Below are positions 1-64,000 of a DNA stretch of 64,000 nucleotides, one piece after another. The stretch is taken from the NCBI GenBank assembly GCA_965218825.1, contig OZ244656.1:3805038-3869037 (forward strand), given 5' to 3'. A model generated the notes under the pieces. The model did not search any database. It had not been told where the DNA came from and was given only the letters and a program-made list of their open reading frames with translations. The position numbers were made by a program, and so were the translations under genes. Within the stretch, counting starts at the first letter, position 1, and every line of letters starts with the position of its first letter. This stretch comes from Vicinamibacterales bacterium. GTDB taxonomy: Bacteria > Acidobacteriota > Vicinamibacteria > Vicinamibacterales > UBA8438.

Positions 1-4
1 CGGC

Positions 5-1069
5 GTGCCGTTCGAGAAACGGGTGCATGTCGGCAGCTGGATGCCCCCAAGCTATGACCCAGAGCTGCGTTTGATCTATCAGGGCACCTCGGTGACCTCG
101 CCGGCGCCGAAGTTCCTGCTCGGGGGTGTCAACAACACGCATCTGTACCACAACTCGACGCTGGCGCTCGATGTCGACACCGGTGAGATCAAGTGGTACT
201 ACCAGCACCTGAACGACCACTGGGATCTCGACCACCCGTTTGAGCGTTTGCTTGTTGACACTGCCGTGGCCCCGAATCCCGGTGCCGTGAGCTGGATCAA
301 TCCACGGATACAACCAGGTGAGGTCCGGAAGGTCGTGACCGGCGTGCCTGGCAAGACCGGTGTGGTCTATACGCTGGACCGAGAAACTGGCGAGTTCTTG
401 TGGGCGACGCCGACCGTGCCGCAGAACGTCATCAGCGACATCGACGGCGCGACGGGTGTCGTGACCGAGAACGCCGAGGTGGTCTTCACCTCGTATGGTC
501 AGGAAGTCTTGGCGTGTCCGACGTGGGCTGGAGGGAAGGACTGGGAGGCCGGCGCCTACAGCCCGCTGACCAACACGATGTACATGCCGTTACGCAGAAC
601 CTGCGCGCGCATGTTGGCCACGGGCACCCCAGAAGGGGAGCGGGAGTTGGCACTGACAGCCGGCGGGCAACGGCCGCTTGCCATCTACTCGCTCGCCGCC
701 CGGCACCAGATCGCACCCGGCCATGACCTGCTCGGGACGATCTACGCCGTATCCGCCGAGACGGGAGAGACGACGTGGCTCTACGAACAACGGGCCGCGA
801 CAATATCGCTCGCGGCCACGGGCGGTGGACTGGTGTTTGGTGGCGATGCAAACGGTCGGTTCAGGGCGTTTGACCAGGACACGGGCGAGATTCTGTGGGA
901 GATCAACCTCGGTTCGCCGGTTGTCGGCTATCCGGTGAGCTTCGCTGTTGATGGACGACAGTATGTGGCCGTGAGCACCGGCGGTGGCGCGGGTATCAAC
1001 CTGCGCATCACCCCCGAGCTGCGTCCAAGCTCCGGAAGCAACCTCTTCGTGTTCGCACTGCCGGAGTAG
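5..1069 (+). CDS. PQQ-dependent dehydrogenase (quinoprotein beta-propeller family), C-terminal part; 5' end outside window
   Basis: The ORF is open to the window edge. Its last propeller blades (GGLVFGGDANGRFRAFDQDTGEILWE...VSFAVDGRQYVAV) parallel those of the full-length PQQ enzyme at 54964-56688 (GGLVFAGGTNDRYFRAFDAETGDVLWQ...TSYAIDGVQYVAV). An HWDLD active-site-like motif lies at nt 218-232. Confidence 0.8.
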   Translation: MPFEKRVHVGSWMPPSYDPELRLIYQGTSVTSPAPKFLLGGVNNTHLYHNSTLALDVDTGEIKWYYQHLNDHWDLDHPFERLLVDTAVAPNPGAVSWINPRIQPGEVRKVVTGVPGKTGVVYTLDRETGEFLWATPTVPQNVISDIDGATGVVTENAEVVFTSYGQEVLACPTWAGGKDWEAGAYSPLTNTMYMPLRRTCARMLATGTPEGERELALTAGGQRPLAIYSLAARHQIAPGHDLLGTIYAVSAETGETTWLYEQRAATISLAATGGGLVFGGDANGRFRAFDQDTGEILWEINLGSPVVGYPVSFAVDGRQYVAVSTGGGAGINLRITPELRPSSGSNLFVFALPE

Positions 1070-1186
1070 TCGGACCTCTCCCAGGGTTACATCCGCCCGC
1101 CCGCCGCTCACGCCAGTCGTGCGCCTGGCCATCAGGTGGGGGGCAAGGGCCAGGTATAATCAGGTATAAGAACGAAACAACCCTCC

Positions 1187-2539
1187 ATGCAGAACCCCTC
1201 AAGAGCTTTGAAACCACCGGTCAAGGTCTGTCTCTTTTTGTTGTTGTGCTCTTTGGTCTACGGCGCGGCGGACGCGCAGCCCGAAGGGTCTGGCGCCGAG
1301 GCGGTCCGGATCTTCGTAGACTGCGGTCCGTGCGACGAAACCTACTTGCGCCGGGAGATCACGTTCGTCAACTATGTTCGGGATCGGGCTGACGCGCAGG
1401 TGCACGTGCTTGTCACTCGGGAGGTAAGCGGCGGCGGCGGTCGGGTCTGGACCGTCGATTTCTTCGGGCGCGATGAGTTTGAGGGAATGGACGACCAACT
1501 CGTATTCTTCACCGCCCGAGACGACACGGACGACGGCGAGCGCCGCGCCCTCGCGCAGACGCTCCGACTAGGGCTGGTCCGGTACGTCGCCCAGACCCCC
1601 CTCGGTCGGCAGCTGGACGTTTCCCAACGGTCAAGTGGTCCGCTGGGTGGCCCCCTAGCAGGCCAGCCCACCGGTGGGACGCTTCCATCGTTCAACGCTC
1701 AACCCGAGGACGATCGGTGGAATTTCTGGGTCTTCCGGGCGCGGATGAGACCGCTCGTCTTCATTGATGCCGAAGAGCGGGAGAAACAGAAACGCTTCGG
1801 CGGCTCGTTTTCGGCGTTTCGAACTACTGAGATGTGGAGGATGCGAATCGGCGTCGGCGCGACCTACCGGTCGCAGACGTTCGAGCTATCCGACTCGACG
1901 GCGACCAACATTCAGCGGAACAACAGTTTCGACGCTCGCTTTGTGAGGAGCATGGGCGAGCACATGGGTCTCGGGTTCGGCGGCTCGGCCATCAGCTCAA
2001 CGTTCAGGAATCAGGATCTGACCTACCGGGTGGCACCGGCCGTCGAGTACAACTTCTTCCCCTACTCCGAGTCCACGCGCCGGCAGTTCACGGTGGCCTA
2101 CTCGGCCGGCTACAACTCGTTCCGATACGCGGAGACTACGGTCTTCGGCCGGCTCGAAGAAGGGCGAGCCAATCACTCCGTTCAGACGTCTTTCGTGATG
2201 AACCAGCCCTGGGGCGCCAGCGACCTCACGATGGAGTTCTCGCAGTTCCTCGACGAGCCGGACCAGAACCGATTCGTCCTGTTCGAAGAAATGGATCTTC
2301 GGCTATTTCGCGGCCTGTCTCTGAACCTCGAGGCGAACAGCTCGTTCATTGGAGACCAGATCTACCTGCCGCTCGAAGACGCGACCGATGTGGAGGTGCT
2401 GCTGGGACGGCAGCAGCTCGCGACCGACTTCGAGTGGCGTCTTTTTGTTGGGCTAAGCTACTCGTTCGGGTCGATCTACAACAACATCGTCAACTCGAGG
2501 TTCGCAGGATCGTCCGGGGGTTTCACTCGCGCGTTCTAG
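1187..2539 (+). CDS. Hypothetical exported protein, possibly an outer-membrane beta-barrel
   Basis: N-terminal signal peptide (KVCLFLLLCSLVYGAADAQ). The C-terminal half is rich in alternating aromatic/polar beta-strand-like segments and ends in an aromatic residue (..GFTRAF), as in OMPs. I recognise no family. Confidence 0.55.
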   Translation: MQNPSRALKPPVKVCLFLLLCSLVYGAADAQPEGSGAEAVRIFVDCGPCDETYLRREITFVNYVRDRADAQVHVLVTREVSGGGGRVWTVDFFGRDEFEGMDDQLVFFTARDDTDDGERRALAQTLRLGLVRYVAQTPLGRQLDVSQRSSGPLGGPLAGQPTGGTLPSFNAQPEDDRWNFWVFRARMRPLVFIDAEEREKQKRFGGSFSAFRTTEMWRMRIGVGATYRSQTFELSDSTATNIQRNNSFDARFVRSMGEHMGLGFGGSAISSTFRNQDLTYRVAPAVEYNFFPYSESTRRQFTVAYSAGYNSFRYAETTVFGRLEEGRANHSVQTSFVMNQPWGASDLTMEFSQFLDEPDQNRFVLFEEMDLRLFRGLSLNLEANSSFIGDQIYLPLEDATDVEVLLGRQQLATDFEWRLFVGLSYSFGSIYNNIVNSRFAGSSGGFTRAF

Positions 2540-2560
2540 GCGCCGGCAGGATCTGACAGC

Positions 2561-3595
2561 ATGCGCGTCCGACAGACTCTGCAACACGGATACGTCTCAT
2601 TCCAGGACGACAACACGATCTCGCGTTTCACGTTGGATCCGACCACCGCCCAGCTCGAGTGGCAAGAGGATGTCGCCGTCGAGGGCGGCCCGGCGCCGCT
2701 GGCCCTTTCTCCTGGTAAAGAGGTTCTCTATGTCGGCCGGAGAGAGAGCCAGGAGATCGCCAGCTACCGGATTGACCCCCGCACGGGTCGCATTTCTCTG
2801 ATTGGGGCGGCGCCCCTGCAGGGGGAGCCGGTGTATGTGGCGACCGACCGAACCGGCCGATTCGTGCTGTCGGCCTACTACTATCAGAGCACGGCAGCCG
2901 TCCACACGGTCGGTCCCGATGGCGTTGTCGCGATTCCACCGGTCGAGTGGCGCTACACGGGGGGTGGGGCGCACGCGATCCTGACGGATCGCTCCAATCG
3001 ATTCGCGTTCGTGCCCCATATCGCCAACCGAGGTCCGAACGCGATCTTCCAGTTTCGGTTTGACGAGAGCACCGGGTCCCTCACGCCCAGCGATCCCCCC
3101 CGGTACGACCCACCGGACTACCTTGGCCCACGGGCGCTGTGTTTCCACCCGACGCTGGACGTCGTCTATTTTTCGGACGAGCAGGGCAACAGCGTGTCGG
3201 CGTACGCAATGGACGCGTCGGCTGGAACGCTGTCACCCCTGCAGACGATTTCGACGTTGCCTGACGGCTTCACGGGTCAGAATACGTGCTCTCAGATTCA
3301 GATCGCGCCATCGGGGCGATTCCTGTATGCGCCGAATCGGGGGCACGACAGCGTAGCGAGTTTCACGATCGATCAGTCCAGTGGTCGTTTGACCGCGACA
3401 GGCCGGGTTTCCACCGAGCCCATTCCTAGGGTTTTCAGTCTGGATCCGACCGGTCGCCTTCTCGTGGTGGCTGGCCAAGGGTCCGGGCGACTCGCGACCT
3501 ACCGGGCGCACGCCGATACCGGTGTACTGACACCCCTCGAGACCTACGAGGGCGGCAACAAGCCCATGTGGGTGCTGATCACCGCGTTTTCGTAG
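2561..3595 (+). CDS. Lactonase-type 7-bladed beta-propeller protein (6-phosphogluconolactonase/YbhE-like)
   Basis: The length is about 344 aa. Repeated blade motifs are typical of the family (..FVPHIANRGPNAIFQFRFD.., ..FHPTLDVVYFSDEQGNSVSAY.., ..GRFLYAPNRGHDSVASFTID.., ..DPTGRLLVVAGQGSGRLATY..). Confidence 0.7.
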   Translation: MRVRQTLQHGYVSFQDDNTISRFTLDPTTAQLEWQEDVAVEGGPAPLALSPGKEVLYVGRRESQEIASYRIDPRTGRISLIGAAPLQGEPVYVATDRTGRFVLSAYYYQSTAAVHTVGPDGVVAIPPVEWRYTGGGAHAILTDRSNRFAFVPHIANRGPNAIFQFRFDESTGSLTPSDPPRYDPPDYLGPRALCFHPTLDVVYFSDEQGNSVSAYAMDASAGTLSPLQTISTLPDGFTGQNTCSQIQIAPSGRFLYAPNRGHDSVASFTIDQSSGRLTATGRVSTEPIPRVFSLDPTGRLLVVAGQGSGRLATYRAHADTGVLTPLETYEGGNKPMWVLITAFS

Positions 3596-3625
3596 TCTTG
3601 GCGTCCGGCCGTATGGTGCCGAGGC

Positions 3626-6427
3626 TTGGCACTGTCCTATGATAGACCCGTGGCGCCTATCCGATTCGCCGCGGTCGGTTCGATTGCACTCCTTCTGAAC
3701 ACGGTCTATCTCGTCGCATTCCCAACAGCCTCACTCGTCTACTTCACCAACGTTCTGCTGCACCCGGTTCTTGGCCTGGCAGTGGTCATTGCCATTGCGA
3801 TTGAGGCACGGCACCATGATTGGACGATCGGCCCGGTCCTGAGAGCCGGCATCGCGACCAGCGCCATCGCAGTGCTGGCGGGCCTCGCCATCGCGGTTGT
3901 TGGTGCCACGACCAACACGCGCCTCCTGGTGTATGCGCACGTTGTGACGGCGGTCGCGGGCGTGCTTCTCATCAGCGTGCACCTCTGGCGAGTTTCGCGC
4001 GAATGGCCGACGGTCAACGCGATACGTTTCTCGATCGTGACGCTGGCCATCATGCTAGCCGCGGCGCCTTGGGTGCGCTCGTGGAACGAGTCGGCCTGGC
4101 GCGACGCGTACAGCGTGGCGAACCCGACCGAGACGCCGCTGGACATGACCCAGGAGGGCGGTGGCGTCGAGAGTCCCTTCTTTCCGTCCTCGGCCAACAC
4201 GACGAGCGGCGATATCATTCCGGCGAACTTCTTTTTGACAAGCGAGATGTGCGCTCGGTGTCATCGAGACATTTACGATCAGTGGAACTCGTCCGTCCAC
4301 CACTTCTCGTCCTTCAACAACCAGTGGTATCGCAAGTCGATCGAGTACATGCAGGACGTGGTTGGGACCCAACCGTCCAAATGGTGTGCCGGATGTCACG
4401 ATCACGCCGTCTTCTTCAACGGTCGATTCGATCGACCGATGCGTGAGCAGATGGACACGCCCGAAGCTCAGGCCGGGCTCGGGTGTACGTCGTGCCACGC
4501 GGTGGTTCATGTGGGCGGCACGATGGGGCAGGGCGACTTCGTCATCGAGTACCCGCCGCTTCACGACCTTGCGACAAGCGACAACCCGATACTGGCGTGG
4601 ACGCACGATCGGCTGGCCTATCTGGCCCCTGAACCCCATCGTCGCACGTTCCTAAAGCCCTTTCACGAAGAGCGGAGTGAGGAATTCTGCTCGACATGTC
4701 ACAAGGTGCACCTCGACGAGCCCGTCAACCACTACCGGTGGATCCGGGGGTTCAACGAATACGACAACTGGCAGGCCTCGGGCGTGTCAGGCCAGGGCGC
4801 CCGTTCGTTCTATTACCCGCCGGAGCCACAGACGTGCAGGGACTGCCACATGCCCCTCGTTCCGTCGGATGATCCATCGGCGACGGACGGAGCCGTACGG
4901 TCACACCGTTTTGCCACGGCCAACACGGCCCTGCCTTTCGTCAACGGCGACGCCGACCAGCTTCAGGCCGTACAGGACTTCCTCACTGCCCGCCAGATCT
5001 CGGTCGATGTGTTTGGCGTTGCGAGGGTCGAGGAGGTGTCGCCGCTAGATGGGCAGGCCGCGGCGCGTACCGCTCCGGCATTGTCGAGTACGTTCGCCGT
5101 TGGGGAGGAATCACCAGGGTTCGGCGGAGGGGCCGCCACGACGACGTTCGCGCCTGCCGAGGTCGTCGCGCCGCTCGACGTCATTCCGGTCGCTGTGCGC
5201 CGCGGCGAGTCGGTGCGTGTCGAAGTAGTGCTTCGGACGCGCAACGTCGGACACTTCTTTCCTGGGGGAACCGTCGACGCGTTCGACGTGTGGGTCGAGT
5301 TTGAAGCGGTCGACGAGAACGGTCGCGTCCTTCTGCACAGCGGCGTGGTTGAGGACGACGGCCGCGGTCCCGTGGACCCCGCCGCGCACTTTTACGGCAG
5401 CTTCCAGCTGGACGGGCACGGCAACCAGATCAATAAACGCAACGCGTGGATGACGCGTTCGGTGGCGTATGTCCGGCTCGTCCCGCCGGGTGCAGCTGAC
5501 ACCGTGCACTATCGATTGCAAGTGCCGGAAGATGTTGGTGACCGTATCGTGCTTCGTGCCAAAGTGAACTACAGGAAGTTCGCCTGGTGGTATACACAGT
5601 GGGCCTACGCCGGCGTGCGTGACCCGGCGGAGTCGACTCCGGCTGTTGACGCCGGCTACGACGACGGCCCATGGCTTTTCACCGGCGATACCTCCACGGT
5701 CTCCGGTCCGATGAAGGAGATCCCAAACCTGCCAATTACGATCATGGCGGAGGCCGAGGCATCCCTCGTGGTCGTCGACGCGGACGCGCCGCTGCCGTCC
5801 GGCCCGTTGCCGGAGGGGGCGTCGTCGGATGTCCGTGGACGCTGGAACGACTATGGAATCGGTCTCCTGTTACAGGGTGATTTGCGAGGAGCCGCGAGCG
5901 CGTTCCAGCGGGTGATGGAGATCGATCCGGCCTATCCGGATGGGCCGGTGAATCTGGCTCGAGTACTTTTGCGAGAGGGCGACGTCCAACGAGCCCTTCC
6001 GCACCTCGAGTCGGCGCTCGAGCTCGCGCCGGGTCTGGCCCGTGCCCATGTCTTCCTTGGGATGGGCCTCAGGACGCTTGGACGGTATGACGAAGCCTTC
6101 AGCCACCTCGAAGCCGCACGCGCTCAGTACCCACGCGATCGCGTCGTGCTTGGCGAGCTGGGTCGCATCCACTTCCTCGAGCGACGGTTCGACGAGGCGA
6201 TCGCGACGTTCACCGATGTCTTGCGAATCGATCCTGAGGATCTGCAGGCCCACTACAACCTGATGCTGGCGTATCGTGGCGCAGGCGACCTCGAGCAGGC
6301 AGCCCGCGAGCAAGCGCTGTACGAGCGGTTCAAGGCCGACGAATCCGCGCAGGCGATTGCCGGACCGTTCTTGCTCCGGTCGCCCGAGGTCAACAACGAG
6401 CGACAGTCGGTTCACGAACATCGCTAG
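3626..6427 (+). CDS. Membrane-anchored multiheme c-type cytochrome fused to a C-terminal TPR domain
   Basis: There are about 5 N-terminal hydrophobic helices (residues ~14-150). Five CxxCH heme-binding motifs are present (CARCH nt 4250-4264, CAGCH, CTSCH, CSTCH, CRDCH nt 4835-4849). C-terminal TPR-like repeats occur (..AASAFQRVMEIDPAYPDG.., ..ALPHLESALELAPGLARAH.., ..AIATFTDVLRIDPEDLQAHYNL..). The start is uncertain (TTG at 3626). Confidence 0.8.
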   Translation: MALSYDRPVAPIRFAAVGSIALLLNTVYLVAFPTASLVYFTNVLLHPVLGLAVVIAIAIEARHHDWTIGPVLRAGIATSAIAVLAGLAIAVVGATTNTRLLVYAHVVTAVAGVLLISVHLWRVSREWPTVNAIRFSIVTLAIMLAAAPWVRSWNESAWRDAYSVANPTETPLDMTQEGGGVESPFFPSSANTTSGDIIPANFFLTSEMCARCHRDIYDQWNSSVHHFSSFNNQWYRKSIEYMQDVVGTQPSKWCAGCHDHAVFFNGRFDRPMREQMDTPEAQAGLGCTSCHAVVHVGGTMGQGDFVIEYPPLHDLATSDNPILAWTHDRLAYLAPEPHRRTFLKPFHEERSEEFCSTCHKVHLDEPVNHYRWIRGFNEYDNWQASGVSGQGARSFYYPPEPQTCRDCHMPLVPSDDPSATDGAVRSHRFATANTALPFVNGDADQLQAVQDFLTARQISVDVFGVARVEEVSPLDGQAAARTAPALSSTFAVGEESPGFGGGAATTTFAPAEVVAPLDVIPVAVRRGESVRVEVVLRTRNVGHFFPGGTVDAFDVWVEFEAVDENGRVLLHSGVVEDDGRGPVDPAAHFYGSFQLDGHGNQINKRNAWMTRSVAYVRLVPPGAADTVHYRLQVPEDVGDRIVLRAKVNYRKFAWWYTQWAYAGVRDPAESTPAVDAGYDDGPWLFTGDTSTVSGPMKEIPNLPITIMAEAEASLVVVDADAPLPSGPLPEGASSDVRGRWNDYGIGLLLQGDLRGAASAFQRVMEIDPAYPDGPVNLARVLLREGDVQRALPHLESALELAPGLARAHVFLGMGLRTLGRYDEAFSHLEAARAQYPRDRVVLGELGRIHFLERRFDEAIATFTDVLRIDPEDLQAHYNLMLAYRGAGDLEQAAREQALYERFKADESAQAIAGPFLLRSPEVNNERQSVHEHR

Positions 6428-6493
6428 TGGCGGCTTTTCCGCTCGCGCACGCTTACCGAAAAGCGCCAGATCCGTGCTGTACACTAGTGAAAA

Positions 6494-8263
6494 ATGACAT
6501 TTCAGTACGGACTGGCCACACCGAGCTTGGCGATCGTGTTGTTCTGGTCCGGCACGTTGGTCGGCTGCGGTGGGGCACCGTCTGAACCTACTACCGAGAT
6601 ACCGATTAAGCCCACGAAGACTCAGGACGGACACTCCTCGGGACCGACCCTGGCGTCAGACGTCGAGTTCGTCGATGTGACCGACGAGGTTGGGATTCGG
6701 TTCACGCACAACAGCGGAGCCACGGGCGACAGGCTCTTGCCCGAAACGCTTGGAGCCGGCGGGTTGGTCCTCGATGTCGATGCCGATGGATGGCAGGACG
6801 TCCTTCTGGTGAACTCGAAGGCGTGGCCAGGTGAGTCGGGCTCGCCGTCACATCCAGCGCTTTACCGCAACGCCGGTGACGGGACGTTTGTCAACATCTC
6901 CGGTGGGTCGGGGCTCGACGTCGAGCTTTACGGGATCGGCGGCGCGGTCGCAGACTACGACAACGACGGATATGTCGACATCTATCTGACGGCGCTGGGG
7001 CCAAACAGGTTGTTTCGGGGAAGAGGCGACGGGACGTTCTCGGATGTGACGGTATCCGCTGGAGTCGCGGGCCGTCGGTTTTCAACGAGCGCCGTGTGGT
7101 TCGACTACGATAACGATGGCCACCTCGACCTGTTCGTGGCGAACTACGTTGAATGGACGATCGACGGGGACTTGTTCTGCTCGCTTGACGGCGAGAACAA
7201 ATCGTACTGCACGCCAGAGGCCTACACCGGCCAAAGCCCGAACCTCTATCGCAATGCTGGTGACGGCACCTTTGAGGATGTGACAGCGGTCGCCGGCCTC
7301 GACGATCCGTCCTCGAAAGCGCTCGGCGTCGCCATGCTCGACTACGATGCTGACGGCTGGATGGATCTATTCGTGGCCAACGACACGGAGCCCGACCGCC
7401 TGTATCACAACCAGGGTGACGGGACGTTCACCGACAACGGCGTCGTGGCCGGCGTTGCTTTTAGCGAAGGCGGGGTTGCGCGTGCCGGTATGGGCGTCGA
7501 CGCGGCGGACTACGACGGGTCTGGACGCCCAAGCCTCGTGGTGGGTAACTTTTCGAACGAGATGATCGCGCTCTATCACAACGAGGGGAACGGCCTGTTC
7601 ATCGACGAAGCCCCGCGATCGGCCATTGGAAGCTCGTCGCTCCTGACCCTGGCGTTTAGCTGTTTCTTCTTCGACTACGACCTTGACGGACGTCCTGACA
7701 TCTTTGCGGCAAACGGTCACGTTGCCGACGATATCGAGCACGTGCAATCGAGCGTGACCTATGCGCAGCCGGCGCACTTGTTCCGGAACATGGGACCTGG
7801 TCGGTTCGAGGAGGTGACGGCTGTGGCGGGTACGGCGCTGGCGCGACCCACGGTAGCACGCGGTGCCGCCTATGGTGACTTCGATCTCGACGGCGACCCG
7901 GACCTTCTTGTCACGGCCAACAACGGCCCGGCCCGTGTCTTGCGCAACGACGGCGGTCACGCTAACAACGCACTGCGCGTAGTCACCGTGGGCACCGCAT
8001 CAAATCGTGATGGAATTGGCGCGCGAGTTGAAGTCATGATGAATGGCGAGTCGCGCTGGCAGATCGTCAAGACCGGATCAAGCTACGCCTCGCAAAGCGA
8101 GCTGCCGGTGACGTTCGGCGTCGGTACCGCTACCGCGGTGGAATCGCTGAGCGTCACCTGGCCGAGTGGAACGGTCGATCGGGTCGCCGGTGTCAACGCC
8201 AATCAACAGGTGACGGTGAAAGAGGGGGAGGGCGTGGTCGAGACGCGACCCTTTGAGCGCTAG
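6494..8263 (+). CDS. CRTAC1-family lipoprotein (FG-GAP/VCBS repeats + ASPIC/UnbV domain)
   Basis: Lipoprotein-type signal (..LFWSGTLVGCGG). Repeated Ca-binding FG-GAP motifs (DVDADGWQDVLLVN, DYDNDGYVDIYL, DYDNDGHLDLFVANY, DYDADGWMDLFVAND, DYDLDGRPDIFAANG, DFDLDGDPDLLV). C-terminal UnbV/ASPIC signature (SNRDGIGARVEV...GSSYASQSELPVTFGVG). Confidence 0.85.
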   Translation: MTFQYGLATPSLAIVLFWSGTLVGCGGAPSEPTTEIPIKPTKTQDGHSSGPTLASDVEFVDVTDEVGIRFTHNSGATGDRLLPETLGAGGLVLDVDADGWQDVLLVNSKAWPGESGSPSHPALYRNAGDGTFVNISGGSGLDVELYGIGGAVADYDNDGYVDIYLTALGPNRLFRGRGDGTFSDVTVSAGVAGRRFSTSAVWFDYDNDGHLDLFVANYVEWTIDGDLFCSLDGENKSYCTPEAYTGQSPNLYRNAGDGTFEDVTAVAGLDDPSSKALGVAMLDYDADGWMDLFVANDTEPDRLYHNQGDGTFTDNGVVAGVAFSEGGVARAGMGVDAADYDGSGRPSLVVGNFSNEMIALYHNEGNGLFIDEAPRSAIGSSSLLTLAFSCFFFDYDLDGRPDIFAANGHVADDIEHVQSSVTYAQPAHLFRNMGPGRFEEVTAVAGTALARPTVARGAAYGDFDLDGDPDLLVTANNGPARVLRNDGGHANNALRVVTVGTASNRDGIGARVEVMMNGESRWQIVKTGSSYASQSELPVTFGVGTATAVESLSVTWPSGTVDRVAGVNANQQVTVKEGEGVVETRPFER

Positions 8264-11200
8264 TGGCAGCAACAACACGACGACAGCTGGTCGGACTCTG
8301 GGGCGTGCTGGTCGGGTGTGCCACCGCAACGTGTGGTGGCGGCCCTGAGCTACCGCTCGCCAACGAGGCAACCTACCGCGCGAACAATCAAGGCGTCGCG
8401 CTGCTCGAGCAGTTCGACTATCAGCCGGCGGCCGAGGCGTTTCGCGAGGCGCTCGATCTGGACGAGTCACACGCGGCTGCCCGGGTCAACCTCGCGATAG
8501 CCCTGTTCCTCGAGCAGGATCTCGAAGGCGCGAATCGAGAAGCAACCGCAGCGGCTGCGGATTTGCCGTCAGCGCTCGAGCCGCCGTACCTGCGCGGACT
8601 GGTCGCGCGGGCGCAGAATCGCCTCGACGACGCCATGGTCGCCTTCGGCACAGTTCTCGAGGCCGATCCAATTGACGTCGGCACAAACATCAACTTGGGT
8701 CAGATCTACCTGGAGATGCGCGACTATCCGGCCGCGATCGAGCGACTCCGGATCGCATACGAACACGAGCCCTTCAACGTCACCGCTGTCTACAACCTGG
8801 GCCTCGCCCTAGCCCGCAGTGGCGAGACCGCGGCGGGGCAGGCGCTGCTGGAACAGGCGCAGGCGTTGAGGTCGACGGAGTACGCCGTCACGTACAACAC
8901 GGGATACCTGCAACAGGGTCGCTACGCCGAGGCGATCGCCTCCACGGGTGCCGAGGCGGAGCTGGTTGATACCGCCGTACCCACGAGCGTATTCACGTCG
9001 CTCGAGGTTGGATCGTGGTCGCCATCTTCCACCCCGACGTCGCCATTTGGTCGTCGGTTTGCCGCCGACGATCTGACCGACGACGGCGTTCGTGAACTTG
9101 TGGCTGGGTTGGGCGGCGGAGTGGCGCCATTCGACTTCGACATGGATGGGGATCTTGATCTGTTCGTCGCGATGCCGGACGGAGAACGCTTGATGCGTAA
9201 CGACGGCGCAGGCCGCTGGGCGGAGGTCACGGCGTCAGCCGGACTGTCGGTTGCCCCCGATGACGGCGTTCCCATCGGCGCCATCGTGGCGGACTACAAC
9301 AACGACGAAGCACTCGATCTCTTCGTGCTCCGCTATGGCGGAAGCAGCCTCTATCAGAGCGATGGCGCTGGCAGCTTTACAGACGTGACGTCGTCGGCCG
9401 GCCTCTCGGACATCACACAGGCGCATGTGCCGGGCGCTGCGGCCTTTGCCGATCTCGATCATGACGGCGACGCCGACCTCATCATCGCCGGTCTCGCTGA
9501 TGTAGAGTCGTCGCTCGTATCGTTGGCAGAGGGCGCGTCGCTGCTGTTTCCCGAGGAGTTCGCACCGGCGCCGTTGCGCGTGCTCCGCAATAACCAGGAC
9601 GGGTCGTTCACCGATGTCACGGATGCGTCAGAAGTCGCGTTTTCAGGTCATGCCGTGGCGGTGGTGCCGACCGATTTCGACAACCGCCGAGATGTCGACC
9701 TGCTCGTGATCGATCGCGGCGGACCGCCCCGACTGTTCATGAACCTGCGGGACTCGACGTTTCGGGACGTTGCGTCTGAGGTGGGACTGGCGACTGCTGG
9801 CAACGCGATCGCGACGGTGTCGGCGGGAGACGTGAACAAAGACGACTTTCCTGACTTCGTCCTCGGGCGTGCCTCCGACGCCCTTGTCGCGCTGAGCGAT
9901 GGGCGGGGGCGATTTACGCTTGTTCCCGCTCCGGACGGAGCAGGCGACGCCAGCGCTCTCCGATTGCTCGACTACGACAACGACGGCTTGCTCGACTTGC
10001 TCGCGTGGGTGACCGACGGACCCCGGCTGTTCCGAAATCTTGGCCAGGACTGGAGCGATGTGTCCGGCACGGCGTTCGCCAGCTTCACCACCGAAGCGCC
10101 GGCGCCGGGCGCGGGTGGCCTTGGCGTTGCCGACATCGATCGTGACGGTGACAGCGATATCGTCGCGGTTGGCCCGGAGCGCGTCGTGATCGCTGAGAAC
10201 AGCGGAGATTCGCGGAACGCGTCAATTCGGATCGGGCTCCGCGGACTGGTTAGCAATCGCGCCGGGATTGGGGCGAAGGTGCAGCTGCGCGCCGGCAGCT
10301 TGAGTTCGCGTTTGGAGGCGTCGTCGGCGACGCCCGCGGCGGCACCGGCCGATCTGGTCTTCGGCATTGGGCGGCGACCCGGCGCGGACGTGGCCCGGGT
10401 GTTGTGGCCTTCCGGCATCTTGCAGGCCGAAGTGCCGGAACAGGACTACCTCTCGTCCGAGTTGGATGTCCAAGAGCTTGACCGCGAGCCCTCGTCGTGT
10501 CCGTTTCTCTTCACGTGGAACGGCAACCGGTTCGAGTTCGTCACCGATTTCCTCGGAGGCGGCGAGATGGGGCTGTGGCATGGTCCGGATCGCTACAACA
10601 CGCCGGATCCGGTGGAGTACGTCCGGATTCGGGATGACCAGTTGAAGCCGAAAGACGGGTTCCTCGAGCTCAGGGTCACGAGCGAACTTGAGGAGGCGGT
10701 CTTCTTCGACCATTTGGAGCTGGTGGTCCTGGAGCACCCTCGCGACGTTCAGATCTACCCGAACGAAGGCCTGACCGATCCGCCCAAACCGCACCAGCTG
10801 CACGCCGTGCGTGACCCTCGCGTCCCGGATCGCGTGCGAGACGAGAGCGGAAGCGACGTCACCGATCTGGTTGCGCAGATCGATGGGCGCTCCCCCGAGG
10901 GCTTTGCGCTGGCCCCATTTCGGGGCTATGCCGAAATCCACAGTCTGATTCTCGATCTGGGGGCGTCCAGCGACTCTGCCGTCCTCCTGCTTACCGGTTG
11001 GACCTCGTACGCGTTCTCGAGCGACAACCTTGCCGCGCTGCAAGCTGGGCTTACGCCCATCGTACCGGCGCTGGAAATCAAGGACACGAGCGGGACCTGG
11101 CGTCCGGCTGGAGTCGATATGGGATTCCCGGTGGGCCGGCCGCAGACCATCGCGGTCGACCTGACCGATCACCTTCAAGCCGGTGAGCACGAGCTCCGGA

Positions 11201-11754
11201 TCGTGACCAACATGCGGATCTACTGGGATCAGATCCTGGTTGGTCGTCGCGCCTCGATCGATGGGGTCCGCGAGCACCGAATCGATCTGTCCAGCGCCGA
11301 TCTACGCGAACGTGGTTTCTCTGCGGAGACGCGCACCGAGCCCACGACATACGACTACGATCGTGTCAGCGCGAAATCACCGTGGAAAACCATGGCGGGA
11401 AGTTACACGCGGGAGGGCGACGTGATCGAGCTGCTCGCGGCTGGCGATGACCGTTTCGTCATCACGCGCGACGGCGACGAAATCGTCCTGCGGTACGATG
11501 CCTCGGCGCTCGATCCGATCCACGAGAATCAGGCTCGGACCTACCTGCTTCGCGCCGACGGTTTCAGCAAGGAGATGGACATCAACTCGGCCACTCCGGA
11601 TTCGGTCGAACCGCTCCCGTTCCACGCGATGTCTCGATACCCGTACAGCGCGTCCGAGCGGTATCCCAGCACATCGGCGCACCGCCGGTATCGCGAAACC
11701 TACAACACGCGCCCGGTCGTTGCTTCGGTGCCGCGTATCGAGGCGGCGAGGTAA
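8263..11754 (+). CDS. Large lipoprotein: N-terminal TPR + FG-GAP/VCBS repeats + ASPIC/UnbV + ~440-aa uncharacterised C-terminal region
   Basis: The GTG start overlaps the upstream stop by 1 nt (TAGTG). Lipoprotein-like signal (LVGCATATCGG). TPR repeats span residues ~35-200. FG-GAP motifs are present (DFDMDGDLDLFVA, DYNNDEALDLFV, DLDHDGDADLII, DYDNDGLLDLLAW, DIDRDGDSDIVA). UnbV-like block (SNRAGIGAKVQLRAG...VLWPSGILQ). Confidence 0.8.
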   Translation: MAATTRRQLVGLWGVLVGCATATCGGGPELPLANEATYRANNQGVALLEQFDYQPAAEAFREALDLDESHAAARVNLAIALFLEQDLEGANREATAAAADLPSALEPPYLRGLVARAQNRLDDAMVAFGTVLEADPIDVGTNINLGQIYLEMRDYPAAIERLRIAYEHEPFNVTAVYNLGLALARSGETAAGQALLEQAQALRSTEYAVTYNTGYLQQGRYAEAIASTGAEAELVDTAVPTSVFTSLEVGSWSPSSTPTSPFGRRFAADDLTDDGVRELVAGLGGGVAPFDFDMDGDLDLFVAMPDGERLMRNDGAGRWAEVTASAGLSVAPDDGVPIGAIVADYNNDEALDLFVLRYGGSSLYQSDGAGSFTDVTSSAGLSDITQAHVPGAAAFADLDHDGDADLIIAGLADVESSLVSLAEGASLLFPEEFAPAPLRVLRNNQDGSFTDVTDASEVAFSGHAVAVVPTDFDNRRDVDLLVIDRGGPPRLFMNLRDSTFRDVASEVGLATAGNAIATVSAGDVNKDDFPDFVLGRASDALVALSDGRGRFTLVPAPDGAGDASALRLLDYDNDGLLDLLAWVTDGPRLFRNLGQDWSDVSGTAFASFTTEAPAPGAGGLGVADIDRDGDSDIVAVGPERVVIAENSGDSRNASIRIGLRGLVSNRAGIGAKVQLRAGSLSSRLEASSATPAAAPADLVFGIGRRPGADVARVLWPSGILQAEVPEQDYLSSELDVQELDREPSSCPFLFTWNGNRFEFVTDFLGGGEMGLWHGPDRYNTPDPVEYVRIRDDQLKPKDGFLELRVTSELEEAVFFDHLELVVLEHPRDVQIYPNEGLTDPPKPHQLHAVRDPRVPDRVRDESGSDVTDLVAQIDGRSPEGFALAPFRGYAEIHSLILDLGASSDSAVLLLTGWTSYAFSSDNLAALQAGLTPIVPALEIKDTSGTWRPAGVDMGFPVGRPQTIAVDLTDHLQAGEHELRIVTNMRIYWDQILVGRRASIDGVREHRIDLSSADLRERGFSAETRTEPTTYDYDRVSAKSPWKTMAGSYTREGDVIELLAAGDDRFVITRDGDEIVLRYDASALDPIHENQARTYLLRADGFSKEMDINSATPDSVEPLPFHAMSRYPYSASERYPSTSAHRRYRETYNTRPVVASVPRIEAAR

Positions 11755-11761
11755 CGGGCAC

Positions 11762-12781
11762 ATGGAACACGTTCGCTACTCGGCCGCCGCGTGCCAGACC
11801 GATCTTGCCAACCCGACCGACCGGTCACACATGCGCAAGAACACCGACCGGATACTCAGCATGGTGGACTCAGCCGTGGAGGGGAGTGCACCGTTTCTTC
11901 CAGTACGACTCGTGGTGTTTCCGGAGTTCGCACACGCCGCGCCGGTGTTTCCGACGGTCGAGGAGTTGCGGCGGAAGCTGACTGTGCCGATTCCCAACGA
12001 ACACACCGATCGGCTTACGGCGAAGGCCCGCGAGCATGGCATCTACATCCAGAGTGGGACGATGCTCGAGGAAGACTCGAAATACCCAGCCGTGGTCTTC
12101 AACACGACATGTCTGATCGGGCCGGGCGGCATTCTCACCAAGTACCGAAAGGTCAACCCGTGGATTCCGTATGAGGTGCACGCGAGCCCCCACGACTTGC
12201 CTGGCTACGACGAGCCGCTCTTTCCCGTGGCCGATACACCTATCGGCCGCATCGGTTGTGCGATCTGTTATGACTGGCTATTTCCCGAAGCGCTGCGTCA
12301 GCTAGCTGCGAACGGCGCTGAGGTCCTGGTCCGGGTGTCGGCCTACATGGATCCGTGGGGCGCGACCGAGCCGATGTCGTGGTGGACGATCGTCAATCGG
12401 TCCCGAGCGTTGGAGAACCTCTCTTACGTCGTTGCGGCGAACCAGGGCGCGAGTCTTCGGCACTACCCCCCGTACTCGTGGCCGGGCGGTTCCCAGGTCG
12501 TCGACTTCGACGGGCGGCTGCTGGCCGAAGCATCACCGGGTCCAGGGGAGCGGATCGTGATTGCGCCGATCGACATTTCGGCCCTCCGTCACGAACGGCA
12601 GGCGCGGACGGGCCATCACATGCTTGCGCATCTTCGCACTGAGGCCTACGAGGTGTATCGGCGCCCTGGCTATCCACCATCCGGCGGAGATGCGACGGCC
12701 CTGTCGTACCCGGGCAACCGTCAGCGGATCGAGGCCGCCAAGCAGGCCTTTGTCTCGCCGTCGACCCGAGAACCGGCCTAG
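11762..12781 (+). CDS. Carbon-nitrogen hydrolase (nitrilase/aliphatic amidase superfamily)
   Basis: The E-K-C catalytic triad context is present: VVFPEF (Glu), YRKVNPW (Lys), GCAICYDWLFPE (Cys). I take the in-frame ATG at 11762 (MEHVRYSAAAC..). The ORF-track start at 11447 would overlap the preceding gene by about 300 nt. Confidence 0.85.
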   Translation: MEHVRYSAAACQTDLANPTDRSHMRKNTDRILSMVDSAVEGSAPFLPVRLVVFPEFAHAAPVFPTVEELRRKLTVPIPNEHTDRLTAKAREHGIYIQSGTMLEEDSKYPAVVFNTTCLIGPGGILTKYRKVNPWIPYEVHASPHDLPGYDEPLFPVADTPIGRIGCAICYDWLFPEALRQLAANGAEVLVRVSAYMDPWGATEPMSWWTIVNRSRALENLSYVVAANQGASLRHYPPYSWPGGSQVVDFDGRLLAEASPGPGERIVIAPIDISALRHERQARTGHHMLAHLRTEAYEVYRRPGYPPSGGDATALSYPGNRQRIEAAKQAFVSPSTREPA

Positions 12782-12864
12782 TCCTCACACCCGTCACCTG
12801 ATCCCCGAGGATCGGGATTCGCCCCTCAAAACATTGCAGGGAACCGCCGATAGTAAGAGTAGCT

Positions 12865-14259
12865 ATGGGTGGCGGCCAAGAGGTCGAAGTAGATAGTCAG
12901 ACCGCAGACGGTTCGATGCGTCCATCTGGGCTGCTCCTGGCCCTGCTGGTCCTGCTGGGTGGATCAGCGATCCTGGTGATCGGAGCGCTCAGCGGGCGCT
13001 ACTTCTTCATCAGCAAGGGCACGATTTTGCCGCTTCTGCTGCTGGGGGCCATGCTGTCGGGCCAGACCCGTGCCTTTCTGCGCGATTGGCTGTTGTTTCT
13101 GTCGCTGCTGCTGTTGTTCGATACGCTGCGCGGCACGATCTACCTCGCCATCTTCGAGTGGCATTTGCCCTGGTATATGGGCTATGCCATCAGGCTGGAG
13201 GAACTGATCTTCGGCGTCCCCTCCGCCTCGCACTGGGTTCACGACACCTGGCCGGAGCTGGTCGCATCGCCACTGGTCCGCAGCCTCATGGTGATGGTTC
13301 ACGCTTCGCACTTCCTCTACTTCCTGGGATTCGGTTTCGCCGTCTACAGGTTGGCACCGCATCACTTCCGGTTGTACACAACCGCCATGACGCTGGTCAT
13401 GGCCGGTGGGTTGGTTGGCTATCTGTTAGTGCCGACGGTGCCGCCTTGGATGGCGGCCGACTTCTTCGGCGTGCTGCCGCCCATTGAGCGTCTGCTCGAC
13501 GAAACCTACAACAGCTACATCCCGACGGTCCTGGTTGGATTGCAGACAAACCACATTGCCGCGATGCCGTCGTTGCACGTCGCGTTTCCGACGACCTGCT
13601 GCGCCATCGCGTGGCATCTGTTCGGATGGCGTGCGTGGCCCGCATTGGTCTACACGGTACTCACGCTGGTCTCGCCAATCTACTTGGCTGAGCACTACGC
13701 CGTCGATGTGCTGGCGGGGATCGGACTAGGGCTCGCCGCGTATCTCGTCGCTGTGTCGCGGCGCGCGGTTCCGGCCCCAGAGGTCGAGCCTCCCGAGGGG
13801 AATCGAGAGACCGGCTGGGGCGACCTCATCAGCTATATCGGCGCGCGCCGACTACTGGCGTGCACCGTCATCTTCTACGTGGCAGCAGGCTCGGGCTTCT
13901 TCAATGAGGGAAGCCGCTTCCCCGGGCTCTTGCCCAACGAACGTTTCATCGAGCGCGAGCTGGCGGGCCGGACCGAATTGGTGAACTTCTTCAAGGGAAC
14001 ACTGGCGCTGCAGGCAGGGCATCACGAGTCCGCCCGACGTCAACTGACGGAGAGCCTGAAGCAGCCGGTCGTCGGGCATGAAGAGTTTCTTGGTTACGTC
14101 CTCTTGCTCGAGGTCGCGATTCGCGCCAACGCCGTCCCCTTGCTGATCGAGGTTCTGGAGGGCATGCCCTCAGACCTGAAGACACCCCTGGGTCGTGAGG
14201 CCCTCGAGGAAGCCCACCGCCGGGTTGTCTCATTGCCGGGCACCGTGCGAACAAACTAG
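12865..14259 (+). CDS. PAP2_3-type integral membrane protein (inositol-phosphorylceramide-synthase/Aur1-like phosphatase-transferase fold) with a soluble helical C-terminal extension
   Basis: Multiple TM helices. Acid-phosphatase-type motifs are present: AAMPSLHVAFP (nt 13564-13590) and LAEHYAVDVLAG (nt 13687-13719). The C-terminal ~130 aa are helical and TPR-like. Confidence 0.65.
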   Translation: MGGGQEVEVDSQTADGSMRPSGLLLALLVLLGGSAILVIGALSGRYFFISKGTILPLLLLGAMLSGQTRAFLRDWLLFLSLLLLFDTLRGTIYLAIFEWHLPWYMGYAIRLEELIFGVPSASHWVHDTWPELVASPLVRSLMVMVHASHFLYFLGFGFAVYRLAPHHFRLYTTAMTLVMAGGLVGYLLVPTVPPWMAADFFGVLPPIERLLDETYNSYIPTVLVGLQTNHIAAMPSLHVAFPTTCCAIAWHLFGWRAWPALVYTVLTLVSPIYLAEHYAVDVLAGIGLGLAAYLVAVSRRAVPAPEVEPPEGNRETGWGDLISYIGARRLLACTVIFYVAAGSGFFNEGSRFPGLLPNERFIERELAGRTELVNFFKGTLALQAGHHESARRQLTESLKQPVVGHEEFLGYVLLLEVAIRANAVPLLIEVLEGMPSDLKTPLGREALEEAHRRVVSLPGTVRTN

Positions 14260-14294
14260 TCGCCTACGTCACACGACCACGAGTACTGCCCACT

Positions 14295-15911
14295 ATGCAA
14301 CTCGCCCGCTACCCGCTGCATCCGTTTCTTCTCGCCTGCTACTTCCCGATGCTCCTGCTGTCGAACAACATGGGCTTGTTCGGTGTCGAGGACGTCTATC
14401 GGGCGATCAGCCTGAACCTGGTGCTGGCCTTTGTCCTTTTCTACATGTTCCGGCTGGCTTACCGGGATGGTGGCCGGGCCGCGTTTGCCACGACCGCGAT
14501 ACTTGGTCTGTGTTTCTCATTTCGATTGATCGGTGGAAGCCCCGAATCTGCGCTGTCTGATTCGCTCGCCCTGGCTGTGACTGGAGTGGCCGGTCTTGCT
14601 GTCGTCGTGCTGGCGTCGAGGATCCCGCGCGATAATGTCGAAGCTCCCCTGATCCTCAACGTGTTCGTCACGGTGATGCTGATTGTGCCGGTCTATGAGG
14701 TCGTCGACGCGCAGCTGGCGGACGACGATCCCGCATCGCGGGTGGCCAGCGGCATCGATTCGGCGGCGCACGACGTGTTGCGTCACGCACATATGCCCGA
14801 CACGCTGCCTACGGTTTTTCACATCGTGGCGGACGGCTATTCTCGCAACGACGTGCTGCAGGATGTTTACGGGTACGACAATTCGGCGTTTACGAGTCGT
14901 CTGCGCGAACTCGGCTTCGCGGTCAGCGATCGAGCCACGACACCGTACGGACAGACGCTGCTGGCCGTCAACTCCGTGTTGTCGATGAACTACCTCAACG
15001 ACTACATCGCGGCTCTCGAATCGGATGGCGAACTGGAACCGGCCCGACTGCGAAAGGTCCTGAAGCGGTTCTTCTACACCGCTCCCGTCCTCCAGCTGTT
15101 CGAGGAGATGGGCTATCACCTGGTCATGACCGAGACCGACTATCCGCCGCTCAACAACCCGGAGGCCGATTACTTCCTTGAGTCCAAGACCGATCCGTTC
15201 GCCCTCACGTTCTACGAGCACGCTCTCCTGGCAACGACACCATTCTCCGTGGGGAGTACGCGGAGCGCGCTTCTTCTACAGGCCGCGATGGAGTCCAACA
15301 GAAAGCTGATCTTCGCGCTTGGCCCGCACGACTACGCTCGAATGGAGAAGCCCCTCTTCGTGCTGACCCACGTCTTGTCGCCGCACCCGCCGTTCACGAT
15401 CGATCGTGATGGCGTACCGCAACGAGACAGCGCCGCTCGGTCTGATGGAAACCGTTGGATCGGGGACAATCCCGAGCGTCGACGCCAGTACCAAGACCGC
15501 TATCTCGAGAAACTGCAGTACACCAACGGTGCCCTGATGAAACACGTCGAAGGTCTCATCGAGAACTTCGAAGGGCCGAAGGTGATTATCATTCACGGGG
15601 ATCACGGAGGTGGGCTGTACCTGAATCACGACGACGGTTCGGCAACCTGTCTTAAGGAACGGTTTTCGCCGTTCCTCGCCGTATACGCCAGCGACCGTCG
15701 AGTGACAGACGCGTTGGGCGATGACATGAACCTCGTCAACTTGTACCGAGTGCTGTTCAACGAGATCTTTGATACTGATCTGCCGGCGCTTCCCTCGAGA
15801 AGCTTCTTCGCGCCGTGGGAAGATCCGACTCAGCTTCAGGAGATCGCGCCCGAGCGTCTCGAGTCCTTGGGCGCGCAGTGTCACGCGTTCGCGACACGTG
15901 CGTCGAGGTGA
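14295..15911 (+). CDS. Membrane-anchored sulfatase-like / alkaline-phosphatase-superfamily protein (LtaS/EptA-like architecture)
   Basis: About 5 N-terminal TM helices are followed by a soluble domain with VFHIVADGYSRNDV (metal-binding Asp context) and IIHGDHGGG (the HGDHG motif typical of sulfatase/phosphotransferase folds). Confidence 0.6.
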   Translation: MQLARYPLHPFLLACYFPMLLLSNNMGLFGVEDVYRAISLNLVLAFVLFYMFRLAYRDGGRAAFATTAILGLCFSFRLIGGSPESALSDSLALAVTGVAGLAVVVLASRIPRDNVEAPLILNVFVTVMLIVPVYEVVDAQLADDDPASRVASGIDSAAHDVLRHAHMPDTLPTVFHIVADGYSRNDVLQDVYGYDNSAFTSRLRELGFAVSDRATTPYGQTLLAVNSVLSMNYLNDYIAALESDGELEPARLRKVLKRFFYTAPVLQLFEEMGYHLVMTETDYPPLNNPEADYFLESKTDPFALTFYEHALLATTPFSVGSTRSALLLQAAMESNRKLIFALGPHDYARMEKPLFVLTHVLSPHPPFTIDRDGVPQRDSAARSDGNRWIGDNPERRRQYQDRYLEKLQYTNGALMKHVEGLIENFEGPKVIIIHGDHGGGLYLNHDDGSATCLKERFSPFLAVYASDRRVTDALGDDMNLVNLYRVLFNEIFDTDLPALPSRSFFAPWEDPTQLQEIAPERLESLGAQCHAFATRASR

Positions 15912-16003
15912 CAAAAGACGATAGTGACAACGAGACCTGCCGTGCCGCGCACGGCAAATAGCTGGCGGTTGTTGAGTGCTGACGTTCACGACCGCCGAGG
16001 AAG

Positions 16004-16264
16004 GTGGCAACGATGCAGCGAGGATGTGTACCTAGAGGACGGAATCACAAGCGAGGGCGCCAAACAGCGGGGCTCCTGCTGGTGTTGGCGGGGTGGCTCG
16101 TGCTCGAGACTCCAGTGCAGGCCTACCTGGACCCGGGCAGTGGGAGTATGCTCCTTCAGGTGCTGCTCGGGGGGGTCGCGGCAATCGGTGTCGTCGCGAA
16201 GCTCTACTGGCATAGGGTGACCTCGATCTTTCGGCGCGGCACGTCCGCAAAGGACGACAGCTAG
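16004..16264 (+). CDS. Small hypothetical membrane protein
   Basis: Basic N-terminus plus two hydrophobic segments and a YLDPGSGSMLLQ motif. It sits in a gap with no competing supported gene. Start uncertain. Confidence 0.35.
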   Translation: MATMQRGCVPRGRNHKRGRQTAGLLLVLAGWLVLETPVQAYLDPGSGSMLLQVLLGGVAAIGVVAKLYWHRVTSIFRRGTSAKDDS

Positions 16265-16303
16265 CCAAAGGTAACGGGCAAGCAACCATTCACGAAGGAT
16301 GGG

Positions 16304-17740
16304 ATGACGAAACACCTCAGCGCAGTCATAACTGTCTTCTGCCTGCTCTCCGTCTCCCTCGCCGCCCAGCAAGAAGAGCGATACGACTACTGGCAGTTCA
16401 CCCGCCAGATGATTCGACATGGACAGCAGGCGCTCTTCATGTGCAACGGGCTCTTCACGTCCAATCGCACGGTGGAGCAGGTCTTTAAGCAAGAACTGGC
16501 CTTCTTGCCCGCCCCCGTGGGATCCCCGTCTGGAGGCGACTACGTCGTCGATCGGGATCGGCGAGCGGTCGCCGTCGGGTCCGGTCACGGTGTGCCAACG
16601 ATACATGCGGCGTTCCGGGATGGGATTGGCTGCGTCATCATGCCTCCGGACCAGACGTTTGCCGACATCGATCGGCTGCCGGAATTGAAGATGGCGCCAC
16701 CGGCCGGTGACCCTGCCACGATCCCGTGGCCGGATGGTGACCTCGTCGCCTCTACGCGATTGCCCGCGAGCGTCGATACCGATGCGCTGCAGGCGGCGTC
16801 TGACTGGGCGTTCGAGCGCGAGTCATTGGAGCAAGTGACGCTGAGCCTGCTGGTTGTTCAGGGCGGCAAAATCATCCATGAGCGGTATGCGCCTGGCGTT
16901 GAGATGTCCACACGAACGCGAACGTGGTCGACGGCCAAGAGCATCGCGGCCACCTTGATCGGCATGATGGTCGACGACGGACGCATGGCGCTCGACGAGC
17001 CTCTGGGGATCACCTGGCTGCCACGCGCCGCCTCGCCGGAGAGTGATCCACGGGCCGAGATCACATTGCGACACGTCCTCAACATGTCGAGTGGTCTCGA
17101 CACGGTCGACAACCAGGGACGCGAGTACGCGACTGGGTCGGGCCTCGCCTATTGGGCTGGTGCCAGCTCTGTCCAGGGTGCGCGCCAGCGCGCGCTCATC
17201 CGAAAGCCCGGCACGAACTGGGACTACGAGAACTACGACACGCTGTTGGCGGTCCACGCGATGAAACAAGCCATCGCGGATGCCCAAGCCTATCTCGAGT
17301 TTCCGCGTCGCCGCTTGCTCGACCGGATCGGGATGCGGAATACGCTGATTGGCGTCGACCGTTTCGGCGACTTCATCCTCAGCAGCCAGGTCTACACGAA
17401 CGCACGTGACCTGGCGCGGTTCGGGCTCTTGTACCTACAGAACGGCACCTGGAACGGTGAGCGACTCATCTCGGAGAGGTGGATCGACTTCGTGCGGACA
17501 CCTGCGCCGGCGACTGCGGCGCGAGGGAACGCCTACGGCGGGCAGTGGTGGCTCGTGCCCGATAGCCGCACCGATGTGCCAAAGGACGCCTACTCGACGT
17601 CGGGCAACCGTGGCCAGTTCGTCGTGATTGTTCCTTCCTATGATCTCGTCATCGTCAGGCGCGGCCTCGACTTCGGGGGCCAAGGCTTCAACCGCTGGGA
17701 TTTAGCGCGCGAAGTGCTCAAGGCGGTCCAACCTCTCTAA
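16304..17740 (+). CDS. Serine hydrolase, beta-lactamase/transpeptidase-like fold (class C / esterase family)
   Basis: Signal peptide (VITVFCLLSVSLAAQQ). SxxK nucleophile motif WSTAKSIAA. The length and the C-terminal GNRGQFVVIVPSYDLVIVRRG block are typical of the family. A GGA-rich RBS precedes the ATG. Confidence 0.85.
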   Translation: MTKHLSAVITVFCLLSVSLAAQQEERYDYWQFTRQMIRHGQQALFMCNGLFTSNRTVEQVFKQELAFLPAPVGSPSGGDYVVDRDRRAVAVGSGHGVPTIHAAFRDGIGCVIMPPDQTFADIDRLPELKMAPPAGDPATIPWPDGDLVASTRLPASVDTDALQAASDWAFERESLEQVTLSLLVVQGGKIIHERYAPGVEMSTRTRTWSTAKSIAATLIGMMVDDGRMALDEPLGITWLPRAASPESDPRAEITLRHVLNMSSGLDTVDNQGREYATGSGLAYWAGASSVQGARQRALIRKPGTNWDYENYDTLLAVHAMKQAIADAQAYLEFPRRRLLDRIGMRNTLIGVDRFGDFILSSQVYTNARDLARFGLLYLQNGTWNGERLISERWIDFVRTPAPATAARGNAYGGQWWLVPDSRTDVPKDAYSTSGNRGQFVVIVPSYDLVIVRRGLDFGGQGFNRWDLAREVLKAVQPL

Positions 17741-17823
17741 GCTAGCTACTGATCGCACGCCACGGGTTGCGAATCGGCGAGCTGGGCACTACGATCCCCC
17801 GGTTGTAGAGGGACGGAGGATAC

Positions 17824-18975
17824 ATGACCAGCAATCCACGGTTCGACCTGCAGGCCGCCTGCCTCGTACTCGTTGTCTTGTCGTTCGGCTTGATAGCTGC
17901 CTGCGGGGGGCAGCCTGCCGCAGCCCCGGAAATGGAAGCCGAGGCAGCAGACACCGGCCTCAGCGCCGACTTGGTGCAGCGGCTCCTTCCGAACCCCACA
18001 GGTGAGGTTATCACCCAGTGGGCCGACCTTCCGGATGGTCGAACGTGGGGATCAACCGCCGGCATCGATATCGCCCCAGACGGCCACGTTTGGGTCTACG
18101 ACCGCTGTGGCGCAAATGGGCTCGACGGTGGATGCGAGGCAAACCCGATCGTCGATCCGATTCTGAAATACGATCGCAATACCGGCGAGCTCCTCGCAAA
18201 CTTCGGGGCCGGCCTGTTTGTGCTGCCTCATGGCCTCCACGTCGACGCCGACGGCAACGTGTGGGTGACCGACTCGCAGGGCAACGAGGCCGGCACGAAG
18301 GGACATCAGGTGATCAAGTTCAGCCCCGAGGGCGAGGTGCTGATGCGGCTCGGTACGGCGGGCCAGCCGGGCAGCGGGCCGGGACAGCTCAACGAGCCAT
18401 GTGATGTGATCACCGCGCCGAACGGCGACATCTTTGTCTCAGACGGTCACAGTGGGCAGCAGCCCGATCCGCCCGAAGGACGGACCGGCAGAATTCTCAA
18501 GTTCGACAGCGAGGGGAACTTCATCAAAGAGTGGGGCGAAATCGGATTCCGGCCCGGGCAATTCCGGACGCCGCACGCGCTTGAGTTCGATTCGCAGGGT
18601 CGGTTGTTCGTGGCCGACCGGGGCAACCACCGTATTCAGATCTTCGACCAGGACGGCAACCTGCTCGACATCTATACTCAATTCAGCCGGATCAGCGGTC
18701 TCTTCATCACCGACGACGACATGCTCTACGCGATCGACTCGGAGTCGGCAGAGACGAATCACTACGGGTGGATGAACGGTGTGCGCATTGGGCCCGCGGG
18801 CGAAGATCGGGTGACGGGGTTTATTCCGCCTCATATGCCAGACGAGGGCCGCGTCCTGCAAGGTCTCGCGGGTGAAGGGATCGCCGTCGATGGGGACGGC
18901 AACGTGTTTGTCGCCGAGGGTCCGGCTTCGCGGCCGTTCGCTGGCGGCGGGCTCACCAAATACGTCGTGCGCTAG
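17824..18975 (+). CDS. NHL-repeat six-bladed beta-propeller lipoprotein (peptidyl-alpha-hydroxyglycine lyase-like)
   Basis: Lipoprotein signal (LSFGLIAACGG). Repeated NHL-type blades (PHGLHVDADGNVWVTD, PCDVITAPNGDIFVSDGH, PHALEFDSQGRLFVADRGNHRIQIFD, GEGIAVDGDGNVFVAE). GGAGGA RBS lies upstream. Confidence 0.8.
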   Translation: MTSNPRFDLQAACLVLVVLSFGLIAACGGQPAAAPEMEAEAADTGLSADLVQRLLPNPTGEVITQWADLPDGRTWGSTAGIDIAPDGHVWVYDRCGANGLDGGCEANPIVDPILKYDRNTGELLANFGAGLFVLPHGLHVDADGNVWVTDSQGNEAGTKGHQVIKFSPEGEVLMRLGTAGQPGSGPGQLNEPCDVITAPNGDIFVSDGHSGQQPDPPEGRTGRILKFDSEGNFIKEWGEIGFRPGQFRTPHALEFDSQGRLFVADRGNHRIQIFDQDGNLLDIYTQFSRISGLFITDDDMLYAIDSESAETNHYGWMNGVRIGPAGEDRVTGFIPPHMPDEGRVLQGLAGEGIAVDGDGNVFVAEGPASRPFAGGGLTKYVVR

Positions 18976-19025
18976 CTCTGGGACGGGCGTTCGTATCTAG
19001 TCCGCAGGGGTATACTCCGCGCACC

Positions 19026-19658
19026 GTGTCCGCGCCGGCGGTTGCTAACCGCGTACTCGTTGTGCTCGCGCACCCGGCCTTCGAGCGCTCGCGCATCAAC
19101 CGACGCCTGTGGGCGGCGGTGCAGGACCTCGAGGCGATCACGTTTCATGATCTCTACGAGGCCTATCCGGACTTCGACGTCGATGTACCGCGTGAGCAAG
19201 AGCTGCTGACGAACGCAGACGTCATCGTTCTCCAGCATCCGTTCTTCTGGTACAGCACCCCGGCACTGGTCAAGCAGTGGGAGGACCTCGTGCTCGAACA
19301 CGGCTGGGCCTACGGCCAGGGCGGCGTCGCGCTCCAAGGTAAGTGCTTTTTGTCGGTCCTCACGACCGGCGGGGGCCAGAATGCGTACCACGCCGAGGGC
19401 CACAATCGGTTCACGGTCCGAGAGCTGCTCGCCCCAATCGAGCAAACGATGCGCCTGTGTGGGATGCGCTATCTACCACCGTTCGTGGCGTTCGGGGCAC
19501 ACGGTATGACCGACGACGTGCTGGGGCGGCACGCAGCCGACTACCGGCTTGTCCTCGAAGCGCTTCGTGACGGGTTCCTTGATTTCGATGCGGCGGATGA
19601 CCGTCAACATCTCAACGCCACCGACGTAAACCTGCCGATCGTTCAGACCCAGTCCTAA
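19026..19658 (+). CDS. kefG: Glutathione-regulated K+ efflux ancillary protein, NAD(P)H:quinone oxidoreductase fold (KefG/KefF type)
   Basis: Strong resemblance to E. coli KefG (VLVVLAHP..S.IN, HDLYEAYPDFDVDVPREQELL, VLQHPFFWYSTPALVKQW). It lies immediately upstream of a CPA2 antiporter, as in kefGB. Confidence 0.8.
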   Translation: MSAPAVANRVLVVLAHPAFERSRINRRLWAAVQDLEAITFHDLYEAYPDFDVDVPREQELLTNADVIVLQHPFFWYSTPALVKQWEDLVLEHGWAYGQGGVALQGKCFLSVLTTGGGQNAYHAEGHNRFTVRELLAPIEQTMRLCGMRYLPPFVAFGAHGMTDDVLGRHAADYRLVLEALRDGFLDFDAADDRQHLNATDVNLPIVQTQS

Positions 19659-19665
19659 GGATCAC

Positions 19666-21624
19666 ATGCACGGCGACGGCTTTTTCTACCAAGCGTTCGT
19701 CTATCTTCTGGCGGCCGTGGTGGCGGTGCCGGTGGCCAAACGGCTTGGCTTTGGCTCGGTGCTTGGTTACCTCCTGGCCGGGGTCGCGATCGGTCCGTCG
19801 GTCTTCGGGTTGATCGGCGACGAGAGTCACGATGTCATGGAGTTCGCTGAGTTCGGCGTCGTGATGATGCTGTTCTTAGTCGGTCTCGAGCTCGAACCGA
19901 CTCGGTTGTGGCGCATGCGGGTTCCTGTGGTCGGGTTGGGAGGACTGCAAGTCTCGGCCACGACGGTCCTAATTGCAGGCCTTGCCTACGCCCTTGGGTT
20001 GTCCTGGCAGGTATCCCTCGCCATCGGCTTGACGTTGTCGCTCTCGTCCACCGCAATTGCGCTCCAGAGCCTCACCGAAAAGGACTTGCTCAAGAGTTCC
20101 TCTGGGCAGAACGCGTTCGCCGTCCTGCTGTTTCAGGACCTTGCGGTGATTCCGATGCTCGCCCTCATCCCGCTGCTCCGGTCGACCGGGACGGCGACCG
20201 AGGGAGCGCACGCAGCGGACACCGGACATGCGGCGGTTTCGTGGCTCGAGCGCTTGCCGGCGTGGGCTGAGCCGTTGGCGGTGCTCGTTGCTGTGGCGTC
20301 GGTCGTTGTCATCGGGCGGTTCGTGGTGCGACCGGCGTTCCACGCGATTGCGCAAACCCGGCTCCGGGAGCTGTTCGCGGCGGCGGCATTGTTGTTGGTC
20401 ATCGGCATAGCGCTGCTCATGACGCTGGTCGGCCTCAGCCCCGCACTTGGGGCCTTCCTGGCCGGTGTGGTACTGGCGACGAGTGAGTATCGCCACCAAC
20501 TCGAGGCCGATATTGAGCCCTTCAAGGGGCTCCTCCTGGGCCTGTTCTTCATCGCCGTCGGGGCATCAATCGATTTCGACCTCATCGGTCGCATGCCCGG
20601 AACGCTCACAGGGTTGGTGGCGCTCCTGATCGGTGTCAAGGTCGTTGTTCTGCTCGTGTTGGGAAGGGTCTTTGGCCTCGGTGTCGACCAACGGATTTTG
20701 TTCGCGCTCGTCCTGGCCCAGGGCAGCGAGTTCGCGTTCGTCCTAACCTCGTTTGCCGCCGGGCTCGGCATTCTCGATGCCGACACGAGCGGAACGCTGA
20801 TCGCCGTGGTTGCCGTGTCGATGGCCACGAGCCCGCTGCTGTTGCTGCTGGGTGAGCGAGTGCTGCTGCCTCGGATCGGTACACGGGAACAGACCGAGCG
20901 AGAACCAGACCAAATGGACGAGGAGACCCCGGTCATCGTCGCGGGCTTCGGGCGTTTTGGGCACATCGTCGGGCGACTCCTGCGGGCCAACGGCGTCGCG
21001 ACGACCGTGCTCGATACGGATGCCGATCGCGTAGAGCTGCTGCGCACGCTGGGCATGGAGGTGTTCTACGGCGACGCCTCGAGGGTCGACCTCCTCCATG
21101 CCGCCGGCGCCGGTCGAGCCAAGCTCATCGTTCTGGCGCTCGATAGTCCACAGAAGACGGTGGAGCTCGTTCACACGCTTCGCCAACACTTTCCCCACCT
21201 CACCATTCTGGCGCGAGCCTCGGACCGGGGAGACGCGTACGACCTGATGGACGCTGGGGTTCGTCACGTCTACCGGGAAACGCTCGACACGTCTCTGCGG
21301 ATGGGGGTCGACGCGCTCCAATTGCTGGGGGTCCGGGCGTATGCCGCGCATCGGGCTGCGCGCACGTTCCGGAGGCATGACGAGGCGGCGATCAAGGAGC
21401 TGGCCAAGGTCCGCCATGATCGCGTGGGGTATCTCGATACGGCACGGCAATGGATTCGCGACCTGGAAGAGGTGCTCAGATCCGAGCTCGGTGAGCGGCC
21501 GTCGTGGGTTGACGTCGGGTGGGATACGGCGTCGCTGCGAGAGGAGTACGGTGGAGACCGGACCGCAGGGGACCGACCCACCGGGGAAGATGGCGCCGAC
21601 CCGCGTGGCGACGGTGTAAGGTAG
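19666..21624 (+). CDS. kefB: CPA2 monovalent cation:proton antiporter, KefB/KefC type with C-terminal RCK/KTN domain
   Basis: About 12 TM helices with family motifs (LGYLLAGVAIGP, MLFLVGLEL). The C-terminal Rossmann KTN domain reads VIVAGFGRFGHIVGRLL. It is paired with kefG. Confidence 0.85.
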   Translation: MHGDGFFYQAFVYLLAAVVAVPVAKRLGFGSVLGYLLAGVAIGPSVFGLIGDESHDVMEFAEFGVVMMLFLVGLELEPTRLWRMRVPVVGLGGLQVSATTVLIAGLAYALGLSWQVSLAIGLTLSLSSTAIALQSLTEKDLLKSSSGQNAFAVLLFQDLAVIPMLALIPLLRSTGTATEGAHAADTGHAAVSWLERLPAWAEPLAVLVAVASVVVIGRFVVRPAFHAIAQTRLRELFAAAALLLVIGIALLMTLVGLSPALGAFLAGVVLATSEYRHQLEADIEPFKGLLLGLFFIAVGASIDFDLIGRMPGTLTGLVALLIGVKVVVLLVLGRVFGLGVDQRILFALVLAQGSEFAFVLTSFAAGLGILDADTSGTLIAVVAVSMATSPLLLLLGERVLLPRIGTREQTEREPDQMDEETPVIVAGFGRFGHIVGRLLRANGVATTVLDTDADRVELLRTLGMEVFYGDASRVDLLHAAGAGRAKLIVLALDSPQKTVELVHTLRQHFPHLTILARASDRGDAYDLMDAGVRHVYRETLDTSLRMGVDALQLLGVRAYAAHRAARTFRRHDEAAIKELAKVRHDRVGYLDTARQWIRDLEEVLRSELGERPSWVDVGWDTASLREEYGGDRTAGDRPTGEDGADPRGDGVR

Positions 21625-21628
21625 AAAG

Positions 21629-22540
21629 ATGAAGACGGCTACCACGATCTGCGTGGGCGTCATCGCGCTCGCGATTCTGTCCCAGGCCCCTCGCCTGGGT
21701 GGACAGCAACCGCTTTTTCGGAGTGGGACCCAGCTGGTCGACCTCTATGTCACGGTGACCGACGACGATGGCCGGCTCGTTCCTGATCTCGTTGAGGACG
21801 ACTTCGCGATCTTCGATGAGGGGCAGCCGCAGGAGATCGCGCTGTTCGAGAACGAGGTTCGGCCGATTACCGTCGTCGTGATGCTCGATACGAGCATCAG
21901 CACGACCAACGTCTTGCACCTGATCAAAGCTGGCGCCGAACAGTTCTTAATCAGGATGCTGCCCGACGATCGCGCTCGGATCGGTGCGTTCAACGACAAG
22001 GTCTCGATCGACCCCCCTGAGTTCATCGGTGATCGCGACGACCTGATCTCGAAGCTCGAGTACCTCGATTTTGGCAACCAGACGAAGCTCTTCGATGCGT
22101 TGTCCACGAGCCTCGACGCGCTCGTGAATGTCGAGGGACGACGGGTAGTTCTGGTGCTGACCGACGGTGAGGACAGCGCCAGCGACCTGGGATGGCGTGA
22201 CGTACTCGAGCGTGCCGTGGCCGAGGACGTAATGATCTACGCGATTGGCCTCGAGGCCGAGTACTTCGACGGCGTACGCTTTCGACGGACGAGCCCTGAC
22301 CGGAGCTTGCGCCGATTGGCCGAGGAAACGGGCGGTGGATATTTCGAGCTCGAGGCAACCGATCAGCTGGGGCCGACGTTCACCCGGGTCTCCCAGGAGC
22401 TTCACAGCCAGTATGTGATTGGTTTTGAGCCACCGGTGAGTGACGGTCTGACCCACCGCGTTGACGTGCGTCTCGGTAGGCGGGGCATGGAGGCGCGCGC
22501 CAGGCGGAGCTACGTTGCCCCGACCGAAGACGAGCTGTAG
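21629..22540 (+). CDS. VWA domain protein (Acidobacterial VWFA-related family)
   Basis: Signal peptide. N-terminal block LVDLYVTVTDDDGRLVPDL..DDFAIFDEGQPQEIALFE. VWA MIDAS-like VVMLDTSISTT. C-terminal HRVDVRLGRRGMEARARRSY. Confidence 0.85.
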   Translation: MKTATTICVGVIALAILSQAPRLGGQQPLFRSGTQLVDLYVTVTDDDGRLVPDLVEDDFAIFDEGQPQEIALFENEVRPITVVVMLDTSISTTNVLHLIKAGAEQFLIRMLPDDRARIGAFNDKVSIDPPEFIGDRDDLISKLEYLDFGNQTKLFDALSTSLDALVNVEGRRVVLVLTDGEDSASDLGWRDVLERAVAEDVMIYAIGLEAEYFDGVRFRRTSPDRSLRRLAEETGGGYFELEATDQLGPTFTRVSQELHSQYVIGFEPPVSDGLTHRVDVRLGRRGMEARARRSYVAPTEDEL

Positions 22541-22581
22541 GGCTGATGTCGAAAACCGGCATACGATGCTGAATTAGCAGG

Positions 22582-23502
22582 ATGCGTACGAGGAACATCC
22601 AGGTCTTCGCCGTCCTGGCGCTGGCGTTCTCGGTTCAGATCGCCTCGCTCGACGGCCAGCAGCCGATCTTTCGAGGCGGGACCTCGCTTGTCGATCTCTA
22701 CGTGACGGTGACCGACAAAGAAGGTCGGCTCGTGCCCGATCTCGGCGAGAGCGACTTCGTCATCTTTGAGGACGGAGAACCGCGGCCCATCGCGCTGTTC
22801 GAAACCGAAGTCCGTCCGATCACCGCGGTGATCATGCTCGATACGAGCCGGAGCACGACCGAAAGCCTCAACGCAATGCCGATGATCGTGGGCGGCGCGC
22901 AACAGTTCTTGAACAGCATGTTGCCCGGCGATCGCGCGCGAATCGGCTCGTTCAACGACACGGTCAAGATCATCCCCTCCGGGTTTTCCGACGACGTGTA
23001 CTACCTGAACCAAGCGCTGGCGCAGCTCCACTACGGATGGTTCACGAAGCTATTCGAAGGAATCTGGGAAGGACTTGAGGCGCTGGCAGAGGTCGAAGGA
23101 CGAAAGGTCGTCCTGGCGTTGACCGACGGTCAGGACAGCGACAGCATCGTGGGGTGGGGCGATGTCCTCGAGCGGGCTGTCGCCGATGAAGTGATGGTCT
23201 ATGCCATTGGTCTGGAGGTCGACTACCCCGAAGGGAACCGGTGGGTGCATACGAAACCGGACCCCAGCTTGCGAAAACTGGCCGAAGAAACGGGCGGTGG
23301 GTATTTCGAGCTCGAGGAGACCGATGCGCTTCTCAAGACGTTTAGACGTGTGTCAGAGGAGTTGCACAAGCAGTACGTCATCGCGTTCGAGCCGTCGGCT
23401 CGTGATGGTGAGAGCCATGAGATCAGGGTCGGTGCCGTGGGCGACGACATGACGGCTCGCGCCCGACGCAGCTACATCGCCACGCCGACGGACGGACCGT
23501 AG
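22582..23502 (+). CDS. VWA domain protein, tandem paralogue of 21629-22540
   Basis: Collinear similarity to the upstream gene over the full length (LVDLYVTVTDKEGRLVPDL..SDFVIFEDGEPRPIALFE; VIMLDTSRSTT; LAEETGGGYFELE; SEELHKQYVIAFEP). Confidence 0.85.
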   Translation: MRTRNIQVFAVLALAFSVQIASLDGQQPIFRGGTSLVDLYVTVTDKEGRLVPDLGESDFVIFEDGEPRPIALFETEVRPITAVIMLDTSRSTTESLNAMPMIVGGAQQFLNSMLPGDRARIGSFNDTVKIIPSGFSDDVYYLNQALAQLHYGWFTKLFEGIWEGLEALAEVEGRKVVLALTDGQDSDSIVGWGDVLERAVADEVMVYAIGLEVDYPEGNRWVHTKPDPSLRKLAEETGGGYFELEETDALLKTFRRVSEELHKQYVIAFEPSARDGESHEIRVGAVGDDMTARARRSYIATPTDGP

Positions 23503-23522
23503 CGCCGTCGCCCCACCCGTGC

Positions 23523-26018
23523 CTACCGGAGGTACCCGAGACTGCGGAGTCGTCGCAGCTCCTCGGGGCTCAGCGCCTCGGTCGCATCCTCGTCAGTTGG
23601 CAACTTTCGGGCTTCCATATAACGCAGCCGCTCGGCCAGCTGTGTCTTGAGCCGCTCGACGACATCAGGGTGGTCGGCCGCGACATCCACCAGGTCCAGC
23701 AGGTCGTCGGGGTGGCGGTAGAGCTCGTACTCCACGATGTGTTCGGGCGGGTCAACGTTGTGAACCAGCTTCCAACCATCGAAGACCACCGAGCGCTGAT
23801 CGACGTCGAACGGCTTCCGGTCGTCTCGACTCGGTATCCGCCTCCGCTCGCTAAACGCTGGCCGCGCTTCCCAGCCACGTGATGTCGGGTCGCCACCTTC
23901 GACCAGCAGCGGCACGAGGCTCTGGCCCTGTGCTTCATCCGGTACCCGAACTCCGCTGAGCTCCAACAGCGTGGGCATAAGGCTGATTGATTCGACGACC
24001 TCACTGACCACTCGACCGCTCGGCACCACGCCGGGCCACCACAGCACCATCGGCACGCTGGTCATCTCGCCGTAGACAGAATTTCCGTGCCAGCCCCACC
24101 CGTGTTCGAAGAACTCCTCACCGTGGTCACTCGTGAACGCCAGCAGGGTGTTGTCGGCAACGCCGCGTTCACGGAGTCCCTCGAGGAGTCGGCCGAGCTC
24201 GGCGTCCATTCCGCGGATCGATCCGTCATACCAGTCCAACAGGTGGTCGTTGTACCGTTCCGGCTCAACGTCGGCCTGTTCGAGCTCCGCGACGTTCGGA
24301 AAACGGTCGGCGGGGAAGCGATTCCCGTCACCCTTACGCAACGTGTCTCCAAAGAAGTCCTTCACCTGCTTCAGACTCGCCTCATGTTCTTCCTTCCCGG
24401 CAGCCGACGCCCACATCAGGTCATAGGGCGGGTACGGCTCGTACGGGTCGTGAGGGTCGAAGACGTGGATGAGCGCGTAGAAGGGCACATCATTGCGGTC
24501 ATCCAGCCACGTGAGGAAACGGTCGACGTATGTCCGCGCCGTCTTTGCCCTGCTATGTCCGAGGTCGTCGTCGTCGATCGAAGCGCGCTCGTGTAGGACC
24601 TCCACACCCTGGTGTAGGTTGGTCATCTTTCCCGTGAACGGAACCGAGGACGCGTGGAACGTCGCGTACCCAGCCGTACGATACGCCTCGGCGAGAGTGG
24701 TGACCCCCGATGGGAGCCGATCGGCGGTGCCCACGATACCGTGCGCCGGCGGGTAGATCGAGCTGAGGAGAGTCGGCACGGAGACCTTGGTCCATGTCCC
24801 TTGAGAGATCGTGTCGCTGAAACGCACACCATCCGCGGCGATCTGCGAGAGGAACGGCGTAGTCTGTCGCCCGTATCTGTAGACGTCCAGGTGGTCGCTC
24901 CGCAGCGTGTCAGCCAGAACGACGATCACGCCCTGCGGCGTTCGTGCGCCGTCATCTGCGAGCGCGACACGCGCCTCGGTGAGAGTGCTCGCCGCGGTTC
25001 GCGGGCGCGCACCGCTCGCGCGAACGACTGGTGCCCCCCAATACCCCAAGGCTCCGTCTTCGTCGGCTTCCAGTGACAGCGACAACGAGACCGGTCGCCC
25101 GGCGAACGACGTCAGATCGATGCGTCGGGTTTCCCATCGTCGCGGTGTCGTGACGGTGCGCTGCCAACGCGGAGCGCCGTTGACACTGACCACGAAGGTA
25201 ATCGGAGCGTCCTCGATCGTGCCAACCGATAGGTCGAACCACGGTTCGGGCGGCAAAGCGAGCTCGACCGTTACCCGCTCCGGCGACCGACTGACGATAG
25301 TTTCCCGGTAGATCTCCCCGAGGCCGTGCCACCCTGGACCGGACGCAATCGAACGAAGATGTTCGCGCAGGGGAACCAGCCGAATCGACTCGATCTCGAA
25401 CCGAGCGCCCTCGACATCGGTTGGCTGAATCAGGATGTGGCGCATTCTCGAGATGGGGAATGATTGGCCAACGTTGCGAAGCGTGTACGTCTGCACGTCG
25501 TCCCCGGGCACAAGCTCAGCCGACAACGGCGCCTCGACCGCACGTTGGATGCGCCTCACGATGCTGTCCCGGTTCAGCTCTTCGGCCCGGTCAAGCGTCA
25601 CGCCGATTCGGGAGCCTTGCGACACCCGCATGGTGATCTCGATCGAGTGCAGGAGATCATGCTCGTCGAGCGTATCCGGTCGGGTCGCATGCAGGAGCGC
25701 TAACTCCCCGCTTGTTCCAGACAACCGACCGTCCCGAACGCCGAGGTCAACGATGTCCGCATCGGCTTCCCACCCGAATGTGTCGCGACGCGAGGGGGCT
25801 TCTTTCTCATCATCATCAACGAGTTCAACGGTGCCCGCACCGTCGAATCGCCACTCGGTCGGTTCGATTGGATCGACCGGGACGGTGCCCTCGACGGTCG
25901 CGGTGTCGAACATGTCGATGAGCGGAACCGCGGTTGGTGCGTACGATTCTCCGCACGCAGCACACGCAACAGCGGCAAGCAGAGGCAGCAAACGTGCAAT
26001 CGGCCGCGCGTGAGGCAT
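23523..26018 (-). CDS. Sulfatase-like hydrolase/transferase lipoprotein with a ~350-aa N-terminal domain of unknown function
   Basis: Sulfatase-fold blocks are present (VIVVLADTLRSDHLD, FTSDHGEEFFEHG, SVPMVLWWPG). I prefer the start at 26018 (MPHARPIARLLPLLAAVACAACG, a lipobox) to the longest ORF start at 26060. Confidence 0.8.
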   Translation of the reverse strand: MPHARPIARLLPLLAAVACAACGESYAPTAVPLIDMFDTATVEGTVPVDPIEPTEWRFDGAGTVELVDDDEKEAPSRRDTFGWEADADIVDLGVRDGRLSGTSGELALLHATRPDTLDEHDLLHSIEITMRVSQGSRIGVTLDRAEELNRDSIVRRIQRAVEAPLSAELVPGDDVQTYTLRNVGQSFPISRMRHILIQPTDVEGARFEIESIRLVPLREHLRSIASGPGWHGLGEIYRETIVSRSPERVTVELALPPEPWFDLSVGTIEDAPITFVVSVNGAPRWQRTVTTPRRWETRRIDLTSFAGRPVSLSLSLEADEDGALGYWGAPVVRASGARPRTAASTLTEARVALADDGARTPQGVIVVLADTLRSDHLDVYRYGRQTTPFLSQIAADGVRFSDTISQGTWTKVSVPTLLSSIYPPAHGIVGTADRLPSGVTTLAEAYRTAGYATFHASSVPFTGKMTNLHQGVEVLHERASIDDDDLGHSRAKTARTYVDRFLTWLDDRNDVPFYALIHVFDPHDPYEPYPPYDLMWASAAGKEEHEASLKQVKDFFGDTLRKGDGNRFPADRFPNVAELEQADVEPERYNDHLLDWYDGSIRGMDAELGRLLEGLRERGVADNTLLAFTSDHGEEFFEHGWGWHGNSVYGEMTSVPMVLWWPGVVPSGRVVSEVVESISLMPTLLELSGVRVPDEAQGQSLVPLLVEGGDPTSRGWEARPAFSERRRIPSRDDRKPFDVDQRSVVFDGWKLVHNVDPPEHIVEYELYRHPDDLLDLVDVAADHPDVVERLKTQLAERLRYMEARKLPTDEDATEALSPEELRRLRSLGYLR

Positions 26019-26092
26019 CCCCAATACAATACATGCCCTATGCGTTGATGCAGCGGGCATTTCGGGCTAACCACGACGCGGAGGCGCAGACG

Positions 26093-26695
26093 ATGGGCTA
26101 CCAGTTCTTGGTTGATACGTACGAAACGGAACGCCTCAAGGTGTTGAGCGTGTGGAGCATGTTTCGCGACGAGGACTTGCCGGCTCGGCCGCATCCGACC
26201 GACACTCGAGGTCGCAGCGTCCACGAGCAGATGGTCCATCAGTGCGTGAGCGAGAACCTCTGGTTCAAAGGTATGTTGGGGATCGAGGTCAGCCTCCCGC
26301 CCGTGCCGGGTCACGAGACGAGGCTTGAGTTCATCAGGCGGTACAAGCTCACCTCTGCCGAGCGACTCGAGGCATTACGGCCGAAGCCGGCGTCATGGTG
26401 GGAAGGCGAGACGTCGTTCTTCGACACCGTGCGATCGCGTGCGTGGGTGGTCGTCCGACGAATCGCCCACACGTCGCATCATCGCGGTCAACAGATGACG
26501 ATGCTGCGGATGCTCAACCGCGACCTCCACAGCAACTATGGCCCTACATCGGACACCGGCGGTCTGATGCAGAACAAAGCACCGGTGATATATGCCTATG
26601 CGGATGACAGGGCGTTGCTGGCAGGTGAGGAGGCGGGAGGGCGCAAAACGGCATTACCCGGCCCGGGCGACTCCCCGACGACGGAACGGCCGTGA
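26093..26695 (+). CDS. DinB-superfamily protein
   Basis: Four-helix-bundle family hallmarks: N-terminal TYETERLKVLSVW, HEQMVHQCVSE and C-terminal RRIAHTSHHRGQQMTMLRM (His triad context). The start is placed at the internal ATG 26093 (26048 is also possible). The ORF-track start at 25934 overlaps the divergent sulfatase-like gene. Confidence 0.7.
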   Translation: MGYQFLVDTYETERLKVLSVWSMFRDEDLPARPHPTDTRGRSVHEQMVHQCVSENLWFKGMLGIEVSLPPVPGHETRLEFIRRYKLTSAERLEALRPKPASWWEGETSFFDTVRSRAWVVVRRIAHTSHHRGQQMTMLRMLNRDLHSNYGPTSDTGGLMQNKAPVIYAYADDRALLAGEEAGGRKTALPGPGDSPTTERP

Positions 26696-26805
26696 GGGTA
26701 CGACGGCGACGGGATAGACGACGTGGCATCACGAAAGGAAGGTGCAGCCCAACGCGTCGGGGTGCCGGCCTCGACAACGGCGCGCACCGCGGATAGGCTG
26801 GCGGG

Positions 26806-27198
26806 ATGACGTCTGCCGGGACGAGGGTGGTCCGCTTGGGAGCGATCGCGGCAATCCTGGCGGCGCACGCGGGTGGCTTCGCGCAAGAGCGGACCATGGA
26901 GGTGACCGCAACCGCGTACAACTCGGTCCGGGCGCAGACGGATGCGAACCCCAACGAAGGTGCCTGGGGTGATGAGATCAGGCCGGGCATGAAGATCATC
27001 GCCGTGTCGCCGGATTTGCTCGAGGCTGGGCTGGACCGGGGGACGGAGGTTCGATTCGAAGGCCTGCCAGGAACGTGGACCGTGCTGGACCGGACACCGT
27101 CGCGCTTCCGCAAGCGGATAGACGTGTACATGGGCACGGACATTGAGGCCGCCCTGGAATGGGGTGTTCGGAAGGTGACGATTCGTTGGTCCGATTGA
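26806..27198 (+). CDS. 3D-domain protein (MltA/YuiC-like cell-wall-related fold)
   Basis: Signal peptide, then MEVTATAYNSVRAQTDANPNEGAWGDEI...IAVS.DLL..G...GT.V...G..G.W.V.DR...R....IDVYMG, which is typical of 3D-domain proteins. Confidence 0.8.
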   Translation: MTSAGTRVVRLGAIAAILAAHAGGFAQERTMEVTATAYNSVRAQTDANPNEGAWGDEIRPGMKIIAVSPDLLEAGLDRGTEVRFEGLPGTWTVLDRTPSRFRKRIDVYMGTDIEAALEWGVRKVTIRWSD

Positions 27199-27334
27199 GG
27201 CTGATTCCGCACAGAACCCACCGGTCGGGCCACCGTCGGTTGCACGATGGTCGGCTCTCCGTTAACGTCTGAGGCCGGTCGGCGGCCGTGGTGAAACTTC
27301 TTACTCCACGTGCTCGTAGTAAGTAGCGGGTTAT

Positions 27335-28561
27335 ATGACGAGTTCGCGACCCTCACTCGATGACCTTCGAATAGACCGCTCTCGTAACAGCGGGTCACGT
27401 CGCTGGCCATTCGTGGTCATCGTGCTCTTGCTCATCGGTGTGGCGGGCGGCGTGGGCTGGCGGTGGTGGAGCACAGCCCAGATCGTCCAAGTTGTCACGG
27501 CCGCGGTCCGTCTGACGACCGCTGCTGATGCCCAGCCGGCAGTCCTCAACGCCTCCGGATACGTCACGGCACGCCTTCAAGCAACCGTCTCCTCGAAGGT
27601 CACCGGGAAGGTCGTGGCCGTCCTCGTGGAAGAAGGGATGGCCGTTCGCAAAGGGCAAATCCTCGCCCGGTTGGACGATTCCTCGGAGCGGTCCTATCTC
27701 GCGCTAGCCGAGGCGCAACTGGGGGCAGCGTGGCGAGCCCTCGCGGAGTTCGAGGTTCGACGGGCGGAGGCCGAGCTGACGCTCTCGCGCACTCGCGAGC
27801 TTGTCGTCGCTGGCATTACTAGCCAGGCCGAGCTCGACACCGCGCAGGCCGAATTCGATACGCTCGGGGCGCGCATCGCACACGCTCGGGAGCAGGTTGC
27901 CGTCGCCGAGCGCGAAATCGACGTGCGCCGAACCACGTTGGAGGACACGATTATCCGCGCGCCGTTCACCGGCGTCGCGATTACGAAGGATGCGCAGCCG
28001 GGCGAAATGATTTCGCCTATCACCGCAGGTGGAGGCTTCACTCGGACAGGCATCTGCACGATCGTCGACATGGAGTCGCTGGAGATCGAGGTCGACGTGA
28101 ACGAGAGCTACATCAATCGCGTCTCGGATGACCAGCGCGTGGTCGCGACACTCGATGCCTATCCGGACTGGAGGATACCGGCCAGCGTCATAACGACCGT
28201 TCCTGCAGCCGACCGACAGCGCGCCACGGTCCTCGTACGGATTGCGTTTGACGAGCTGGACCCGCGCATCTTGCCCGACATGGGCGTCAACGTGGCGTTT
28301 CTGGAGAACGAGCTGCCGACCGAATCAGCTCCAGCGTCTCGGCTGTGGGTACCGGCGTCCGCCGTTCGTCAAGAGGACAACGCCTCGGCGGTGTTCGTGG
28401 TGAGCGGAGAGGTCGTCGAGCGCCGAGCTGTGACGCCAGGTCTCGAGGACGGCTCAGACGTCGAACTGATTGCCGGCGTGCGACAGGGCGAATTTGTCGT
28501 GGTCGATGTACCGCCAGCCCTGGCTGACGGCCAAACCATCAGGGTCAGGGAGTCGCAATGA
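27335..28561 (+). CDS. Efflux transporter periplasmic adaptor subunit (HlyD/MacA family)
   Basis: N-terminal TM anchor. Barrel-sandwich and coiled-coil hairpin region ([34 protein letters not shown]..). [13 protein letters not shown] motif. ATGA overlap with the downstream ABC ATPase. Confidence 0.85.
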
Positions 28562-29256
28562 CGAACAATGGTCACCCACTCGTGGAGGTCCGAAATCTCC
28601 ACAAGGTATTCCGCCGTGGCGCTGAGCGGATCGACGTGCTTCAGGGCGCCGACTTGGATATTCCTGAAGGCGACTTTCTTGCCTTGATGGGGCCGTCGGG
28701 CTCCGGGAAGTCGACGCTCCTCAACCTGATTGGCGGTCTTGACACACCGACGGACGGCACCGTGTCGGTGGCCGGGAGTCGAATCGACCGACTGTCGAGT
28801 GCCAAACTCGCACAGTGGCGGGCGCGACACATCGGTTTCATCTTTCAGCTCTACAACTTGCTGCCGGTGCTGACCGCCGAGCGCAACGTGGAGCTGCCGT
28901 TGTTGCTGACGTCGTTGTCGAGGGCCCAACGTCGAAACCACGTCGAGACCGCGTTGGCCGTCGTGGGCTTGTCAGATCGGGCCAAACATTACCCTCGCCA
29001 GCTCTCGGGCGGACAGGAGCAACGAGTTGGCATCGCACGCGCGATCGTGACCGACCCCACGCTGTTGCTGTGCGATGAGCCAACCGGTGATCTCGACCGC
29101 AAGTCGGGAGACGAGATCCTGGAGCTGCTGGTGGCGCTAAACGCAGAGCACGGGAAGACGATCATCATGGTGACCCACGATCCTCACGCTGCCACTCGCG
29201 CGAAACGGACGCTGCATCTCAACAAGGGCATGCTGACAACGGAGAAACCCGAATGA
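28558..29256 (+). CDS. ABC transporter ATP-binding protein (MacB/LolD-type)
   Basis: Walker [11 protein letters not shown]-loop, signature LSGGQEQRV, Walker [14 protein letters not shown]-loop VTHD. Confidence 0.9.
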
Positions 29257-30401
29257 AGTTCTTACCGCTGTTGTGGAAAAACCTCTTTCGCCGGAAGATC
29301 CGGACGCTGTTCACGCTGCTGTCGATCATCGTGGCGTTCGTGCTGTTCAGCTATCTGGCAGCCGTCCGGCTGGCCTTTAGCATGGGGGTTGAGGTGGCGG
29401 GCGCAGACCGTTTGATGTTGATACACAAGGTGTCATTCATCCAGCCGCTGCCTGAGAGCTACCAGCAACGGATCGAGGCCGCGAGCGGGGTGACCGAGGT
29501 CACCCACGCGTCGTGGTTTGGCGGTATCTATCAAGACGTCAGCAATTTCTTTGCGCAGTTTGCCGTCGAGCCCGAGGAGTGGCTCAACATGTATCCCGAG
29601 TACGAGCTATCCGACGCGGAACGAGAGACCTGGTTCGGCAATCGCACGGGGGCCATCGCGGGACGTCAGCTGGCCGACCGATTCGGCTGGAAGGTTGGTG
29701 ACCGGATTCCTATCCAGGGGACCATCTATCGGACTCAGGACGGTCCTACGTGGGAGTTCGACCTCGATGGCATCTACGACGGGGAAACCGGGACGGACAC
29801 AACGCAGTTCTTTTTCCACTATGAGTACCTCGCCGAGGCGAACAGCGAGGGACGTGGGTTCGTGGGCTGGTACGTGATTCGGATCGACGATCCCGCACGG
29901 GCGGTCGAGATCGGTGCCGCGATCGATGACCGCTTCGCAAACTCGCCCTACGAAACGAAGGCCTCAACCGAGAAGGCCTTCGCGCAGTCGTTCGCGAACC
30001 AGGTCGGCAACATCGGCGCGATCGTGACCGCGGTTCTTGTCGCGGTGCTCTTCACGATCCTCATCGTGACAGCCAACACGATGGCTCAGTCGATCCGAGA
30101 GAGGACGAGCGAGCTGGCCGTGATGAAGACGGTCGGCTTCTCCAACTCCGGAATCCTGGCGCTGGTGTTGGCGGAGTCGTTGCTCCTAGCGGTTGTTGGT
30201 GGCGCACTTGGGCTCGGTCTGGGATTTGTCCTGATCGGACAAGGCGACCCGACCGGCGGATTTCTTCCCGCGTTCTTCGTTCCGCCTCGCGACCTCGTGC
30301 TGGGTTGTCTGTTGGTCGTAGCGCTGGGTCTCGCCTCTGGGCTGCTGCCGGCAATGCAGGCGACACGTTTGCGGATCGTGGACGCGCTTAGGAAAGCGTA
30401 G
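29253..30401 (+). CDS. ABC transporter permease, FtsX/MacB-type (4 TM with a large periplasmic domain)
   Basis: N-terminal TM ([20 protein letters not shown]). A periplasmic domain of about 220 aa. C-terminal FtsX block ([39 protein letters not shown]...[16 protein letters not shown]). Confidence 0.85.
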
Positions 30402-30403
30402 CG

Positions 30404-31591
30404 ATGCGATTTCTCGCTCAGATCATCGCAGTAACCGGCCTTACACTGCGCACGATACCGCAACGTGCGGGCTCTTCATCTGTTGCCGTCGTCGGGATTG
30501 CCGGCGTGGTGATCGTGTTCGTGGCGGTACTCTCGATTGCCGAGGGATTCAGGGCAGCCCTCGAAGACGCCGGATCTCCAGACACCGCGCTCGTCATGCG
30601 TGGCGGTAGTGACTCAGAGATGAGCTCAGCCCTGGCGATGGCGAGCACCCGAATCATCAAGGATGCTCCCGGCGTGCGCGATGACGGCGGTGGACCCATC
30701 GCCTCTGCTGAGCTCTTCGTCATGATCAATTTGCCGCAGCGCTCGACCGGGACGGACGCCAACGTGCCGCTGCGGGGCGTCCAGCCCGCCGCGTTTGGTG
30801 TTCGAGACGACGTCACGATCACCGAGGGACGGAGCTTCCGACTCGGCACGAACGAGATCATCGTCGGGAGGAATGCGACCGAGCAGTTCGCGGGCCTCGA
30901 GGTGGGCTCGACGCATCGGTGGGGAGAGAACACCTGGACGGTGGTGGGCGTTTTTGAGGCAGGCGGGACGGTCGTCGAGTCGGAGATTTGGTGCGACGCC
31001 CGAGTTCTGCAGCCAGCCTATCGGCGCGGTGAGACGTTTCAGTCCGTCTTCGCCAAGCTCGATGACGCCGCGGCGTTTCAACAGTTCAAGGACTCGCTGA
31101 CGGCCGACCCGCGGCTGGACGTGATGGTTGAGCGCGAGGCCGACTACTACGCAGCGCAGTCTCAGACCATCCACGGCATCATCACCGGCATCGGGTCGGT
31201 TATTGCCGTGCTGATGGGGATCGGTGCCGTGTTTGGAGCCGTCAACACGATGTACACGGCCGTTTCCAGCCGTACGCGAGAGATCGCCACACTGCGGGCG
31301 CTTGGTTTTGGCGGGGTACCTGTCGTGATCTCAGTTCTCTTCGAGTCACTGCTCCTGAGCCTCGTTGGGGGGACGCTCGGCGGGGCACTGGCGTATGTCG
31401 GGTTCAACGGATACCAGACGGCGACCATGAACTGGCAGACGTTCAGCCAGGTGGCGTTTGCCTTTGCGGTCACGCCAGAGCTACTGGTGCAAGGGGTCTC
31501 CTACGCGATGGCGATGGGGTTTCTTGGAGGGTTGTTCCCGGCGGTGCGGGCCGCGCGGCTCCCGATCGTCAACGCGCTGCGCGAGTTCTAG
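30404..31591 (+). CDS. ABC transporter permease, FtsX/MacB-type, second copy
   Basis: Same architecture as the preceding gene (RTREIATLRALGFGGVPVVISVLFESLLLSLVGGTLG...FPAVRAARLPIVNALR). Its TAG stop (31589-31591) lies inside the terminal CTAG of the adjacent IS. Confidence 0.85.
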   Translation: MRFLAQIIAVTGLTLRTIPQRAGSSSVAVVGIAGVVIVFVAVLSIAEGFRAALEDAGSPDTALVMRGGSDSEMSSALAMASTRIIKDAPGVRDDGGGPIASAELFVMINLPQRSTGTDANVPLRGVQPAAFGVRDDVTITEGRSFRLGTNEIIVGRNATEQFAGLEVGSTHRWGENTWTVVGVFEAGGTVVESEIWCDARVLQPAYRRGETFQSVFAKLDDAAAFQQFKDSLTADPRLDVMVEREADYYAAQSQTIHGIITGIGSVIAVLMGIGAVFGAVNTMYTAVSSRTREIATLRALGFGGVPVVISVLFESLLLSLVGGTLGGALAYVGFNGYQTATMNWQTFSQVAFAFAVTPELLVQGVSYAMAMGFLGGLFPAVRAARLPIVNALREF

Positions 31592-31609
31592 CAGGTTGCT
31601 GAAGAACAC
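31588..31609. repeat. Left terminal inverted repeat of the IS5-family element
   Basis: It matches the reverse complement of 32866-32887 at 19/22 positions. Confidence 0.75.
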
Positions 31610-31720
31610 GAGGATCGGGCTGTTTTCATGGCCATCATGCGTGTCACGCCCCCCCCGACAACGGTGCGCACGGGGACACGCTGTCCCGACGAGGGGGCCA
31701 GCGACACCCGCGGCCGGCGA

Positions 31721-32797
31721 TCAGGGACACCTCGCCTCCAGATTCCGCAACCGGACCAAGTTATAGGCGGTGGCGGCGAAGGTGAGCTGCCAATCCACCA
31801 GGGCGATGCCGCGATGCCGGAGCTTGCGCAGGCCGCCGACGGTCTTCATCCAGCCGAAGACCTGTTCCACGAGTTTTCGTTTCCGCTGACTCACGTGATA
31901 GCCCGCATGCCGCGTGGTCCGACCGTCGATCGCACTCCCGCGGACCTTCTGCGCCACGTGGGGCGTGACGTCCTGGACGCGCACGTCGGCAACGAAGCGC
32001 GCCACATCGTAGCCCTTGTCCGCCCCGACCGTGCTGCCCGGGGAGGCGCTGGCCTCCAGCAACAGCACCGCCGCGTCGCGTTCGGCGGTCCCCGTCGCGT
32101 GGGTCGCGCAGACGTTGGCGACAAGCCCCTGTCGATTGTCCAGCAGCACGTGGCCGAGATACGCCAGCTTGGCTTCCTTGCCTTTGCCCTTCCGATGCAA
32201 CATCGCCTCGGGATCGGTCGTCGACTGATGGGTGTCATTGCGCCGCCGCTCCCCGTGGAAGTTGACCGTGGGATTGCCCGGGTCCTCGGGCGGGTCGCTC
32301 TCCGCTGCGTCCACGCACCGAAAGCTTTTCAGGCTGGCCCATGCTTCCAACTGCGTCCCATCCACGGTGAAGTGTTCGTCCGAGAGCAGCCCGGCCGCCC
32401 GGGCGTGGGCCTGGACCGCATCAAAGAACGCGGCGGCGACATCGCCCGACAGCAGCCGGTCGCGATTCTTGGTAAACGTCGTGGGATGCCAGACCGGGTC
32501 ATCCATATTCAGCCCGACGAACCACCGGAACAGCAGGTTGTAGTTGAGCTCTTCCATGAGCAGCCGCTCGCTCCGCACCGTGTAGAGCACTTGCAACAGC
32601 AAAGCGCGCAGCAATTGCTCCGGTGGGATCGACGGACGCCCTGTCGTGGCGTACAGGCTCGCGAATCGGCGCGACATTGTCTGCAGGGCTTCGTCCGTCA
32701 GCGCCCGAACGGCGCGGAGCGGATGGTCGGCCGGCACGCGCTGTTCCGGCGACAGGTAGCTGAACATGTGGGTGGTCTGCTCATCGTGTCCGCGCAT
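31721..32797 (-). CDS. IS5-family transposase (DDE, with InsH-type N-terminal domain)
   Basis: MFSYLSPEQRVPADHPLRAVR.., GRPSIPPEQLLRALLLQVLYTVRSERLLMEELNYNLLFRWFVGL (InsH N-terminal/DUF772-like), and C-terminal DDE region GADKGYD...F..MK. Confidence 0.9.
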   Translation of the reverse strand: MRGHDEQTTHMFSYLSPEQRVPADHPLRAVRALTDEALQTMSRRFASLYATTGRPSIPPEQLLRALLLQVLYTVRSERLLMEELNYNLLFRWFVGLNMDDPVWHPTTFTKNRDRLLSGDVAAAFFDAVQAHARAAGLLSDEHFTVDGTQLEAWASLKSFRCVDAAESDPPEDPGNPTVNFHGERRRNDTHQSTTDPEAMLHRKGKGKEAKLAYLGHVLLDNRQGLVANVCATHATGTAERDAAVLLLEASASPGSTVGADKGYDVARFVADVRVQDVTPHVAQKVRGSAIDGRTTRHAGYHVSQRKRKLVEQVFGWMKTVGGLRKLRHRGIALVDWQLTFAATAYNLVRLRNLEARCP

Positions 32798-32865
32798 GAT
32801 CGGGCTCCCTTCAGTGTTGGGAGCATCGTAGTACGACGGGATCCATCTGTCGATCCCATTTCGCG

Positions 32866-32887
32866 GAGTTTTTCAGCAGCCTGCTAG
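32866..32887. repeat. Right terminal inverted repeat of the IS5-family element
   Basis: Reverse complement partner of 31588-31609. Confidence 0.75.
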
Positions 32888-34081
32888 TCCCTTGTGTCTG
32901 AAAAAGCTTTAAGAAGTGTGCCGGGTGTGATGTATGGGGCGGCATGGCAAGAACAGGTCGGCCCAAAGCGAGATTGGAAGTCACCGCCGTGGAGCGAGGA
33001 GAACTTGAGCGGCTCGCCAGGCGCGCCAGAACGAATCGGCATGTGGCCTTGCGGGCGAAGATCGTCCTGAGGTGCGCGCATGGCGAATCGAACGTGGCGG
33101 TCGCGGCGAAACTGCGCTGTTCGAATGTGACGGTCGGCAAGTGGCGGCAGCGGGTTACGACAGGTCGCGTGGATGCGCTGTATGACGAGCCCAAGCCCGG
33201 AGCCCCCCGGACACTGTCCGATGCGGATGTCGAGTCGATCCTCGTCGCCACGTTGGAAAGTAAGCCGAAGGGGCGGACCCACTGGAGCACCCGCAAGATG
33301 GCGGAGCGCGCTGGCGTCAGTGCCTCCACCGTGGGCCGCATCTGGCGCACCTTCGGGTTGCAGCCGCATGTCGTGGAATCCTTCAAGATCTCCGACGACC
33401 CGCTGGTCCTCGAGAAGGTGCGGGACATTGTCGGCCTCTACCTGAATCCACCCGACCACGCCGGTGTCTTGTCATTCGACGAAAAGCCTCAGATTCAAGC
33501 CCTCGAGCGAGCGCAGCCGATCCTGCCGATGGACATGGGTCGGCCCGAACGCCAGACGCACAACTACATCCGCCATGGCACGGTGGACCTCTTCGCGGCG
33601 CTCAACGTCGCGACCGGCCAGGTCGTGGCGCACACCAAGAAGCAGCATCGGTCGAGGGATTTCGTGAGCTTTCTGCGCGAGATCGACGAGCGGGTGGACC
33701 CCACCCTCACCGTCCACGTGATCCTCGACAATCTCTCGGCGCATAAGTCCCCGCTGGTCAAACGATGGGTGGCCCGCCACCCGCGCTTCCAGTTCCACTT
33801 TACGCCAACCTACTCCGCCTGGCTCAACCTCGTCGAGCGGTTCTTTGGCCTCCTCACCGAACACGCCCTCAAGCGCGGCTCACATTCCAGCACGCACGCG
33901 CTGCGCCACGCCATCTCCGCCTACGTGGACGCCCACAATGACGAGGGCAAGCCTTTCAAGTGGACGAACACAGCCGACGAGATCCTCGCGAAGGTGAAGC
34001 GGTTCGGACAGCGCACCGTTCAAGTCCACGGTGGCCCCAGATGACCAACGACTTTTTGAAGAAATCAAAGATCAAGGGGAC
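32887..34081 (+). mobile_element. IS630-family insertion sequence (~1.2 kb) flanked by TA/TA
   Basis: One IS630-type transposase ORF. The short terminal inverted match is gtcccttg (32887-) against caaggggac (-34081). TA dinucleotides flank it at 32885-32886 and 34082-34083. The boundaries are partly inferred from the abutting IS ends, and the terminal repeats are only weakly similar beyond ~9 bp. Confidence 0.6.
32944..34044 (+). CDS. IS630-family transposase (HTH + DDE)
   Basis: N-terminal HTH region (LERLARRARTNRHVALRAKIVLRCAHGESN..VAAKLRCSNVTVGKWRQR). DDE_3-type core (VLSFDEKPQIQALER..., VHVILDNLSAHKS, FHFTPTYSAWLNLVERFF). Confidence 0.9.
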   Translation: MARTGRPKARLEVTAVERGELERLARRARTNRHVALRAKIVLRCAHGESNVAVAAKLRCSNVTVGKWRQRVTTGRVDALYDEPKPGAPRTLSDADVESILVATLESKPKGRTHWSTRKMAERAGVSASTVGRIWRTFGLQPHVVESFKISDDPLVLEKVRDIVGLYLNPPDHAGVLSFDEKPQIQALERAQPILPMDMGRPERQTHNYIRHGTVDLFAALNVATGQVVAHTKKQHRSRDFVSFLREIDERVDPTLTVHVILDNLSAHKSPLVKRWVARHPRFQFHFTPTYSAWLNLVERFFGLLTEHALKRGSHSSTHALRHAISAYVDAHNDEGKPFKWTNTADEILAKVKRFGQRTVQVHGGPR

Positions 34082-34100
34082 TAGCAGCCCGTGGTGGAAA
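34081..34100. repeat. Terminal inverted repeat (left) of the IS5/IS1182-like element
   Basis: 19/20 match to the reverse complement of 35531-35550. Confidence 0.8.
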
Positions 34101-34110
34101 TGCGGTCTTC

Positions 34111-35469
34111 CTATGCGGCTTTCGGGATGAGTGATCGATCGTGATCGCCGACCCCGATCGTGGAACGCGCGGGGTACTCGGGCTCGCGAACGGTCCAGAC
34201 ATGTACGAGGCGCCGCCAGGAGGACACAAGGACCATCAGCGCGGCGAGACAGCGCCCCTGCAGGCTGCGCGGCGTGCCAACGCCGATCAGCTGCCGGAAC
34301 AGCACGCCGAGGTTGAAGCCCGCGAGGTGAATCAAGAGGCGCTTCAAGATATTGCGATGCCCGCGCAGATGCGTGCGCCGCATCCCGCCGGTCTCGTAGG
34401 CGTGCGCGAACGAACGCTCGATGCGCTCGCCACGTCGGCGCATCAAGCGCTTGCCGCGGGCGCCCCGAATGCGCCGACGATTCGCATAGACGGGCGCTTG
34501 GGCCTCCCGCGCCTTGGACCAATCGCGGCGGCCTCGATCCGGCTCGGCGACATACGACCGGACGCCGACGGCCTGCAGATCCACCATGACCTCATTACTG
34601 TGATAGCCCTTGTCCGCGACCAGCGCGGTGAACGCCTGGGGGTCGTCCACCTCGGCTTGCGCATCCTCGATCTGGGCAGCGGCGGCGACCGTCGTATCCC
34701 CCGTGTCTGCGCCTTGCACGGTCACCGCGACGACCGCGCCGGTGTCGAGGTCCACGGCATGTTCGACCTTGTGGGCCAGATGCGTGCGGCCGTCTTTCAT
34801 CTTGGCGACCTTCGCATCCGGATCGACGGGGCTCCGCCAGTCCTTGTTCGATGGCGTCTTCTTCCGCTTCCGGTCCAGGCGGGCGAGGTCGTCGCGCGTC
34901 GGGGTGGCAATGCCCGACGCCTGCGCCAAGCCGGTCAAATAGGCCTGGTAGTCCTCGCCGGTGTCCCGCCGCACGATGCTCCGCATCGCCGCGTTCGCCT
35001 CCAGCGTGGTGGCGTCGATCCCGATCGTCGCGCCCTTCAGCACGCCCGACGCGACGAGGCGCTGCTGCACCCAGGTGAACACGGCGCGATGCGTCTCGAC
35101 GTCAATCAGTCGCCGGGTTCGGGAGATCGTCGAGTGGTCCGGCACATCCTCGTCCACGGCGATGCCCAAGAAGCGCCGAATCGCCAGCGAGTCCGCCGCG
35201 CGCCAGGCGATGCCCCGCTCCGAGTCAATGCCTTCAAAGTACCCCACCAACAACGCGCGAAAGTAGATGCCCGGCGTGAGACTTGGCCGGCCACGGGTGG
35301 CGGCGTAGAACCGCTGGCACTGCCGTTCGACAAACGTATCGAAACCGTGGGCGTCCAGCAGGGCGTTCACTCGACGATAGAACGGGTGGGCGACCGTCTG
35401 GGGCAAGTCGGTCGTCGCGACCCAGAGGGCTTCTTGTCGTCGTCGTTTGCGTCGTGTGCCCATTGACAT
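34111..35469 (-). CDS. IS5/IS1182-type transposase (InsH N-terminal domain + DDE)
   Basis: HPFYRRVNALLDAHGFDTFVERQCQRFYA..GRPSLTPGIYFRALLVGYFEGIDSERGIAWRAADSLAIRRFLG (DUF772-like). DDE region VADKGYHSNE... and C-terminal RLLIHLAGFNLG. Confidence 0.9.
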   Translation of the reverse strand: MSMGTRRKRRRQEALWVATTDLPQTVAHPFYRRVNALLDAHGFDTFVERQCQRFYAATRGRPSLTPGIYFRALLVGYFEGIDSERGIAWRAADSLAIRRFLGIAVDEDVPDHSTISRTRRLIDVETHRAVFTWVQQRLVASGVLKGATIGIDATTLEANAAMRSIVRRDTGEDYQAYLTGLAQASGIATPTRDDLARLDRKRKKTPSNKDWRSPVDPDAKVAKMKDGRTHLAHKVEHAVDLDTGAVVAVTVQGADTGDTTVAAAAQIEDAQAEVDDPQAFTALVADKGYHSNEVMVDLQAVGVRSYVAEPDRGRRDWSKAREAQAPVYANRRRIRGARGKRLMRRRGERIERSFAHAYETGGMRRTHLRGHRNILKRLLIHLAGFNLGVLFRQLIGVGTPRSLQGRCLAALMVLVSSWRRLVHVWTVREPEYPARSTIGVGDHDRSLIPKAA

Positions 35470-35530
35470 GCGAACGAGTGTACAGATGATGATCGATTCT
35501 GGCGATCGATCTAGCCGAGGCCGTTGCTGA

Positions 35531-35550
35531 TTTTCACCACGGGCTGCTAG
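35531..35550. repeat. Terminal inverted repeat (right) of the IS5/IS1182-like element
   Basis: Partner of 34081-34100. Confidence 0.8.
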
Positions 35551-35579
35551 GCCTTAAAGCGCCAGCAGGTGACGGCTCG

Positions 35580-37898
35580 CTAAAAGAATCGAAGCGAGTA
35601 GCCGACTTTGAACCCGCGGCCAATCTCGGGCGCAAGATCCTTAATGAACGAGGTGTGATTCCGGTAGAGCTCGTTCGTCAGGTTGTAGGCCGACACGCTC
35701 AGGATATGTGCCATGTGCCGAGCCGGCCAGACATAGGACGCGCGGACGTTCAAGACCGAGTGCCCGCTCGTTTCGGTTTCATCACGAAACACGCGATTCT
35801 GTCGCGCCGCGAAATTCCACTCCGGCGTGACCGTAAAGCCCCGATACGGCACGTCAACGCTCAGCTGGCCTCTCAGCGGCGGGATCCTCGGAAGCGATTC
35901 GTCGGTCGTCGTGAGATCCGCGTGTACCAGACCGATTCCGATATTGGCCCAGACTTGGGTTCCGAGGCGGACGCTGGCCTTGGCATCGAATCCGGTGAAT
36001 CGTCCGTCGCCCTGCAGGAAGTTGGCAACGCGCAGACCGTCGGCGAACACGTCCTGGATATCAAGGAACACGAAGTTGGCGATGTCGTAGACGTACACGT
36101 TGACATCGCCTCGCATGCCGTCGGATCGGTGCCGCAGGCTGACGTCAAGCCCATTGGTTGATTCAGCGTCGAGATTCGGATTCCCGATCTCGAAGGCAAG
36201 GTTGCCGACGTGCGGACCGAAGTTGTAGAGCTCTTCGAGCGCCGGCGCCCGGTGCGACCGAGTGAAGTTGGCGACGATCGCGTTGCCGGGGGCCATCTCT
36301 GCCCGAAAGCCGATCGATGCGGAGCCGCCCGTGAAATCCCGGTTACGCACGGCTGGTGGTTCCAACGACCCCGGGTCTTGCGCATTCGCGGCGTCGTGGC
36401 TACCGGCTTCGCGCTCGCCGACCGTGTAGTGGTTCCGCTCGAGACGGCCGCCCAGCTGCACCTGATACCGTCCCAGGTCGATTTCTTCATAGGCGAAGGC
36501 CGCGAACGACGCTTGCTCGGTGGCGGGCGTGAGGGCTTCCTCCCCGATGGCCGCGTAGTCGCGGAATTGGGTCCAGACGCCGAACCGCCCCGACAGTCGA
36601 CCTCTCTGACGCTGGTTGAAATCCGCACGCACAACGTAGGTCCGATTGTTGAAAACCGTTCCGACGCTCTCGATGCCTTCGGCAGTTTCGAGCTCGCTGT
36701 GCTGCCAGTCGATCACGTTGAGCACGACCTGGAACGAGTCGACGACGCCGTTGTTCAGATCGCGCATCCCGACGTCAAAGCGCCCGACGCGGCGCTGGGA
36801 ATCGATATCGACAAACAAGCTCTCGTCGTGGACTCCCACACCCTCCGCGAGGTCGGCCTCTTCTGCGTGGAACTCGCCGGCGAACGGGATGCCATAGCGG
36901 CCATCCTCGATCGTGAATCCTCCACTGGCGAAGGCTCTGTCGCCGGCGTAGCCGATGCCGACGCGACCGCTCGAGAGTCTGGTTTTGGAGTTCTCAACCG
37001 TGCCGGCTGGCGTGTCGTAGTCGCCAGTTCGCCGGGTGCCACCGCCAGCCCACGTCATCAAGCGGTCCTTCGCGTGCTGCACGTTGGCAAACGTCCCGGC
37101 TTGTTCGTTCGCGCTTCCACCATCGACGCTCACTTGGCCCCGCGTACCGGCGACGAGCGAATCCTTGAAGCTCTCGTTGGGGGTGATCGCGTTGACGACA
37201 CCGCCGACGGAGTTTGAGCCATACAGCAGCGTTGCTGGTCCCCGCACGACCTCGATCCGGTCCAAGCCATTGGGGTCGGTGTTCACACCATGGTCGGCGG
37301 ATTGACTGGAGAGGTCGCCGGTCCGGATACCGTCTTCCATGACGAGGACACGATCGCCGTCGAAGCCACGAATGATCGGCCGTCCCGATCCGGCCCCGAA
37401 GCTCCGTTTGGCGATACCTGGCTGGTTCTCGAGGGCTTCAGCTAGGGTGCCAACCGGATTGGTGACGGTGTCAAACGAATCGAGCGTTGTCGTTGCGTTG
37501 AAGGCCTCGAAGGTCGTCCCGCGTCCGCCAGTTGTGGCGGTGACGGTGACTTCTTCGTGAACGGGCGATAGTTCGAGCGCAAAGTTCACGGCGACCGCCT
37601 CGTCGCGCTCCACCGTGACCGTCTGGCGTTCTGCCGTGAGATGTTCACGCTGCGCGAGAACCTCGTAGGTTCCGACCGGGACGTCCTCGATGACGAACGC
37701 GCCGGTTTCGTCGGTCAGCACCACGAGCCCAGGTCCCACCACCAGCACGACGGCACCATGCACGGCGCCACCATCAGCCGTGAGCGTCACCGTTCCCTGC
37801 ACGACTCCCGTTCCCTGCATGGCTGCAGCGGGCGCAGCCATCGCGCCGATCGTCGCAATCACCACCGCCGAGTTTTTGAGTCGTGCTCGATGCATCAA
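35580..37898 (-). CDS. TonB-dependent receptor with N-terminal carboxypeptidase-regulatory-like domain
   Basis: Signal peptide. CarbopepD_reg-like block (GTVTLTADGGAVHGAVVLVVGPG..TDETGAFVIEDVPVGTYEV). Plug (LENQPGIAKRSFGAGSGRPIIRGFDGDRVLVMEDGIR; IEVVRGPATLLYGSNSVGGVVN). 22-strand-barrel-like C-terminus ending YSLRFF. Confidence 0.9.
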   Translation of the reverse strand: MMHRARLKNSAVVIATIGAMAAPAAAMQGTGVVQGTVTLTADGGAVHGAVVLVVGPGLVVLTDETGAFVIEDVPVGTYEVLAQREHLTAERQTVTVERDEAVAVNFALELSPVHEEVTVTATTGGRGTTFEAFNATTTLDSFDTVTNPVGTLAEALENQPGIAKRSFGAGSGRPIIRGFDGDRVLVMEDGIRTGDLSSQSADHGVNTDPNGLDRIEVVRGPATLLYGSNSVGGVVNAITPNESFKDSLVAGTRGQVSVDGGSANEQAGTFANVQHAKDRLMTWAGGGTRRTGDYDTPAGTVENSKTRLSSGRVGIGYAGDRAFASGGFTIEDGRYGIPFAGEFHAEEADLAEGVGVHDESLFVDIDSQRRVGRFDVGMRDLNNGVVDSFQVVLNVIDWQHSELETAEGIESVGTVFNNRTYVVRADFNQRQRGRLSGRFGVWTQFRDYAAIGEEALTPATEQASFAAFAYEEIDLGRYQVQLGGRLERNHYTVGEREAGSHDAANAQDPGSLEPPAVRNRDFTGGSASIGFRAEMAPGNAIVANFTRSHRAPALEELYNFGPHVGNLAFEIGNPNLDAESTNGLDVSLRHRSDGMRGDVNVYVYDIANFVFLDIQDVFADGLRVANFLQGDGRFTGFDAKASVRLGTQVWANIGIGLVHADLTTTDESLPRIPPLRGQLSVDVPYRGFTVTPEWNFAARQNRVFRDETETSGHSVLNVRASYVWPARHMAHILSVSAYNLTNELYRNHTSFIKDLAPEIGRGFKVGYSLRFF

Positions 37899-38024
37899 AA
37901 AGACTTCCTGCCAAGCTCGGAGCGGCCCCTACCAGGAGTCGTGGGCCGTCGGTCGTTTAACGGCGCGGAAGCGAACCGTCCGCGCGCGTCATCTGCGTTC
38001 CGAGGTAGCTGTACGTATGCGGAG

Positions 38025-38336
38025 CTACTGGGGCGGAGCCCGAGCGGGGATTCCCGAACCGTGGTCGGACGCGGCCCACCTGACGGCTTCCGTATGTAGG
38101 GTCATTCCGGGCGTATCGGCCGCCGCGACCGACGGTAGCTCAGAAAGGGCGTCAGCCGGCTCGTTCCGCAACTGGCAGACAGCGCAATCCTGATCCGTAC
38201 TGTGGTCGACGTGCCACGCGTACGAGGTTGTGGTGACACCGATGAAAACGACCGCGAGGACAACGGCCCACCATCGCCGCTCAAGTCGCCCGAACGAAAG
38301 CGCGTTCTGCATGCGGAGCGTTCGTCGCCAGACCAA
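38025..38336 (-). CDS. Small hypothetical membrane-anchored protein with a CxxC motif (DUF2946-like position upstream of a TonB-dependent receptor)
   Basis: One TM helix (WWAVVLAVVFIGVTTTSYAW) followed by HVDHSTDQDCAVCQL. It is on the same strand as the receptor and directly upstream of it. The start is uncertain (38336 or 38312). Support is weak. Confidence 0.35.
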   Translation of the reverse strand: MVWRRTLRMQNALSFGRLERRWWAVVLAVVFIGVTTTSYAWHVDHSTDQDCAVCQLRNEPADALSELPSVAAADTPGMTLHTEAVRWAASDHGSGIPARAPPQ

Positions 38337-38416
38337 CTACTCGAAACTAGCAGGGAACGACGCCGACAATCAAGTTTTGCTATCCAGTTAACGTCCCGAA
38401 AACGGATGCTCTAAGA

Positions 38417-39253
38417 TTGACGTCTTTCTGGAACCGAATGGCGAAGAAGTTCACGCTGTCCCGACGTAACGCGGACCGACATCGATTGTATGAATGGGCA
38501 GTGCAGGATCCGGCATTCGAGGTCGAACTGGCCTTGAAGCAGTATCGTCGTCGACGCGGCCGGCGACCGTACGTGCTCCGTGAGGACTTCTGTGGGACCG
38601 GCGCGGTGGCGTGTCGCTGGGTCGCGGAGCATCGCAAGAACCGCGCGATCGGTCTCGATCTCGATGCAGCAACGTTGGACTGGGCGCGGCAACACAATGC
38701 GGGTCCGCTAGGCGCCGCGTCGGCTCGGGTCGATCTTCGACAAAAAGACGTCCGAACGGTGACGCGCCCGCTTGCCGATGTGGTGCAGGGGTTCAACTTC
38801 TCGTCCTACTTGTTCCATCCCGTTCGTGAGCTGGTGAGCTATCTCCGTTGCGCGCGCCGAAGCCTCGCACCGGGCGGCATCATCATGCTCGATGGGTATG
38901 GCGGATGGGAAAGCCAGCAGCGACTCAGCGAGCCCAGAACCGTCAAGAGCCCCGCGGGTACCTTCGGCTACACCTGGGAACAAGCCGACTACAATCCAAT
39001 CGACAGCCTGGCCCTGTGTCACATCCACTTTGAGTTCAAGAACGGGAAGAAGCTAAAGCGCGCGTTCACCTACCACTGGCGTCTGTACGCTCCGGCCGAG
39101 CTGTGCGATGCACTCGAGGCCGCAGGCTATCGAAACATCGAGGTTCTCTGGGATTCAGAGGACGATGTCGATAAGAGTCACTTTGAACCAGCATCCAAGG
39201 CCGACAACTCGCCCGGCTGGCTGTTTTACGTCGTGGCCGACGGCCCGAGCTAG
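38417..39253 (+). CDS. Class I SAM-dependent methyltransferase
   Basis: Motif I VLREDFCGTGAVA, post-I GLDLD, motif II/III region GGIIMLD. The start may be the ATG at 38438 (MAKKF..) rather than the TTG at 38417. Confidence 0.8.
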   Translation: MTSFWNRMAKKFTLSRRNADRHRLYEWAVQDPAFEVELALKQYRRRRGRRPYVLREDFCGTGAVACRWVAEHRKNRAIGLDLDAATLDWARQHNAGPLGAASARVDLRQKDVRTVTRPLADVVQGFNFSSYLFHPVRELVSYLRCARRSLAPGGIIMLDGYGGWESQQRLSEPRTVKSPAGTFGYTWEQADYNPIDSLALCHIHFEFKNGKKLKRAFTYHWRLYAPAELCDALEAAGYRNIEVLWDSEDDVDKSHFEPASKADNSPGWLFYVVADGPS

Positions 39254-39385
39254 CCACGGTTCCTCACGCTCGTTCAGCTGCCGACTCGCAGGACGACTCG
39301 TCGGCCGCATCTCGGCCCAACCGTCGGCCTGTAAGATGCTACCCGACCAACGTGTGCCTCGAGCGCGCGACCATGCGAGGAGTCT

Positions 39386-40432
39386 ATGAATAGCCTGATG
39401 CTGGTGGTTGGAGCGGTGTTGTTCACCTCGGCGATGTGTTCGCTGTTCGAAGCCGTGCTTTACGCGGTGCCCAAGAGCCACATCGAGGTCCTGAAGCGAT
39501 CGGGCCGTTCGACCGGGCAGATCCTCTTTCAGCTTCGACAGAAGGTCGATCGACCCATCGCCGCAATACTGTCGCTCAACACGATTGCCAACACGGGCGG
39601 AGGCGCTGTGGCGGGTGCGATGGCCGCGACGGCGCTCGGCCCGTCGCGGCTCGGCTACTTCTCGGCGGCCTTCACGCTCGCGATTCTGGTGTTCGCGGAG
39701 GTTGTTCCAAAAACTGTTGGCGTCGTCTACGCCCGTCCGCTCTCAGCCTGGATCGCGCGGCCACTCCAATGGCTGGTCGTGCTGTTTCGTCCGCTTACAG
39801 CGCTCACCCGGCTGGCGACCAAATTGGTGTGGTCGGGCCACGACGAGGAGCATCGGGTGTCCGACGAGGAGCTGCTGACGCTAGTCGGATCGGGGCTCCG
39901 GACCGGTGACTTCAAGCCCCACGAAGCGGAAGTGATTACCAACGTGTTGGCGCTCGAGCGCACGATTGTCAAGGATGTGCTCACTCCCCGTACTGTCGTG
40001 TTCTCGCTCGACGCGTCGACGGCGGTCAAGACCGCGGCCCAGAACAGCTCTCTCACCAAACACACACGGGTCCCCGTTTACGATGAGGACCCTGAGGATG
40101 TCGTTGGCCTCGTGCACCGCATGGACGTCTTGATGGCCACGGCGGGTGAACGTTCCGAGTCGACACTCGAAGAGCTGATGCGGCCGATCGAGTTCGTGGT
40201 CGAGACGACGCCGCTCGACCAGCTGCTGCGGACGTTTCTCGAACGACGACGCCACATGGTTGCGGTCATCGATGAATTCGGTGGGTTCGCAGGCATCGTC
40301 ACGCTCGAAGACGTGCTCGAGGAGCTGATTGGCCACGAAATCGTCGACGAGTCGGACCAGATTACCGACCTTCGTGCCTACGCACACGATCGACGTGACG
40401 CGATCCTCAACCGCCGCAGGGGACAGGTCTAG
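39386..40432 (+). CDS. CNNM/DUF21 transmembrane domain + CBS-pair protein (TlyC/CorC-like; no C-terminal CorC_HlyC domain seen)
   Basis: DUF21 N-terminus (FEAVLYAVPKSHIEVL..., LSLNTIANTGGG, AEVVPKTVG). Two CBS motifs (VKDVLTPRTVVFSL; GFAGIVTLEDVLEELIG). GAGGAG RBS lies upstream. Confidence 0.85.
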   Translation: MNSLMLVVGAVLFTSAMCSLFEAVLYAVPKSHIEVLKRSGRSTGQILFQLRQKVDRPIAAILSLNTIANTGGGAVAGAMAATALGPSRLGYFSAAFTLAILVFAEVVPKTVGVVYARPLSAWIARPLQWLVVLFRPLTALTRLATKLVWSGHDEEHRVSDEELLTLVGSGLRTGDFKPHEAEVITNVLALERTIVKDVLTPRTVVFSLDASTAVKTAAQNSSLTKHTRVPVYDEDPEDVVGLVHRMDVLMATAGERSESTLEELMRPIEFVVETTPLDQLLRTFLERRRHMVAVIDEFGGFAGIVTLEDVLEELIGHEIVDESDQITDLRAYAHDRRDAILNRRRGQV

Positions 40433-40459
40433 GCCCAGGACTGCTCGGGTGCGCCGCTG

Positions 40460-41728
40460 TCAGAGACCCTGTTGTGGCTGCAGTCGGTGGTCGAGCACCA
40501 TGGCCTCGGTCAGCGATGTGCCGAACCCGGGATCTTCTCCCGCGAGGTAGGCGCCGTTTTCAAAGCGCGGGGTCATGGCGCGAAGGAGCTCTGAACCCGC
40601 CGGGAAGCTCTCGGCCATCGTGCAGCTCGGTGCAGTCAGTGCGATCGGCATGCCCCAGACGCTTCCGCCGCGATGCGGCACGATCTCGAGGCCGGCTCGT
40701 TCAACGAGTCTCGCAATGCGAACGCCGGCTGTGAGTCCCCCGCACCACGTCATGTCGGGCTGGAGGACGTCGGCTGACTGCAATCGAATGAGGACATCGA
40801 AGCCATGCTCGGTGTACTCGTGCTCACCGCACGCGACGCGAGTCCAGCCGGCCCCGCGGCTCCCTATTCGACGATTCAACTCCGCGTAGCCGAAGACGTC
40901 GTCGGGCGAGAGCAGCTCCTCCATGAAGTACAGGTTCGCTGGCCGGAGTCGCTCGGCAAACCCGACCGCCCAGTCGACCGTTCCGGTCCTCGAGACGCAA
41001 TCCGTCATCAGTCGCCCGTCCGGACCAAGTGTGTCGCGAGCGTCAAGCACACGTTGGACGACCCGGTCGAGCTCCTGCGGAGGCGTGAGCGGCCCCACTT
41101 GGGTTGGGATCTTGAAGTTCCGAATGCCTCGCGCCATGCCATCCGTGACGTCGCCCGCGGTCTGGTACACGGCGATTCGATCTTTGGGCGTTCCGCCAAC
41201 AAGCTGATGAACCGGTTGCCCGGCGTGCTTGCCCGCGATATCCCATAGCGCGTTGTCCACCGCGCTCAGCGCCATTGCGAAGAGACCGCGACGCCCGTAG
41301 AAGAGGGCCGACGTGTACATCTGATCCCATAGCCGGTCGACGTTCAGCGGATTGGTCCCGACCAGCAGATGCCGAAGATGGCCGCTGATAATCTCGACCG
41401 CAGCGCTTCCACCCGCACCCATGCCGAAGCCGGTGATGCCAGCATCGGTTTTGATGATCGCGATAATCGCCGACGGCAGCTGCGAGAAGGCGCCGCCATA
41501 GCGCCATCGTCGCGGGTCGTCGTCTGAGTTGAACGTCGGCGGATCGAGCAGGCCGTCCGACCGTTCGTTGATGTACACCGGGTAGGCCTCGACCGTCCGA
41601 ATCGTGTCACGTTCCTGCGCGCCGGCCGCGGTCGTTCCGGCCGCGACCCCGCGTGGCCCGAGCGCCGCTGCGAGTCCAGCCCATCCAACGACCGTGCGCA
41701 AGAACCGCCGTCGCGCTAGCTCTTCCAT
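40460..41728 (-). CDS. Enolase-superfamily enzyme (mandelate racemase/muconate lactonizing, sugar-acid dehydratase-like) with a twin-arginine signal
   Basis: N-terminal ARRRFLRTVVGWAGLAAALG (Tat-like). Capping and barrel-domain blocks (GITGFGMGAGG, ALSAVDNALWDIAGK, FMEE, ACGEHEY..F, LQPDMTWCGGLT). Confidence 0.8.
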   Translation of the reverse strand: MEELARRRFLRTVVGWAGLAAALGPRGVAAGTTAAGAQERDTIRTVEAYPVYINERSDGLLDPPTFNSDDDPRRWRYGGAFSQLPSAIIAIIKTDAGITGFGMGAGGSAAVEIISGHLRHLLVGTNPLNVDRLWDQMYTSALFYGRRGLFAMALSAVDNALWDIAGKHAGQPVHQLVGGTPKDRIAVYQTAGDVTDGMARGIRNFKIPTQVGPLTPPQELDRVVQRVLDARDTLGPDGRLMTDCVSRTGTVDWAVGFAERLRPANLYFMEELLSPDDVFGYAELNRRIGSRGAGWTRVACGEHEYTEHGFDVLIRLQSADVLQPDMTWCGGLTAGVRIARLVERAGLEIVPHRGGSVWGMPIALTAPSCTMAESFPAGSELLRAMTPRFENGAYLAGEDPGFGTSLTEAMVLDHRLQPQQGL

Positions 41729-41748
41729 GACAGCGACAGGGTACAGTA

Positions 41749-42204
41749 TTGGCGATGACGGCGGAACGCCCCGCGATACAGGTCCGAATCAAGCGGCTGG
41801 TTGAATCGGCAGAGCTGCCACGCTATGCGCATCGCGGTGACGCGGGTCTGGATCTCTGCGCGGTTGCGGAGGCGGTCATCCAACCCGGTGAGGTCGCCAC
41901 GATTCCGACCGGCATCGCCGTCGAGCTCCCTGAGGGAACCGAGGCGCAGGTGCGGCCTCGCAGCGGTCTCGCGGGCCGACATGCGGTGACGGTGTTGAAC
42001 ACGCCCGGCACCATCGACGAAGGCTACCGTGGCGAGATCGGCGTCATTTTGATCAACCACGGTCGCGAGGTGTTTCGAGTCGAGCCCGGCATGCGCGTGG
42101 CCCAGCTGGTCGTCCAGCGACGATTGACCGTTGATGTCGTCGAAGTCGAGGCGCTGACCGATACTGACCGCGGAGCGCGCGGCTTCGGCTCGACCGGGTC
42201 TTAG
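41749..42204 (+). CDS. dut: dUTP diphosphatase
   Basis: All trimeric dUTPase motifs are present: AHRGDAGLDL, PRSGLA, GTIDEGYRGEIGVILIN, RIAQLVV, RGARGFGSTG. Confidence 0.92.
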   Translation: MAMTAERPAIQVRIKRLVESAELPRYAHRGDAGLDLCAVAEAVIQPGEVATIPTGIAVELPEGTEAQVRPRSGLAGRHAVTVLNTPGTIDEGYRGEIGVILINHGREVFRVEPGMRVAQLVVQRRLTVDVVEVEALTDTDRGARGFGSTGS

Positions 42205-42251
42205 CCTGGGCGGTCGCTTGGCGGTCTCGGCACGCCGGGTATGATTGTCCG

Positions 42252-43259
42252 GTGCCAGAGCCGTTGCAGGTCGTGTTCCTTGGGTGCGGCTTCATTACCG
42301 AGGTCCACAGTCGTCACCTGCGCGCGCTTCGGAGTGACATCATCCCCAGCTACGCCAGCCGTGATGCATCAAAGGCAGAGCGCTTTCGCCGGCGCTATCG
42401 CGGACGGCGCAGCTATGAGGGGTATGCCTCGGCCATCGACGACCCCGATGTGGACGCGGTGGTCATCGCGGTGCCACCCCGGCTTCATCTTGAGTTGGCA
42501 CTCCAGGCCCTGGCGGCTGGGAAGCACGTCCTGGTCGAAAAGCCAGCATTCCTGACGACGGCCGATTACGACCAGGCGTGCGCGGCCCGCGAGCGGGCCC
42601 ATCGGGTCGTGCTCGTCGGCGAGAACGATCACTACAAGCCGCTGGCGCGGTGCTTACGTCGTTTGATCAGCGATGGCGTGATCGGTGACATGCTCTTTGC
42701 GCACTTTACAACGCTAGTTAAGCGGCTCAAGACCGGGGATGACTGGCGTAACGATGAGACGATGGCGGGCGGCGACGCGTTCTTCGAGGAGGGCGTGCAC
42801 TGGCTGCACCTCGCCAACAGCCTGGGGCCGGTCATCGTCTCGGCTCAGGGCTACCGTCCGCCCGCGTCACCGGTCGGTGGCGACGCCCGTCACAAGAGCA
42901 TGATGGTGGCATTTCGATACGACAATGATGCGGTTGGTGCGTTGTTCTACTCGCGCGAAGTGCCGTCGCTGTTCCGTGGCATCAGACTCTCCAAGCTATT
43001 CGGCCGTGATGGCATCATCTCGTTCGAATCCAACGGCGGGTTCGTCGTGGTCCGGGGACGCGGCGTGCCCCGGCTCGTGCTTCCTGGCCTGCGAGATATC
43101 CGAGGGTATCAGGCGATGTATCGGGACTTCGTCGCGTCGATTCGAGAGAGCCGCACACCCGAGATGAGCCTCGAAACAGCGTTCATCGACCAACGCGTCA
43201 TGGATCAGATCTACCAGGGCATGACGCTCGGTGAGATGGATACCGCCCTAGGGCGCTGA
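42252..43259 (+). CDS. Gfo/Idh/MocA-family NAD(P)-dependent oxidoreductase
   Basis: N-terminal Rossmann VVFLGCGFI, then AVVIAVPPRLHLELALQALAAGKHVLVEKP (EKP motif) and GENDHYKP. Confidence 0.85.
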   Translation: MPEPLQVVFLGCGFITEVHSRHLRALRSDIIPSYASRDASKAERFRRRYRGRRSYEGYASAIDDPDVDAVVIAVPPRLHLELALQALAAGKHVLVEKPAFLTTADYDQACAARERAHRVVLVGENDHYKPLARCLRRLISDGVIGDMLFAHFTTLVKRLKTGDDWRNDETMAGGDAFFEEGVHWLHLANSLGPVIVSAQGYRPPASPVGGDARHKSMMVAFRYDNDAVGALFYSREVPSLFRGIRLSKLFGRDGIISFESNGGFVVVRGRGVPRLVLPGLRDIRGYQAMYRDFVASIRESRTPEMSLETAFIDQRVMDQIYQGMTLGEMDTALGR

Positions 43260-43262
43260 CCC

Positions 43263-44858
43263 GTGAGCGCTCACCCAGACCCAATGGCAGCGACGGAATT
43301 CGACATCATCATCATTGGCAGCGGTGCTGGCGGTGGCACGATCGCACACGCGCTTGCCGGCACTCAGGCCCGGATTCTCATTCTCGAACGCGGCGATTTC
43401 GTGCCCCAAGAACAAGAGAATTGGGATCCCGAGGCGGTGTGGAAGCACCTTCGGTATCGCACGACCGAACGATGGCTCGACGAGCAAGGGAACGAGTTCC
43501 GCCCGTACACTCACTATTGCGTCGGCGGGAACACCAAGTTCTGGGGCACGGTCCTCTATCGGATGCGACGCGAGGACTTCGAGGCAGTCGAGCACGTGGA
43601 TGGAGTCTCGCCAGCGTGGCCGATCGACTACGACACCCTCGAACCGTACTACGAGCGCGCCGAGCGGCTGTATGAGGTGCGCGGCGAGTCCGGCGACGAT
43701 CCCACCGAAGAGCCGCGGGGCCCGTACCCCTATCCGGCCGTCCCGCACGCGGAGGAAATGGCGCAGACCGTCGAACGTATGCGTCAGCTCGGGTTGCGTC
43801 CATCGCCGCTGCCGCTCGGGTTACGGGGCGTCGATCAACCCAACGGCTGCATTCTTTGCGATACGTGCAACTCGTTTCCGTGTCAGCGTCACGCGAAGAG
43901 CGATGCCGACGTGTGCTGCGTGCGGCCGGTGCTCGATACACCGACGGTCACGCTTTGGACGAAGACTCAGGCGCGCCGGCTCTTGACCGACGCGTCGGGA
44001 CGACGAGTCGAGGCCGTCGAAGTGGATCGCGGCGGCGAAACCCACGTGGTGCGTGCCCCGCTCGTCGTCGTCGCGTGTGGTGCGGTTAACTCCGCCGCGC
44101 TGCTGCTGCGCTCGTCTACCGACAAGCATCCTCGTGGCTTGGCAAACTCATCGGGGCTCGTCGGCCGACGGTACATGGCGCACCTGGCGACCATGATGCA
44201 GGGTTTTCATCCTTTCCGAAAGAATCACGCCGTCTTTCAAAAGACCGTGGCAATCAACGACTTCTATCGCCACGGTCCAGATGGGGGCTATCCGTTGGGG
44301 CAGATTCAATCACAAGGGCGGACCCACGGCGTCATGGCACAAACCTTCGCCCCGTGGATCCCGGTGTGGGCGTACGATGCCTGGGTCGCACGCGGAGTGG
44401 ACTGGTTGGCGGTGTCAGAAGACCTACCTCGACCGGAGAACCGGGTGACCGTAGAGCCGGACGGACGTCCACGGTTGTCCTACCATCCCAACAACCTCTC
44501 GACCCACGCCCGTCTCGTCGAGGAGACGGAGCGGCTTCTCAAGCGTCTCGGGTTTTGGGTCGTGATGACGGTCGGCGACTATCCGACACGTCGAACCCTT
44601 GATCTTCAGGGCCGCGTTCTGGCGGTCCACCTGAAATCGAACAACACGAGGAACACCACCCATCAGTGCGGAACACTCTGCTTCGGTCGCGATCCTCGGG
44701 AATCCGTGTTGGATCCGTTCTGTCGCACGCATGACGTGGAGAACTTGTTCGTGGTAGACGCCTCGTTCTTTCCGTCGTCAGCGGCCGTGAACCCCGGGCT
44801 GACGATCGCGGCGCAAGCGCTGCGAGTCGCCGACCACATTAAGGACGTTGATCTCTAG
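43263..44858 (+). CDS. GMC-family FAD-dependent oxidoreductase
   Basis: FAD motif FDIIIIGSGAGGGTIA. C-terminal GMC block HQCGTLCFG..P..SVLDPFCRTHDVENLFVVDASFFPSSAAVNPGLTIAAQALRVA. Confidence 0.85.
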   Translation: MSAHPDPMAATEFDIIIIGSGAGGGTIAHALAGTQARILILERGDFVPQEQENWDPEAVWKHLRYRTTERWLDEQGNEFRPYTHYCVGGNTKFWGTVLYRMRREDFEAVEHVDGVSPAWPIDYDTLEPYYERAERLYEVRGESGDDPTEEPRGPYPYPAVPHAEEMAQTVERMRQLGLRPSPLPLGLRGVDQPNGCILCDTCNSFPCQRHAKSDADVCCVRPVLDTPTVTLWTKTQARRLLTDASGRRVEAVEVDRGGETHVVRAPLVVVACGAVNSAALLLRSSTDKHPRGLANSSGLVGRRYMAHLATMMQGFHPFRKNHAVFQKTVAINDFYRHGPDGGYPLGQIQSQGRTHGVMAQTFAPWIPVWAYDAWVARGVDWLAVSEDLPRPENRVTVEPDGRPRLSYHPNNLSTHARLVEETERLLKRLGFWVVMTVGDYPTRRTLDLQGRVLAVHLKSNNTRNTTHQCGTLCFGRDPRESVLDPFCRTHDVENLFVVDASFFPSSAAVNPGLTIAAQALRVADHIKDVDL

Positions 44859-44872
44859 CGGGGGGCGACACA

Positions 44873-45376
44873 GTGAAAGCTCGATCGTTCAGTCATTGCG
44901 GCATCACCGTTTCCGACTTCCGAAAAGCGGTGCAGTTCTACTGGGACGTCTTCGGATGTCCCCTCGTCGGGGTGGCTGACCAGCCCTCTGATCGCGTCCG
45001 TGCGTTCTTTGGCGTCGACGCTGATCAGCCGACGTGCAAGGTCGGATGGATTCGGGTTCCGGGCGGCGCCGTGATCGAAATCTTCGAGTTCCAGCCGCAG
45101 CAACCACCGGTCGAGGTGCCCTGGAACCGAGTGGGCCTGACGCACATCGCGTTCAACGTACGCAACACGCAGAAGTGGTACGACTACTTGGTCGGCAAAG
45201 GCGTTACGTGCGTCAGCAAGCCGGAACGTTCGCCCCGCGGTCACACGTTCTTCTTTGCCAAGGACCTCGACGGGAATCTGATCGAGCTCATGGATCTCGG
45301 CTACATGTACTACGTGCTGGGTTGGCTTGGTTCGCTCGCCGGCCGTGTGTACCGCCCGTACAAGGAGTACTACTAG
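44873..45376 (+). CDS. VOC-family (glyoxalase/bleomycin-resistance/dioxygenase fold) protein
   Basis: HCGITVSDFRKAVQFYWDVFG...GLTHIAFNV...FFFAKDLDGNLIELMD, typical of paired beta-alpha-beta-beta-beta modules. Confidence 0.8.
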   Translation: MKARSFSHCGITVSDFRKAVQFYWDVFGCPLVGVADQPSDRVRAFFGVDADQPTCKVGWIRVPGGAVIEIFEFQPQQPPVEVPWNRVGLTHIAFNVRNTQKWYDYLVGKGVTCVSKPERSPRGHTFFFAKDLDGNLIELMDLGYMYYVLGWLGSLAGRVYRPYKEYY

Positions 45377-45427
45377 CGCGCGCCAGACCGCTCTCACGCG
45401 AACCCGAGTTGCAGGGAGGAACAGACC

Positions 45428-46216
45428 TTGCTACTTGATTCGCAAACACGGCGGGAGTCTGGCGAGACCTTCCCCGAAGTCAGCAGACGTGACATCGCCA
45501 TCGCAGGTGAGGTGTATCCGGCCGGCCAACAAGTTGGCCGAGTGGCCAACACCTTGATTGGTAGCGTGATGGCATTTGACGCGCCAGCCGACCTCTGCCC
45601 GCGACTCGGCGTGACTCTTTGCGACAGCGTCGACAACCTAGAAGTGGCAAGACCCTTGCGACCAAAAAGGAGTATTAGGATGGCGTCAGGTCTTCCCCAC
45701 ATGGAGCAGCCCGGAGCGTCGACCTCGTGGGACGACGTCGTCGCCGGAGAGGAGCGGTGGACGAAACACGTGCTCCTGTACCTCGACGATTGGGACCCCG
45801 AGCCTCCCGACATGCCGGCCCAACGAGCGTCGGCATTTGCCGAGCTCGGTCGAATGCTTGATCGCTATGTTGCGGAGCACCAAGAGACTGCGCGGACGAT
45901 CTTTCGTCGTGCCCTCCACGCCGACATCCATCGGCGCTTCGTGCAGCGCCATGGTCACGATAGCGAGGACGGCCCCATCGGTCTCTACGAAGAGTGCAAG
46001 CGTCACGCGAGACTCGAATCGTCCGAGTGGGCGGGAGAGCCCCTTTCGGACGTTCTGGAACGGCGGCTTGCGGAGCTGACCTCGCTATCCGAACAGGTCG
46101 ACCCCGATCCGGACGTGATGACATCGCAAGGTACCAACGACGTGTTCACCCTCGTCACGCTCGGCGAGCAGCGTCGGGCGGTGATTGCGCTGCTGTCTTC
46201 CGATCCACATCCCTGA
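45428..46216 (+). CDS. Hypothetical protein (no recognisable family)
   Basis: Long ORF with a TTG start. An alternative ATG at 45680 is preceded by AAAAAGGAG (45664-45672) and would give 178 aa. Third-position GC looks lower in the first ~250 nt than in the surrounding genes. Confidence 0.4.
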   Translation: MLLDSQTRRESGETFPEVSRRDIAIAGEVYPAGQQVGRVANTLIGSVMAFDAPADLCPRLGVTLCDSVDNLEVARPLRPKRSIRMASGLPHMEQPGASTSWDDVVAGEERWTKHVLLYLDDWDPEPPDMPAQRASAFAELGRMLDRYVAEHQETARTIFRRALHADIHRRFVQRHGHDSEDGPIGLYEECKRHARLESSEWAGEPLSDVLERRLAELTSLSEQVDPDPDVMTSQGTNDVFTLVTLGEQRRAVIALLSSDPHP

Positions 46217-46330
46217 GCAGGTCGCTCATCCGTTCTTTGGTGGTACAGTCCACCGGGCACACGACATTCGCTTCCCGAGGGACTCGCTCAAGATGAGCTA
46301 AGGGGCGATGGCCGTTCACGAGGAGGGTCC

Positions 46331-47329
46331 ATGCGCGTACGACTTGGATTTGCGACCGCTATCGTGGCGATGTCACTGATCGTCTCGACCGACGTCACGG
46401 TTTCTCAGACGTCGGGTTTGCCTCCGCTCGTGAGTCAGGCGGAGTACGAGGAATGGATGACGGAGCTGTCGAACTGGGGGCGCTGGGGGCCCAATGACGA
46501 GCTCGGCGCGCTGAACTTGATCACGCCCGCGAAGCGGGCCGAGGCTGCGCGTCTGGTCACCGAGGGGTTCACGGTGTCACTCGCCTCGACGGCCAACACA
46601 GAACAGACAATTGACAATCCATGTCCGGTTACGTGGGAGATGGTCCGTGCGACTCGGGCCGCCGCGTCCGATAGGGTTGCCTACCCGTGCATTCACGGAC
46701 CCGGGACGACCCATCTGGATGCGTTTGCGCACATCTTCTTCGATGGTCGAATGTGGAACGGCTATGACGTCGAGAACCTGGTGACGATGGATGGTGGGGC
46801 CGCCAAGAACTCGATTCTCAACTTGAAGGACGGCATCGTGACGCGCGGTGTGCTGTATGACATCGCCAGGCTCAAGGGCGTCGACTATTTGGAGCCCGGC
46901 ACGCGGATTACCGTTGCGGATCTCGAGGCCTGGGAGCAACAGACCGGAGCGCGCGTGGGGCCAGGCGATGCGATGTTAATTCGATGGGGACGTTGGGCAC
47001 GACAGGAGGCAATTGGCCCCTACGACACCGGCGCGGAGGCGGCGGGACCCGACAACCGTGTCATCCCATGGATGAAGGCGCGGGACATCGCGGTCGCGGG
47101 GTGGGAAACGCCTGGCTACATGCCACAGCCCGAAGGTGATCTCCCGAGGTTGGCGCTGCACAACTTCGCGCTCACCATGCTTGGGGTCCATCTTCTCGAT
47201 CGGGCTGATTTCGATGCGCTAGCCGCCGCTGCCGCGGCGCGGAACCGGTGGGAGTTCATGCTGACCATTGCTCCGCTGCCGATTCCGAACGGAACAGGTT
47301 CGCCCGTGAATCCGCTGGCGATCTTCTGA
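46331..47329 (+). CDS. Cyclase-family protein (kynurenine formamidase-like metallohydrolase) with signal peptide
   Basis: Signal peptide (AIVAMSLIVSTDVTVSQ). HGPGTTHLDAFAH metal-binding motif. GAGGAGGG RBS lies upstream. Confidence 0.8.
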   Translation: MRVRLGFATAIVAMSLIVSTDVTVSQTSGLPPLVSQAEYEEWMTELSNWGRWGPNDELGALNLITPAKRAEAARLVTEGFTVSLASTANTEQTIDNPCPVTWEMVRATRAAASDRVAYPCIHGPGTTHLDAFAHIFFDGRMWNGYDVENLVTMDGGAAKNSILNLKDGIVTRGVLYDIARLKGVDYLEPGTRITVADLEAWEQQTGARVGPGDAMLIRWGRWARQEAIGPYDTGAEAAGPDNRVIPWMKARDIAVAGWETPGYMPQPEGDLPRLALHNFALTMLGVHLLDRADFDALAAAAAARNRWEFMLTIAPLPIPNGTGSPVNPLAIF

Positions 47330-47359
47330 GCGCCCGACGCGCGCGACGTGCGTTTTGTC

Positions 47360-48112
47360 TCAGGGGTCCCGCTTCCCGTCTAGACCAACGGCAAAGCACC
47401 GAACCTGGGTCAGCGGCTCCGTGGTTGCCAAGGCCGCGACGTAGCCTGTTGGAGCCGGGAGGTCGACGATCTGCCAGACCGACTGCGGATCGTCGGCGAG
47501 TGAGGTGACGAGCGGGGCCGCTGGCTCGTCCGGCGACACGTCGATCGACGAGAGCGGCATGGCGAGGCCTTGGCCCACAGCCTTCAGCACGGCCTCTTTC
47601 CGGACCCACGTGGTGAAGAAGTGGCGGAACCGCGTATCGCCCTCGGCGTGGTCGATTTGCTTCGATTCTGTCGGCGTGAAAAACCGTTCGGCGATCGAGC
47701 TGATCTCGATGTTCGGTCGGATCCGTTCGACGTCGACGCCGAGGGAGCCTTCGCACCGGAAGCCGAACAGGCCAAGGTCGGACGCGTGGGACATGTTGAA
47801 CGCCAACGTTTCGCTGCCGGCAAGTGCCGGTTTCCCTCCGTCTTGTCGAACCAGCGGGACCGATCGCGGCGCGACGCCAAGATAGCGTCCCAGAAGGCGC
47901 CGGAGCGCGACGTGGGCCACCACATACCGCTGACGGTCGCGATCGAACCGAAACTTGGCGGCCCGCTCGAGCTCGTCGTCTGTGAGTTCAGACGACGCGT
48001 CGAATTCGTCGGGTAAGGGCGTGTCGAGCCGCGCGAGCCAGGAGTCGACGACACCCGCCGGCAGGTCGAGGTGCGTCGGGGGCTCAGACCAGCGGGTTGC
48101 AATCTGCAGCAC
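47360..48112 (-). CDS. 4'-phosphopantetheinyl transferase (Sfp type)
   Basis: GGKPAL..., FNMSHASDLGLFGF, GVDVERI, ERFFTPTE, FFTTWVRKEAVLKAVGQG: the canonical Sfp-family motifs. Confidence 0.85.
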   Translation of the reverse strand: MLQIATRWSEPPTHLDLPAGVVDSWLARLDTPLPDEFDASSELTDDELERAAKFRFDRDRQRYVVAHVALRRLLGRYLGVAPRSVPLVRQDGGKPALAGSETLAFNMSHASDLGLFGFRCEGSLGVDVERIRPNIEISSIAERFFTPTESKQIDHAEGDTRFRHFFTTWVRKEAVLKAVGQGLAMPLSSIDVSPDEPAAPLVTSLADDPQSVWQIVDLPAPTGYVAALATTEPLTQVRCFAVGLDGKRDP

Positions 48113-48159
48113 GTGACCGAACTTACCACGACCGCGCCGTGAACCGACGGATGTTGGCT

Positions 48160-49860
<1,701 letters not shown>

Positions 49861-49893
49861 CTACGATTATAGTGGGGTTGGGCCCATGACGGA

Positions 49894-50502
49894 TCATTTG
49901 CGCGGGTCAGCTTCTTGATTCAGCTTGGCGGCAATCCTGTTCAGGCACTCGCGTTCTTCGCGCGAGATCGGCGCCATCCGAAGGATACCGCCGCTGGCCT
50001 CGGCGATTCGTGTACACCACGCTACCAGTTCGTCCTTCGTTTGCTGCCGGTTTGGCGCGTCTCGTAGTACCAGGCTTTTCCGAATCGCCTCGAAGGCGTC
50101 GTCAAAGAACTCCTGACCAGGATGCTGATCGAGCCAGGTAGTGAGCTGGTTGTGGGCCGCTGAGTCCGGCCCGACCCCGCGGCTCTCGGCGAGGGCGAGA
50201 ATAAGCTCCCGTTCACGTAGTGTGACCTCACCTTCAGACCAGGCGACCTCGACGAGCGGAACGAGGTGCAGTAGCATGAGGTTCGATGAGTTGAAGCCGG
50301 CCTCCCGGAGATGTGACAGCAGCACGCTGTCGTGGACGTCGAGCTGGTCCTCAAGCCCGCTGAGATCACGCTGGCGCCTGCCCTGCTCGCGCAGTCGTTC
50401 GATGAGCTCGCGGTCGTGGCGCTGGAAGTACTGGTTCTCCAACGCCTGTTCGCGGTCGCCAAGCCATTCCTTCGGGGACATCAAGGATTCCTCCAGACTC
50501 AC
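49894..50502 (-). CDS. Hypothetical protein, possibly TerB-like helical domain
   Basis: LVPLVEVAWSEGEVTLRERELILALAE resembles the TerB/DjlA-N type xADGxxxxxE helix pattern. It is on the same strand as groEL and 84 nt upstream of it. The family assignment is tentative. Confidence 0.5.
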   Translation of the reverse strand: MSLEESLMSPKEWLGDREQALENQYFQRHDRELIERLREQGRRQRDLSGLEDQLDVHDSVLLSHLREAGFNSSNLMLLHLVPLVEVAWSEGEVTLRERELILALAESRGVGPDSAAHNQLTTWLDQHPGQEFFDDAFEAIRKSLVLRDAPNRQQTKDELVAWCTRIAEASGGILRMAPISREERECLNRIAAKLNQEADPRK

Positions 50503-50846
50503 CGGTTACTGCAGGCGGCTGGTTCGCTTCAAAGTAAGACTAGTACTATTGGTTCGCACCGAATCCCAGTAAGACAAGCAACGGAACTGCGGAAAAATTC
50601 GCACCCTCGTTCAGAGGATTCCCGCGATGATACTTCGGTTGTGCCAAGGTTACGGAGGCCATTCCGGACGATGAGCTCGGCACCGAGCGTCTCTGAGAGA
50701 CGAGCGAGCTGCACTGTCAGAGAAGTCGGTCGGGTGAAAGATCGGGTTCAGGTCCATTGGCGGTGCCTTTCGACGCACGATAAGTATGCCACCCCGAATG
50801 CTCCTGTTGTAATCTCTGCAGATGCCTCGAGTCAGGACGAGACGAT

Positions 50847-53519
50847 ATGCATAACTCGGTCGATGAGCCCCGTGAGATCGGCGCGTCCGCGATTCGGGAA
50901 TGGCTCGATTCGCTCGATGCCGTCATCGATCATCACGGACTCAGTGAGACCGGCCGTCTCTTACAGCGACTTACCCGTAGGGCCGAGCGCGCAGGGGTTC
51001 AGCTTCCGTTTTCGGCCAACACTCCGTACATCAACACGATCCCGCCAGATGAGGAGCGCTCGTATCCCGGTGACAGGGACATCGAGCAACAGATCAAGAG
51101 CCTCGTAAGGTGGAACGCCCTCGCGATGGTCGTGCGGGCGAACCACCGCCAGGAAGGGATCGGCGGACACATCTCGACCTACGCTTCGGCAGCAACGCTG
51201 TACGAAGTTGGGTTCAACCATTTCTTTCGAGCCACGACCGACGAGTCCGAAGGTGACCTGGTCTACTTTCAGGGCCATGCGACACCCGGCGTGTACGCCC
51301 GGGCGTTCATCGAAGGGCGGCTGACCGTCGAGCACCTCGAGAACTTTCGCAGGGAACTCGCGCCGGCCGGCGGGCTGTCGTCGTATCCCCACCCATGGCT
51401 GATGCCTGATTTCTGGGAGTTCCCGACGGTGTCGATGGGCCTCGGCCCGATCATGGCCATCTATCAGGCTCGGTTTCAGCGGTATCTCGAGGACCGGGGT
51501 CTCAAGCTCGCATCCAGCGCCAAGGTCTGGGCGTTCCTCGGCGACGGTGAAACTGACGAGCCCGAGTCGCTCGGTGCGATTACGCTCGCGGCGCGTGAGC
51601 AGCTCGACAACCTCGTCTTCGTCGTCAACTGCAACCTGCAGCGCCTCGATGGACCCGTCAGAGGCAACGGACAGATCATCCAGGAGCTCGAGGCAGCGTT
51701 CCGGGGGGCCGGATGGAATGTGATCAAAGTGATTTGGGGACGCGACTGGGATCCGCTGCTCGCGAAGGATGATGACGGCGCGCTTGTACGTCGAATGAGC
51801 GAGACAGTAGACGGTCAGTATCAGAAGTACGCCGTCGAGTCTGGGGCCTACGTGCGCGAGCATTTCTGGGGTCAATCACCTCAGCTGCTCAACCTGGTGA
51901 GCCACCTGACTGATTCGGAGCTCAAGAAGCTTCGCCTTGGTGGTCACGATCCGGCCAAGGTCTACACGGCATTCAGAGCGGCCGTCGAGCACACAGGGTC
52001 GCCGACCGTCATCTTGGCGCGCACGATCAAGGGCTACGGCCTGGGAGAAACGGGTGAGGGGCGGAACATCACCCACCAGCAAAAGAAGCTGAACGAGGAC
52101 GAGCTCAAGCTGTTCCGCACGCGTTTTGCTATTCCGCTTTCGGACGATCAGGTCGTCGACATCCCCTTCTATCGTCCGGCAGAGGACAGCCCGGCCGTGA
52201 CCTATCTGCAGGATCGGCGCCGCGCGCTCGGAGGATACGTCCCGCGTCGCGTCGCGCGCGCCCAACCATTGAGTCCCGTGTCGGCCGATGTGTTTCAGGA
52301 GCTTCATCAGGGGACCGATGAACGAGGGGTGTCCACGACGATGGCGTTCGTCCGATTGCTCGGGCGCCTGCTCCGAGAGCCGGAGATCGGCAAGCTGATC
52401 GTTCCGATCGTGCCGGATGAGGCACGGACGTTTGGAATGGAGGCGCTCTTCCGTCAGGTTGGCATCTATGCGCACGCGGGTCAACTCTACGAGCCGGTCG
52501 ACCACGGCACGCTCCTGTACTACAAGGAGGCGGAGAACGGTCAGATTCTCGAAGAGGGCATAACTGAAGCGGGCTCGCTCTCCTCGTTCATCGCTGCGGG
52601 TACCGCGTACGCGAATCGCGGCATCAACACTATTCCGTTCTTCATCTTCTATTCGATGTTCGGGTTCCAGCGAGTCGGCGATCTCATTTGGGCGGCCGCC
52701 GATTCGAGGTGCCGGGGCTTCCTGATCGGTGGCACCGCAGGCCGCACGACGCTGGCGGGCGAAGGACTGCAGCACCAGGACGGTCACAGCCACTTGCTCG
52801 CCTATCCAGTACCCAACCTCCGGGCGTATGATCCCGCGTTTGCGTATGAGCTGGCCGTGATCGTCGAGGATGGCATTCAGCGGATGTATGTCGACCAGGA
52901 GAGCGTGTTCTACTACTTGACCGTCGAGAACGAGCCCTATCCGATGCCGGCCATGCCCGATGGATGCCGTGACGGGATTCTTCGGGGGCTGTATCGCTTC
53001 AAGCGATCGGACTCGTCGTCACTCGCACACCGGGCGCAGCTGTTGGGCAGCGGGCCTATCCTGCTCGAAGTGCTTCGGGCGCAGGCCATGCTGGAGCGGT
53101 ATGACGTGGCAGCCGACGTCTGGAGCGTCACCAGCTGGGCACAGCTGTATCGTGACGGCCACAATTGCGACCGATGGAACATGCTGCATCCGCTCGAGTC
53201 GCCTCGCGAACCGTATGTGACGCAGTGTCTCGGCCGCGAGCCCGGCGTCGTCGTGGCTGCCAGTGACTATGTCAGAGCGCTACCGGACTCTCTGAGCCAG
53301 TGGCTGGACACGCGGCTGGTGGCGCTCGGAACGGACGGGTTCGGGCGAAGCGAGAGCCGGGCGGAGCTTCGAAACTTCTTCGAAGTAGACGCACGTTTTA
53401 TCACGCTCGCCACGCTGCGCGCGTTGTCCCGCGATGGCGTCGTGACGCCGGACGTGGTGGCGCAGGCCATTCGCGATCTCGACATCGATCCTGACAAGAG
53501 CGCCCCGATGCTGTCGTGA
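50847..53519 (+). CDS. aceE: Pyruvate dehydrogenase E1 component, homodimeric type
   Basis: About 890 aa. Blocks are characteristic of AceE (GGHISTYASAATLYEVGFNHFFR, GDLVYFQGH.TPG.YARAF.EGRL, LGDGE.DEPES.GA, NLQRLDGPVRGNG, GTDGFGRSE). It is followed by an E2 gene. Confidence 0.95.
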   Translation: MHNSVDEPREIGASAIREWLDSLDAVIDHHGLSETGRLLQRLTRRAERAGVQLPFSANTPYINTIPPDEERSYPGDRDIEQQIKSLVRWNALAMVVRANHRQEGIGGHISTYASAATLYEVGFNHFFRATTDESEGDLVYFQGHATPGVYARAFIEGRLTVEHLENFRRELAPAGGLSSYPHPWLMPDFWEFPTVSMGLGPIMAIYQARFQRYLEDRGLKLASSAKVWAFLGDGETDEPESLGAITLAAREQLDNLVFVVNCNLQRLDGPVRGNGQIIQELEAAFRGAGWNVIKVIWGRDWDPLLAKDDDGALVRRMSETVDGQYQKYAVESGAYVREHFWGQSPQLLNLVSHLTDSELKKLRLGGHDPAKVYTAFRAAVEHTGSPTVILARTIKGYGLGETGEGRNITHQQKKLNEDELKLFRTRFAIPLSDDQVVDIPFYRPAEDSPAVTYLQDRRRALGGYVPRRVARAQPLSPVSADVFQELHQGTDERGVSTTMAFVRLLGRLLREPEIGKLIVPIVPDEARTFGMEALFRQVGIYAHAGQLYEPVDHGTLLYYKEAENGQILEEGITEAGSLSSFIAAGTAYANRGINTIPFFIFYSMFGFQRVGDLIWAAADSRCRGFLIGGTAGRTTLAGEGLQHQDGHSHLLAYPVPNLRAYDPAFAYELAVIVEDGIQRMYVDQESVFYYLTVENEPYPMPAMPDGCRDGILRGLYRFKRSDSSSLAHRAQLLGSGPILLEVLRAQAMLERYDVAADVWSVTSWAQLYRDGHNCDRWNMLHPLESPREPYVTQCLGREPGVVVAASDYVRALPDSLSQWLDTRLVALGTDGFGRSESRAELRNFFEVDARFITLATLRALSRDGVVTPDVVAQAIRDLDIDPDKSAPMLS

Positions 53520-53543
53520 GCTGACGACACGACGAGTACGCAC

Positions 53544-54887
53544 GTGGCTACTGAATTCACGCTTCCTGAGCTTGGCGAGAACATCGAGAACGGCGATGTG
53601 ATTCGCGTGCTCGTCGCCGCCGGGGATACCGTCGCCGCCGACCAACCAGTTGTTGAGCTCGAAACCGACAAAGCCACCATAGAAGTGCCGTCCCCCGCAG
53701 CCGGGCTGGTCTTGCGCGTGGCGGTGAAAGAGGGTGAGACGATCGCGGTCGGTCAGCTGCTGTTGGTCATTGAAGCCCTTGACGCGAGAGAGCCAGACGC
53801 GGCTTCCGAAAAAGAGGTGCAGCCCCAGCCCGCTGAAACAGCCCCGCCTAAGGCGTCGCCGCAAGCTCCTAAGGCTCCGCATGGCGCACCCGAGACGTCG
53901 CAGGCCCCACGGCCGCCCGCCGTTGCCGCTGATGATCCTTCAGCGCCCTCAGCCCCGGAAAGTCCCGGTGCCGCGGCGCCTTCCAGGGGCCGACCAATCC
54001 TTGCCGCGCCGTCGGTCAGACACCTTGCGCGCGAGTTCGGTGTCGAGCTTGCCGACGTAACAGGGTCTGGTGCGCGCGGCCGCGTGGTTGCCGACGATAT
54101 CAAGTCGTATGCGAAGCGGACGCTGCAGCAGGTTCGCCAAGGGCACGCACCGGTGTCTGAGCCGGAGCTACCGGATTTCGCGAAGTGGGGATCTATCGAG
54201 CGGACGCGAATGCGGAGCGTGCGACGCGCCACCGCTCGCCAAATGAGTACGGCTTGGCGCACCGTTCCGCACGTGACCCAGCACGACAAAGCCGACCTCA
54301 CCCACTTTGAATCGACTCGTCAACAACTCAAGAAGGAGTCCCCGGACATCCCGCTCACCGTCACGTCGTTTACGGTGAAGGTGCTCGCCGCTGCGCTCAA
54401 GGAGTTTCCTCAGTTCAACGCGTCGATCGACATCGCGCGCGAGGAAATCGTCTACAAGCACTACATCAACATCGGTGTCGCCGTGGACACCGAGCGTGGG
54501 TTGCTCGTACCGGTCGTCAGGAACGCCGATGAGAAGACGCTGGTCGAGGTGTCGCAGGAAATCGCGACCGTGGCCGAGAAGGCTCGTTCAAAGACGGTGA
54601 CCCTCGACGATCTACAGAGCGGCACATTCACGTTGACGAACCTAGGCGGACTTGGTGGAACGTCCTTCACGCCGATCATCAACTACCCGGAGGTCGCGAT
54701 CCTGGGCCTGTCACGCTCGAGTTATCAGCCAGTGCTCTTCGACCAGGAGTTCAAGCCCAGGCTCATGATGCCCTTGTCGCTGTCCTACGATCACCGTCTG
54801 ATCGATGGCGCTGTCGCGGTCCGCTTCCTACGGTGGGTTGCCGTCCGTTTGGAGCAGCCGCTCCGGCTTAGCCTGGATCAGATCTGA
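53544..54887 (+). CDS. aceF: Dihydrolipoamide acetyltransferase (E2) of a 2-oxoacid dehydrogenase complex; one lipoyl domain
   Basis: Lipoyl-lysine context VVELETDKATIEVPS. Ala/Pro linker. E3-binding domain (APSVRHLAREFGVELADVTGSGARGRV). Catalytic domain with SYDHRLIDGA. GTG start. Confidence 0.9.
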   Translation: MATEFTLPELGENIENGDVIRVLVAAGDTVAADQPVVELETDKATIEVPSPAAGLVLRVAVKEGETIAVGQLLLVIEALDAREPDAASEKEVQPQPAETAPPKASPQAPKAPHGAPETSQAPRPPAVAADDPSAPSAPESPGAAAPSRGRPILAAPSVRHLAREFGVELADVTGSGARGRVVADDIKSYAKRTLQQVRQGHAPVSEPELPDFAKWGSIERTRMRSVRRATARQMSTAWRTVPHVTQHDKADLTHFESTRQQLKKESPDIPLTVTSFTVKVLAAALKEFPQFNASIDIAREEIVYKHYINIGVAVDTERGLLVPVVRNADEKTLVEVSQEIATVAEKARSKTVTLDDLQSGTFTLTNLGGLGGTSFTPIINYPEVAILGLSRSSYQPVLFDQEFKPRLMMPLSLSYDHRLIDGAVAVRFLRWVAVRLEQPLRLSLDQI

Positions 54888-54963
54888 CGGTCGCCGCCGC
54901 GACCCACATCATCATCATGAGACGTTGATGCGAGACTGACACCGTGACCAGGAGACGTTCCCG

Positions 54964-56688
54964 ATGAAGAAGATGAAGAGGATGAAGAGACTGCTTGGGG
55001 TCCTTGCTTTCGCCGCCATCGCCGCGCTGCTGATCCCGGTCGTTGCGAGTCAGCAGGATTCCGCGTATTCGCCTGTTACCGATCAACATCTCCGAAATCC
55101 GCCGCCGGAGGATTGGCTCATGTACCGGCGAACCTACGACAGCTGGGGCTACAGCCCATTGGATCAAATCACGACGGCTAATGTTGATCGGCTCGTGCCC
55201 GCCTGGACGTTTTCGACCGGGGTCAATTCGGGTCACCAGGCACCGCCACAGGTCCGGGACGGCGTCATGTTCGTGTCTACACCCGGTAACCAAGTGCTCG
55301 CGCTCGATGCTCGGTCAGGCGAGTTGCTCTGGCGTTACGTGAGGGACGTACCCGACGGGTGTTGCGGCCATCGCACGAACCGGGGCGTCGGCCTCTACGG
55401 TGACCTGGTGTTTGTGACGACCCAGGATGCGCATGTCGTCGCGCTCAACGCCCTTACCGGGGCCGTCGAATGGGACACAACCATTGAAGACCACCGCAAC
55501 GGGTACTACATGACGATGGCGCCGTTGGTCGCCAACGGCAAGGTGATGGTCGGGGTTTCAGGTGGCGAGCGCGGGATCCGCGGGTTTGTCGCGTCGCTCG
55601 ATGCGAGCGACGGCCGTGAGCTCTGGCGCGCGTTCACCGTGCCAGGTCCCGACGAGCCTGGCGGCGATACATGGCCGGGTGAGACCTGGCGAAACGGAGG
55701 GGCTGCCGTGTGGATCACCGGCTCGTTCGATCCGGAGCTCAACCTAACCTACTGGGGCACCGGGAACCCTGGTCCGTGGATCGGCGACATGCGCCCTGGG
55801 GATAACCTCTATACGAATTCGGTGATTGCCCTAGACGCGGACACGGGTGAGCTGAAGGGGTACCACCAGTATCACTGGAACGGCTCGTGGGACTGGGACG
55901 AAGTGTCGGCGCCACTTCTGATCGACGTCAACCGCGACGGTCGAACGATTCCAAGCCTTGTTCATCCGGCTCGAAACGGCTACTTGTGGGTCCTCGAACG
56001 TGCTGCCAGCGCCATCCACTTCGTCGGCGCTCAACCCTATGTGTATCAGAACGTGTTCACCAGCGTCGACGATGAGACCGGACGTCCCACGTACGATCCG
56101 GACCGCACACCCGGAACTGGGAAACGTGCCGAGTTTTGTCCGTCGCTCTGGGGTGGGAAAGACTGGCCGCCTGCGGCGTTCAGTCCCGTCACCGGGTACC
56201 TGTATATCCCAGCCAACGAAGGACTTTGTTCGGCGATTGAGGGTGTTCCGGTTGAGTACGAGCCCGGCCGCGGATACACGGGCGCGGTCATGGAGCACTT
56301 CGTCCGAGAGGGCGTCGACCATCTGGGCGAGCTACAAGCCTGGGATCTTGATGCTGGCGAGCGGGTGTGGACCCATGAGTTTGCATCGCACAACTGGGGC
56401 CCCGTGCTGGCGACCGGCGGCGGTCTGGTCTTCGCGGGCGGTACGAACGACCGGTACTTCCGCGCGTTTGACGCCGAAACGGGCGACGTCCTGTGGCAGC
56501 AACGGACCAACTCCGGCGTGACTGGGGTGCCGACAAGTTATGCGATCGACGGTGTTCAGTACGTGGCGGTGCAGTCGGGTTATGGCGTCGACGCGCAGAC
56601 GATGCAGGGGGTGGTCAACCGGAGCCGTGGCGAGGACTTCCAGGTACCCCAAGGCGGGGTTATCTGGGTGTTTGCGCTCCGAGACTAA
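54964..56688 (+). CDS. PQQ-dependent alcohol (methanol/ethanol-family) dehydrogenase, exported
   Basis: Signal peptide. Vicinal Cys pair DGCCGH. Propeller W-motifs. Active-site WDWD (Asp310-Trp-Asp312, nt 55891-55899). Length is typical of XoxF/ExaA-type enzymes. Confidence 0.9.
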   Translation: MKKMKRMKRLLGVLAFAAIAALLIPVVASQQDSAYSPVTDQHLRNPPPEDWLMYRRTYDSWGYSPLDQITTANVDRLVPAWTFSTGVNSGHQAPPQVRDGVMFVSTPGNQVLALDARSGELLWRYVRDVPDGCCGHRTNRGVGLYGDLVFVTTQDAHVVALNALTGAVEWDTTIEDHRNGYYMTMAPLVANGKVMVGVSGGERGIRGFVASLDASDGRELWRAFTVPGPDEPGGDTWPGETWRNGGAAVWITGSFDPELNLTYWGTGNPGPWIGDMRPGDNLYTNSVIALDADTGELKGYHQYHWNGSWDWDEVSAPLLIDVNRDGRTIPSLVHPARNGYLWVLERAASAIHFVGAQPYVYQNVFTSVDDETGRPTYDPDRTPGTGKRAEFCPSLWGGKDWPPAAFSPVTGYLYIPANEGLCSAIEGVPVEYEPGRGYTGAVMEHFVREGVDHLGELQAWDLDAGERVWTHEFASHNWGPVLATGGGLVFAGGTNDRYFRAFDAETGDVLWQQRTNSGVTGVPTSYAIDGVQYVAVQSGYGVDAQTMQGVVNRSRGEDFQVPQGGVIWVFALRD

Positions 56689-57943
56689 TGGGCGACGCTG
56701 TCGCTCCGGCGGACGGAGGCGTTCGACAGACGGCAACGTAGCGTCGGCCGTTCGTATTGGGATCGGAGTTGTCGGACGTCGATAGATAGACGGCCGGACC
56801 CCAGTGAGAGTAGCGACCGTCCCCTCGCTCCCAGATTTCTTTGTGCGGCGTGTGGGCGGGGCCAAGCAGGCGCCCGTCCTCTAACAGCAGCGTCGGTACG
56901 TCTTGGTTGATCTCGGTGTCTCCCAACGGCACGTCCGCCGGAAGCCGATACGTCCAGCAATGACCCCGCTCATGCCGGTAGGGCCCGGGTAGCTCGCGGA
57001 CATCCCACTCGCCTTCTCTGGTCACCAGGTCAATCAGGATGTCAGTCGCGTGACGGTATTGAGGCGCCATGAACTTCCGCGCTCGAACCTCGGCGAGTTC
57101 CTGATAGGCCTCGATCCCGGTGTATGGGATGTAGCTTGGCTCACGTGAGACACCCGTGGCCTCCATCCGCCATCCGGCCAACAACATGTACTGCTCGCAG
57201 TGCAGCGGATCCGGGTTATGGCGTCGGATCAGGTCGCGCCATGGTCCATACGAGTTGAGCGCGATCTCAAAGCCAGCAGCCTTCAACGTCACCAGGAGCG
57301 CGGCCAGCCCTTGGTACCGCTCTTGGCCCGTGATGTGGATCTCAACGAGGACGTTCTTCACCCGATCGAGACGATTACCCAGGTGGGGCACGAGGTCGAA
57401 CTCCGCACCCTCTACGTCGAGCTTGAGCAAATCGATGTCCTGGTCGAGATACGCGGCTAAGTCAACGGTCCGAACTGACGTAGACGCCGGCGGGATCGCC
57501 GCGCACGTGGCCGCGAGACGCGAGCCGTCCTTTCGCTCGGTCACCCACGGGGCTTGGCCGGACGCCGTCCAGACCGCCGCGTCGACCACGACGACGTCAC
57601 CAGCACCGTTGCGCTCGAGGTTTCGGCGCAGCAGCGGTAGGAACACAGGATCCGGCTCGAAGGCGGTAATCTGAGCGCCTGGGTACTGACGCTTGTAGTG
57701 CAGCGTCGTGTATCCGATGTTCGCCCCGCAATCGAGAATTACGGGGTGGGTGTGATCGGCGATGAAGTCGTTCATTCGACGGAAGAGGATCTGATCCACG
57801 CAGGCGAGCAGGCTTTCCGGTGACGGGTACTCGAGGTCCCACCCGAGGGCTGTCACGCGTCCGGGGCCATCGGCTTGACTCGACACCAGCGAGTGCAGCC
57901 GTCGATGTTCCTCGAACAAGCGTTGGTGTGTGAATTCGTCCAT
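56660..57943 (-). CDS. FkbM-family methyltransferase with a conserved uncharacterised C-terminal module
   Basis: FkbM motif ILDCGANIGYTTLHYKRQYPGAQITAFEPDP and LKLDVEGAE. The C-terminal module contains GRYSHWGPAVYLSTSDNSDPNTNGRRY. The 3' end overlaps the convergent PQQ gene by 29 nt. Confidence 0.8.
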   Translation of the reverse strand: MDEFTHQRLFEEHRRLHSLVSSQADGPGRVTALGWDLEYPSPESLLACVDQILFRRMNDFIADHTHPVILDCGANIGYTTLHYKRQYPGAQITAFEPDPVFLPLLRRNLERNGAGDVVVVDAAVWTASGQAPWVTERKDGSRLAATCAAIPPASTSVRTVDLAAYLDQDIDLLKLDVEGAEFDLVPHLGNRLDRVKNVLVEIHITGQERYQGLAALLVTLKAAGFEIALNSYGPWRDLIRRHNPDPLHCEQYMLLAGWRMEATGVSREPSYIPYTGIEAYQELAEVRARKFMAPQYRHATDILIDLVTREGEWDVRELPGPYRHERGHCWTYRLPADVPLGDTEINQDVPTLLLEDGRLLGPAHTPHKEIWERGDGRYSHWGPAVYLSTSDNSDPNTNGRRYVAVCRTPPSAGATASPISLGAQTPR

Positions 57944-57955
57944 GCGCGCGGATAG

Positions 57956-59188
57956 CTATTTGGCGAACCCGATTCGATAGGTTCGCTGATTCGTGTTCGG
58001 ATTTGAGTTGTCCGACGTCGACAGGATCAACCGGTCCTTCCAATGAGAGTACGCACCCCGGCCTCGCGCGCGGATCTCGTCGTGCGCGGCGTGCCTCAAC
58101 CACAACGGTTCGTCATCTTCGAGCACGATGAGTCGCGACCGATGCGGCGACTCGAGGTCGTCAGCCCTCCCTGCAAGCCTGGTCAGTTTCACCTGCCAGG
58201 CAAAGCCGACCTCCGGCTCGAACGGGTCGGCGATCGGCTCGAGACTGCCGGGATCGAGCGCCACCGGATCGGGTACGCGAGTCCCTTGGTCGTCGAACGT
58301 CGGCCGCGCGAACTCCCGCTTCACGCCATACACGTGGTAGGCGACCGGTTCCGGCTCTGACGCGTTCAGCGTCGCGACGCTACCGAATCCCTCGCGGCGG
58401 AACCACTCATGGACCGTTCCCTCCTCGATGACCCAATTGTAGAAGGGGTTGAGCATGTCCATGTAGTTGATGGCGTTGGCTGAATCCTCGGCAATCGCGT
58501 AGACGTACTGCAGTCGTTCATCCGCTGTCGCGAGTTGCCGATGATAGGTCAAGCGGTGGCGGAGCACGTCTGGGCTGTTGTGATAAGTCGGCGCATAGAC
58601 CATGACATACAGTCCCCCTCCGGGTCGGACTGTGCGCGCTGCATTCTCGAACGCAGCGGCCGGATCGTGTGTCGACATGGCCACGCCCCAGAGCAAGGCG
58701 AAATCGAATCGATCGTGGAGGTCGGTCCGCTCGGCGATGTCGAACAAGCTCACACGCTCGACGTCCTTGTTGAAGCGTCGGACCGAGGCGAGCGCGTGGT
58801 CGGACACGTCGATCGATTTGACGTCTCCCCCGAGCGCCTGCAACGCTCTCGTCCATCGGCCGGCCCCACAGGCAATGTCGAGGCATCGCTTGCCTTGGAA
58901 GTAGTCCGCGCGAAAACGCAGGTCGAGTTTCTGTCGCCCGCCCACGTTCCTTGCCGCCGGCGCGTCGCCCGTGACGAGCACGCCACGCTGTCCGGTCAGG
59001 TCGTAAATGCGATCGTCGATCCAGGCGTCGTCGGTCTCGACGCCGGTGTGGGTCGTGAACCCGGGCTGCTTCTCGAGAAAGAGTCGCCACTGGGCGTCGA
59101 ACTGCGTGCTGTAGTCGATAGGGCCGTACTGTCCCCTGTAGCTGTCTTTCCAGATGACGCGACCGTGATCGAAGTGGGGATTCGTCAC
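57956..59188 (-). CDS. Class I SAM-dependent methyltransferase with the same C-terminal module
   Basis: Motif I CLDIACGAGRWTRAL, post-I KSIDVS, GGGLYVMVY. The C-terminal module contains GAYSHWKDRLILSTSDNSNPNTNQRTY. The GTG start overlaps the upstream stop (GTGA). Confidence 0.8.
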   Translation of the reverse strand: MTNPHFDHGRVIWKDSYRGQYGPIDYSTQFDAQWRLFLEKQPGFTTHTGVETDDAWIDDRIYDLTGQRGVLVTGDAPAARNVGGRQKLDLRFRADYFQGKRCLDIACGAGRWTRALQALGGDVKSIDVSDHALASVRRFNKDVERVSLFDIAERTDLHDRFDFALLWGVAMSTHDPAAAFENAARTVRPGGGLYVMVYAPTYHNSPDVLRHRLTYHRQLATADERLQYVYAIAEDSANAINYMDMLNPFYNWVIEEGTVHEWFRREGFGSVATLNASEPEPVAYHVYGVKREFARPTFDDQGTRVPDPVALDPGSLEPIADPFEPEVGFAWQVKLTRLAGRADDLESPHRSRLIVLEDDEPLWLRHAAHDEIRARGRGAYSHWKDRLILSTSDNSNPNTNQRTYRIGFAK

Positions 59189-60222
59189 GCGGCTGCTCCG
59201 ATTTGCCCGTGCGGCTCAGTCGCTGTCAGCGTCGTTGAGCGACACGGATTGGTTGCGCAGGCCGTCACTCGGTAGCGGCGGCCGTTCTGGTTCGGATTGG
59301 TGTTGTCGCTTGTCGAGAACATCACGATGTCGTTCCAGTGTGAAAAGCGTCCGCCTCCGAGGTGACGGATGTCGTCGTGTGCCGCATGGGGACCGGCGAG
59401 CCGTGCGCCGTCCTCGGTCACCTGCAACATCGAGCGCTGCGGGTGCCCGGCATTGTCGGCGAAGCGTGACGCGTCAGGCACCGACGCTGTCCAGGCGAAC
59501 CCGGTATCGTGCGCGAATGGTGGTGTGAGTGACCGTCCGAGGCCTTCGTCCAGACCCAGCACGGTTGGGCCTCGGTCGGAAGCCGGCTCGTCGTTCGGGG
59601 CGAAGCCGTAGGACTCGAATGCATCACGTTCGGCATCCTCGAGTTCGTGACGCAGCGTTGACGCGAGATCCACGTTCGCACCTGCGCTGACGTTGACGCG
59701 CGAGCGGCGTCGAAGACCGACGACATCGACCTCGATGTGTAGCAGCCTCATCACCGCGAAGAGGTCCCCGGCGAGTTGCTCCTGGTGTCCGACGAAGTGG
59801 GCATCGACCGTGTAGTAGCGATACATACGGGCCAGGAAGCCGGGCCGTTGGCGCAACACGTTCTTGATAAACCCGTGAAAGGTCGAGGCTCGCAACCCGT
59901 TCAATTCGACAGACGGATTCCAGGCGTCGTCGTCCGTATCCCACCCCGGCCAACCGCGCTCGACGTTCATCCGGTACCAGGACTCGTACCAACGCAGGGG
60001 ATGCCGGACAAAGCAGAACCTGAACGGCATCCGGTTCGGGCGAGCGTACCGGGAGGGCGTCTCGAGCAGTCGCTCGAGCGGTGCAAGCTGTGGCGGACCC
60101 GCATGTTTGCCTGCCACGTGTGCAAACACGAGGTCGTGAGCCTCGAGGACTTCCGTGACCCAGTTGCCGCCGGTCTTGGGAACGTGGAGGAAGAGTCCGC
60201 CAGACTTGAGAAGAATCGCCAT
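59185..60222 (-). CDS. Sulfotransferase-family protein (Sulfotransfer_2-like) with the same C-terminal module
   Basis: The PAPS 5'-phosphosulfate-binding-like motif LFLHVPKTGGNW lies close to the N-terminus when the start is placed at ATG 60222, 2 nt after the upstream stop. The longest ORF start at 60321 would overlap the upstream gene by ~100 nt. The C-terminal module contains GRFSHWNDIVMFSTSDNTNPNQNGRRY. Confidence 0.75.
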   Translation of the reverse strand: MAILLKSGGLFLHVPKTGGNWVTEVLEAHDLVFAHVAGKHAGPPQLAPLERLLETPSRYARPNRMPFRFCFVRHPLRWYESWYRMNVERGWPGWDTDDDAWNPSVELNGLRASTFHGFIKNVLRQRPGFLARMYRYYTVDAHFVGHQEQLAGDLFAVMRLLHIEVDVVGLRRRSRVNVSAGANVDLASTLRHELEDAERDAFESYGFAPNDEPASDRGPTVLGLDEGLGRSLTPPFAHDTGFAWTASVPDASRFADNAGHPQRSMLQVTEDGARLAGPHAAHDDIRHLGGGRFSHWNDIVMFSTSDNTNPNQNGRRYRVTACATNPCRSTTLTATEPHGQIGAAA

Positions 60223-60224
60223 TG

Positions 60225-60737
60225 CTAGTACGAACTCCCCAACCGATGTCTCCGACTGCCAGCCAGCGCACCAGGCAGGAAGAGCAGAAGTCCGAGGACG
60301 GCGAGAACGCCGCACGAACACAACGCGCGGTGCAACTCGCGCGCGACCTGCGTCGCGGTACGGCGGGACACGATGGTCCCGTCAGGGGTGACGGCTTCGA
60401 AACCGCCGGGGGCGACCAGGAGCGCGGTCCGGTCGACGTTGGACTGACCGGTGCCGGTACGGTCGGGCCACAGAACCGAGACCCGGTCGAAACGCTGCCT
60501 CCACAAGCGGAGGGCGAGGCCACTCCGCACAAGTTCCATCGGCCCGAACCGAGGAGCGACATCGTAGCTGAGGCATCGCTCCACGCGGTCGTCCGGCTCC
60601 ACGACCTTCCGATCGGTGCCGCGTGTTACGAGTACCGTCACTCGGCAGCCGGGAGACACCATCGTCAACGCATCGAGCGCGACACCGAGGTGACGTCCGG
60701 ACCGGATCAACAGGACACGTTCACGCCGCGCGAGCAT
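60225..60737 (-). CDS. Hypothetical protein with a C-terminal TM helix
   Basis: It lies inside the operon. The start is placed at MLARRERVLLIRSG (60737), overlapping the asnB stop by 17 nt. The C-terminal hydrophobic segment is CSCGVLAVLGLLLFLPGALAG. No family recognised. Confidence 0.45.
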   Translation of the reverse strand: MLARRERVLLIRSGRHLGVALDALTMVSPGCRVTVLVTRGTDRKVVEPDDRVERCLSYDVAPRFGPMELVRSGLALRLWRQRFDRVSVLWPDRTGTGQSNVDRTALLVAPGGFEAVTPDGTIVSRRTATQVARELHRALCSCGVLAVLGLLLFLPGALAGSRRHRLGSSY

Positions 60738-62646
60738 ACGCCCCCTCTCCGGATGCATCGAGTACGTCGGTTGCCCAGCTCTCGAGGATGAACAGCGTCC
60801 AAACCTTCCGCCAGACCGTATCGTCGCCCGCATAGAACCGCTCGACGAGCGTCTCGGTCGCGTTCACGTCGAACGCTCCACGACGTCTGACGCGCAGAGG
60901 GCTGAGCAGGTCCAGGATGTGATCTCTGAGCGTCCGTCGCATCCACGTGTTGTAGGGCAGCCCAAATCCCATCTTGCGCCTGAACAGAATCTCATCCGGC
61001 AGCAGATCTCGAAGCGCATGTTTCAAGATCCATTTGCCCGTGCCGTTGCGATACTTCATGTGCCATGGAACCCGGGCCACGTCGGCCGCGAATTCCAGAT
61101 CCAGGAAGGGCACTCGAACCTCGAGTGAGTGGGCCATCGACATAGCATCGATGTCTCGCAGCAGCACGTACGACAGATAGCCTCGCTGCTCGAGGCGGGA
61201 GATCCAATCGCCGGGTCGCGCGAGATCGGCGGGAACGTCGGTTCGGAGGAAGGAGGCCGAAGGCGCGAATCCTCCGTTGCGGGCCAAGAGGTCAGCCGAG
61301 ACCGCTGTCCGCGCCTCGGACTCGTCGAAGATACCGATGATGTGAGGAGAGACGAACTCGCGGTCGAGACACGCGAACGTTCGCGCCGCCGTTCGCAATC
61401 GTTCGGCGCGGTCCCACATCGGCGCGTCTCGGTCGACGAGACGATCCAGCCATCCGACAACGCGACGAACGTAGCCGGCGGGTAGTGAACGAAGCACACC
61501 AGCGGTTGCTGCATGGTCGAGGAGATGTGCGTCGCGGTCGTACCCCAGGAACAACTCGTCGCCCCCGGTGCCCGACAACGCCACCGTCACGTGCTCGGAC
61601 GCGGCGTGCGACACCCAGTAGGAGTTGATACCGTCGGAGGTCGGTTGGTCCATCGCCCAAACTGCATGCGGTAACGCCTCACGAAACATGTCCTCCGTCA
61701 GCACGAGCTCATGGTGGTCGGTCTCGTAGCGCTCCGCCACGATTCGTGCCCAGGGCCATTCGCTCAACACCGCCTCGTCCGGCCCCACGAACCCGACCGA
61801 AAAGGTCTTGAGCGGTCGAGCGCTATGACGCGACGCCAACGCGACGAGGGCGCTCGAATCGACGCCGCCCGACAGGAACACACCCAGGGGCCGCTCGCTC
61901 ATCATCTGACGACGGACCGCAGCCTCGAGGCCGTCACGCACGATCTCGGTGGCTTCGTCAACCGATGTCACCGCGTGGCGGTCCTCTCTCGGCGGCGTCC
62001 AGTAGGTGCGCTGGGTCGTTTCGCGCGCGGTGTGTTGCAGCAGCCGTCCCGGCTCGAGCTGGTGAACGCCGGCCACCATCGACAACGGTGCCGGGACGGC
62101 CTGGTATTGGAGGTACTGGCCGACCGCTTCAGGCTCGAGTTCACGGGCCACCCGCCCGCTCGCAAGGATCGCCTTGAGCTCAGACGCAAAAAGGAACGTG
62201 TCATGTTGGACCGTCCAGTAGAGAGGCTTCACCCCATGCGGGTCTCTGGCGAGGAGCAGTCGCTCGGCCCTTTGGTCCCACAATGCGAACGCGAAAATGC
62301 CATTGAGGTCGTCCACGGCTCGCGTTCCGCGCTCTTCGTATAAATGGACGATCACTTCGCCGTCGCTGCCGGTCCGGAACCGGTGACCGCGGCTCTCGAG
62401 ATCACGTCTAAGGTCTCGATGGTTGTAGATCTCTCCGTTGAAGATGAGTTGGACGGTCTGGTCCTCGTTCTCCAGTGGCTGGTGGCCGCCGGCCACATCG
62501 ATGATCGACAGCCGGCGGAATCCGAGCGCGACCGTGTCGTCGACGAAGAAGCCTGAATCGTCAGGGCCGCGATGGGTCATCGCGCTGGCCATGCGCTCCA
62601 CGATCCCTCGGTCGGGCTCACCGAACGTGCCACAGATGCCACACAT
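60721..62646 (-). CDS. asnB: Asparagine synthase (glutamine-hydrolysing), AsnB family
   Basis: Ntn amidotransferase start MCGICG (ATG 62646, 8 nt after the upstream stop). RGPD, LIFNGEIYN. Synthetase PP-loop FLSGGVDSS. Confidence 0.9.
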   Translation of the reverse strand: MCGICGTFGEPDRGIVERMASAMTHRGPDDSGFFVDDTVALGFRRLSIIDVAGGHQPLENEDQTVQLIFNGEIYNHRDLRRDLESRGHRFRTGSDGEVIVHLYEERGTRAVDDLNGIFAFALWDQRAERLLLARDPHGVKPLYWTVQHDTFLFASELKAILASGRVARELEPEAVGQYLQYQAVPAPLSMVAGVHQLEPGRLLQHTARETTQRTYWTPPREDRHAVTSVDEATEIVRDGLEAAVRRQMMSERPLGVFLSGGVDSSALVALASRHSARPLKTFSVGFVGPDEAVLSEWPWARIVAERYETDHHELVLTEDMFREALPHAVWAMDQPTSDGINSYWVSHAASEHVTVALSGTGGDELFLGYDRDAHLLDHAATAGVLRSLPAGYVRRVVGWLDRLVDRDAPMWDRAERLRTAARTFACLDREFVSPHIIGIFDESEARTAVSADLLARNGGFAPSASFLRTDVPADLARPGDWISRLEQRGYLSYVLLRDIDAMSMAHSLEVRVPFLDLEFAADVARVPWHMKYRNGTGKWILKHALRDLLPDEILFRRKMGFGLPYNTWMRRTLRDHILDLLSPLRVRRRGAFDVNATETLVERFYAGDDTVWRKVWTLFILESWATDVLDASGEGAYARAA

Positions 62647-62653
62647 GGCAGTA

Positions 62654-63982
62654 CTAGGCTGCCGTCGCCCGAATGAGGGGCAGGGCGGTGTTGGTGACGA
62701 ACTCGAGCGTCCCGAAATCGCGCTTTGCGACAAGGCCGGCGGCGAGCAGTTGTTCGGAAATCGCGGCACGTCCCGGCAGCGATGCCACGATTACGAAGTC
62801 GTAGTCGCCCCGGTCGAGTTGGTCGAAGCGCTGAACGGTATGGTCGGCGAACACGGTCCCCAGCTTCGCGGGGGAGTTGTCGCACACGGCAACAACGCGA
62901 TCGGCAAGGTCGAGGGACTGAAGCTGGCGAATGGTCGCCAGTCCCGCCGCGCCCGCGCCAAAGACCACGAACCGTGTCGTGTCAGCCGCCGGTAGGACAG
63001 ACTGCAGCACAGGAAGTGTCTGAGCGTCGTTCCGGCGGCCGCGAACGGATGTCGGGAAATCTAACAACTCCAGACCACGAAGACCAGCCTCAGAGAACCA
63101 GCGAATGACCCGTGCCGGCGAGCAGCCCTTGTCTTGAAAGCGGGGCGTATACCAATCGAACGTGTCCAGCACGCGCCAGCGAAAGTCGGGATGCGTGTTA
63201 ACTGGCAGCACGCGTGGGACGTGCCAGAACGGTGCACGTCGCATCAGCCGACTCTTGTACAGCCGTGAGAACAACACCACCAGCAGCCAGGACCACGCGT
63301 AGGCGATTCGCGTGGGGACGCGGCAGAAGATGGACCGCCAGTAGTCGGTAGCCAAGTTGTAGAGCTGATCGGTGTAGTAGTACAGCCAGACCGCGATGGT
63401 GCCGCCATCCTTGAGGTGTCGGGGCAGCTTCAGAAACGCGTCGCGGGTGTTCTTGGTGTGGTGCAGTACGCCAATCGAGAAGATGACATCGAACAAGTCA
63501 TCCTTGAGGGGGAGAGCGAACACGTCAGCTTGAATGATGTCGACATCACGCTGCCGACCCAAGGTCGTCTGCGCCGCCTCCACGGCAAAGGAGTAGTCGA
63601 TGCCGATGACTCGTCCACCCCACCGAGTCACGACATCGAAGAAACGTCCCGCACCGCAGCCGACGTCGAGTACCAGCTTGTCCCGCACGTCTTTGGGTCT
63701 GAGGCCAGTCTTTTCGATGAACGTGTCCTCGGACTCGGCACGGCCGTTGACGATGTCGAGTTGCACGTCGTTCCAGCGGTTCCACTCGTAGGAGAAGCTC
63801 TTCACGTAGCCGTCGGATTGGACGAAGCGAGGCACGCCACGGAGGATCGGATAGGACCGCCCACAGGAGTCGCAGCCGAGGCTGCCGGTTTCGACACCGC
63901 CGGCCTGTTCGGTCTCAACTTCAAGGGCGAGGTCTGCCCGACACGTCGGGCAGCACAAGTGTTCGACGAGGTCTTTCTTCAT
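62654..63982 (-). CDS. Fusion protein: Trm112-like zinc ribbon + class I SAM methyltransferase + C-terminal Rossmann-like domain
   Basis: N-terminus: LCCPTCRADL...CDSCGRSYPILRGVPRF. Methyltransferase motif I: LVLDVGCGAGRF. C-terminus: RFVVFGAGAAGLATIRQL (GxGxxG). GGAG RBS lies 8-11 nt upstream of the ATG. Confidence 0.8.
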   Translation of the reverse strand: MKKDLVEHLCCPTCRADLALEVETEQAGGVETGSLGCDSCGRSYPILRGVPRFVQSDGYVKSFSYEWNRWNDVQLDIVNGRAESEDTFIEKTGLRPKDVRDKLVLDVGCGAGRFFDVVTRWGGRVIGIDYSFAVEAAQTTLGRQRDVDIIQADVFALPLKDDLFDVIFSIGVLHHTKNTRDAFLKLPRHLKDGGTIAVWLYYYTDQLYNLATDYWRSIFCRVPTRIAYAWSWLLVVLFSRLYKSRLMRRAPFWHVPRVLPVNTHPDFRWRVLDTFDWYTPRFQDKGCSPARVIRWFSEAGLRGLELLDFPTSVRGRRNDAQTLPVLQSVLPAADTTRFVVFGAGAAGLATIRQLQSLDLADRVVAVCDNSPAKLGTVFADHTVQRFDQLDRGDYDFVIVASLPGRAAISEQLLAAGLVAKRDFGTLEFVTNTALPLIRATAA

Positions 63983-64000
63983 GCCTTGACTCCGATGGTC

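Follow-up and report, generated by a model that had tools for sequence, protein, structure and literature searches.

A membrane-anchored pentaheme cytochrome with a TPR array, genetically coupled to a CRTAC1-like lipoprotein in Acidobacteriota and other phyla

Introduction

CbcL, ImcH and the CymA/NapC/NrfH proteins are inner-membrane, quinol-linked modules of extracellular or periplasmic electron transfer. To our knowledge, MccSep is the sole member of the pentaheme cytochrome fold with a known reaction, which is a sulfur-reducing one. This protein, the ExtKL selenoprotein GSU2937-2936 of Geobacter sulfurreducens, is a polysulfide reductase (bioRxiv 10.1101/2025.11.18.688581; PDB 9wt8), and its active site is built by a loop of the Ig-like domain that extends to the distal face of a heme (bioRxiv 10.1101/2025.11.18.688581). 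The PHC family takes in the low-potential pentaheme cytochrome c552 of Thermochromatium tepidum (PDB 5ZE8) along with ExtKL, Gsu2801, the sPHC/lPHC of cable bacteria and PtdA (PMC11976967; bioRxiv 10.1101/2023.11.21.568154). Finally, CRTAC1-family genes have been described between hydrazine-synthase-like (HZS-like) heme c and propeller genes in Planctomycetota, Syntrophobacter and Paludibaculum (PMC12758564).

Here, we describe a cytochrome gene from a window of 64,000 nucleotides (the whole stretch of DNA analysed) of a Vicinamibacterales bacterium. The cytochrome and a CRTAC1-like partner encoded directly downstream probably form a previously undescribed redox machine outside the cytoplasm.

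Results

The features of the cytochrome gene are as follows, with the kind of evidence in parentheses.

3626..6427, + strand: whole gene, with a five-TM domain, a pentaheme domain, an Ig-like beta-sandwich, a TPR array and a C-terminal tail (open reading frame and collinear homologues)
3656..4108, + strand: membrane domain of five helices, predicted N-in / C-out, no family match (structure model, hydropathy)
3761..3763, + strand: His46 in TM2, near-universal pair with His105, putative axial ligand (conservation)
3812..3817, + strand: His63 and His64 at the cytoplasmic end of TM2 (variable in the family)
3938..3940, + strand: His105 in TM4, partner of His46 (conservation)
3980..3982, + strand: His119 in TM4, 14 residues past His105 (variable in the family)
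4208..4945, + strand: alpha-helical pentaheme domain, or "PHC cap" (motifs, conservation, Pfam, profile, Foldseek)
4250-4264, 4385-4399, 4484-4498, 4688-4702 and 4835-4849, + strand: the five CxxCH motifs (translation)
4988..5785, + strand: Ig-like beta-sandwich, or "stem" (strands of the structure models, Foldseek)
5249..5272, + strand: invariant loop G-H543-F-F-P-G-G-T of the beta-sandwich (conservation)
5825..6343, + strand: five TPR repeats, ten helices, aa 734-906 (Pfam, structure model)
6392..6424, + strand: C-terminal tail N-N-E-R-Q-S-V-H-E-H-R with a terminal H-x-H (conservation)

The open reading frame is single and intact, encodes 933 aa from a TTG at 3626 and contains no in-frame TGA. 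A GTG at 3650 is an alternative start that would give a product of 925 aa, and the public copy P0002, 100% identical to the product, has a length of 925 aa, which fits the GTG start. Homologues at 50-85% identity align without a break across residues ~13-932, so the frame is neither two genes nor the result of a frameshift. All 10 Cys residues of the cytochrome sit inside its five CxxCH motifs, and the pattern is therefore not due to chance. The chance that the architecture is an artefact, with two genes joined by a sequencing frameshift or CxxCH motifs arising by accident, is negligible in view of the thousands of collinear full-length homologues (920-990 aa), which rule out the frameshift and two-gene explanations, the invariance of all five heme sites and the confinement of every Cys to the heme motifs. 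A reading made from the sequence alone (hereafter the sequence-only reading) had given the order of domains as TM helices, five hemes, a middle region and TPRs, to be abandoned if the CxxCH motifs were not conserved or if the frame was really two genes. The order is correct, the five heme sites are 100% conserved in 72 diverse relatives, and the homologues are collinear over their full length.

The structure model places five confident helices at aa 11-31, 37-63, 70-92, 96-126 and 130-161 (pLDDT ~75-82), bearing out the five hydrophobic helices proposed earlier. Seven Arg residues (R7, R13, R62, R73, R122, R125 and R134) lie at the predicted cytoplasmic ends, against one (R99) at the periplasmic ends, a distribution that fits an N-in / C-out topology with periplasmic hemes and TPRs, as the sequence-only reading had also suggested. 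That reading further drew attention to His residues in the TM segments. H46, H105 and H119 do lie inside helices, but only H46 and H105 are conserved family-wide: among 72 diverse members H46 is kept in 97% and H105 in 99%, both are invariant in alignments A1 and A5, and the two occur together in 210 of 215 sequences. H46 in TM2 and H105 in TM4 are each nine residues from the periplasmic end of their own helix, i.e. at equal depth, and are flanked by the conserved Gly50 (four residues past H46) and Gly86. Across subfamilies the TM domains are only 15-25% identical, yet these two His and two Gly are fixed. We infer that the H46/H105 pair represents putative ligands of a b-type heme on the periplasmic side. 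H64 and H119 are less conserved (60% and 57% of the 72 diverse members, respectively). H119 is found in 147 of 215 sequences, and the complete cytoplasmic-side pair in 62, being missing from most Acidobacteriota orthologues; a strict second b-heme on the cytoplasmic side is thus not supported family-wide. In the Planctomycetota-type subfamily, all four TM His are conserved, with a spacing of 18 residues in TM2 and 14 in TM4 that resembles di-heme cytochromes b.

Searches of Pfam, NCBIfam and the PDB with the TM domain, as a single sequence and as a 47-member profile, gave no significant match. Alignments to NarI (E = 2-8) are not evidence of relationship, no PDB cytochrome b matched below E = 2, and similarity to the Ferric_reduct or b561 families was not found. 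A CbcL-type b/c fusion was rejected since the HydC/FdnI-type domain PF01292 was not significantly matched (two of 47 members at E ~0.1 (~0.12)). At the level of sequence, then, the TM domain does not significantly resemble any family known to oxidise quinol or to bind heme b.

The five CxxCH motifs begin at aa 209, 254, 287, 355 and 404, exactly where the sequence-only reading had put them. Together with H225, H338, H427 and H543, the five heme sites are 100% conserved in the 72 diverse members (the heme sites also in an alignment of 70 homologues), and site 1 is CX4CH in 27 of the 72. Three of these invariant His outside the motifs (H225, H338 and H427) lie in the heme domain; the total of four for five hemes is compatible with, and not decisive for, one special heme that is not bis-His. 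Relationships to c554-like, NrfB and NapC-like cytochromes had been proposed as worth a search, and the periplasmic core proved to be of none of these types. Pfam Cytochrome_C554 (PF13435) is matched at aa 209-291 with 33.1-38 bits (gathering threshold 20.8), but this is a broad motif-level family and the match covers hemes 1-3 only. The NapC/NirT/NrfH/CymA type, which has a single N-terminal TM helix and a tetraheme domain, was rejected on sub-threshold scores for Cytochrom_NNT (PF03264; 20.5 bits, cut-off 24.1) and TIGR03153 (8.4 bits, cut-off 134) and on the presence of five TM helices, and NrfB membership likewise fell short of the thresholds. The MccSep/ExtKL family NF040886 scored 16.1 bits with the cytochrome and 6.7 bits with the core alone, against a cut-off of 250 bits, and a search with NF040886 found no ExtKL locus in this genome or in control genomes. 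Cytochrome c maturation genes are carried by this genome.

The heme domain was too poorly predicted (pLDDT 56) in a first, full-length structure model. A second model covered aa 160-735 from 70 sequences with moderate confidence (pLDDT 72.9) and no hemes modelled. The heme domain is helical in the second model, and both models show beta strands at aa ~458-717 of the middle region (aa ~455-720), with a disordered insert of ~40 aa (aa ~470-509) within the sandwich. The region had earlier been described as ~300 aa with no recognisable motif, which holds for sequence, as its profile found nothing in the PDB, Pfam or NCBIfam, but not for structure, where it is modelled as a beta-sandwich. Foldseek matched the moderate-confidence model to 5ZE8 with E = 1.9e-11, probability 1.00 and a TM-score of 0.58 on the target over 574 columns. 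This is the only strong fold match; the next has E = 2e-4, and the secondary matches are Ig-like sandwiches. The best sequence-profile match is again 5ZE8 (E = 1.3e-4), at an identity of about 14%. Based on the model, the heme domain and middle region are predicted to adopt the PHC architecture of c552, in which a pentaheme cap is joined to an Ig-like stem. H543 stands in a loop whose motif is invariant in alignments A2 and A3, and a parallel with the Sec loop of MccSep makes it a candidate heme-facing ligand or active-site loop.

At least four TPR-like repeats had been suspected at the C-terminus; five are found, with TPR_19, TPR_2, TPR_12 and other Pfam families above threshold at aa 740-900 (E down to 1e-20), helices modelled with a pLDDT of 75-95, and TPR matches in the PDB too. 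TPR_CcmH_CycH is matched weakly, below threshold (28 bits, cut-off 42). The C-terminal tail is invariant among close orthologues, and its H-x-H recurs in distant relatives, occurring in the last 25 aa of 31 of the 72 diverse members.

The family is very large, with at least 7,986 clusters at 90% identity and 772 clusters at 50% identity with E < 1e-30. It spans Acidobacteriota, Planctomycetota, KSB1 and Bacteroidota, and a match is present in about a third of 401 sampled Acidobacteriota genomes. The domain order, which the sequence-only reading called unusual and whose frequency it proposed to survey, is hence not rare. The sequence-only reading also called the protein no textbook respiratory component; we found no Pfam, NCBIfam, PDB or literature entry describing the fusion. 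In public records, members go only by "tetratricopeptide repeat protein" or "multiheme c-type cytochrome", or by the wrong names "TadD", "PilF" or "RapC". A literature search on the fusion, the cytochrome-CRTAC1 pairing and UnbV/ASPIC function returned no description except the HZS-like/CRTAC1 neighbourhood (PMC12758564).

The genes downstream of the cytochrome are as follows.

6494..8263, + strand: partner, a CRTAC1-type lipoprotein with an FG-GAP propeller and UnbV_ASPIC (Pfam, PDB 9etn, gene order)
8263..11754, + strand: second, longer propeller with TPR, FG-GAP, UnbV_ASPIC and a ~440-aa extension, an accessory member of the cassette (Pfam)
11762..12781, + strand: nitrilase-superfamily (CN_hydrolase) gene, an occasional neighbour (Pfam)

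The partner matches FG-GAP_3 with 176 bits, UnbV_ASPIC with 66 bits and CRTAC1 itself (PDB 9etn) with E = 6e-22, and has a lipobox-like LVGC at aa 22-25. One specific CRTAC1-type gene, at 55-70% identity, lies directly downstream of the cytochrome in 74 of 80 loci, and this specific gene does so too in 61 of 80 loci of a subfamily that is only 31-36% identical. None of the other 13 UnbV_ASPIC matches of the genome shares more than 41% identity with the partner. Pairing with CRTAC1 genes is also seen in five of six five-TM paralogues of 915-1141 aa and in half of six short variants that have the TPRs and lack the five-TM domain. Gene order thus links the cytochrome, in more than one phylum, with a single orthologous group of CRTAC1-like propeller lipoproteins, and its conservation strongly supports the idea that the cytochrome serves the downstream FG-GAP lipoprotein, which it may dock according to the sequence-only reading. 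Since variants lacking the five TM helices pair with CRTAC1 genes as well, the core function does not depend on the membrane module. Cys is nowhere conserved in the propeller of the partner and His is invariant at two positions only (H72 and H409), which leaves no evident redox cofactor site.

Full-length relatives of the second propeller lie downstream in a subset of loci. The CN_hydrolase gene, whose likely start is the ATG at 11762 and not 11447, is near the cytochrome in 11/80 and 7/80 loci. The upstream PQQ dehydrogenase fragment, 450-aa exported protein and lactonase-type propeller were rejected as members of the unit, being syntenic in 0/80 loci. Neither a conserved cytoplasmic partner gene nor a regulator gene was seen in the neighbourhoods of the two sets of 80 loci, and no terminator-like sites beyond chance expectation were found between the genes.

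Discussion

Our main reading, to which we give a probability of about 0.5, is that the cytochrome is an inner-membrane, quinone-pool-linked protein of the b/c type that would act with the propeller on a periplasmic substrate. Judged from conservation, H46 and H105 may ligate a b-type heme near the periplasmic face, and H63/64 with H119 of this protein could hold a second heme on the cytoplasmic side. Electrons would be exchanged between the five c-hemes and the quinone pool of the membrane. The TPR arm may hold the lipoprotein partner against the heme domain, and the complex would oxidise or reduce some periplasmic substrate, and catalysis could take place either on the propeller or where a heme faces the invariant G-H543-F-F-P loop in the Ig-like domain.

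The five helices may, instead, merely tether a PHC-type cytochrome, with the His pair being structural or binding another metal, and with the electrons of the c-hemes coming from soluble periplasmic carriers and not from quinol. Relatives of 750-775 aa, which have a single N-terminal hydrophobic segment, retain the pentaheme, Ig-like and TPR parts and adjoin a CRTAC1 gene in 3/6 cases, point in this direction, as does the lack of detectable homology between the TM domain and heme-b or quinol-binding families. However, a tether needs one helix, not five, and the fixation of two His and two Gly in so divergent a domain, the matching depth at which the two His lie and, in a remote subfamily, a spacing of four His like that of di-heme proteins look like a heme-b site; we regard a simple anchor as unlikely. 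In a transmembrane shuttle, two b-hemes would pass electrons directly through the membrane from a cytoplasmic donor to the periplasmic hemes, with no quinol site (cf. MsrQ/YedZ or the cytochrome b561 type). The four TM His do form two pairs (H46/H105 and H63-64/H119) here and in the Planctomycetota-type subfamily, but the cytoplasmic-side pair is absent from most Acidobacteriota orthologues, the neighbourhoods hold no conserved cytoplasmic partner gene and the domain does not resemble the Ferric_reduct or b561 families, all of which makes such a shuttle quite improbable.

The protein may also be non-respiratory, and either sense redox state or help to assemble or mature envelope proteins; the TPRs would then be chaperone-like (cf. 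CcmI and NrfG), and the hemes would do the sensing. In CcmI/CycH and NrfG, which take part in cytochrome c maturation, the TPR domains bind apoproteins, a parallel strengthened by the weak TPR_CcmH_CycH match and by a partner that lacks obvious redox sites. We consider this rather improbable, given that the cytochrome lacks any domain for output or signalling and has no conserved regulator gene in its neighbourhood, and that its five strictly conserved hemes, in a fold common to an enzyme (MccSep) and an electron carrier (c552), speak for catalysis or electron transfer.

Returning to the quinone-linked b/c-type reading, we tentatively extend it to propose, with the odds against us, that the pair is a periplasmic oxidoreductase not described before, which a novel type of membrane module with heme b would connect to the quinone pool. 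The phylum Acidobacteriota ranks among the most abundant groups of bacteria in soil, and little is known of redox chemistry at the envelope of its members. If this proposal is true, the pair would represent a new class of respiratory or detoxifying enzymes that is frequent among the Acidobacteriota and Planctomycetota of soils, and would provide the first biochemical function for the CRTAC1 family, the human cartilage protein included. As an enzyme complex, it would form a new entry beside CymA, NrfH, CbcL and ImcH among inner-membrane multiheme quinol-linked modules, and the function of CRTAC1-type propellers could be approached in cultured bacteria (e.g. Isosphaera pallida).

As here, the clusters of PMC12758564 conserve a bacterial CRTAC1-family gene within a periplasmic c-type cytochrome cluster, but their cytochromes are HZS alpha- and beta-gamma-like, not PHC-TPR, and a membrane cytochrome-TPR fusion is not described there. 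With CbcL, ImcH and CymA/NapC/NrfH, the cytochrome would have a principle in common, a membrane quinone-pool module hard-wired to periplasmic multiheme c-type hemes, without a sequence relationship; the NapC type has one helix and CbcL a C-terminal b-domain, whereas the cytochrome has five N-terminal TM helices. MccSep has the cap-and-stem fold family in common with the cytochrome, and the 100% conserved G-H-x-F-P loop of the Ig-like domain is a candidate analogue only of the MccSep loop. Two residues define MccSep, a Cys (C239) that is the distal ligand of heme 2 and the catalytic Sec/Cys (U325), and an MccSep-type sulfur enzyme was rejected since the cytochrome has no Cys or Sec outside the heme motifs.

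The closest likeness is to c552 and the PHC family, whose traits are a Y-shaped packing of five hemes and one special, non-bis-His heme. Like c552, the cytochrome combines an alpha-helical domain, which bears five c-heme sites, with an Ig-like beta-sandwich after it. The PHCs described so far, c552 among them, measure about 400-450 aa and are soluble or have a signal peptide; beyond c552, the cytochrome has the N-terminal five-helix membrane domain with its His pair, the ~40-aa sandwich insert, five TPR repeats, the H-x-H tail and a dedicated CRTAC1-like partner. To the recently recognised pentaheme fold, as described so far, the cytochrome adds the five-helix membrane module, with its heme-b-like His pair, and the TPR arm.

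Results

Gene, topology and heme sites

The cytochrome gene has 933 open codons counted from a TTG, the residue numbering used here, and the public protein P0002, 100% identical and 925 aa long, fits a GTG start at 3650; the start codon is thus uncertain by eight residues. Its features and those of its downstream partner are:

3626-6427, + strand: cytochrome gene
aa 11-31, 37-63, 70-92, 96-126 and 130-161, + strand: transmembrane helices, from hydropathy and a structure model (pLDDT ~75-82)
aa 209, 254, 287, 355 and 404 (nt 4250-4849), + strand: CxxCH motifs 1-5, read from the translation
6494-8263, + strand: lipobox-bearing CRTAC1-like partner, FG-GAP propeller and UnbV_ASPIC domain

The sequence-only reading had placed the five motifs exactly, and its estimate of about five membrane helices was borne out by hydropathy and by the structure model. 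All ten cysteines of the protein lie inside the heme motifs. Arginines counted at the helix ends number seven on the predicted cytoplasmic side and one on the periplasmic side, which fits an N-in/C-out topology and agrees with the periplasmic hemes originally proposed; such an orientation would put the hemes on the side where c-type heme attachment occurs. Cytochrome c maturation genes are present in the host genome. At the C-terminus, where at least four TPR-like repeats had been read, the structure model has ten helices arranged as five TPR repeats, and Pfam TPR matches are numerous there. The possibility that the frame is really two genes, for example through a frameshift, was ruled out, as homologues of 50-85% identity align unbroken over residues ~13-932; nor do the heme motifs lack conservation, all five sites being invariant in 70 orthologues and 72 diverse relatives. 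In 27 of these 72 diverse family members (P0126-P0260), site 1 is C-G-x-x-G-C-H (CX4CH) rather than CXXCH, so that simple CxxCH counts label those proteins tetraheme.

Fold of the periplasmic core

Pfam recognition was confined to hemes 1-3, where a c554-type motif scored 33-38 bits; aa 430-735 gave no match. The suggested c554 relationship therefore stands at the level of a motif and covers only part of the heme domain; membership of the NapC/NirT and NrfB families, also suggested, was rejected, both models scoring below threshold. When a core profile of 70 orthologues (aa 160-735) was compared with solved proteins, the best match was 5ZE8, the pentaheme cytochrome c552 of Thermochromatium tepidum (E = 1.3e-4), followed by the selenoprotein MccSep/ExtKL (E = 0.007). 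The heme domain was poor in the first full-length structure model; a second model, of aa 160-735 from 70 sequences and without hemes, had a pLDDT of 72.9 and a pTM of 0.76. In a Foldseek search of the PDB with this hemeless model only 5ZE8 matched strongly, with E = 1.9e-11, a probability of 1.0 and an alignment of 574 columns; all other hits were generic Ig-like sandwiches. As modelled, therefore, the heme domain plus the formerly unrecognized ~300 aa make up a cap-and-stem unit as in the pentaheme cytochrome (PHC) family; the view of the latter region as lacking a recognizable motif holds for Pfam, whereas by structure it is an Ig-like stem. The cytochrome is a single membrane protein whose five c-hemes, Ig-like domain and TPR array are periplasmic. 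Only four non-motif histidines are invariant (H225, H338, H427 and H543) against five hemes, a number compatible with one heme being open or specially ligated; H588 is conserved in 81% and the tail residues H930 and H932 in about 65%.

Distribution of the family

A word-indexed search with the cytochrome gave at least 7,986 matches (8,000 candidates scored), the best 120 of which all had a query coverage of at least 83%, mostly 97-100%, and identities of 64-100%. When the 50%-identity representatives were searched exhaustively, 3,037 clusters reached E <= 1e-3, and 772 of these also reached E <= 1e-30. With one genome per GTDB species, at least 589 candidate genome stretches encode a relative, and the best 80 of these are nearly all from Acidobacteriota (Vicinamibacteria, Blastocatellia, Terriglobia, Thermoanaerobaculia). 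An even sample of 401 Acidobacteriota genomes held a match at E <= 1e-20 in 138, ~54 of them full-length orthologues. Beyond that phylum, named members come from candidate division KSB1, Bacteroidota and Planctomycetota; one of them, WP_013565916, is encoded by the cultured Isosphaera pallida ATCC 43644 and was first annotated "RapC". Public names of relatives include "tetratricopeptide repeat protein", "multiheme c-type cytochrome", "Flp pilus assembly protein TadD", "PilF" and "response regulator aspartate phosphatase RapC"; TadD, PilF and RapC, drawn from the TPR part alone, are misleading.

The host genome has one copy of the cytochrome. Besides it, only five CxxCH-rich ORFs (at least 3 motifs) were found in the host contig G000:C1, all outside the window:

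935333-938179
985734-988064
2695123-2695686
3533482-3534771
3548163-3550493

Two of them are 777 aa long with 7-8 motifs, and one of these has CRTAC1 paralogues (3.558-3.562 Mb) at a distance of about 8-14 kb.

The CRTAC1-like partner and other neighbours

The cytochrome is co-inherited with one CRTAC1-type lipoprotein. The partner, which matches solved CRTAC1 (9etn) at E = 6e-22, has a 55-70% identical counterpart directly downstream of the cytochrome in 74/80 genome loci. A CRTAC1 gene of 40-53% identity also follows in 61/80 metagenome loci of a subfamily whose cytochromes are only 31-36% identical to the present one; most exceptions there are contigs ending too soon. The pairing extends to five of six 5-TM paralogues (915-1141 aa) and to three of six short relatives (750-775 aa) that are without the five helices but retain the heme domain, the Ig-like domain and the TPRs. 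None of the other UnbV_ASPIC matches in the host genome, which has 14 in all, exceeds 41% identity to the partner, so it is one particular orthologous group that travels with the cytochrome. Across 104 sequences the partner conserves Ca-type DxDxDG blades, H72, E84, N296-D297-T298 and N407-G408-H409, and no cysteine; judged by these residues, no site for a redox cofactor is obvious in it. Outside the window, two other CRTAC1-like gene pairs (G000:C1:1612-6375 and 4443350-4448114) gave the same tblastn identities in both places (41.1% and 41.6%), which suggests that this 5.4-Mb single-contig genome contains a large segment duplicated almost exactly.

A long TPR/FG-GAP/UnbV protein (8263-11754) and a nitrilase-family (CN_hydrolase) gene are frequent, not constant, companions in the examined loci. 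The former has a twin-arginine-like TRRQLV start and a lipobox-like LVGC, and the ~440 aa that extend its C-terminus (query aa ~640-1150) are found again in several distant-subfamily loci, in genes that lie upstream of the cytochrome or are oppositely oriented. In 11/80 and 7/80 loci the cytochrome has a CN_hydrolase gene of 56-80% identity nearby. In its listed extent (11447-12781), the CN_hydrolase ORF of the window shares ~300 nt with the gene before it and has an Arg/Ser/Thr-rich N-terminus; its true start is likely the ATG at 11762, just past the stop at 11754. Upstream of the cytochrome lie:

5-3595, + strand: three genes, at least 30 nt from the cytochrome gene, namely a PQQ-dehydrogenase fragment (window edge), a 450-aa exported protein without a family and a 7-bladed lactonase-type propeller

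This trio was rejected as part of the unit: it was syntenic in 0/80 related loci, and its absence there marks it as local neighbourhood. No terminator- or promoter-like sites beyond chance were found between the genes. The 66-nt cytochrome-CRTAC1 spacer (6421-6490) can fold into a hairpin that is long, imperfect and, at -26.2 kcal/mol and z = -2.0, modestly significant; it is not a canonical terminator, as no T-run follows.

Discussion

The membrane domain had no match in Pfam, NCBIfam or the PDB, either as a single sequence or as a 47-member profile. Only Tyr28/Leu29, His46, Gly50, Gly86 and His105 are fixed across subfamilies, whose identity in this domain is just 15-25%, and His46 and His105 occur together in 210/215 sequences. 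In the structure model His46 (TM2) and His105 (TM4) are each nine residues away from the periplasm-facing end of their helix, an arrangement expected of a heme b with two His ligands close to the outer face, as in membrane cytochromes b. We infer that they form a putative b-heme site near the periplasmic face. Such a heme would link the quinone pool to the c-hemes; the partner would be held by the TPR array, perhaps also by the H-x-H tail, and the resulting complex would turn over some periplasmic substrate. Because residues of the cofactor type are lacking in the partner, the active site may well belong to the cytochrome, where by analogy with MccSep it would be the heme opposite the loop with the invariant His543; the propeller could then bind or present the substrate. 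We give this quinone-linked b/c model, taken whole, a probability of roughly 0.5.

Several other roles can be imagined. The helices might merely tether the periplasmic parts, but we consider simple anchoring unlikely. A protein serving outside respiration, as a redox sensor or as an assembly or maturation factor, appears more doubtful still. Least probable, in our estimate, is a direct shuttle in which two b-hemes carry electrons across the membrane with no quinol site. A second candidate histidine pair is present toward the cytoplasmic face of the cytochrome (H63/64 with H119, 14 residues past H105); it is kept in the Planctomycetota-type subfamily and absent from most Acidobacteriota orthologues.

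Our literature search found no paper on the fusion or on the cytochrome-CRTAC1 pairing. The nearest published observation is of CRTAC1-family genes between hydrazine-synthase-like heme c and propeller genes in some Planctomycetota, Syntrophobacter and Paludibaculum (PMC12758564), which is another bacterial link between CRTAC1 and a periplasmic c-type cytochrome. The components themselves are of known kinds: the PHC fold, TPR repeats and the b/c fusion principle, the one proposed here being already known from CbcL. The cap-and-stem unit has been described for c552, ExtKL, Gsu2801 and cable-bacteria PHCs (PMC11976967), for PtdA (bioRxiv 10.1101/2023.11.21.568154) and for the enzyme MccSep, whose heme 2 is His/Cys-ligated and whose active site is completed by a Sec that an Ig-like-domain loop contributes (bioRxiv 10.1101/2025.11.18.688581). 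The cytochrome falls short of the cut-off of NF040886, the MccSep/ExtKL model, and a mechanism of the MccSep type was ruled out for it: having neither a spare Cys nor a Sec, it cannot work as MccSep does. The Ig-like domain of the cytochrome does, for its part, have a 100% conserved loop, G-H543-F-F-P-G-G-T.

Follow-up and report, generated by a model that had tools for sequence, protein, structure and literature searches.

A phylum-wide gene module in Acidobacteriota links a predicted inner-membrane pentahaem cytochrome with exported CRTAC1-type propeller proteins

Inner-membrane multihaem quinol oxidoreductases of the CbcL, ImcH and CymA/NapC/NirT type, known from Geobacter and Shewanella, consist of a membrane anchor, which may hold a b-haem or a quinol site, and a periplasmic multihaem c domain that passes electrons to periplasmic partners. 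The Acidobacteriota are among the commonest soil bacteria and their physiology has been little tested; the lineage that hosts the locus described here is typically aerobic. The low-potential pentahaem cytochrome c552 of Thermochromatium tepidum has been assigned to a 'PHC' family that includes ExtKL and Gsu2801 of Geobacter, and cable-bacteria cytochromes were grouped there as well (PMC11976967). CRTAC1-family genes flanked by genes for hydrazine-synthase-like haem proteins have been reported from non-anammox bacteria (PMC12758564). In the literature searched, no description of the module presented here was found, and its proteins are named merely 'TPR repeat protein' or 'CRTAC1 family protein', yet it was traced in 596 or more species genomes and to thousands of protein clusters from metagenomes. 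We slightly favour reading the region as a conserved Acidobacteriota envelope module, built around an inner-membrane cytochrome that would act as a quinone-linked conduit serving exported propellers.

The window, that is the whole stretch of DNA that was analysed (64,000 nucleotides of a soil acidobacterium), contains at 3626-12781 four genes that a preliminary description had noted as tightly spaced on the + strand. This spacing can be read directly from the sequence: cytTPR ends with TAG at 6425-6427 and crtacS starts with ATG at 6494, leaving 66 nucleotides; crtacS and crtacL share one nucleotide in the stop/start overlap TAGTG (8261-8265); and the TAA of crtacL (11752-11754) is followed after 7 nucleotides by the ATG of nit (11762). 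Gaps of 66, -1 and 7 nucleotides would fit a single four-gene transcript. Scans of the locus for promoters and terminators returned sites no commoner than expected by chance. The start of cytTPR may be the GTG at 3650, as in the database gene call (925 amino acids), instead of the TTG at 3626 (933 amino acids). Since a gene for a lactonase-type propeller ends at 3595, 30 nucleotides upstream, the co-directional run exceeds four genes. Pfam searches confirmed the domain content described earlier for all four genes, including the TPRs at the C-terminus of the cytochrome and at the N-terminus of the 1163-residue protein. The features are as follows.

3626..6427, + strand: cytTPR open reading frame (ORF and translation; Pfam Cytochrome_C554 and TPR)
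3626..4081, + strand: cytTPR N-terminal membrane domain with about five predicted TM helices (translation; conserved His46 in TM2 and His105 in TM4)
4163..5035, + strand: cytTPR pentahaem domain (five CxxCH, residues 209-408)
5153..5785, + strand: cytTPR beta-sandwich domain with the invariant motif GHFFPGGT (structure model, invariant residues)
5843..6340, + strand: cytTPR TPR array, residues ~740-905 (Pfam TPR_19, TPR_2, TPR_12 and others)
6494..8263, + strand: crtacS open reading frame (ORF; Pfam FG-GAP_3, UnbV_ASPIC)
8263..11754, + strand: crtacL open reading frame (ORF; Pfam TPR, FG-GAP_3, UnbV_ASPIC)
8383-8943, + strand: crtacL TPR region (Pfam)
9109-10242, + strand: crtacL FG-GAP propeller (Pfam)
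10264-10425, + strand: crtacL UnbV_ASPIC domain (Pfam)
10441..11751, + strand: crtacL C-terminal all-beta domain of 437 residues (AlphaFold2 model)
11762..12781, + strand: nit open reading frame (ORF; Pfam CN_hydrolase)

Gene order is conserved far beyond this genome, although unevenly. In 18 of 20 relatives the gene that immediately follows cytTPR is an orthologue of crtacS, and the pair stands side by side in about 57-61 of 66 loci, which represent at least five Acidobacteriota classes (the loci cover Vicinamibacteria, Blastocatellia, Terriglobia, Thermoanaerobaculia and Holophagales); these counts run across related genomes and are not independent. The same adjacency was seen in three of three further contexts, and two Calditrichota-type cytTPR homologues had no CRTAC1 neighbour. 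Orthologues of crtacL with 46-79% identity occur in 7 of the 20 relatives, and five more contain a form of about 30% identity with the same architecture. Where enough sequence was available on both sides, crtacL was located within 10 kb of cytTPR in 19 of 45 loci (~40%), downstream in 11 and directly upstream in eight, the latter placement being that of Terriglobia, so that linkage is kept while the order is permuted. In a sample of 151 genomes, the C-terminal domain of crtacL was present in 44 of the 45 with the cytochrome and in 17 of the 106 without it. The idea that all four genes form one linked unit therefore has to be narrowed: cytTPR and crtacS are a core found throughout the phylum, whereas crtacL (~40%) and nit (~10-15% of module loci, in a subset of lineages only) are accessory, because they are missing from most loci. 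Clustering of ORFs over 100 loci revealed no further conserved neighbour, and no gene for a porin, an outer-membrane cytochrome, a glycoside hydrolase or a transporter is conserved beside the module in these loci. Being kept together across a whole phylum, the module genes almost certainly work together.

The first core gene, cytTPR, codes for a predicted inner-membrane c-type cytochrome with five haems, and its family comprises 2911 or more clusters at the 50% identity level. Its predicted parts are a membrane domain of five TM helices, five haem sites on the periplasmic side joined to a beta-sandwich with the PHC fold of Thermochromatium c552, and an arm of TPRs; Pfam matched Cytochrome_C554 and many TPR families. 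The CxxCH motifs, at residues 209, 254, 287, 355 and 404, are all invariant in an alignment of 16 sequences with identities down to 33%. Arg-rich odd loops suggest that the N-terminus is inside and the C-terminus outside. Among 166 family members, His46 is kept in 97% and His105 in 99%, whereas every other TM histidine is conserved in less than 40%. Both are located near the periplasmic face, where the remaining conserved TM residues gather as well. These two histidines, which sit where TM2 and TM4 meet the periplasm, might bind a single b-type haem or form part of a quinol site, and the menaquinone pool could therefore exchange electrons with the five c-haems. The TM domain has no Pfam match, including none to a known b-haem or quinol-binding family.

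The closest structure is that of c552. In sequence searches against the PDB, 5ZE8 was the best and the sole significant match of the haem domain (phmmer E=3.9e-4), and Foldseek comparison of the haem and beta-sandwich model returned the same entry (E=2e-8, probability 1.0, TMt 0.54) as the sole PDB fold match at E<=0.001, with a model whose mean pLDDT is low (62.5) and which is confident in the beta domain only (pLDDT 70-95). The beta-sandwich domain has no Pfam match. In both proteins five c-type haems are followed by an Ig-like beta-sandwich, and the His-containing motif of the beta domain aligns. The identity is about 14%, and c552 has itself no established function. The alignment with c552 (a chain of 385 residues in 5ZE8, 435 in the sequence library) covers just the haem domain and the beta-sandwich; cytTPR has in addition the five-helix membrane domain with its two invariant histidines and the C-terminal TPR array. 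With a five-TM anchor before and a TPR array after the shared part, cytTPR is not a stand-alone periplasmic protein of haem domain and beta-sandwich alone.

With the CbcL, ImcH and NapC/NirT type, cytTPR shares the fusion of a membrane anchor (five TM helices) to a periplasmic multihaem c domain (five CxxCH). It differs from them in its haem fold, its TPR arm and its partner, a CRTAC1-type propeller instead of a soluble cytochrome; neither the whole protein nor its TM part matched the NapC/NirT or HydC/FdnI-type b domains of Pfam or NCBIfam. The kinship with the PHC family allows another reading, which we regard as unlikely: the module might be an extracellular or periplasmic electron conduit, like that proposed for ExtKL, which delivers electrons from respiration to insoluble or polymeric acceptors outside (metal oxides or humic matter, for instance), and the propellers would serve as adaptors at the surface or in the periplasm, not as enzymes. 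Such a role would suit a membrane-anchored protein with conserved histidines at the periplasmic face, and a haem core whose fold is grouped with ExtKL, Gsu2801 and the cable-bacteria cytochromes (PMC11976967). However, the conserved neighbourhood contains neither a porin nor an outer-membrane cytochrome gene, and five haems on their own are not enough to reach across the periplasm. The amidase would also be left without a role, and the host lineage is usually aerobic.

The partner in the core, crtacS, is predicted to be an exported protein of 589 amino acids with a seven-repeat FG-GAP propeller of the calcium type (FG-GAP_3, E=1.8e-52, 176 bits) and a UnbV_ASPIC domain (E=2.7e-18, 66 bits). 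Residues 179-561 match the structure of human CRTAC1 (cartilage acidic protein 1; 9ETN, E=6.3e-22), with which it shares both the propeller and UnbV_ASPIC. Unlike the vertebrate protein, crtacS has no EGF-like tail by Pfam, resides in the periplasm or on a lipid anchor and has a cytochrome gene as its genetic partner, and the extracellular-matrix role of vertebrate CRTAC1 says little about the bacterial function. Calcium-type DxDxDG loops are its main conserved feature; a search for a redox cofactor site found none, and the ortholog-specific residues include only one histidine. The case from non-anammox bacteria is a second published example of an FG-GAP/CRTAC1 gene between genes for haem c proteins, but it involves homologues of HZS alpha and beta-gamma, other taxa and no TPR cytochrome (PMC12758564).

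The longer protein, crtacL (1163 amino acids), is likewise predicted to be exported and combines a signal with lipobox, TPRs, an FG-GAP propeller (FG-GAP_3, E=2.6e-37, 128 bits), UnbV_ASPIC and an unclassified C-terminal domain. UnbV_ASPIC scored 22.8 bits, slightly below the Pfam cut-off of 23.4, and the crtacL copy reached 28.1 bits, above the cut-off, when the same family was searched genome-wide. Lipobox-like signals, ascribed earlier to both FG-GAP proteins, are present here (TLVGC in crtacS, LVGC / ATATC in crtacL) but seem largely confined to this and closely related genomes: only 9 of 81 crtacS orthologues have a lipobox-type pattern, some of these being false on inspection, and distant crtacL orthologues, like most orthologues of the pair, have plain signal peptides. 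For the C-terminal domain neither Pfam (E<=10) nor a sequence search of the PDB gave a match. Its AlphaFold2 model (pLDDT 88.9, pTM 0.88) found nothing in the PDB at E<=0.001 with Foldseek and showed partial and weak resemblance to CBM and jelly-roll modules, and 37 columns are invariant among 43 sequences.

These features could also be taken to mean that the propellers act on a glycan or some other polymer, binding or cleaving it in a lectin-like or lyase-like manner, and that cytTPR is a mere membrane scaffold or a redox sensor, the haems of which signal redox state without feeding a reaction. The DxDxDG loops, the all-beta C-terminal domain with its faint similarity to CBM and jelly-roll modules, and the TPR proteins paired with cytochrome-free CRTAC1 paralogues are in line with this, yet we consider it improbable. 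The haem motifs, the axial histidines and the TM histidine pair are invariant down to 33% identity, seemingly beyond the needs of a sensor, and a conserved adjoining gene for a glycoside hydrolase or a transporter is lacking. In the quinone-linked module that we favour, the TPR arms would dock the propellers, which in turn might bind or transform an extracytoplasmic substrate.

The fourth gene, nit, codes for 339 amino acids with a CN_hydrolase domain (PF00795, E=2.1e-38). The protein has no signal peptide and is thus cytoplasmic, so that the system is not confined to the periplasm; a functionally linked, uncharacterised envelope system is supported by strongly conserved synteny beyond this genome, but its composition is not uniform and this enzyme stays inside. 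The best PDB matches were the formamidases 5G3O and 2DYU, with which the nit motifs VVFPEF, YRKVNPW and CAICYD align at the catalytic Glu, Lys and Cys. By its sequence, nit appears to be a formamidase- or aliphatic-amidase-like enzyme, similar in length and in the Glu-Lys-Cys motifs to AmiF and AmiE (5G3O, 2DYU, 2UXY). It differs from them in an identity of only about 30% and in belonging to a distinct clade tied to CRTAC1 genes and highly conserved (78-92% identity across many metagenome clusters). The top NCBIfam matches were formamidase (104.7 bits, 406 needed) and aliphatic amidase (86.6 bits, 427 needed), both far under the equivalog cut-offs and thus too low to assign a substrate.

Is nit part of the system at all? 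It might be a passenger that one clade inherited beside crtacL, sharing a transcript for convenience and contributing nothing to what the three envelope proteins do. This would agree with its cytoplasmic location, with its absence from ~85-90% of module loci and with the observation that relatives of 57-67% identity are adjacent to crtacL in just one of eight genomes. On the other hand, in 41 genomes searched, this one included, close nit orthologues were found only beside crtacL wherever the ortholog is intact, and all six contexts found by the nit search have CRTAC1 genes within 3.5 kb, even one without the cytochrome. The linkage has been kept although nit occupies three different positions (after crtacL, after crtacS or before cytTPR), all 16 nit-positive genomes in the 151-genome sample have the C-terminal domain of crtacL, and a decayed second copy in genome G004 retains remnants of nit together with cytTPR. 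In addition, an amidase of the unrelated family PF01425 flanks the module in about ten loci without nit, which makes a second amidase family recurrent at the module in other lineages. Taken together, we think it rather unlikely that nit is a passenger. The link between amidases and the module could also reflect shared regulation instead of a shared pathway. If the envelope module does feed an amidase where one is present, an imported nitrogen-containing product would be deamidated in the cytoplasm.

That one CRTAC1-like orthologous group is genetically tied to a membrane electron carrier provides a testable functional context for the bacterial CRTAC1 family, and the two unrelated amidase families beside the module are a new, still weak hint at the chemistry. 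If confirmed, the module would be a novel sort of enzyme system in the periplasm with a link to quinones, and it might add a step to what is known of how soil organic matter is turned over. A more specific proposal, which we hold to be quite doubtful, is that cytTPR and the CRTAC1-type propellers form a new kind of periplasmic redox enzyme, with the calcium propeller as substrate-handling subunit, that acts on an amide- or nitrogen-bearing organic soil compound, the product of which is imported and deamidated by nit or, in other lineages, by the PF01425 amidase. Were this true, organic nitrogen or carbon would be acquired by a new route wired to the quinone pool.

Other CRTAC1 paralogues of this genome are also trailed by TPR genes.

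The four genes of the locus, here called cytTPR, crtacS, crtacL and nit, are tightly packed on the plus strand. Direct reading of the sequence reproduced each of the junctions in the preliminary description: the TAG of cytTPR (6425-6427) is followed by a 66-nt gap, crtacS and crtacL share the stop/start overlap TAGTG at 8261-8265, and the TAA of crtacL (11752-11754) is separated by 7 nt from the ATG of nit at 11762. According to the ORF list and the annotation of the flanks, the region is organised as follows.

Features of the four-gene locus and its borders
2-3595, plus strand: PQQ dehydrogenase, a 450-aa protein without family and a lactonase-type seven-bladed propeller, directly upstream
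3626-6427, plus strand: cytTPR, 933 aa (ORF list), membrane pentahaem cytochrome with C-terminal TPR array
6494-8263, plus strand: crtacS, 589 aa (ORF list), short CRTAC1-type propeller
8263-11754, plus strand: crtacL, 1163 aa (ORF list), TPR array, propeller and C-terminal domain
11762-12781, plus strand: nit, 339 aa (ORF list), nitrilase-superfamily amidase
12865-15911: PAP2 and sulfatase-like genes, downstream of nit

Pfam agrees with the domains originally assigned to all four proteins, with Cytochrome_C554 and a long TPR array in cytTPR, FG-GAP_3 and UnbV_ASPIC in crtacS, TPR, FG-GAP_3 and a borderline UnbV_ASPIC in crtacL, and CN_hydrolase in nit; none of the four has an NCBIfam match over any curated cut-off. 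The public gene call starts cytTPR at GTG 3650, resulting in a protein of 925 aa. The same-strand run begins further upstream, with the lactonase-type propeller gene ending 30 nt before 3626, and a scan for promoters and terminators found sites no more numerous than in shuffled sequence. The genes at 2-3595 do not belong to the module, since they are kept only in the two nearest relatives, and the PAP2 and sulfatase-like genes were ruled out because none of the loci of the 20 relatives was found to contain them. The gene following nit differs between genomes: it is a beta-lactamase-family gene, directly 3' of nit, in the nearest relative (G002, locus L032), a directly adjoining DinB_2 gene in two full four-gene clusters on metagenome contigs (L131:10060-10572 and L132:10059-10565), and in the window, where DinB_2 is missing, a PAP2_3 gene 83 nt on.

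The genes of the module are linked widely across Acidobacteriota, far beyond their own genome. Adjacent cytTPR and crtacS genes were found in 18 of 20 relatives; a crtacL orthologue (46-79% identity) comes next in seven of the 20, a protein of about 30% identity and crtacL architecture is present in five further ones, and nit comes after crtacL in five. When one genome per species was scanned with haem-domain patterns, at least 596 species were matched. The 80 best loci were analysed and stem from Vicinamibacteria, Blastocatellia, Terriglobia (Bryobacterales, Terriglobales, Acidoferrales), Thermoanaerobaculia and Holophagales. A crtacS orthologue (53-69% identity) is located directly downstream of cytTPR in 57 of the 66 loci whose downstream sequence extends for 2.2 kb or more, and about four more positives lie just outside the distance window. 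For crtacL the gene order varies and the linkage is kept: of 45 loci with sufficient flanking sequence in both directions, 19 have crtacL within 10 kb of cytTPR, and in these it lies downstream of crtacS in 11 cases and immediately upstream of cytTPR in eight. Clustering of the ORFs from 100 loci revealed no conserved neighbour outside the four-gene set other than an amidase-signature gene. The genes form a real and widely conserved envelope module. The four-gene operon proposed in the preliminary description builds on a two-gene core of cytTPR and crtacS, of which it is a lineage-specific, fuller version.

The distribution was also determined in 151 evenly sampled Acidobacteriota genomes with a completeness of 90% or more, in which the counts come from related genomes and thus are not independent trials. 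The cytochrome is encoded in 45 of these genomes (23 at orthologue level and 22 more distant) and the C-terminal domain of crtacL in 61, that is, in 44 of the 45 cytochrome-positive versus 17 of the 106 cytochrome-negative genomes; nit is present in 16, all of which contain the crtacL domain. In Calditrichota-type MAGs, two distant homologues share the TM-pentahaem-TPR architecture, and no CRTAC1 neighbour was found for either. Three more homologues from the same search, one of them named (Acidobacteriia), all have the cytTPR-CRTAC1 pair. Since the pair is found in Acidobacteriota and not beside the Calditrichota-type homologues, we claim the pairing for Acidobacteriota. At L137:1014-1856, in an unclassified MAG, a distant cytTPR homologue without CRTAC1 neighbour adjoins a gene for menaquinone biosynthesis by the futalosine pathway (VitK2_biosynth).

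The cytTPR protein starts with about five TM helices, followed by five CxxCH motifs at residues 209-408, about 100 poorly predicted residues, a domain of about 210 residues without Pfam match and the TPR array. When the whole library was searched by HMMER with residues 150-735, 2911 clusters (50% identity) matched at E<=0.001, 756 of them at E<=1e-30. Most of these clusters are of the same length, with the haem domain beginning at residue 150-230, and this points to the same anchored architecture; TPRs were present in seven of ten distant members tested. All five haem motifs as well as His76, His189 and His278 are invariant in an alignment of 16 sequences reaching down to 33% identity. In part of the family (P0130, P0132, P0137, P0149 and others) the first haem motif is CX3CH or CX4CH and not CXXCH. 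Several copies of cytTPR are split across two frames or contigs (G020:C1:1330240-1333013; G093:C4:524992-526664; G148:C105; G050), representing frameshifts, pseudogenes or assembly errors.

By sequence, cytTPR has a single solved relative, the Thermochromatium tepidum pentahaem cytochrome c552 (5ZE8, E=3.9e-4), and the alignment extends into the beta domain. AlphaFold2 modelling from 46 sequences gave a mean pLDDT of 62.5, with a good beta domain and a weak haem part, the latter to be expected of a prediction that lacks the haems. Foldseek with this model returned 5ZE8 as the sole match below E=0.001 (E=2e-8, probability 1.0). 5ZE8 has been grouped with Geobacter ExtKL, Gsu2801 and cable-bacteria cytochromes into the 'PHC' family, in which pentahaem domains are followed by an Ig-like domain (PMC11976967). 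The haem core of cytTPR is a member of this c552/PHC fold family, for which the membrane-anchored and TPR-fused architecture is new. Inner-membrane multihaem quinol oxidoreductases, for example CbcL and ImcH, have a layout similar to that of cytTPR, but homology to them was not detected.

Arg-rich segments of cytTPR are located at the N-terminus and in loops 2 and 4, thus the N-terminus should be cytoplasmic and the haem domain outside. With this topology, His46 (TM2) and His105 (TM4), which are kept in 97% and 99% of 166 family members, come to lie near the periplasmic face; no other TM His reaches 40% conservation in this set. Further conserved positions of the TM region at the same face are Tyr28, Leu29, Tyr39, Gly50, Gly86 and Gly93. 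We infer from this conservation pattern that, at the periplasmic face, the membrane domain may bind a single b-haem with bis-His ligation or may form a quinol pocket. Two b-haems are not supported, since only two TM His are conserved, enough for at most one bis-His site.

The short propeller crtacS matches human CRTAC1 (9ETN) with E=6.3e-22, and its conserved positions are mainly DxDxDG-type calcium loops, which are common to its paralogues. The search for a redox or metal site revealed neither a Cys nor a His cluster among the orthologue-specific positions, only a single His, and a redox site in crtacS is therefore not evident. Lipoprotein signals had been described for both propellers; they are lipobox-like in their own genome but not kept in most orthologues. 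A lipobox pattern occurs in nine of 81 crtacS orthologues, some of them false on inspection, while the remainder have ordinary signal peptides, and distant crtacL orthologues are without lipobox. For Tat export of crtacL there is no case, since the N-terminal TRRQLV motif is not conserved even among close orthologues.

In addition to the propeller, crtacL contains an N-terminal TPR array and a C-terminal domain of 437 residues. This domain has no Pfam match at E<=10 and no PDB match by sequence; 37 columns are invariant among 43 sequences. It is confidently modelled as all-beta (pLDDT 88.9, pTM 0.88), and a fold search with the model gave no PDB match at E<=0.001. The domain is real but unclassified.

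No signal peptide was found for nit. Among solved structures, nit is closest to formamidases and aliphatic amidases, and its catalytic Glu, Lys and Cys motifs line up with theirs; its score is far below the NCBIfam equivalog cut-offs. The clade of nit is very conserved, with 78-92% identity over 120 or more metagenome clusters. Among 41 genomes (its own and 40 relatives), intact close orthologues are located solely beside crtacL (six of six), and in the 151-genome sample nit adjoins crtacL in six of eight genomes at >=74% identity and in one of eight at 57-67% identity. Six nit homologues selected solely for their long contigs all have CRTAC1 genes within 3.5 kb. The full cytTPR-crtacS-crtacL set is present in three of these neighbourhoods, with nit right after crtacL in two and 3.5 kb on in one, and another has crtacS-crtacL-nit without the cytochrome; elsewhere nit directly follows crtacS or directly precedes cytTPR. 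A seventh copy among the 41 genomes, in a member of the same genus (G004:C1:2815727-2816551), carries an in-frame TGA, and 4 kb from it lies the N-terminal fragment of a second cytTPR (G004:C1:2820261-2820503); the two are what is left of a second, decayed module in that genome.

About ten Terriglobia-type loci without nit have an amidase-signature gene of an unrelated family, PF01425, beside the module (L100, L105, L106, L108, L115, L126, L085, L090 and L139; e.g. L108:13796-15247). No signal peptide was found for this amidase, and its gene may be a non-orthologous counterpart of nit. We regard these linkages as moderate evidence for a cytoplasmic amide-hydrolysing step in the process that the module serves; shared ancestry of the arrangements could have inflated this linkage signal. 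What is new is that a formamidase-like amidase, and in other lineages an amidase-signature enzyme, is specifically linked to CRTAC1 genes.

The architectures of the four proteins, their export signals, the conserved linkage and the fold family to which the haem core belongs are established, and beyond these a possible mechanism can be outlined. The menaquinone pool would be linked to the five c-haems through a site for haem b or quinol near the periplasmic side of the membrane, and the TPR arm of cytTPR together with the TPR array of crtacL might dock the propellers, which fits the presence of TPR genes after other CRTAC1 paralogues of the same genome. The propellers could bind or transform an extracytoplasmic substrate, and a nitrogen-containing product would then be deamidated in the cytoplasm. 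In the literature on ASPIC/UnbV, CRTAC1, multihaem and FG-GAP proteins we found no description of the module. CRTAC1-family genes have been reported between genes for hydrazine-synthase-like haem proteins in non-anammox bacteria (PMC12758564), which is a second, independent association of haem proteins with CRTAC1.

The genome itself contains about 13 further UnbV_ASPIC genes, most of which have a separate TPR gene as neighbour, either before or after them (e.g. G000:C1:3560372-3562938, 3011732-3014277 and 4443350-4445835). Thus, TPR-CRTAC1 pairing is general here and also occurs where there is no cytochrome. Three CRTAC1 genes and TPR genes are part of an internal stretch of about 8.5 kb outside the window (4440857-4449427) that is repeated at the two ends of the single genome contig (G000:C1:1-7688 and 5404320-5405219) with identical tblastn matches; the repeat is a genuine duplication or else an overlap that remained after circle closure.

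Follow-up and report, generated by a model that had tools for sequence, protein, structure and literature searches.

Three consecutive genes of a Vicinamibacterales bacterium encode different enzymes that end in the same module of about 85 residues, and this tail, as judged from sequence comparison and structure prediction, is a real, independently folding and previously unclassified domain. The module is non-catalytic and widespread, is fused promiscuously to other proteins and clusters with glycan-synthesis genes. We regard the chances as about even that it is a targeting module which recognises a nascent or exported glycan. The window referred to below is the whole 64,000-nucleotide stretch of contig OZ244656.1 that was analysed, and all coordinates are positions within it.

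Three enzymes with a common tail

Genes A, B and C follow one another on the minus strand, and open reading frames together with Pfam and NCBIfam searches agree with the first-pass annotation that their catalytic heads are unrelated. Gene A (56660..57943, 427 aa) encodes an FkbM-family methyltransferase, the head of which (residues 71-226, 57266..57733) scores 52.3 bits against PF05050 (cutoff 22.7), with 83.6 bits against TIGR01444 (cutoff 37.7); neither a signal peptide nor a transmembrane segment was found in its sequence. Gene B (57956..59188, 410 aa) encodes a class I SAM methyltransferase with its catalytic domain at residues 91-221 (58526..58918; PF13489, E 2e-16). The open reading frame of gene C spans 59185-60321 at its longest, although its real start is likely to be the ATG at 60219, which was likewise called as the start on that contig, lies 2 nt beyond the stop of the upstream gene and gives a product of 344 aa (59185..60219). 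The junctions are as previously described, the GTG start of B overlapping the stop of C in a GTGA (59185-59188) and a gap of 12 nt separating B from A.

The description of C as a sulfotransferase needs to be narrowed, and appears valid only as regards its fold and its remote homologues. The whole protein has no match in Pfam or NCBIfam, and its head alone (residues ~1-205, 59605..60219) reaches 15.4 bits against Sulfotransfer_2, under the cutoff of 22. Head-only homologues of C do contain PF03567, however, and the head has an LHVPKTGG 5'-PSB-like motif. The full-length AlphaFold model (pLDDT 91.4, pTM 0.89) is of lower confidence (pLDDT 72-78) in the linker between head and module at residues ~208-230, and in a Foldseek search of the PDB all 50 of its 50 best matches are sulfotransferases, albeit weak ones (best E 4.6e-3).

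The module copies, with coordinates taken from HMM envelopes, occupy residues ~320-405 of A (56729..56986), ~322-406 of B (57971..58225) and ~234-319 of C (59263..59520), all on the minus strand, with module HMM E-values of 4.8e-32, 2.2e-34 and 2.1e-35 respectively. Pairwise BLASTP of the three proteins gives alignments confined to the tails, with E-values of 4e-13 (A-B), 4e-23 (B-C) and 2e-18 (A-C) at 40-41% identity, and 24 columns are invariant in all three; by this comparison the similarity far exceeds chance, and the earlier proposal that one module ends three different enzymes is upheld. The S/D/N/P-rich stretch STSDNSNPN does resemble low-complexity sequence, so that a chance match, or a compositional artefact of a GC-rich genome, had to be considered. 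Conservation nevertheless spans the module, taking in a G-x-x-W strand, E-D, H-x-x-H-x-x-I, G-x-G-x-x-S-H-W and R-x-Y. The composition-corrected E-values hold over 86-124 aligned residues, the family has more than 3,300 clusters at E<=1e-10, and the AlphaFold model reaches a pLDDT of 97; the E-values, family size and model confidence refute such an artefact, to which we assign a negligible probability.

An unclassified domain and its partners

In the AlphaFold model of copy B (pLDDT 97.3, pTM 0.88), the ~85-90 residues of the domain are predicted to form five strands and two helices, all of them short, together with a long loop, S-T-S-D-N-S-D-P-N-T-N-G-R, that is conserved. No match was found in Pfam-A (2025) or NCBIfam release 20, nor in the PDB by sequence or by Foldseek, consistent with the original failure to assign it to a named, well-characterised domain. 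A profile search recovered 4,309 clusters (50% identity) at E<=1e-3 and 3,312 at E<=1e-10. Among 682 distinct copies, E37, D73 and Y84 are conserved at 99% across phyla, and E37, H46, H49, H62, D73 and the Asp/Asn/Ser-rich loop are 83-99% conserved.

These residues could form a His/Glu/Asp centre or a Ca2+ loop, in which case the module would be a small metal-binding domain with a chemical or regulatory role of its own and no part in targeting; their equal conservation in cytoplasmic and putative exported proteins fits this idea. We nonetheless think it improbable, given that the domain has only ~85 residues, can be repeated up to six times in tandem, is joined to some 80 enzyme types that are already complete, and has its histidines substituted in 13-17% of copies. 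A structural metal site, moreover, would be compatible with a binding module.

A C-terminal position, correctly noted for A, B and C, is not a general property, since single-copy fusions place the module C-terminally in 86 cases, N-terminally in 45 and internally in 4, and it also occurs in tandem arrays of 2-6 copies and as free-standing proteins of 66-154 aa, some of which stand alone behind a transmembrane helix. By BLAST, the 286 segments outside the module group into 82 clusters. Radical SAM/SPASM proteins are the largest partner class; these enzymes are also found in peptide-modifying pathways, which counts against a glycan ligand. The other partners comprise methyltransferases (class I, TylF, Methyltransf_24 and FkbM), Sulfotransfer_2, Sulfotransfer_3, GT4, Maf/MptE-like and SGNH/AlgX-like proteins, pectate lyase and beta-helix proteins, sulfatase, DUF4838, PKD and polytopic membrane proteins. 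All partners that can be annotated belong plausibly to carbohydrate-active families or to families common in glycan gene clusters. In giant viruses, Foldseek finds the module fold (TM 0.79-0.95) with a GT8-like protein, a GATase-2 protein, a radical SAM protein and a methyltransferase, one partner being annotated as GT8 galacturonosyltransferase-like.

In three Wzt ATPases (O-antigen ABC exporters), drawn from two phyla, the module follows ABC_tran and precedes Wzt_C, which sets it beside a domain known to read the glycan terminus. Cytoplasmic SAM enzymes and putative exported tandem proteins share identical signature residues, and from these sequences the module appears to work on both sides of the membrane, as would be expected for recognition of a polymer that crosses it.

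Gene neighbourhoods and rival roles

In half of the genome loci (40/80), 2-6 different genes within 12 kb carry the module, and at the locus described here a fourth, Maf-like, lies just beyond the window. The module-less genes in 22 multi-module loci encode mostly methyltransferases (15), GT4 enzymes (14) and AsnB-like proteins (8), as well as ABC_tran, epimerases and dehydratases; an AsnB-like gene occurs within about 6 kb of the module in 27/80 loci. Three further genes belong to the operon in the window, all on the minus strand. The first visible one encodes a Trm112-like zinc ribbon fused to a class I methyltransferase (62654..63982, 442 aa), lacks the module, and is followed by an AsnB-like glutamine-dependent amidotransferase (60721..62646, 641 aa from its MCGI start; Pfam Asn_synthase and GATase), the best NCBIfam match of which, TIGR03108 (XrtA/PEP-CTERM amidotransferase), is under cutoff. 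The third, called on the source contig, encodes 170 aa with a C-terminal transmembrane helix (60225..60737); it has neither the module nor a Pfam or NCBIfam match, and its place after the AsnB-like gene is kept in loci L003 and L008. Elsewhere, free-standing module copies occur in clusters encoding a Wzt with a Wzt_C domain, and a Pedobacter module-bearing 'pectate lyase' lies within a polysaccharide biosynthesis cluster. Membrane-anchored orphan modules of Bradyrhizobium are found outside glycan clusters; these, together with 36 anchor-less free-standing copies, are left unaccounted for by recognition of a glycan.

The main rival to glycan targeting, possible but distinctly the less probable of the two, is a domain for docking between proteins or for oligomerisation, which binds itself or a common scaffold and joins tailoring enzymes, polymerising glycosyltransferases and the Wzt exporter in one membrane-associated complex, with the free-standing membrane-anchored copies as docking sites. 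Such an arrangement would resemble the tethering of the O9a machinery by the C-terminal region of WbdD, the methyltransferase and kinase (described in PMC3482155) that terminates chains of the E. coli O9a O-antigen. Like the module, that region is an accessory that positions a methyltransferase at a membrane-bound site of glycan assembly, although it consists of a coiled coil and an amphipathic helix with no globular domain, and has no sequence similarity to the module. The C-terminal region of WbdD recruits it to the membrane and to WbdA.

Docking is favoured by the several module-bearing genes per cluster in half of the loci, by the insertion of the module within Wzt, and by the anchored free-standing copies, which in Wzt clusters adjoin large glycosyltransferase genes and a module-bearing methyltransferase, and many of which are more positively charged on the module side of the helix, suggesting that the module is cytoplasmic. 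The near-invariant surface signature, with no cluster-specific tuning, is likewise expected of a conserved protein interface. However, a free-standing copy is also present in only 14/60 loci with enzyme fusions and is absent from the 21 kb covered of the window's own cluster, and the 2-6 tandem copies seen in putative exported lyase, beta-helix and PKD proteins are typical of avidity binding to a polymer rather than of assembly.

In how it would work, the module has its closest analogue in the RiPP recognition element (RRE, PqqD-like), a domain of about 85-90 residues that brings chemically unrelated tailoring enzymes, radical SAM/SPASM enzymes and methyltransferases among them, to a single substrate, whether it is fused to them or has a gene of its own in the cluster. 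In fold the RRE is a winged helix-turn-helix, and its ligand is a leader peptide. A counterpart that recognises a peptide or protein substrate, as an RRE or the flagellin-binding part of a flagellin glycosyltransferase does, in a cluster decorating a glycoprotein and not a polysaccharide, would accord with the prominence of radical SAM/SPASM partners, with the module on the Maf-like enzyme, a member of a flagellin glycosyltransferase family (PDB 5MU5, E 9e-8), and with the syntenic cluster in L008, which adjoins motA, motB and che genes. Yet no flagellin gene was found in the window or in loci L001-L093, the intact MCGI glutamine amidotransferase N-terminus of the AsnB-like protein speaks against a lasso-peptide cyclase, and the module has a different fold, with neither a PqqD Pfam match nor a structural match to the RRE. 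Its neighbours, unlike those of the RRE, are those of polysaccharide pathways (sugar-nucleotide enzymes, GT4, an initiating transferase and Wzt), and we consider this reading the least probable of the functional alternatives, slightly behind the metal site.

A putative glycan-targeting module

We infer that the module has a ligand and that this ligand is a glycan. Comparative genomics strengthens the case for a shared targeting module, because dozens of chemically different glycan enzymes carry it and several module genes occur per cluster. Among known domains Wzt_C (PF14524) offers one parallel, being a small non-catalytic domain on a cytoplasmic component of glycan assembly and export that, as described in PMC9445017, recognises the modified terminus of the nascent O-antigen chain. 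The two occur in gene clusters of the same kind and, in three proteins, in one polypeptide, where the module is added to Wzt_C and does not replace it; there is no detectable homology between them (hhalign probability 0.2%), Wzt_C is longer (~140 residues versus ~85), and the module, unlike Wzt_C, is also found on tailoring enzymes, on exported proteins and alone. The CBM families of CAZy, carried by glycoside hydrolases and polysaccharide lyases, share with the module an autonomous fold, promiscuous fusion at either end and frequent tandem repeats, and the module too is present on pectate-lyase and beta-helix proteins. Its partners, however, are mostly cytoplasmic biosynthetic enzymes dependent on SAM, PAPS or radical SAM, whereas those of CBMs are degradative, and carbohydrate binding is putative: no Pfam CBM matches the module, and Foldseek of the PDB found no solved carbohydrate-binding module with a similar fold, which counts against glycan targeting.

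Identity between modules is scarcely higher within one cluster (44%) than between genomes (41%), which, with the near-invariant signature, is unexpected if each module reads the variable glycan of its own cluster; the pattern is better matched by a ligand of a generic kind, by a structural metal site or by a protein partner that is itself conserved. A uronic-acid-containing polymer is our tentative guess, prompted by the recurrence of pectate-lyase folds and AsnB-type amidotransferases and by the giant-virus partner resembling a GT8 galacturonosyltransferase.

If the ligand is indeed a glycan, this would be a portable module that recognises a polysaccharide feature either in the cytoplasm, on the growing lipid-linked chain, or outside, on the finished polymer. 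In the Vicinamibacterales operon it would hold A, B, C and the Maf-like glycosyltransferase encoded beyond the window on one nascent glycan, itself synthesized by the GT4 enzymes and AsnB-like amidotransferase encoded nearby, and four cytoplasmic enzymes of different chemistry may thus place several decorations on a single chain.

A C-terminal module shared by three enzymes

Genes A (56660-57943), B (57956-59188) and C (59185-60219), all on the minus strand, encode an FkbM methyltransferase, a class I SAM methyltransferase and a protein with what appears to be a divergent sulfotransferase-like fold, and each ends in the module, which the module profile places at 56729-56986, 57971-58225 and 59263-59520 (minus strand) respectively. 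The first-pass annotation held that three different enzymes carry one and the same C-terminal module, and this is borne out by pairwise BLASTP, in which A, B and C align in their tails only (E 4e-13, 4e-23 and 2e-18; 40-41% identity), with 24 invariant columns common to the three and distributed over all 85 residues. The overlap of the B start with the C stop as GTGA and the 12-nt gap between B and A, both described in that annotation, are found in the sequence. The longest ORF of C extends to 60321, while the gene call of the source contig places the start at the ATG of 60219, 2 nt past the stop of the upstream gene. Beyond the module, A has 22 further residues that show no conservation, and the 3' end of A overlaps that of a convergent PQQ-dependent dehydrogenase gene (54964-56688, plus strand) by 29 nt (56660-56688).

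Profile and fold searches agree with the earlier view that the three heads are unrelated. The head of A belongs to the FkbM methyltransferase family (PF05050, 52.3 bits against a cutoff of 22.7; TIGR01444, 83.6 bits against 37.7), and that of B, judged by a Methyltransf_11, _23 or _25 profile above its cutoff together with a GxGxG-type SAM motif, is a class I SAM-dependent methyltransferase (PF13489, 60.6 bits, cutoff 27; motif LDIACGAGRW). The label of sulfotransferase for C stands as regards fold, 5'-PSB loop and family homologues, but not as regards the protein's own profile score: full-length C has no family match in Pfam-A or NCBIfam, and its head alone reaches 15.4 bits with Sulfotransfer_2 (PF03567), under the gathering cutoff of 22, and has no match among PDB sequences. 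PF03567 is found on 10 of the homologues of C listed (nine head-only and one full-length), and one more head-only homologue is named sulfotransferase family 2 by NCBI. The C family profile aligns FLHvPKTGG, weakly (E 0.33), with FLHIQKTGG of heparan sulfate 6-O-sulfotransferase, and the best 50 PDB matches of the AlphaFold model of C (pLDDT 91.4) in Foldseek are all sulfotransferases (E 4.6e-3 to 0.23, probability up to 0.97). Because of these homologues, the loop alignment and the structural matches, sequence and model together point to a divergent, putative PAPS-type sulfotransferase fold with a 5'-PSB (P-K-T-G-G) loop.

The tail itself could be assigned to no named domain when it was first noticed, and this judgement holds in current libraries. 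The isolated tails gave, up to E 10, a single chance match in Pfam-A (2025), to TERB2 at E 0.2, and no family in Pfam-A (2025) or NCBIfam release 20 covers the tail of full-length A, B or C. AlphaFold predicts a confident fold for the tail of B (alignment of 121 sequences; pLDDT 97.3, pTM 0.88), consisting of five short strands, two short helices and a long loop. Foldseek returned no PDB structure for this model at E<=1e-3 (best E 0.89), the top match being a haemoglobin-binding domain (TM 0.52, E about 1), and the module family profile found no PDB sequence (best E 0.86). A census in which a profile of 58 copies was scored against 1.84 billion representative proteins gave 4,309 clusters at 50% identity with E<=1e-3, and 3,312 with E<=1e-10. 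The module family is thus very large and unannotated, and the tail is an autonomous domain with a predicted fold that is apparently new. No description of such a domain was found in the searchable literature by motif or keyword; a plasmid collection contained one match, an SGNH hydrolase, and a phage collection none. The family signature, taken from 682 distinct copies, comprises S31, E37 (99%), H46, H49, I52, G56, G58, S-H-W at 61-63, F-S-x-S-D-N-S-D-P at 69-77, N80, G81, R82 and Y84 (99%).

Gene clusters around the module

The window operon reads, in order, Trm112-methyltransferase, AsnB-like amidotransferase, 170-aa membrane protein, C, B and A. Its first visible gene (62654-63982, minus strand) lacks the module and encodes a Trm112-like zinc ribbon (residues 1-53) with a class I methyltransferase; a C-terminal extension of about 110 residues has a faint match to a Rossmann-type (GFO_IDH_MocA) domain. 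The AsnB-like glutamine-dependent amidotransferase (60721-62646, minus strand) has its best NCBIfam match, below cutoff, in TIGR03108, the XrtA/PEP-CTERM system amidotransferase. The conserved 170-aa ORF with a C-terminal hydrophobic helix (60225-60737, minus strand) matches no Pfam or NCBIfam family; it comes after the AsnB-like gene each time, in the source-contig locus L001 and in L003 and L008, and overlaps the 3' end of that gene by 17 nt. Just outside the window (equivalent to about 64224-66527, plus strand; L001 2662-4965, minus strand) lies the gene for a 767-aa Maf/MptE-like putative glycosyltransferase (PF01973, 113.7 bits, cutoff 34.6; Maf structure PDB 5MU5, E 9.4e-8) that also ends in the module (E 1.6e-18), so that with A, B and C the cluster has four module-bearing enzymes. 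This gene opens an operon divergent from that of A, B and C, and GT4 genes follow it.

The window is identical to a 977-kb ENA metagenome contig and collinear with a Vicinamibacterales (Acidobacteriota) MAG at about 80% DNA identity, while a more distant Vicinamibacterales MAG has the same gene set in a different order. In L003 (ENA contig ctg586587, 7598-10288; about 81% DNA identity) a deletion has removed C and most of B, the AsnB-like gene lies in inverted orientation, broken into two ORFs, and all that is left of B is its module, in a 95-aa ORF (P0007) with an antisense-AsnB N terminus; the gene set thus differs from one close relative to another. A Vicinamibacterales MAG locus (L008, 1-9850) has a syntenic C-B-A-Maf-GT4-methyltransferase-AsnB cluster that borders motA, motB, cheA, cheW and cheR.

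A genome scan with an 8-sequence alignment, restricted to copies with the pattern DNS[DN]PNTN, returned 80 loci from Acidobacteriota, Chloroflexota, Planctomycetota, Nitrospirota, Alpha- and Gammaproteobacteria, Desulfobacterota and Gemmatimonadota, including cultured carriers such as Azospirillum, Magnetospirillum and Bradyrhizobium. In half of them (40/80), a stretch of 12 kb contains between two and six different genes with the module. Among the module-free genes of 22 multi-gene loci, class I methyltransferases, GT4 and AsnB-like amidotransferases predominate; ABC_tran, epimerases/dehydratases and aminotransferases occur as well. Counted within module loci only, an AsnB-like gene is no more than about 6 kb away in 27 of the 80 loci and in 24 of the 60 enzyme-fusion loci; loci L005, L094 and L095 have such a neighbour too. 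A Burkholderiaceae MAG and a Gemmataceae MAG have free-standing copies that adjoin giant multi-domain glycosyltransferases, in clusters that encode Wzt with Wzt_C. In Pedobacter sp. B4-66 a protein annotated 'pectate lyase' (WP_214225524.1; L094 10001-11758) has three N-terminal module copies followed by PF00544, and its locus is no pectin-utilisation locus but a polysaccharide biosynthesis cluster with an initiating transferase, GT2, GT4, AsnB-like and acetyltransferase genes, which suggests that the module-bearing lyase processes the cell's own polymer.

Two other kinds of cluster were considered. The Maf-like gene and the mot/che neighbours in L008 prompted the idea of a flagellin glycosylation island, which was demoted to a minor rival when tblastn with a flagellin N-terminal query found no flagellin gene in the window or in loci L001-L093. 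That result, and the polysaccharide genes that form the neighbourhood, also argue against recognition of a protein or peptide by the module, which we regard as very improbable. The AsnB homologue and the radical SAM/SPASM proteins raised the idea of a lasso-peptide cluster or another kind of RiPP cluster, which was rejected on the intact glutamine amidotransferase domain and the sugar-pathway neighbours.

Architectures and partners of the module

The best 120 matches of the first search are proteins of 66-154 aa, most of them an N-terminal hydrophobic helix followed by the module. Such a helix is present in 105 of 141 free-standing copies, with more positive charge on the module side in 48, on the N-terminal side in 37 and equal charge in 20; on this mixed positive-inside result the anchored copies cannot be assigned one common membrane topology, and since the charges point either way the module can lie on either face of the membrane. 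In Bradyrhizobium the module is mostly an orphan gene for a membrane-anchored free-standing protein (L004 8001-8405; about 20 loci including L030, L034 and L053), located away from obvious glycan clusters, and here the positive charge ahead of the helix suggests a periplasmic module. Elsewhere two to six copies form tandem arrays in proteins of up to 1,648 aa, some of which begin with signal-peptide or lipoprotein-like N termini. Where a protein carries a single fused copy, the module stands at the C terminus in 86 cases, at the N terminus in 45 and at an internal position in 4.

BLAST clustering sorted the 286 segments outside the module, from 471 proteins, into 82 clusters, the largest annotated one being radical SAM/SPASM (31 members), with class I methyltransferases at 20. 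Other methyltransferase partners are Methyltransf_24, TylF and FkbM; the sulfotransferases are Sulfotransfer_2 and Sulfotransfer_3, some with TPR repeats; and further annotated partners comprise GT4, Maf/MptE-like, SGNH/AlgX-like, beta-helix/NosD-like, pectate lyase, transglutaminase-like, sulfatase, DUF4838 and PKD. Several large partner groups have no family, two of them polytopic membrane proteins. The same signature residues occur on cytoplasmic enzymes and on putative exported proteins. In three Wzt ATPases of O-antigen-type ABC transporters (L011 2407-4059, L012 3353-5131 and L027 5110-6843; two are from Anaerolineales, one is from Maridesulfovibrio), the module sits between the nucleotide-binding domain, ABC_tran, and Wzt_C. 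A Foldseek search of predicted viral structures found carriers in the giant viruses Hyperionvirus and Harvfovirus (BFVD A0A3G5ADE5, A0A3G5AEI9, A0A3G5A2W3, A0A3G5AAL9 and A0A3G5A4X5; TM 0.79-0.95, 27-38% identity), with partners annotated GT8-like, glutamine amidotransferase type 2, radical SAM and class I methyltransferase; these are the same enzyme guild as the bacterial partners, albeit in viral bins that may hold bacterial contaminants.

The main alternative to ligand recognition on a glycan is docking or oligomerisation: the module would hold the machinery together, and the free-standing copies with a membrane anchor would be the sites at which it docks. While the nearly invariant signature and the lack of cluster tuning (same-cluster modules are 44% identical, against 41% between modules of different genomes) would suit the binding of a conserved protein, a free-standing copy is present in only 14 of the 60 fusion loci, the window's own cluster has none, and putative exported tandem arrays fit docking poorly, so that we consider it rather unlikely. 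Cluster-specific tuning is not seen in these figures, and 93 of 110 modules have their nearest relative in another genome. As the module is therefore not tuned to each cluster's glycan, it reads something generic, holds a structural metal site or binds a conserved protein. A metal-centred function of the module's own seems to us improbable.

Proposed glycan recognition and its implications

The module is non-catalytic, being too small, too often repeated and present on too many complete enzymes, and its architecture is that of a predicted portable binding module. All annotated partners and most annotated neighbours are sugar-acting or are members of glycan pathways. Since the partners and neighbours are of this kind, and since the same signature occurs in the cytoplasm and on putative exported proteins, we give an even chance to the simplest reading, in which the putative ligand is the polysaccharide polymer itself. 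In the cytoplasm, where it is carried by enzymes that depend on SAM, PAPS or radical SAM and by the Wzt ATPase, the module would recruit several tailoring activities to a single nascent chain, in line with the proposal of the first-pass annotation; later, it may bring lyases or other proteins to the exported chain. Pectate-lyase folds, to our knowledge, act on uronic acids only, AsnB-type amidotransferases amidate carboxylates, and one giant-virus partner is annotated as GT8 galacturonosyltransferase-like; because these three recur or coincide with the module, a uronic-acid-containing polymer is our tentative guess for the ligand.

The module belongs to none of the Wzt_C, CAZy CBM or RRE (RiPP recognition element) families. 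Wzt_C (PF14524) is described in PMC9445017 as a domain known to bind the glycan terminus. It resembles the module in how the latter would work but not by homology: hhalign against five Wzt_C sequences (probability 0.2%, E 0.31) rules out a divergent Wzt_C, and the two stand side by side as separate units in the three module-bearing ATPases. Like a CBM, the module is a discrete non-catalytic fold on carbohydrate-active enzymes, often in tandem, with binding itself predicted, but it resembles no solved CBM (best E 0.89 by Foldseek, 0.86 against PDB sequences). The likeness to an RRE is conceptual, in that both are small elements, fused or free-standing, common to chemically different tailoring enzymes of one cluster; fold and substrate class both differ, the RRE being a PqqD-like winged helix and the module a predicted arrangement of five strands and two short helices. 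The tails have no Pfam match to PqqD (PF05402), and no PqqD/RRE structure is among the Foldseek matches. The range of the module, from cytoplasmic tailoring enzymes through an exporter, exported enzymes and anchored free-standing forms to giant viruses, is unusual.

A bolder proposal, which we think possible though doubtful, is that the module is a 'glycan recognition element', the counterpart of the RRE for polysaccharides, with a new fold that reads one conserved chemical feature. It would act as a shared address label for a guild of proteins located on either side of the membrane, in at least eight bacterial phyla and in giant viruses. The feature might be a uronate or uronamide residue whose synthesis involves the co-occurring AsnB-type amidotransferase, and the guild would comprise proteins that polymerise, tailor (by methyl, sulfate, acyl and radical-SAM chemistry), export (Wzt) or cleave (lyase) the polymer.

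Whatever its function, a family of at least 4,300 clusters (50% identity) outside current domain libraries merits a family definition and an experimental structure, and its presence on giant-virus glycosylation enzymes connects bacterial and viral glycan machineries. If it is a targeting device, the module would provide a sequence handle on all enzymes acting on one polymer in uncultured bacteria and a portable tag for glyco-engineering, and targeting would explain how soluble SAM- and PAPS-dependent enzymes reach a membrane-bound nascent glycan. If the proposal of a recognition element is true, the module marks an unrecognised, widespread class of heavily decorated polysaccharides and identifies every enzyme that acts on them.
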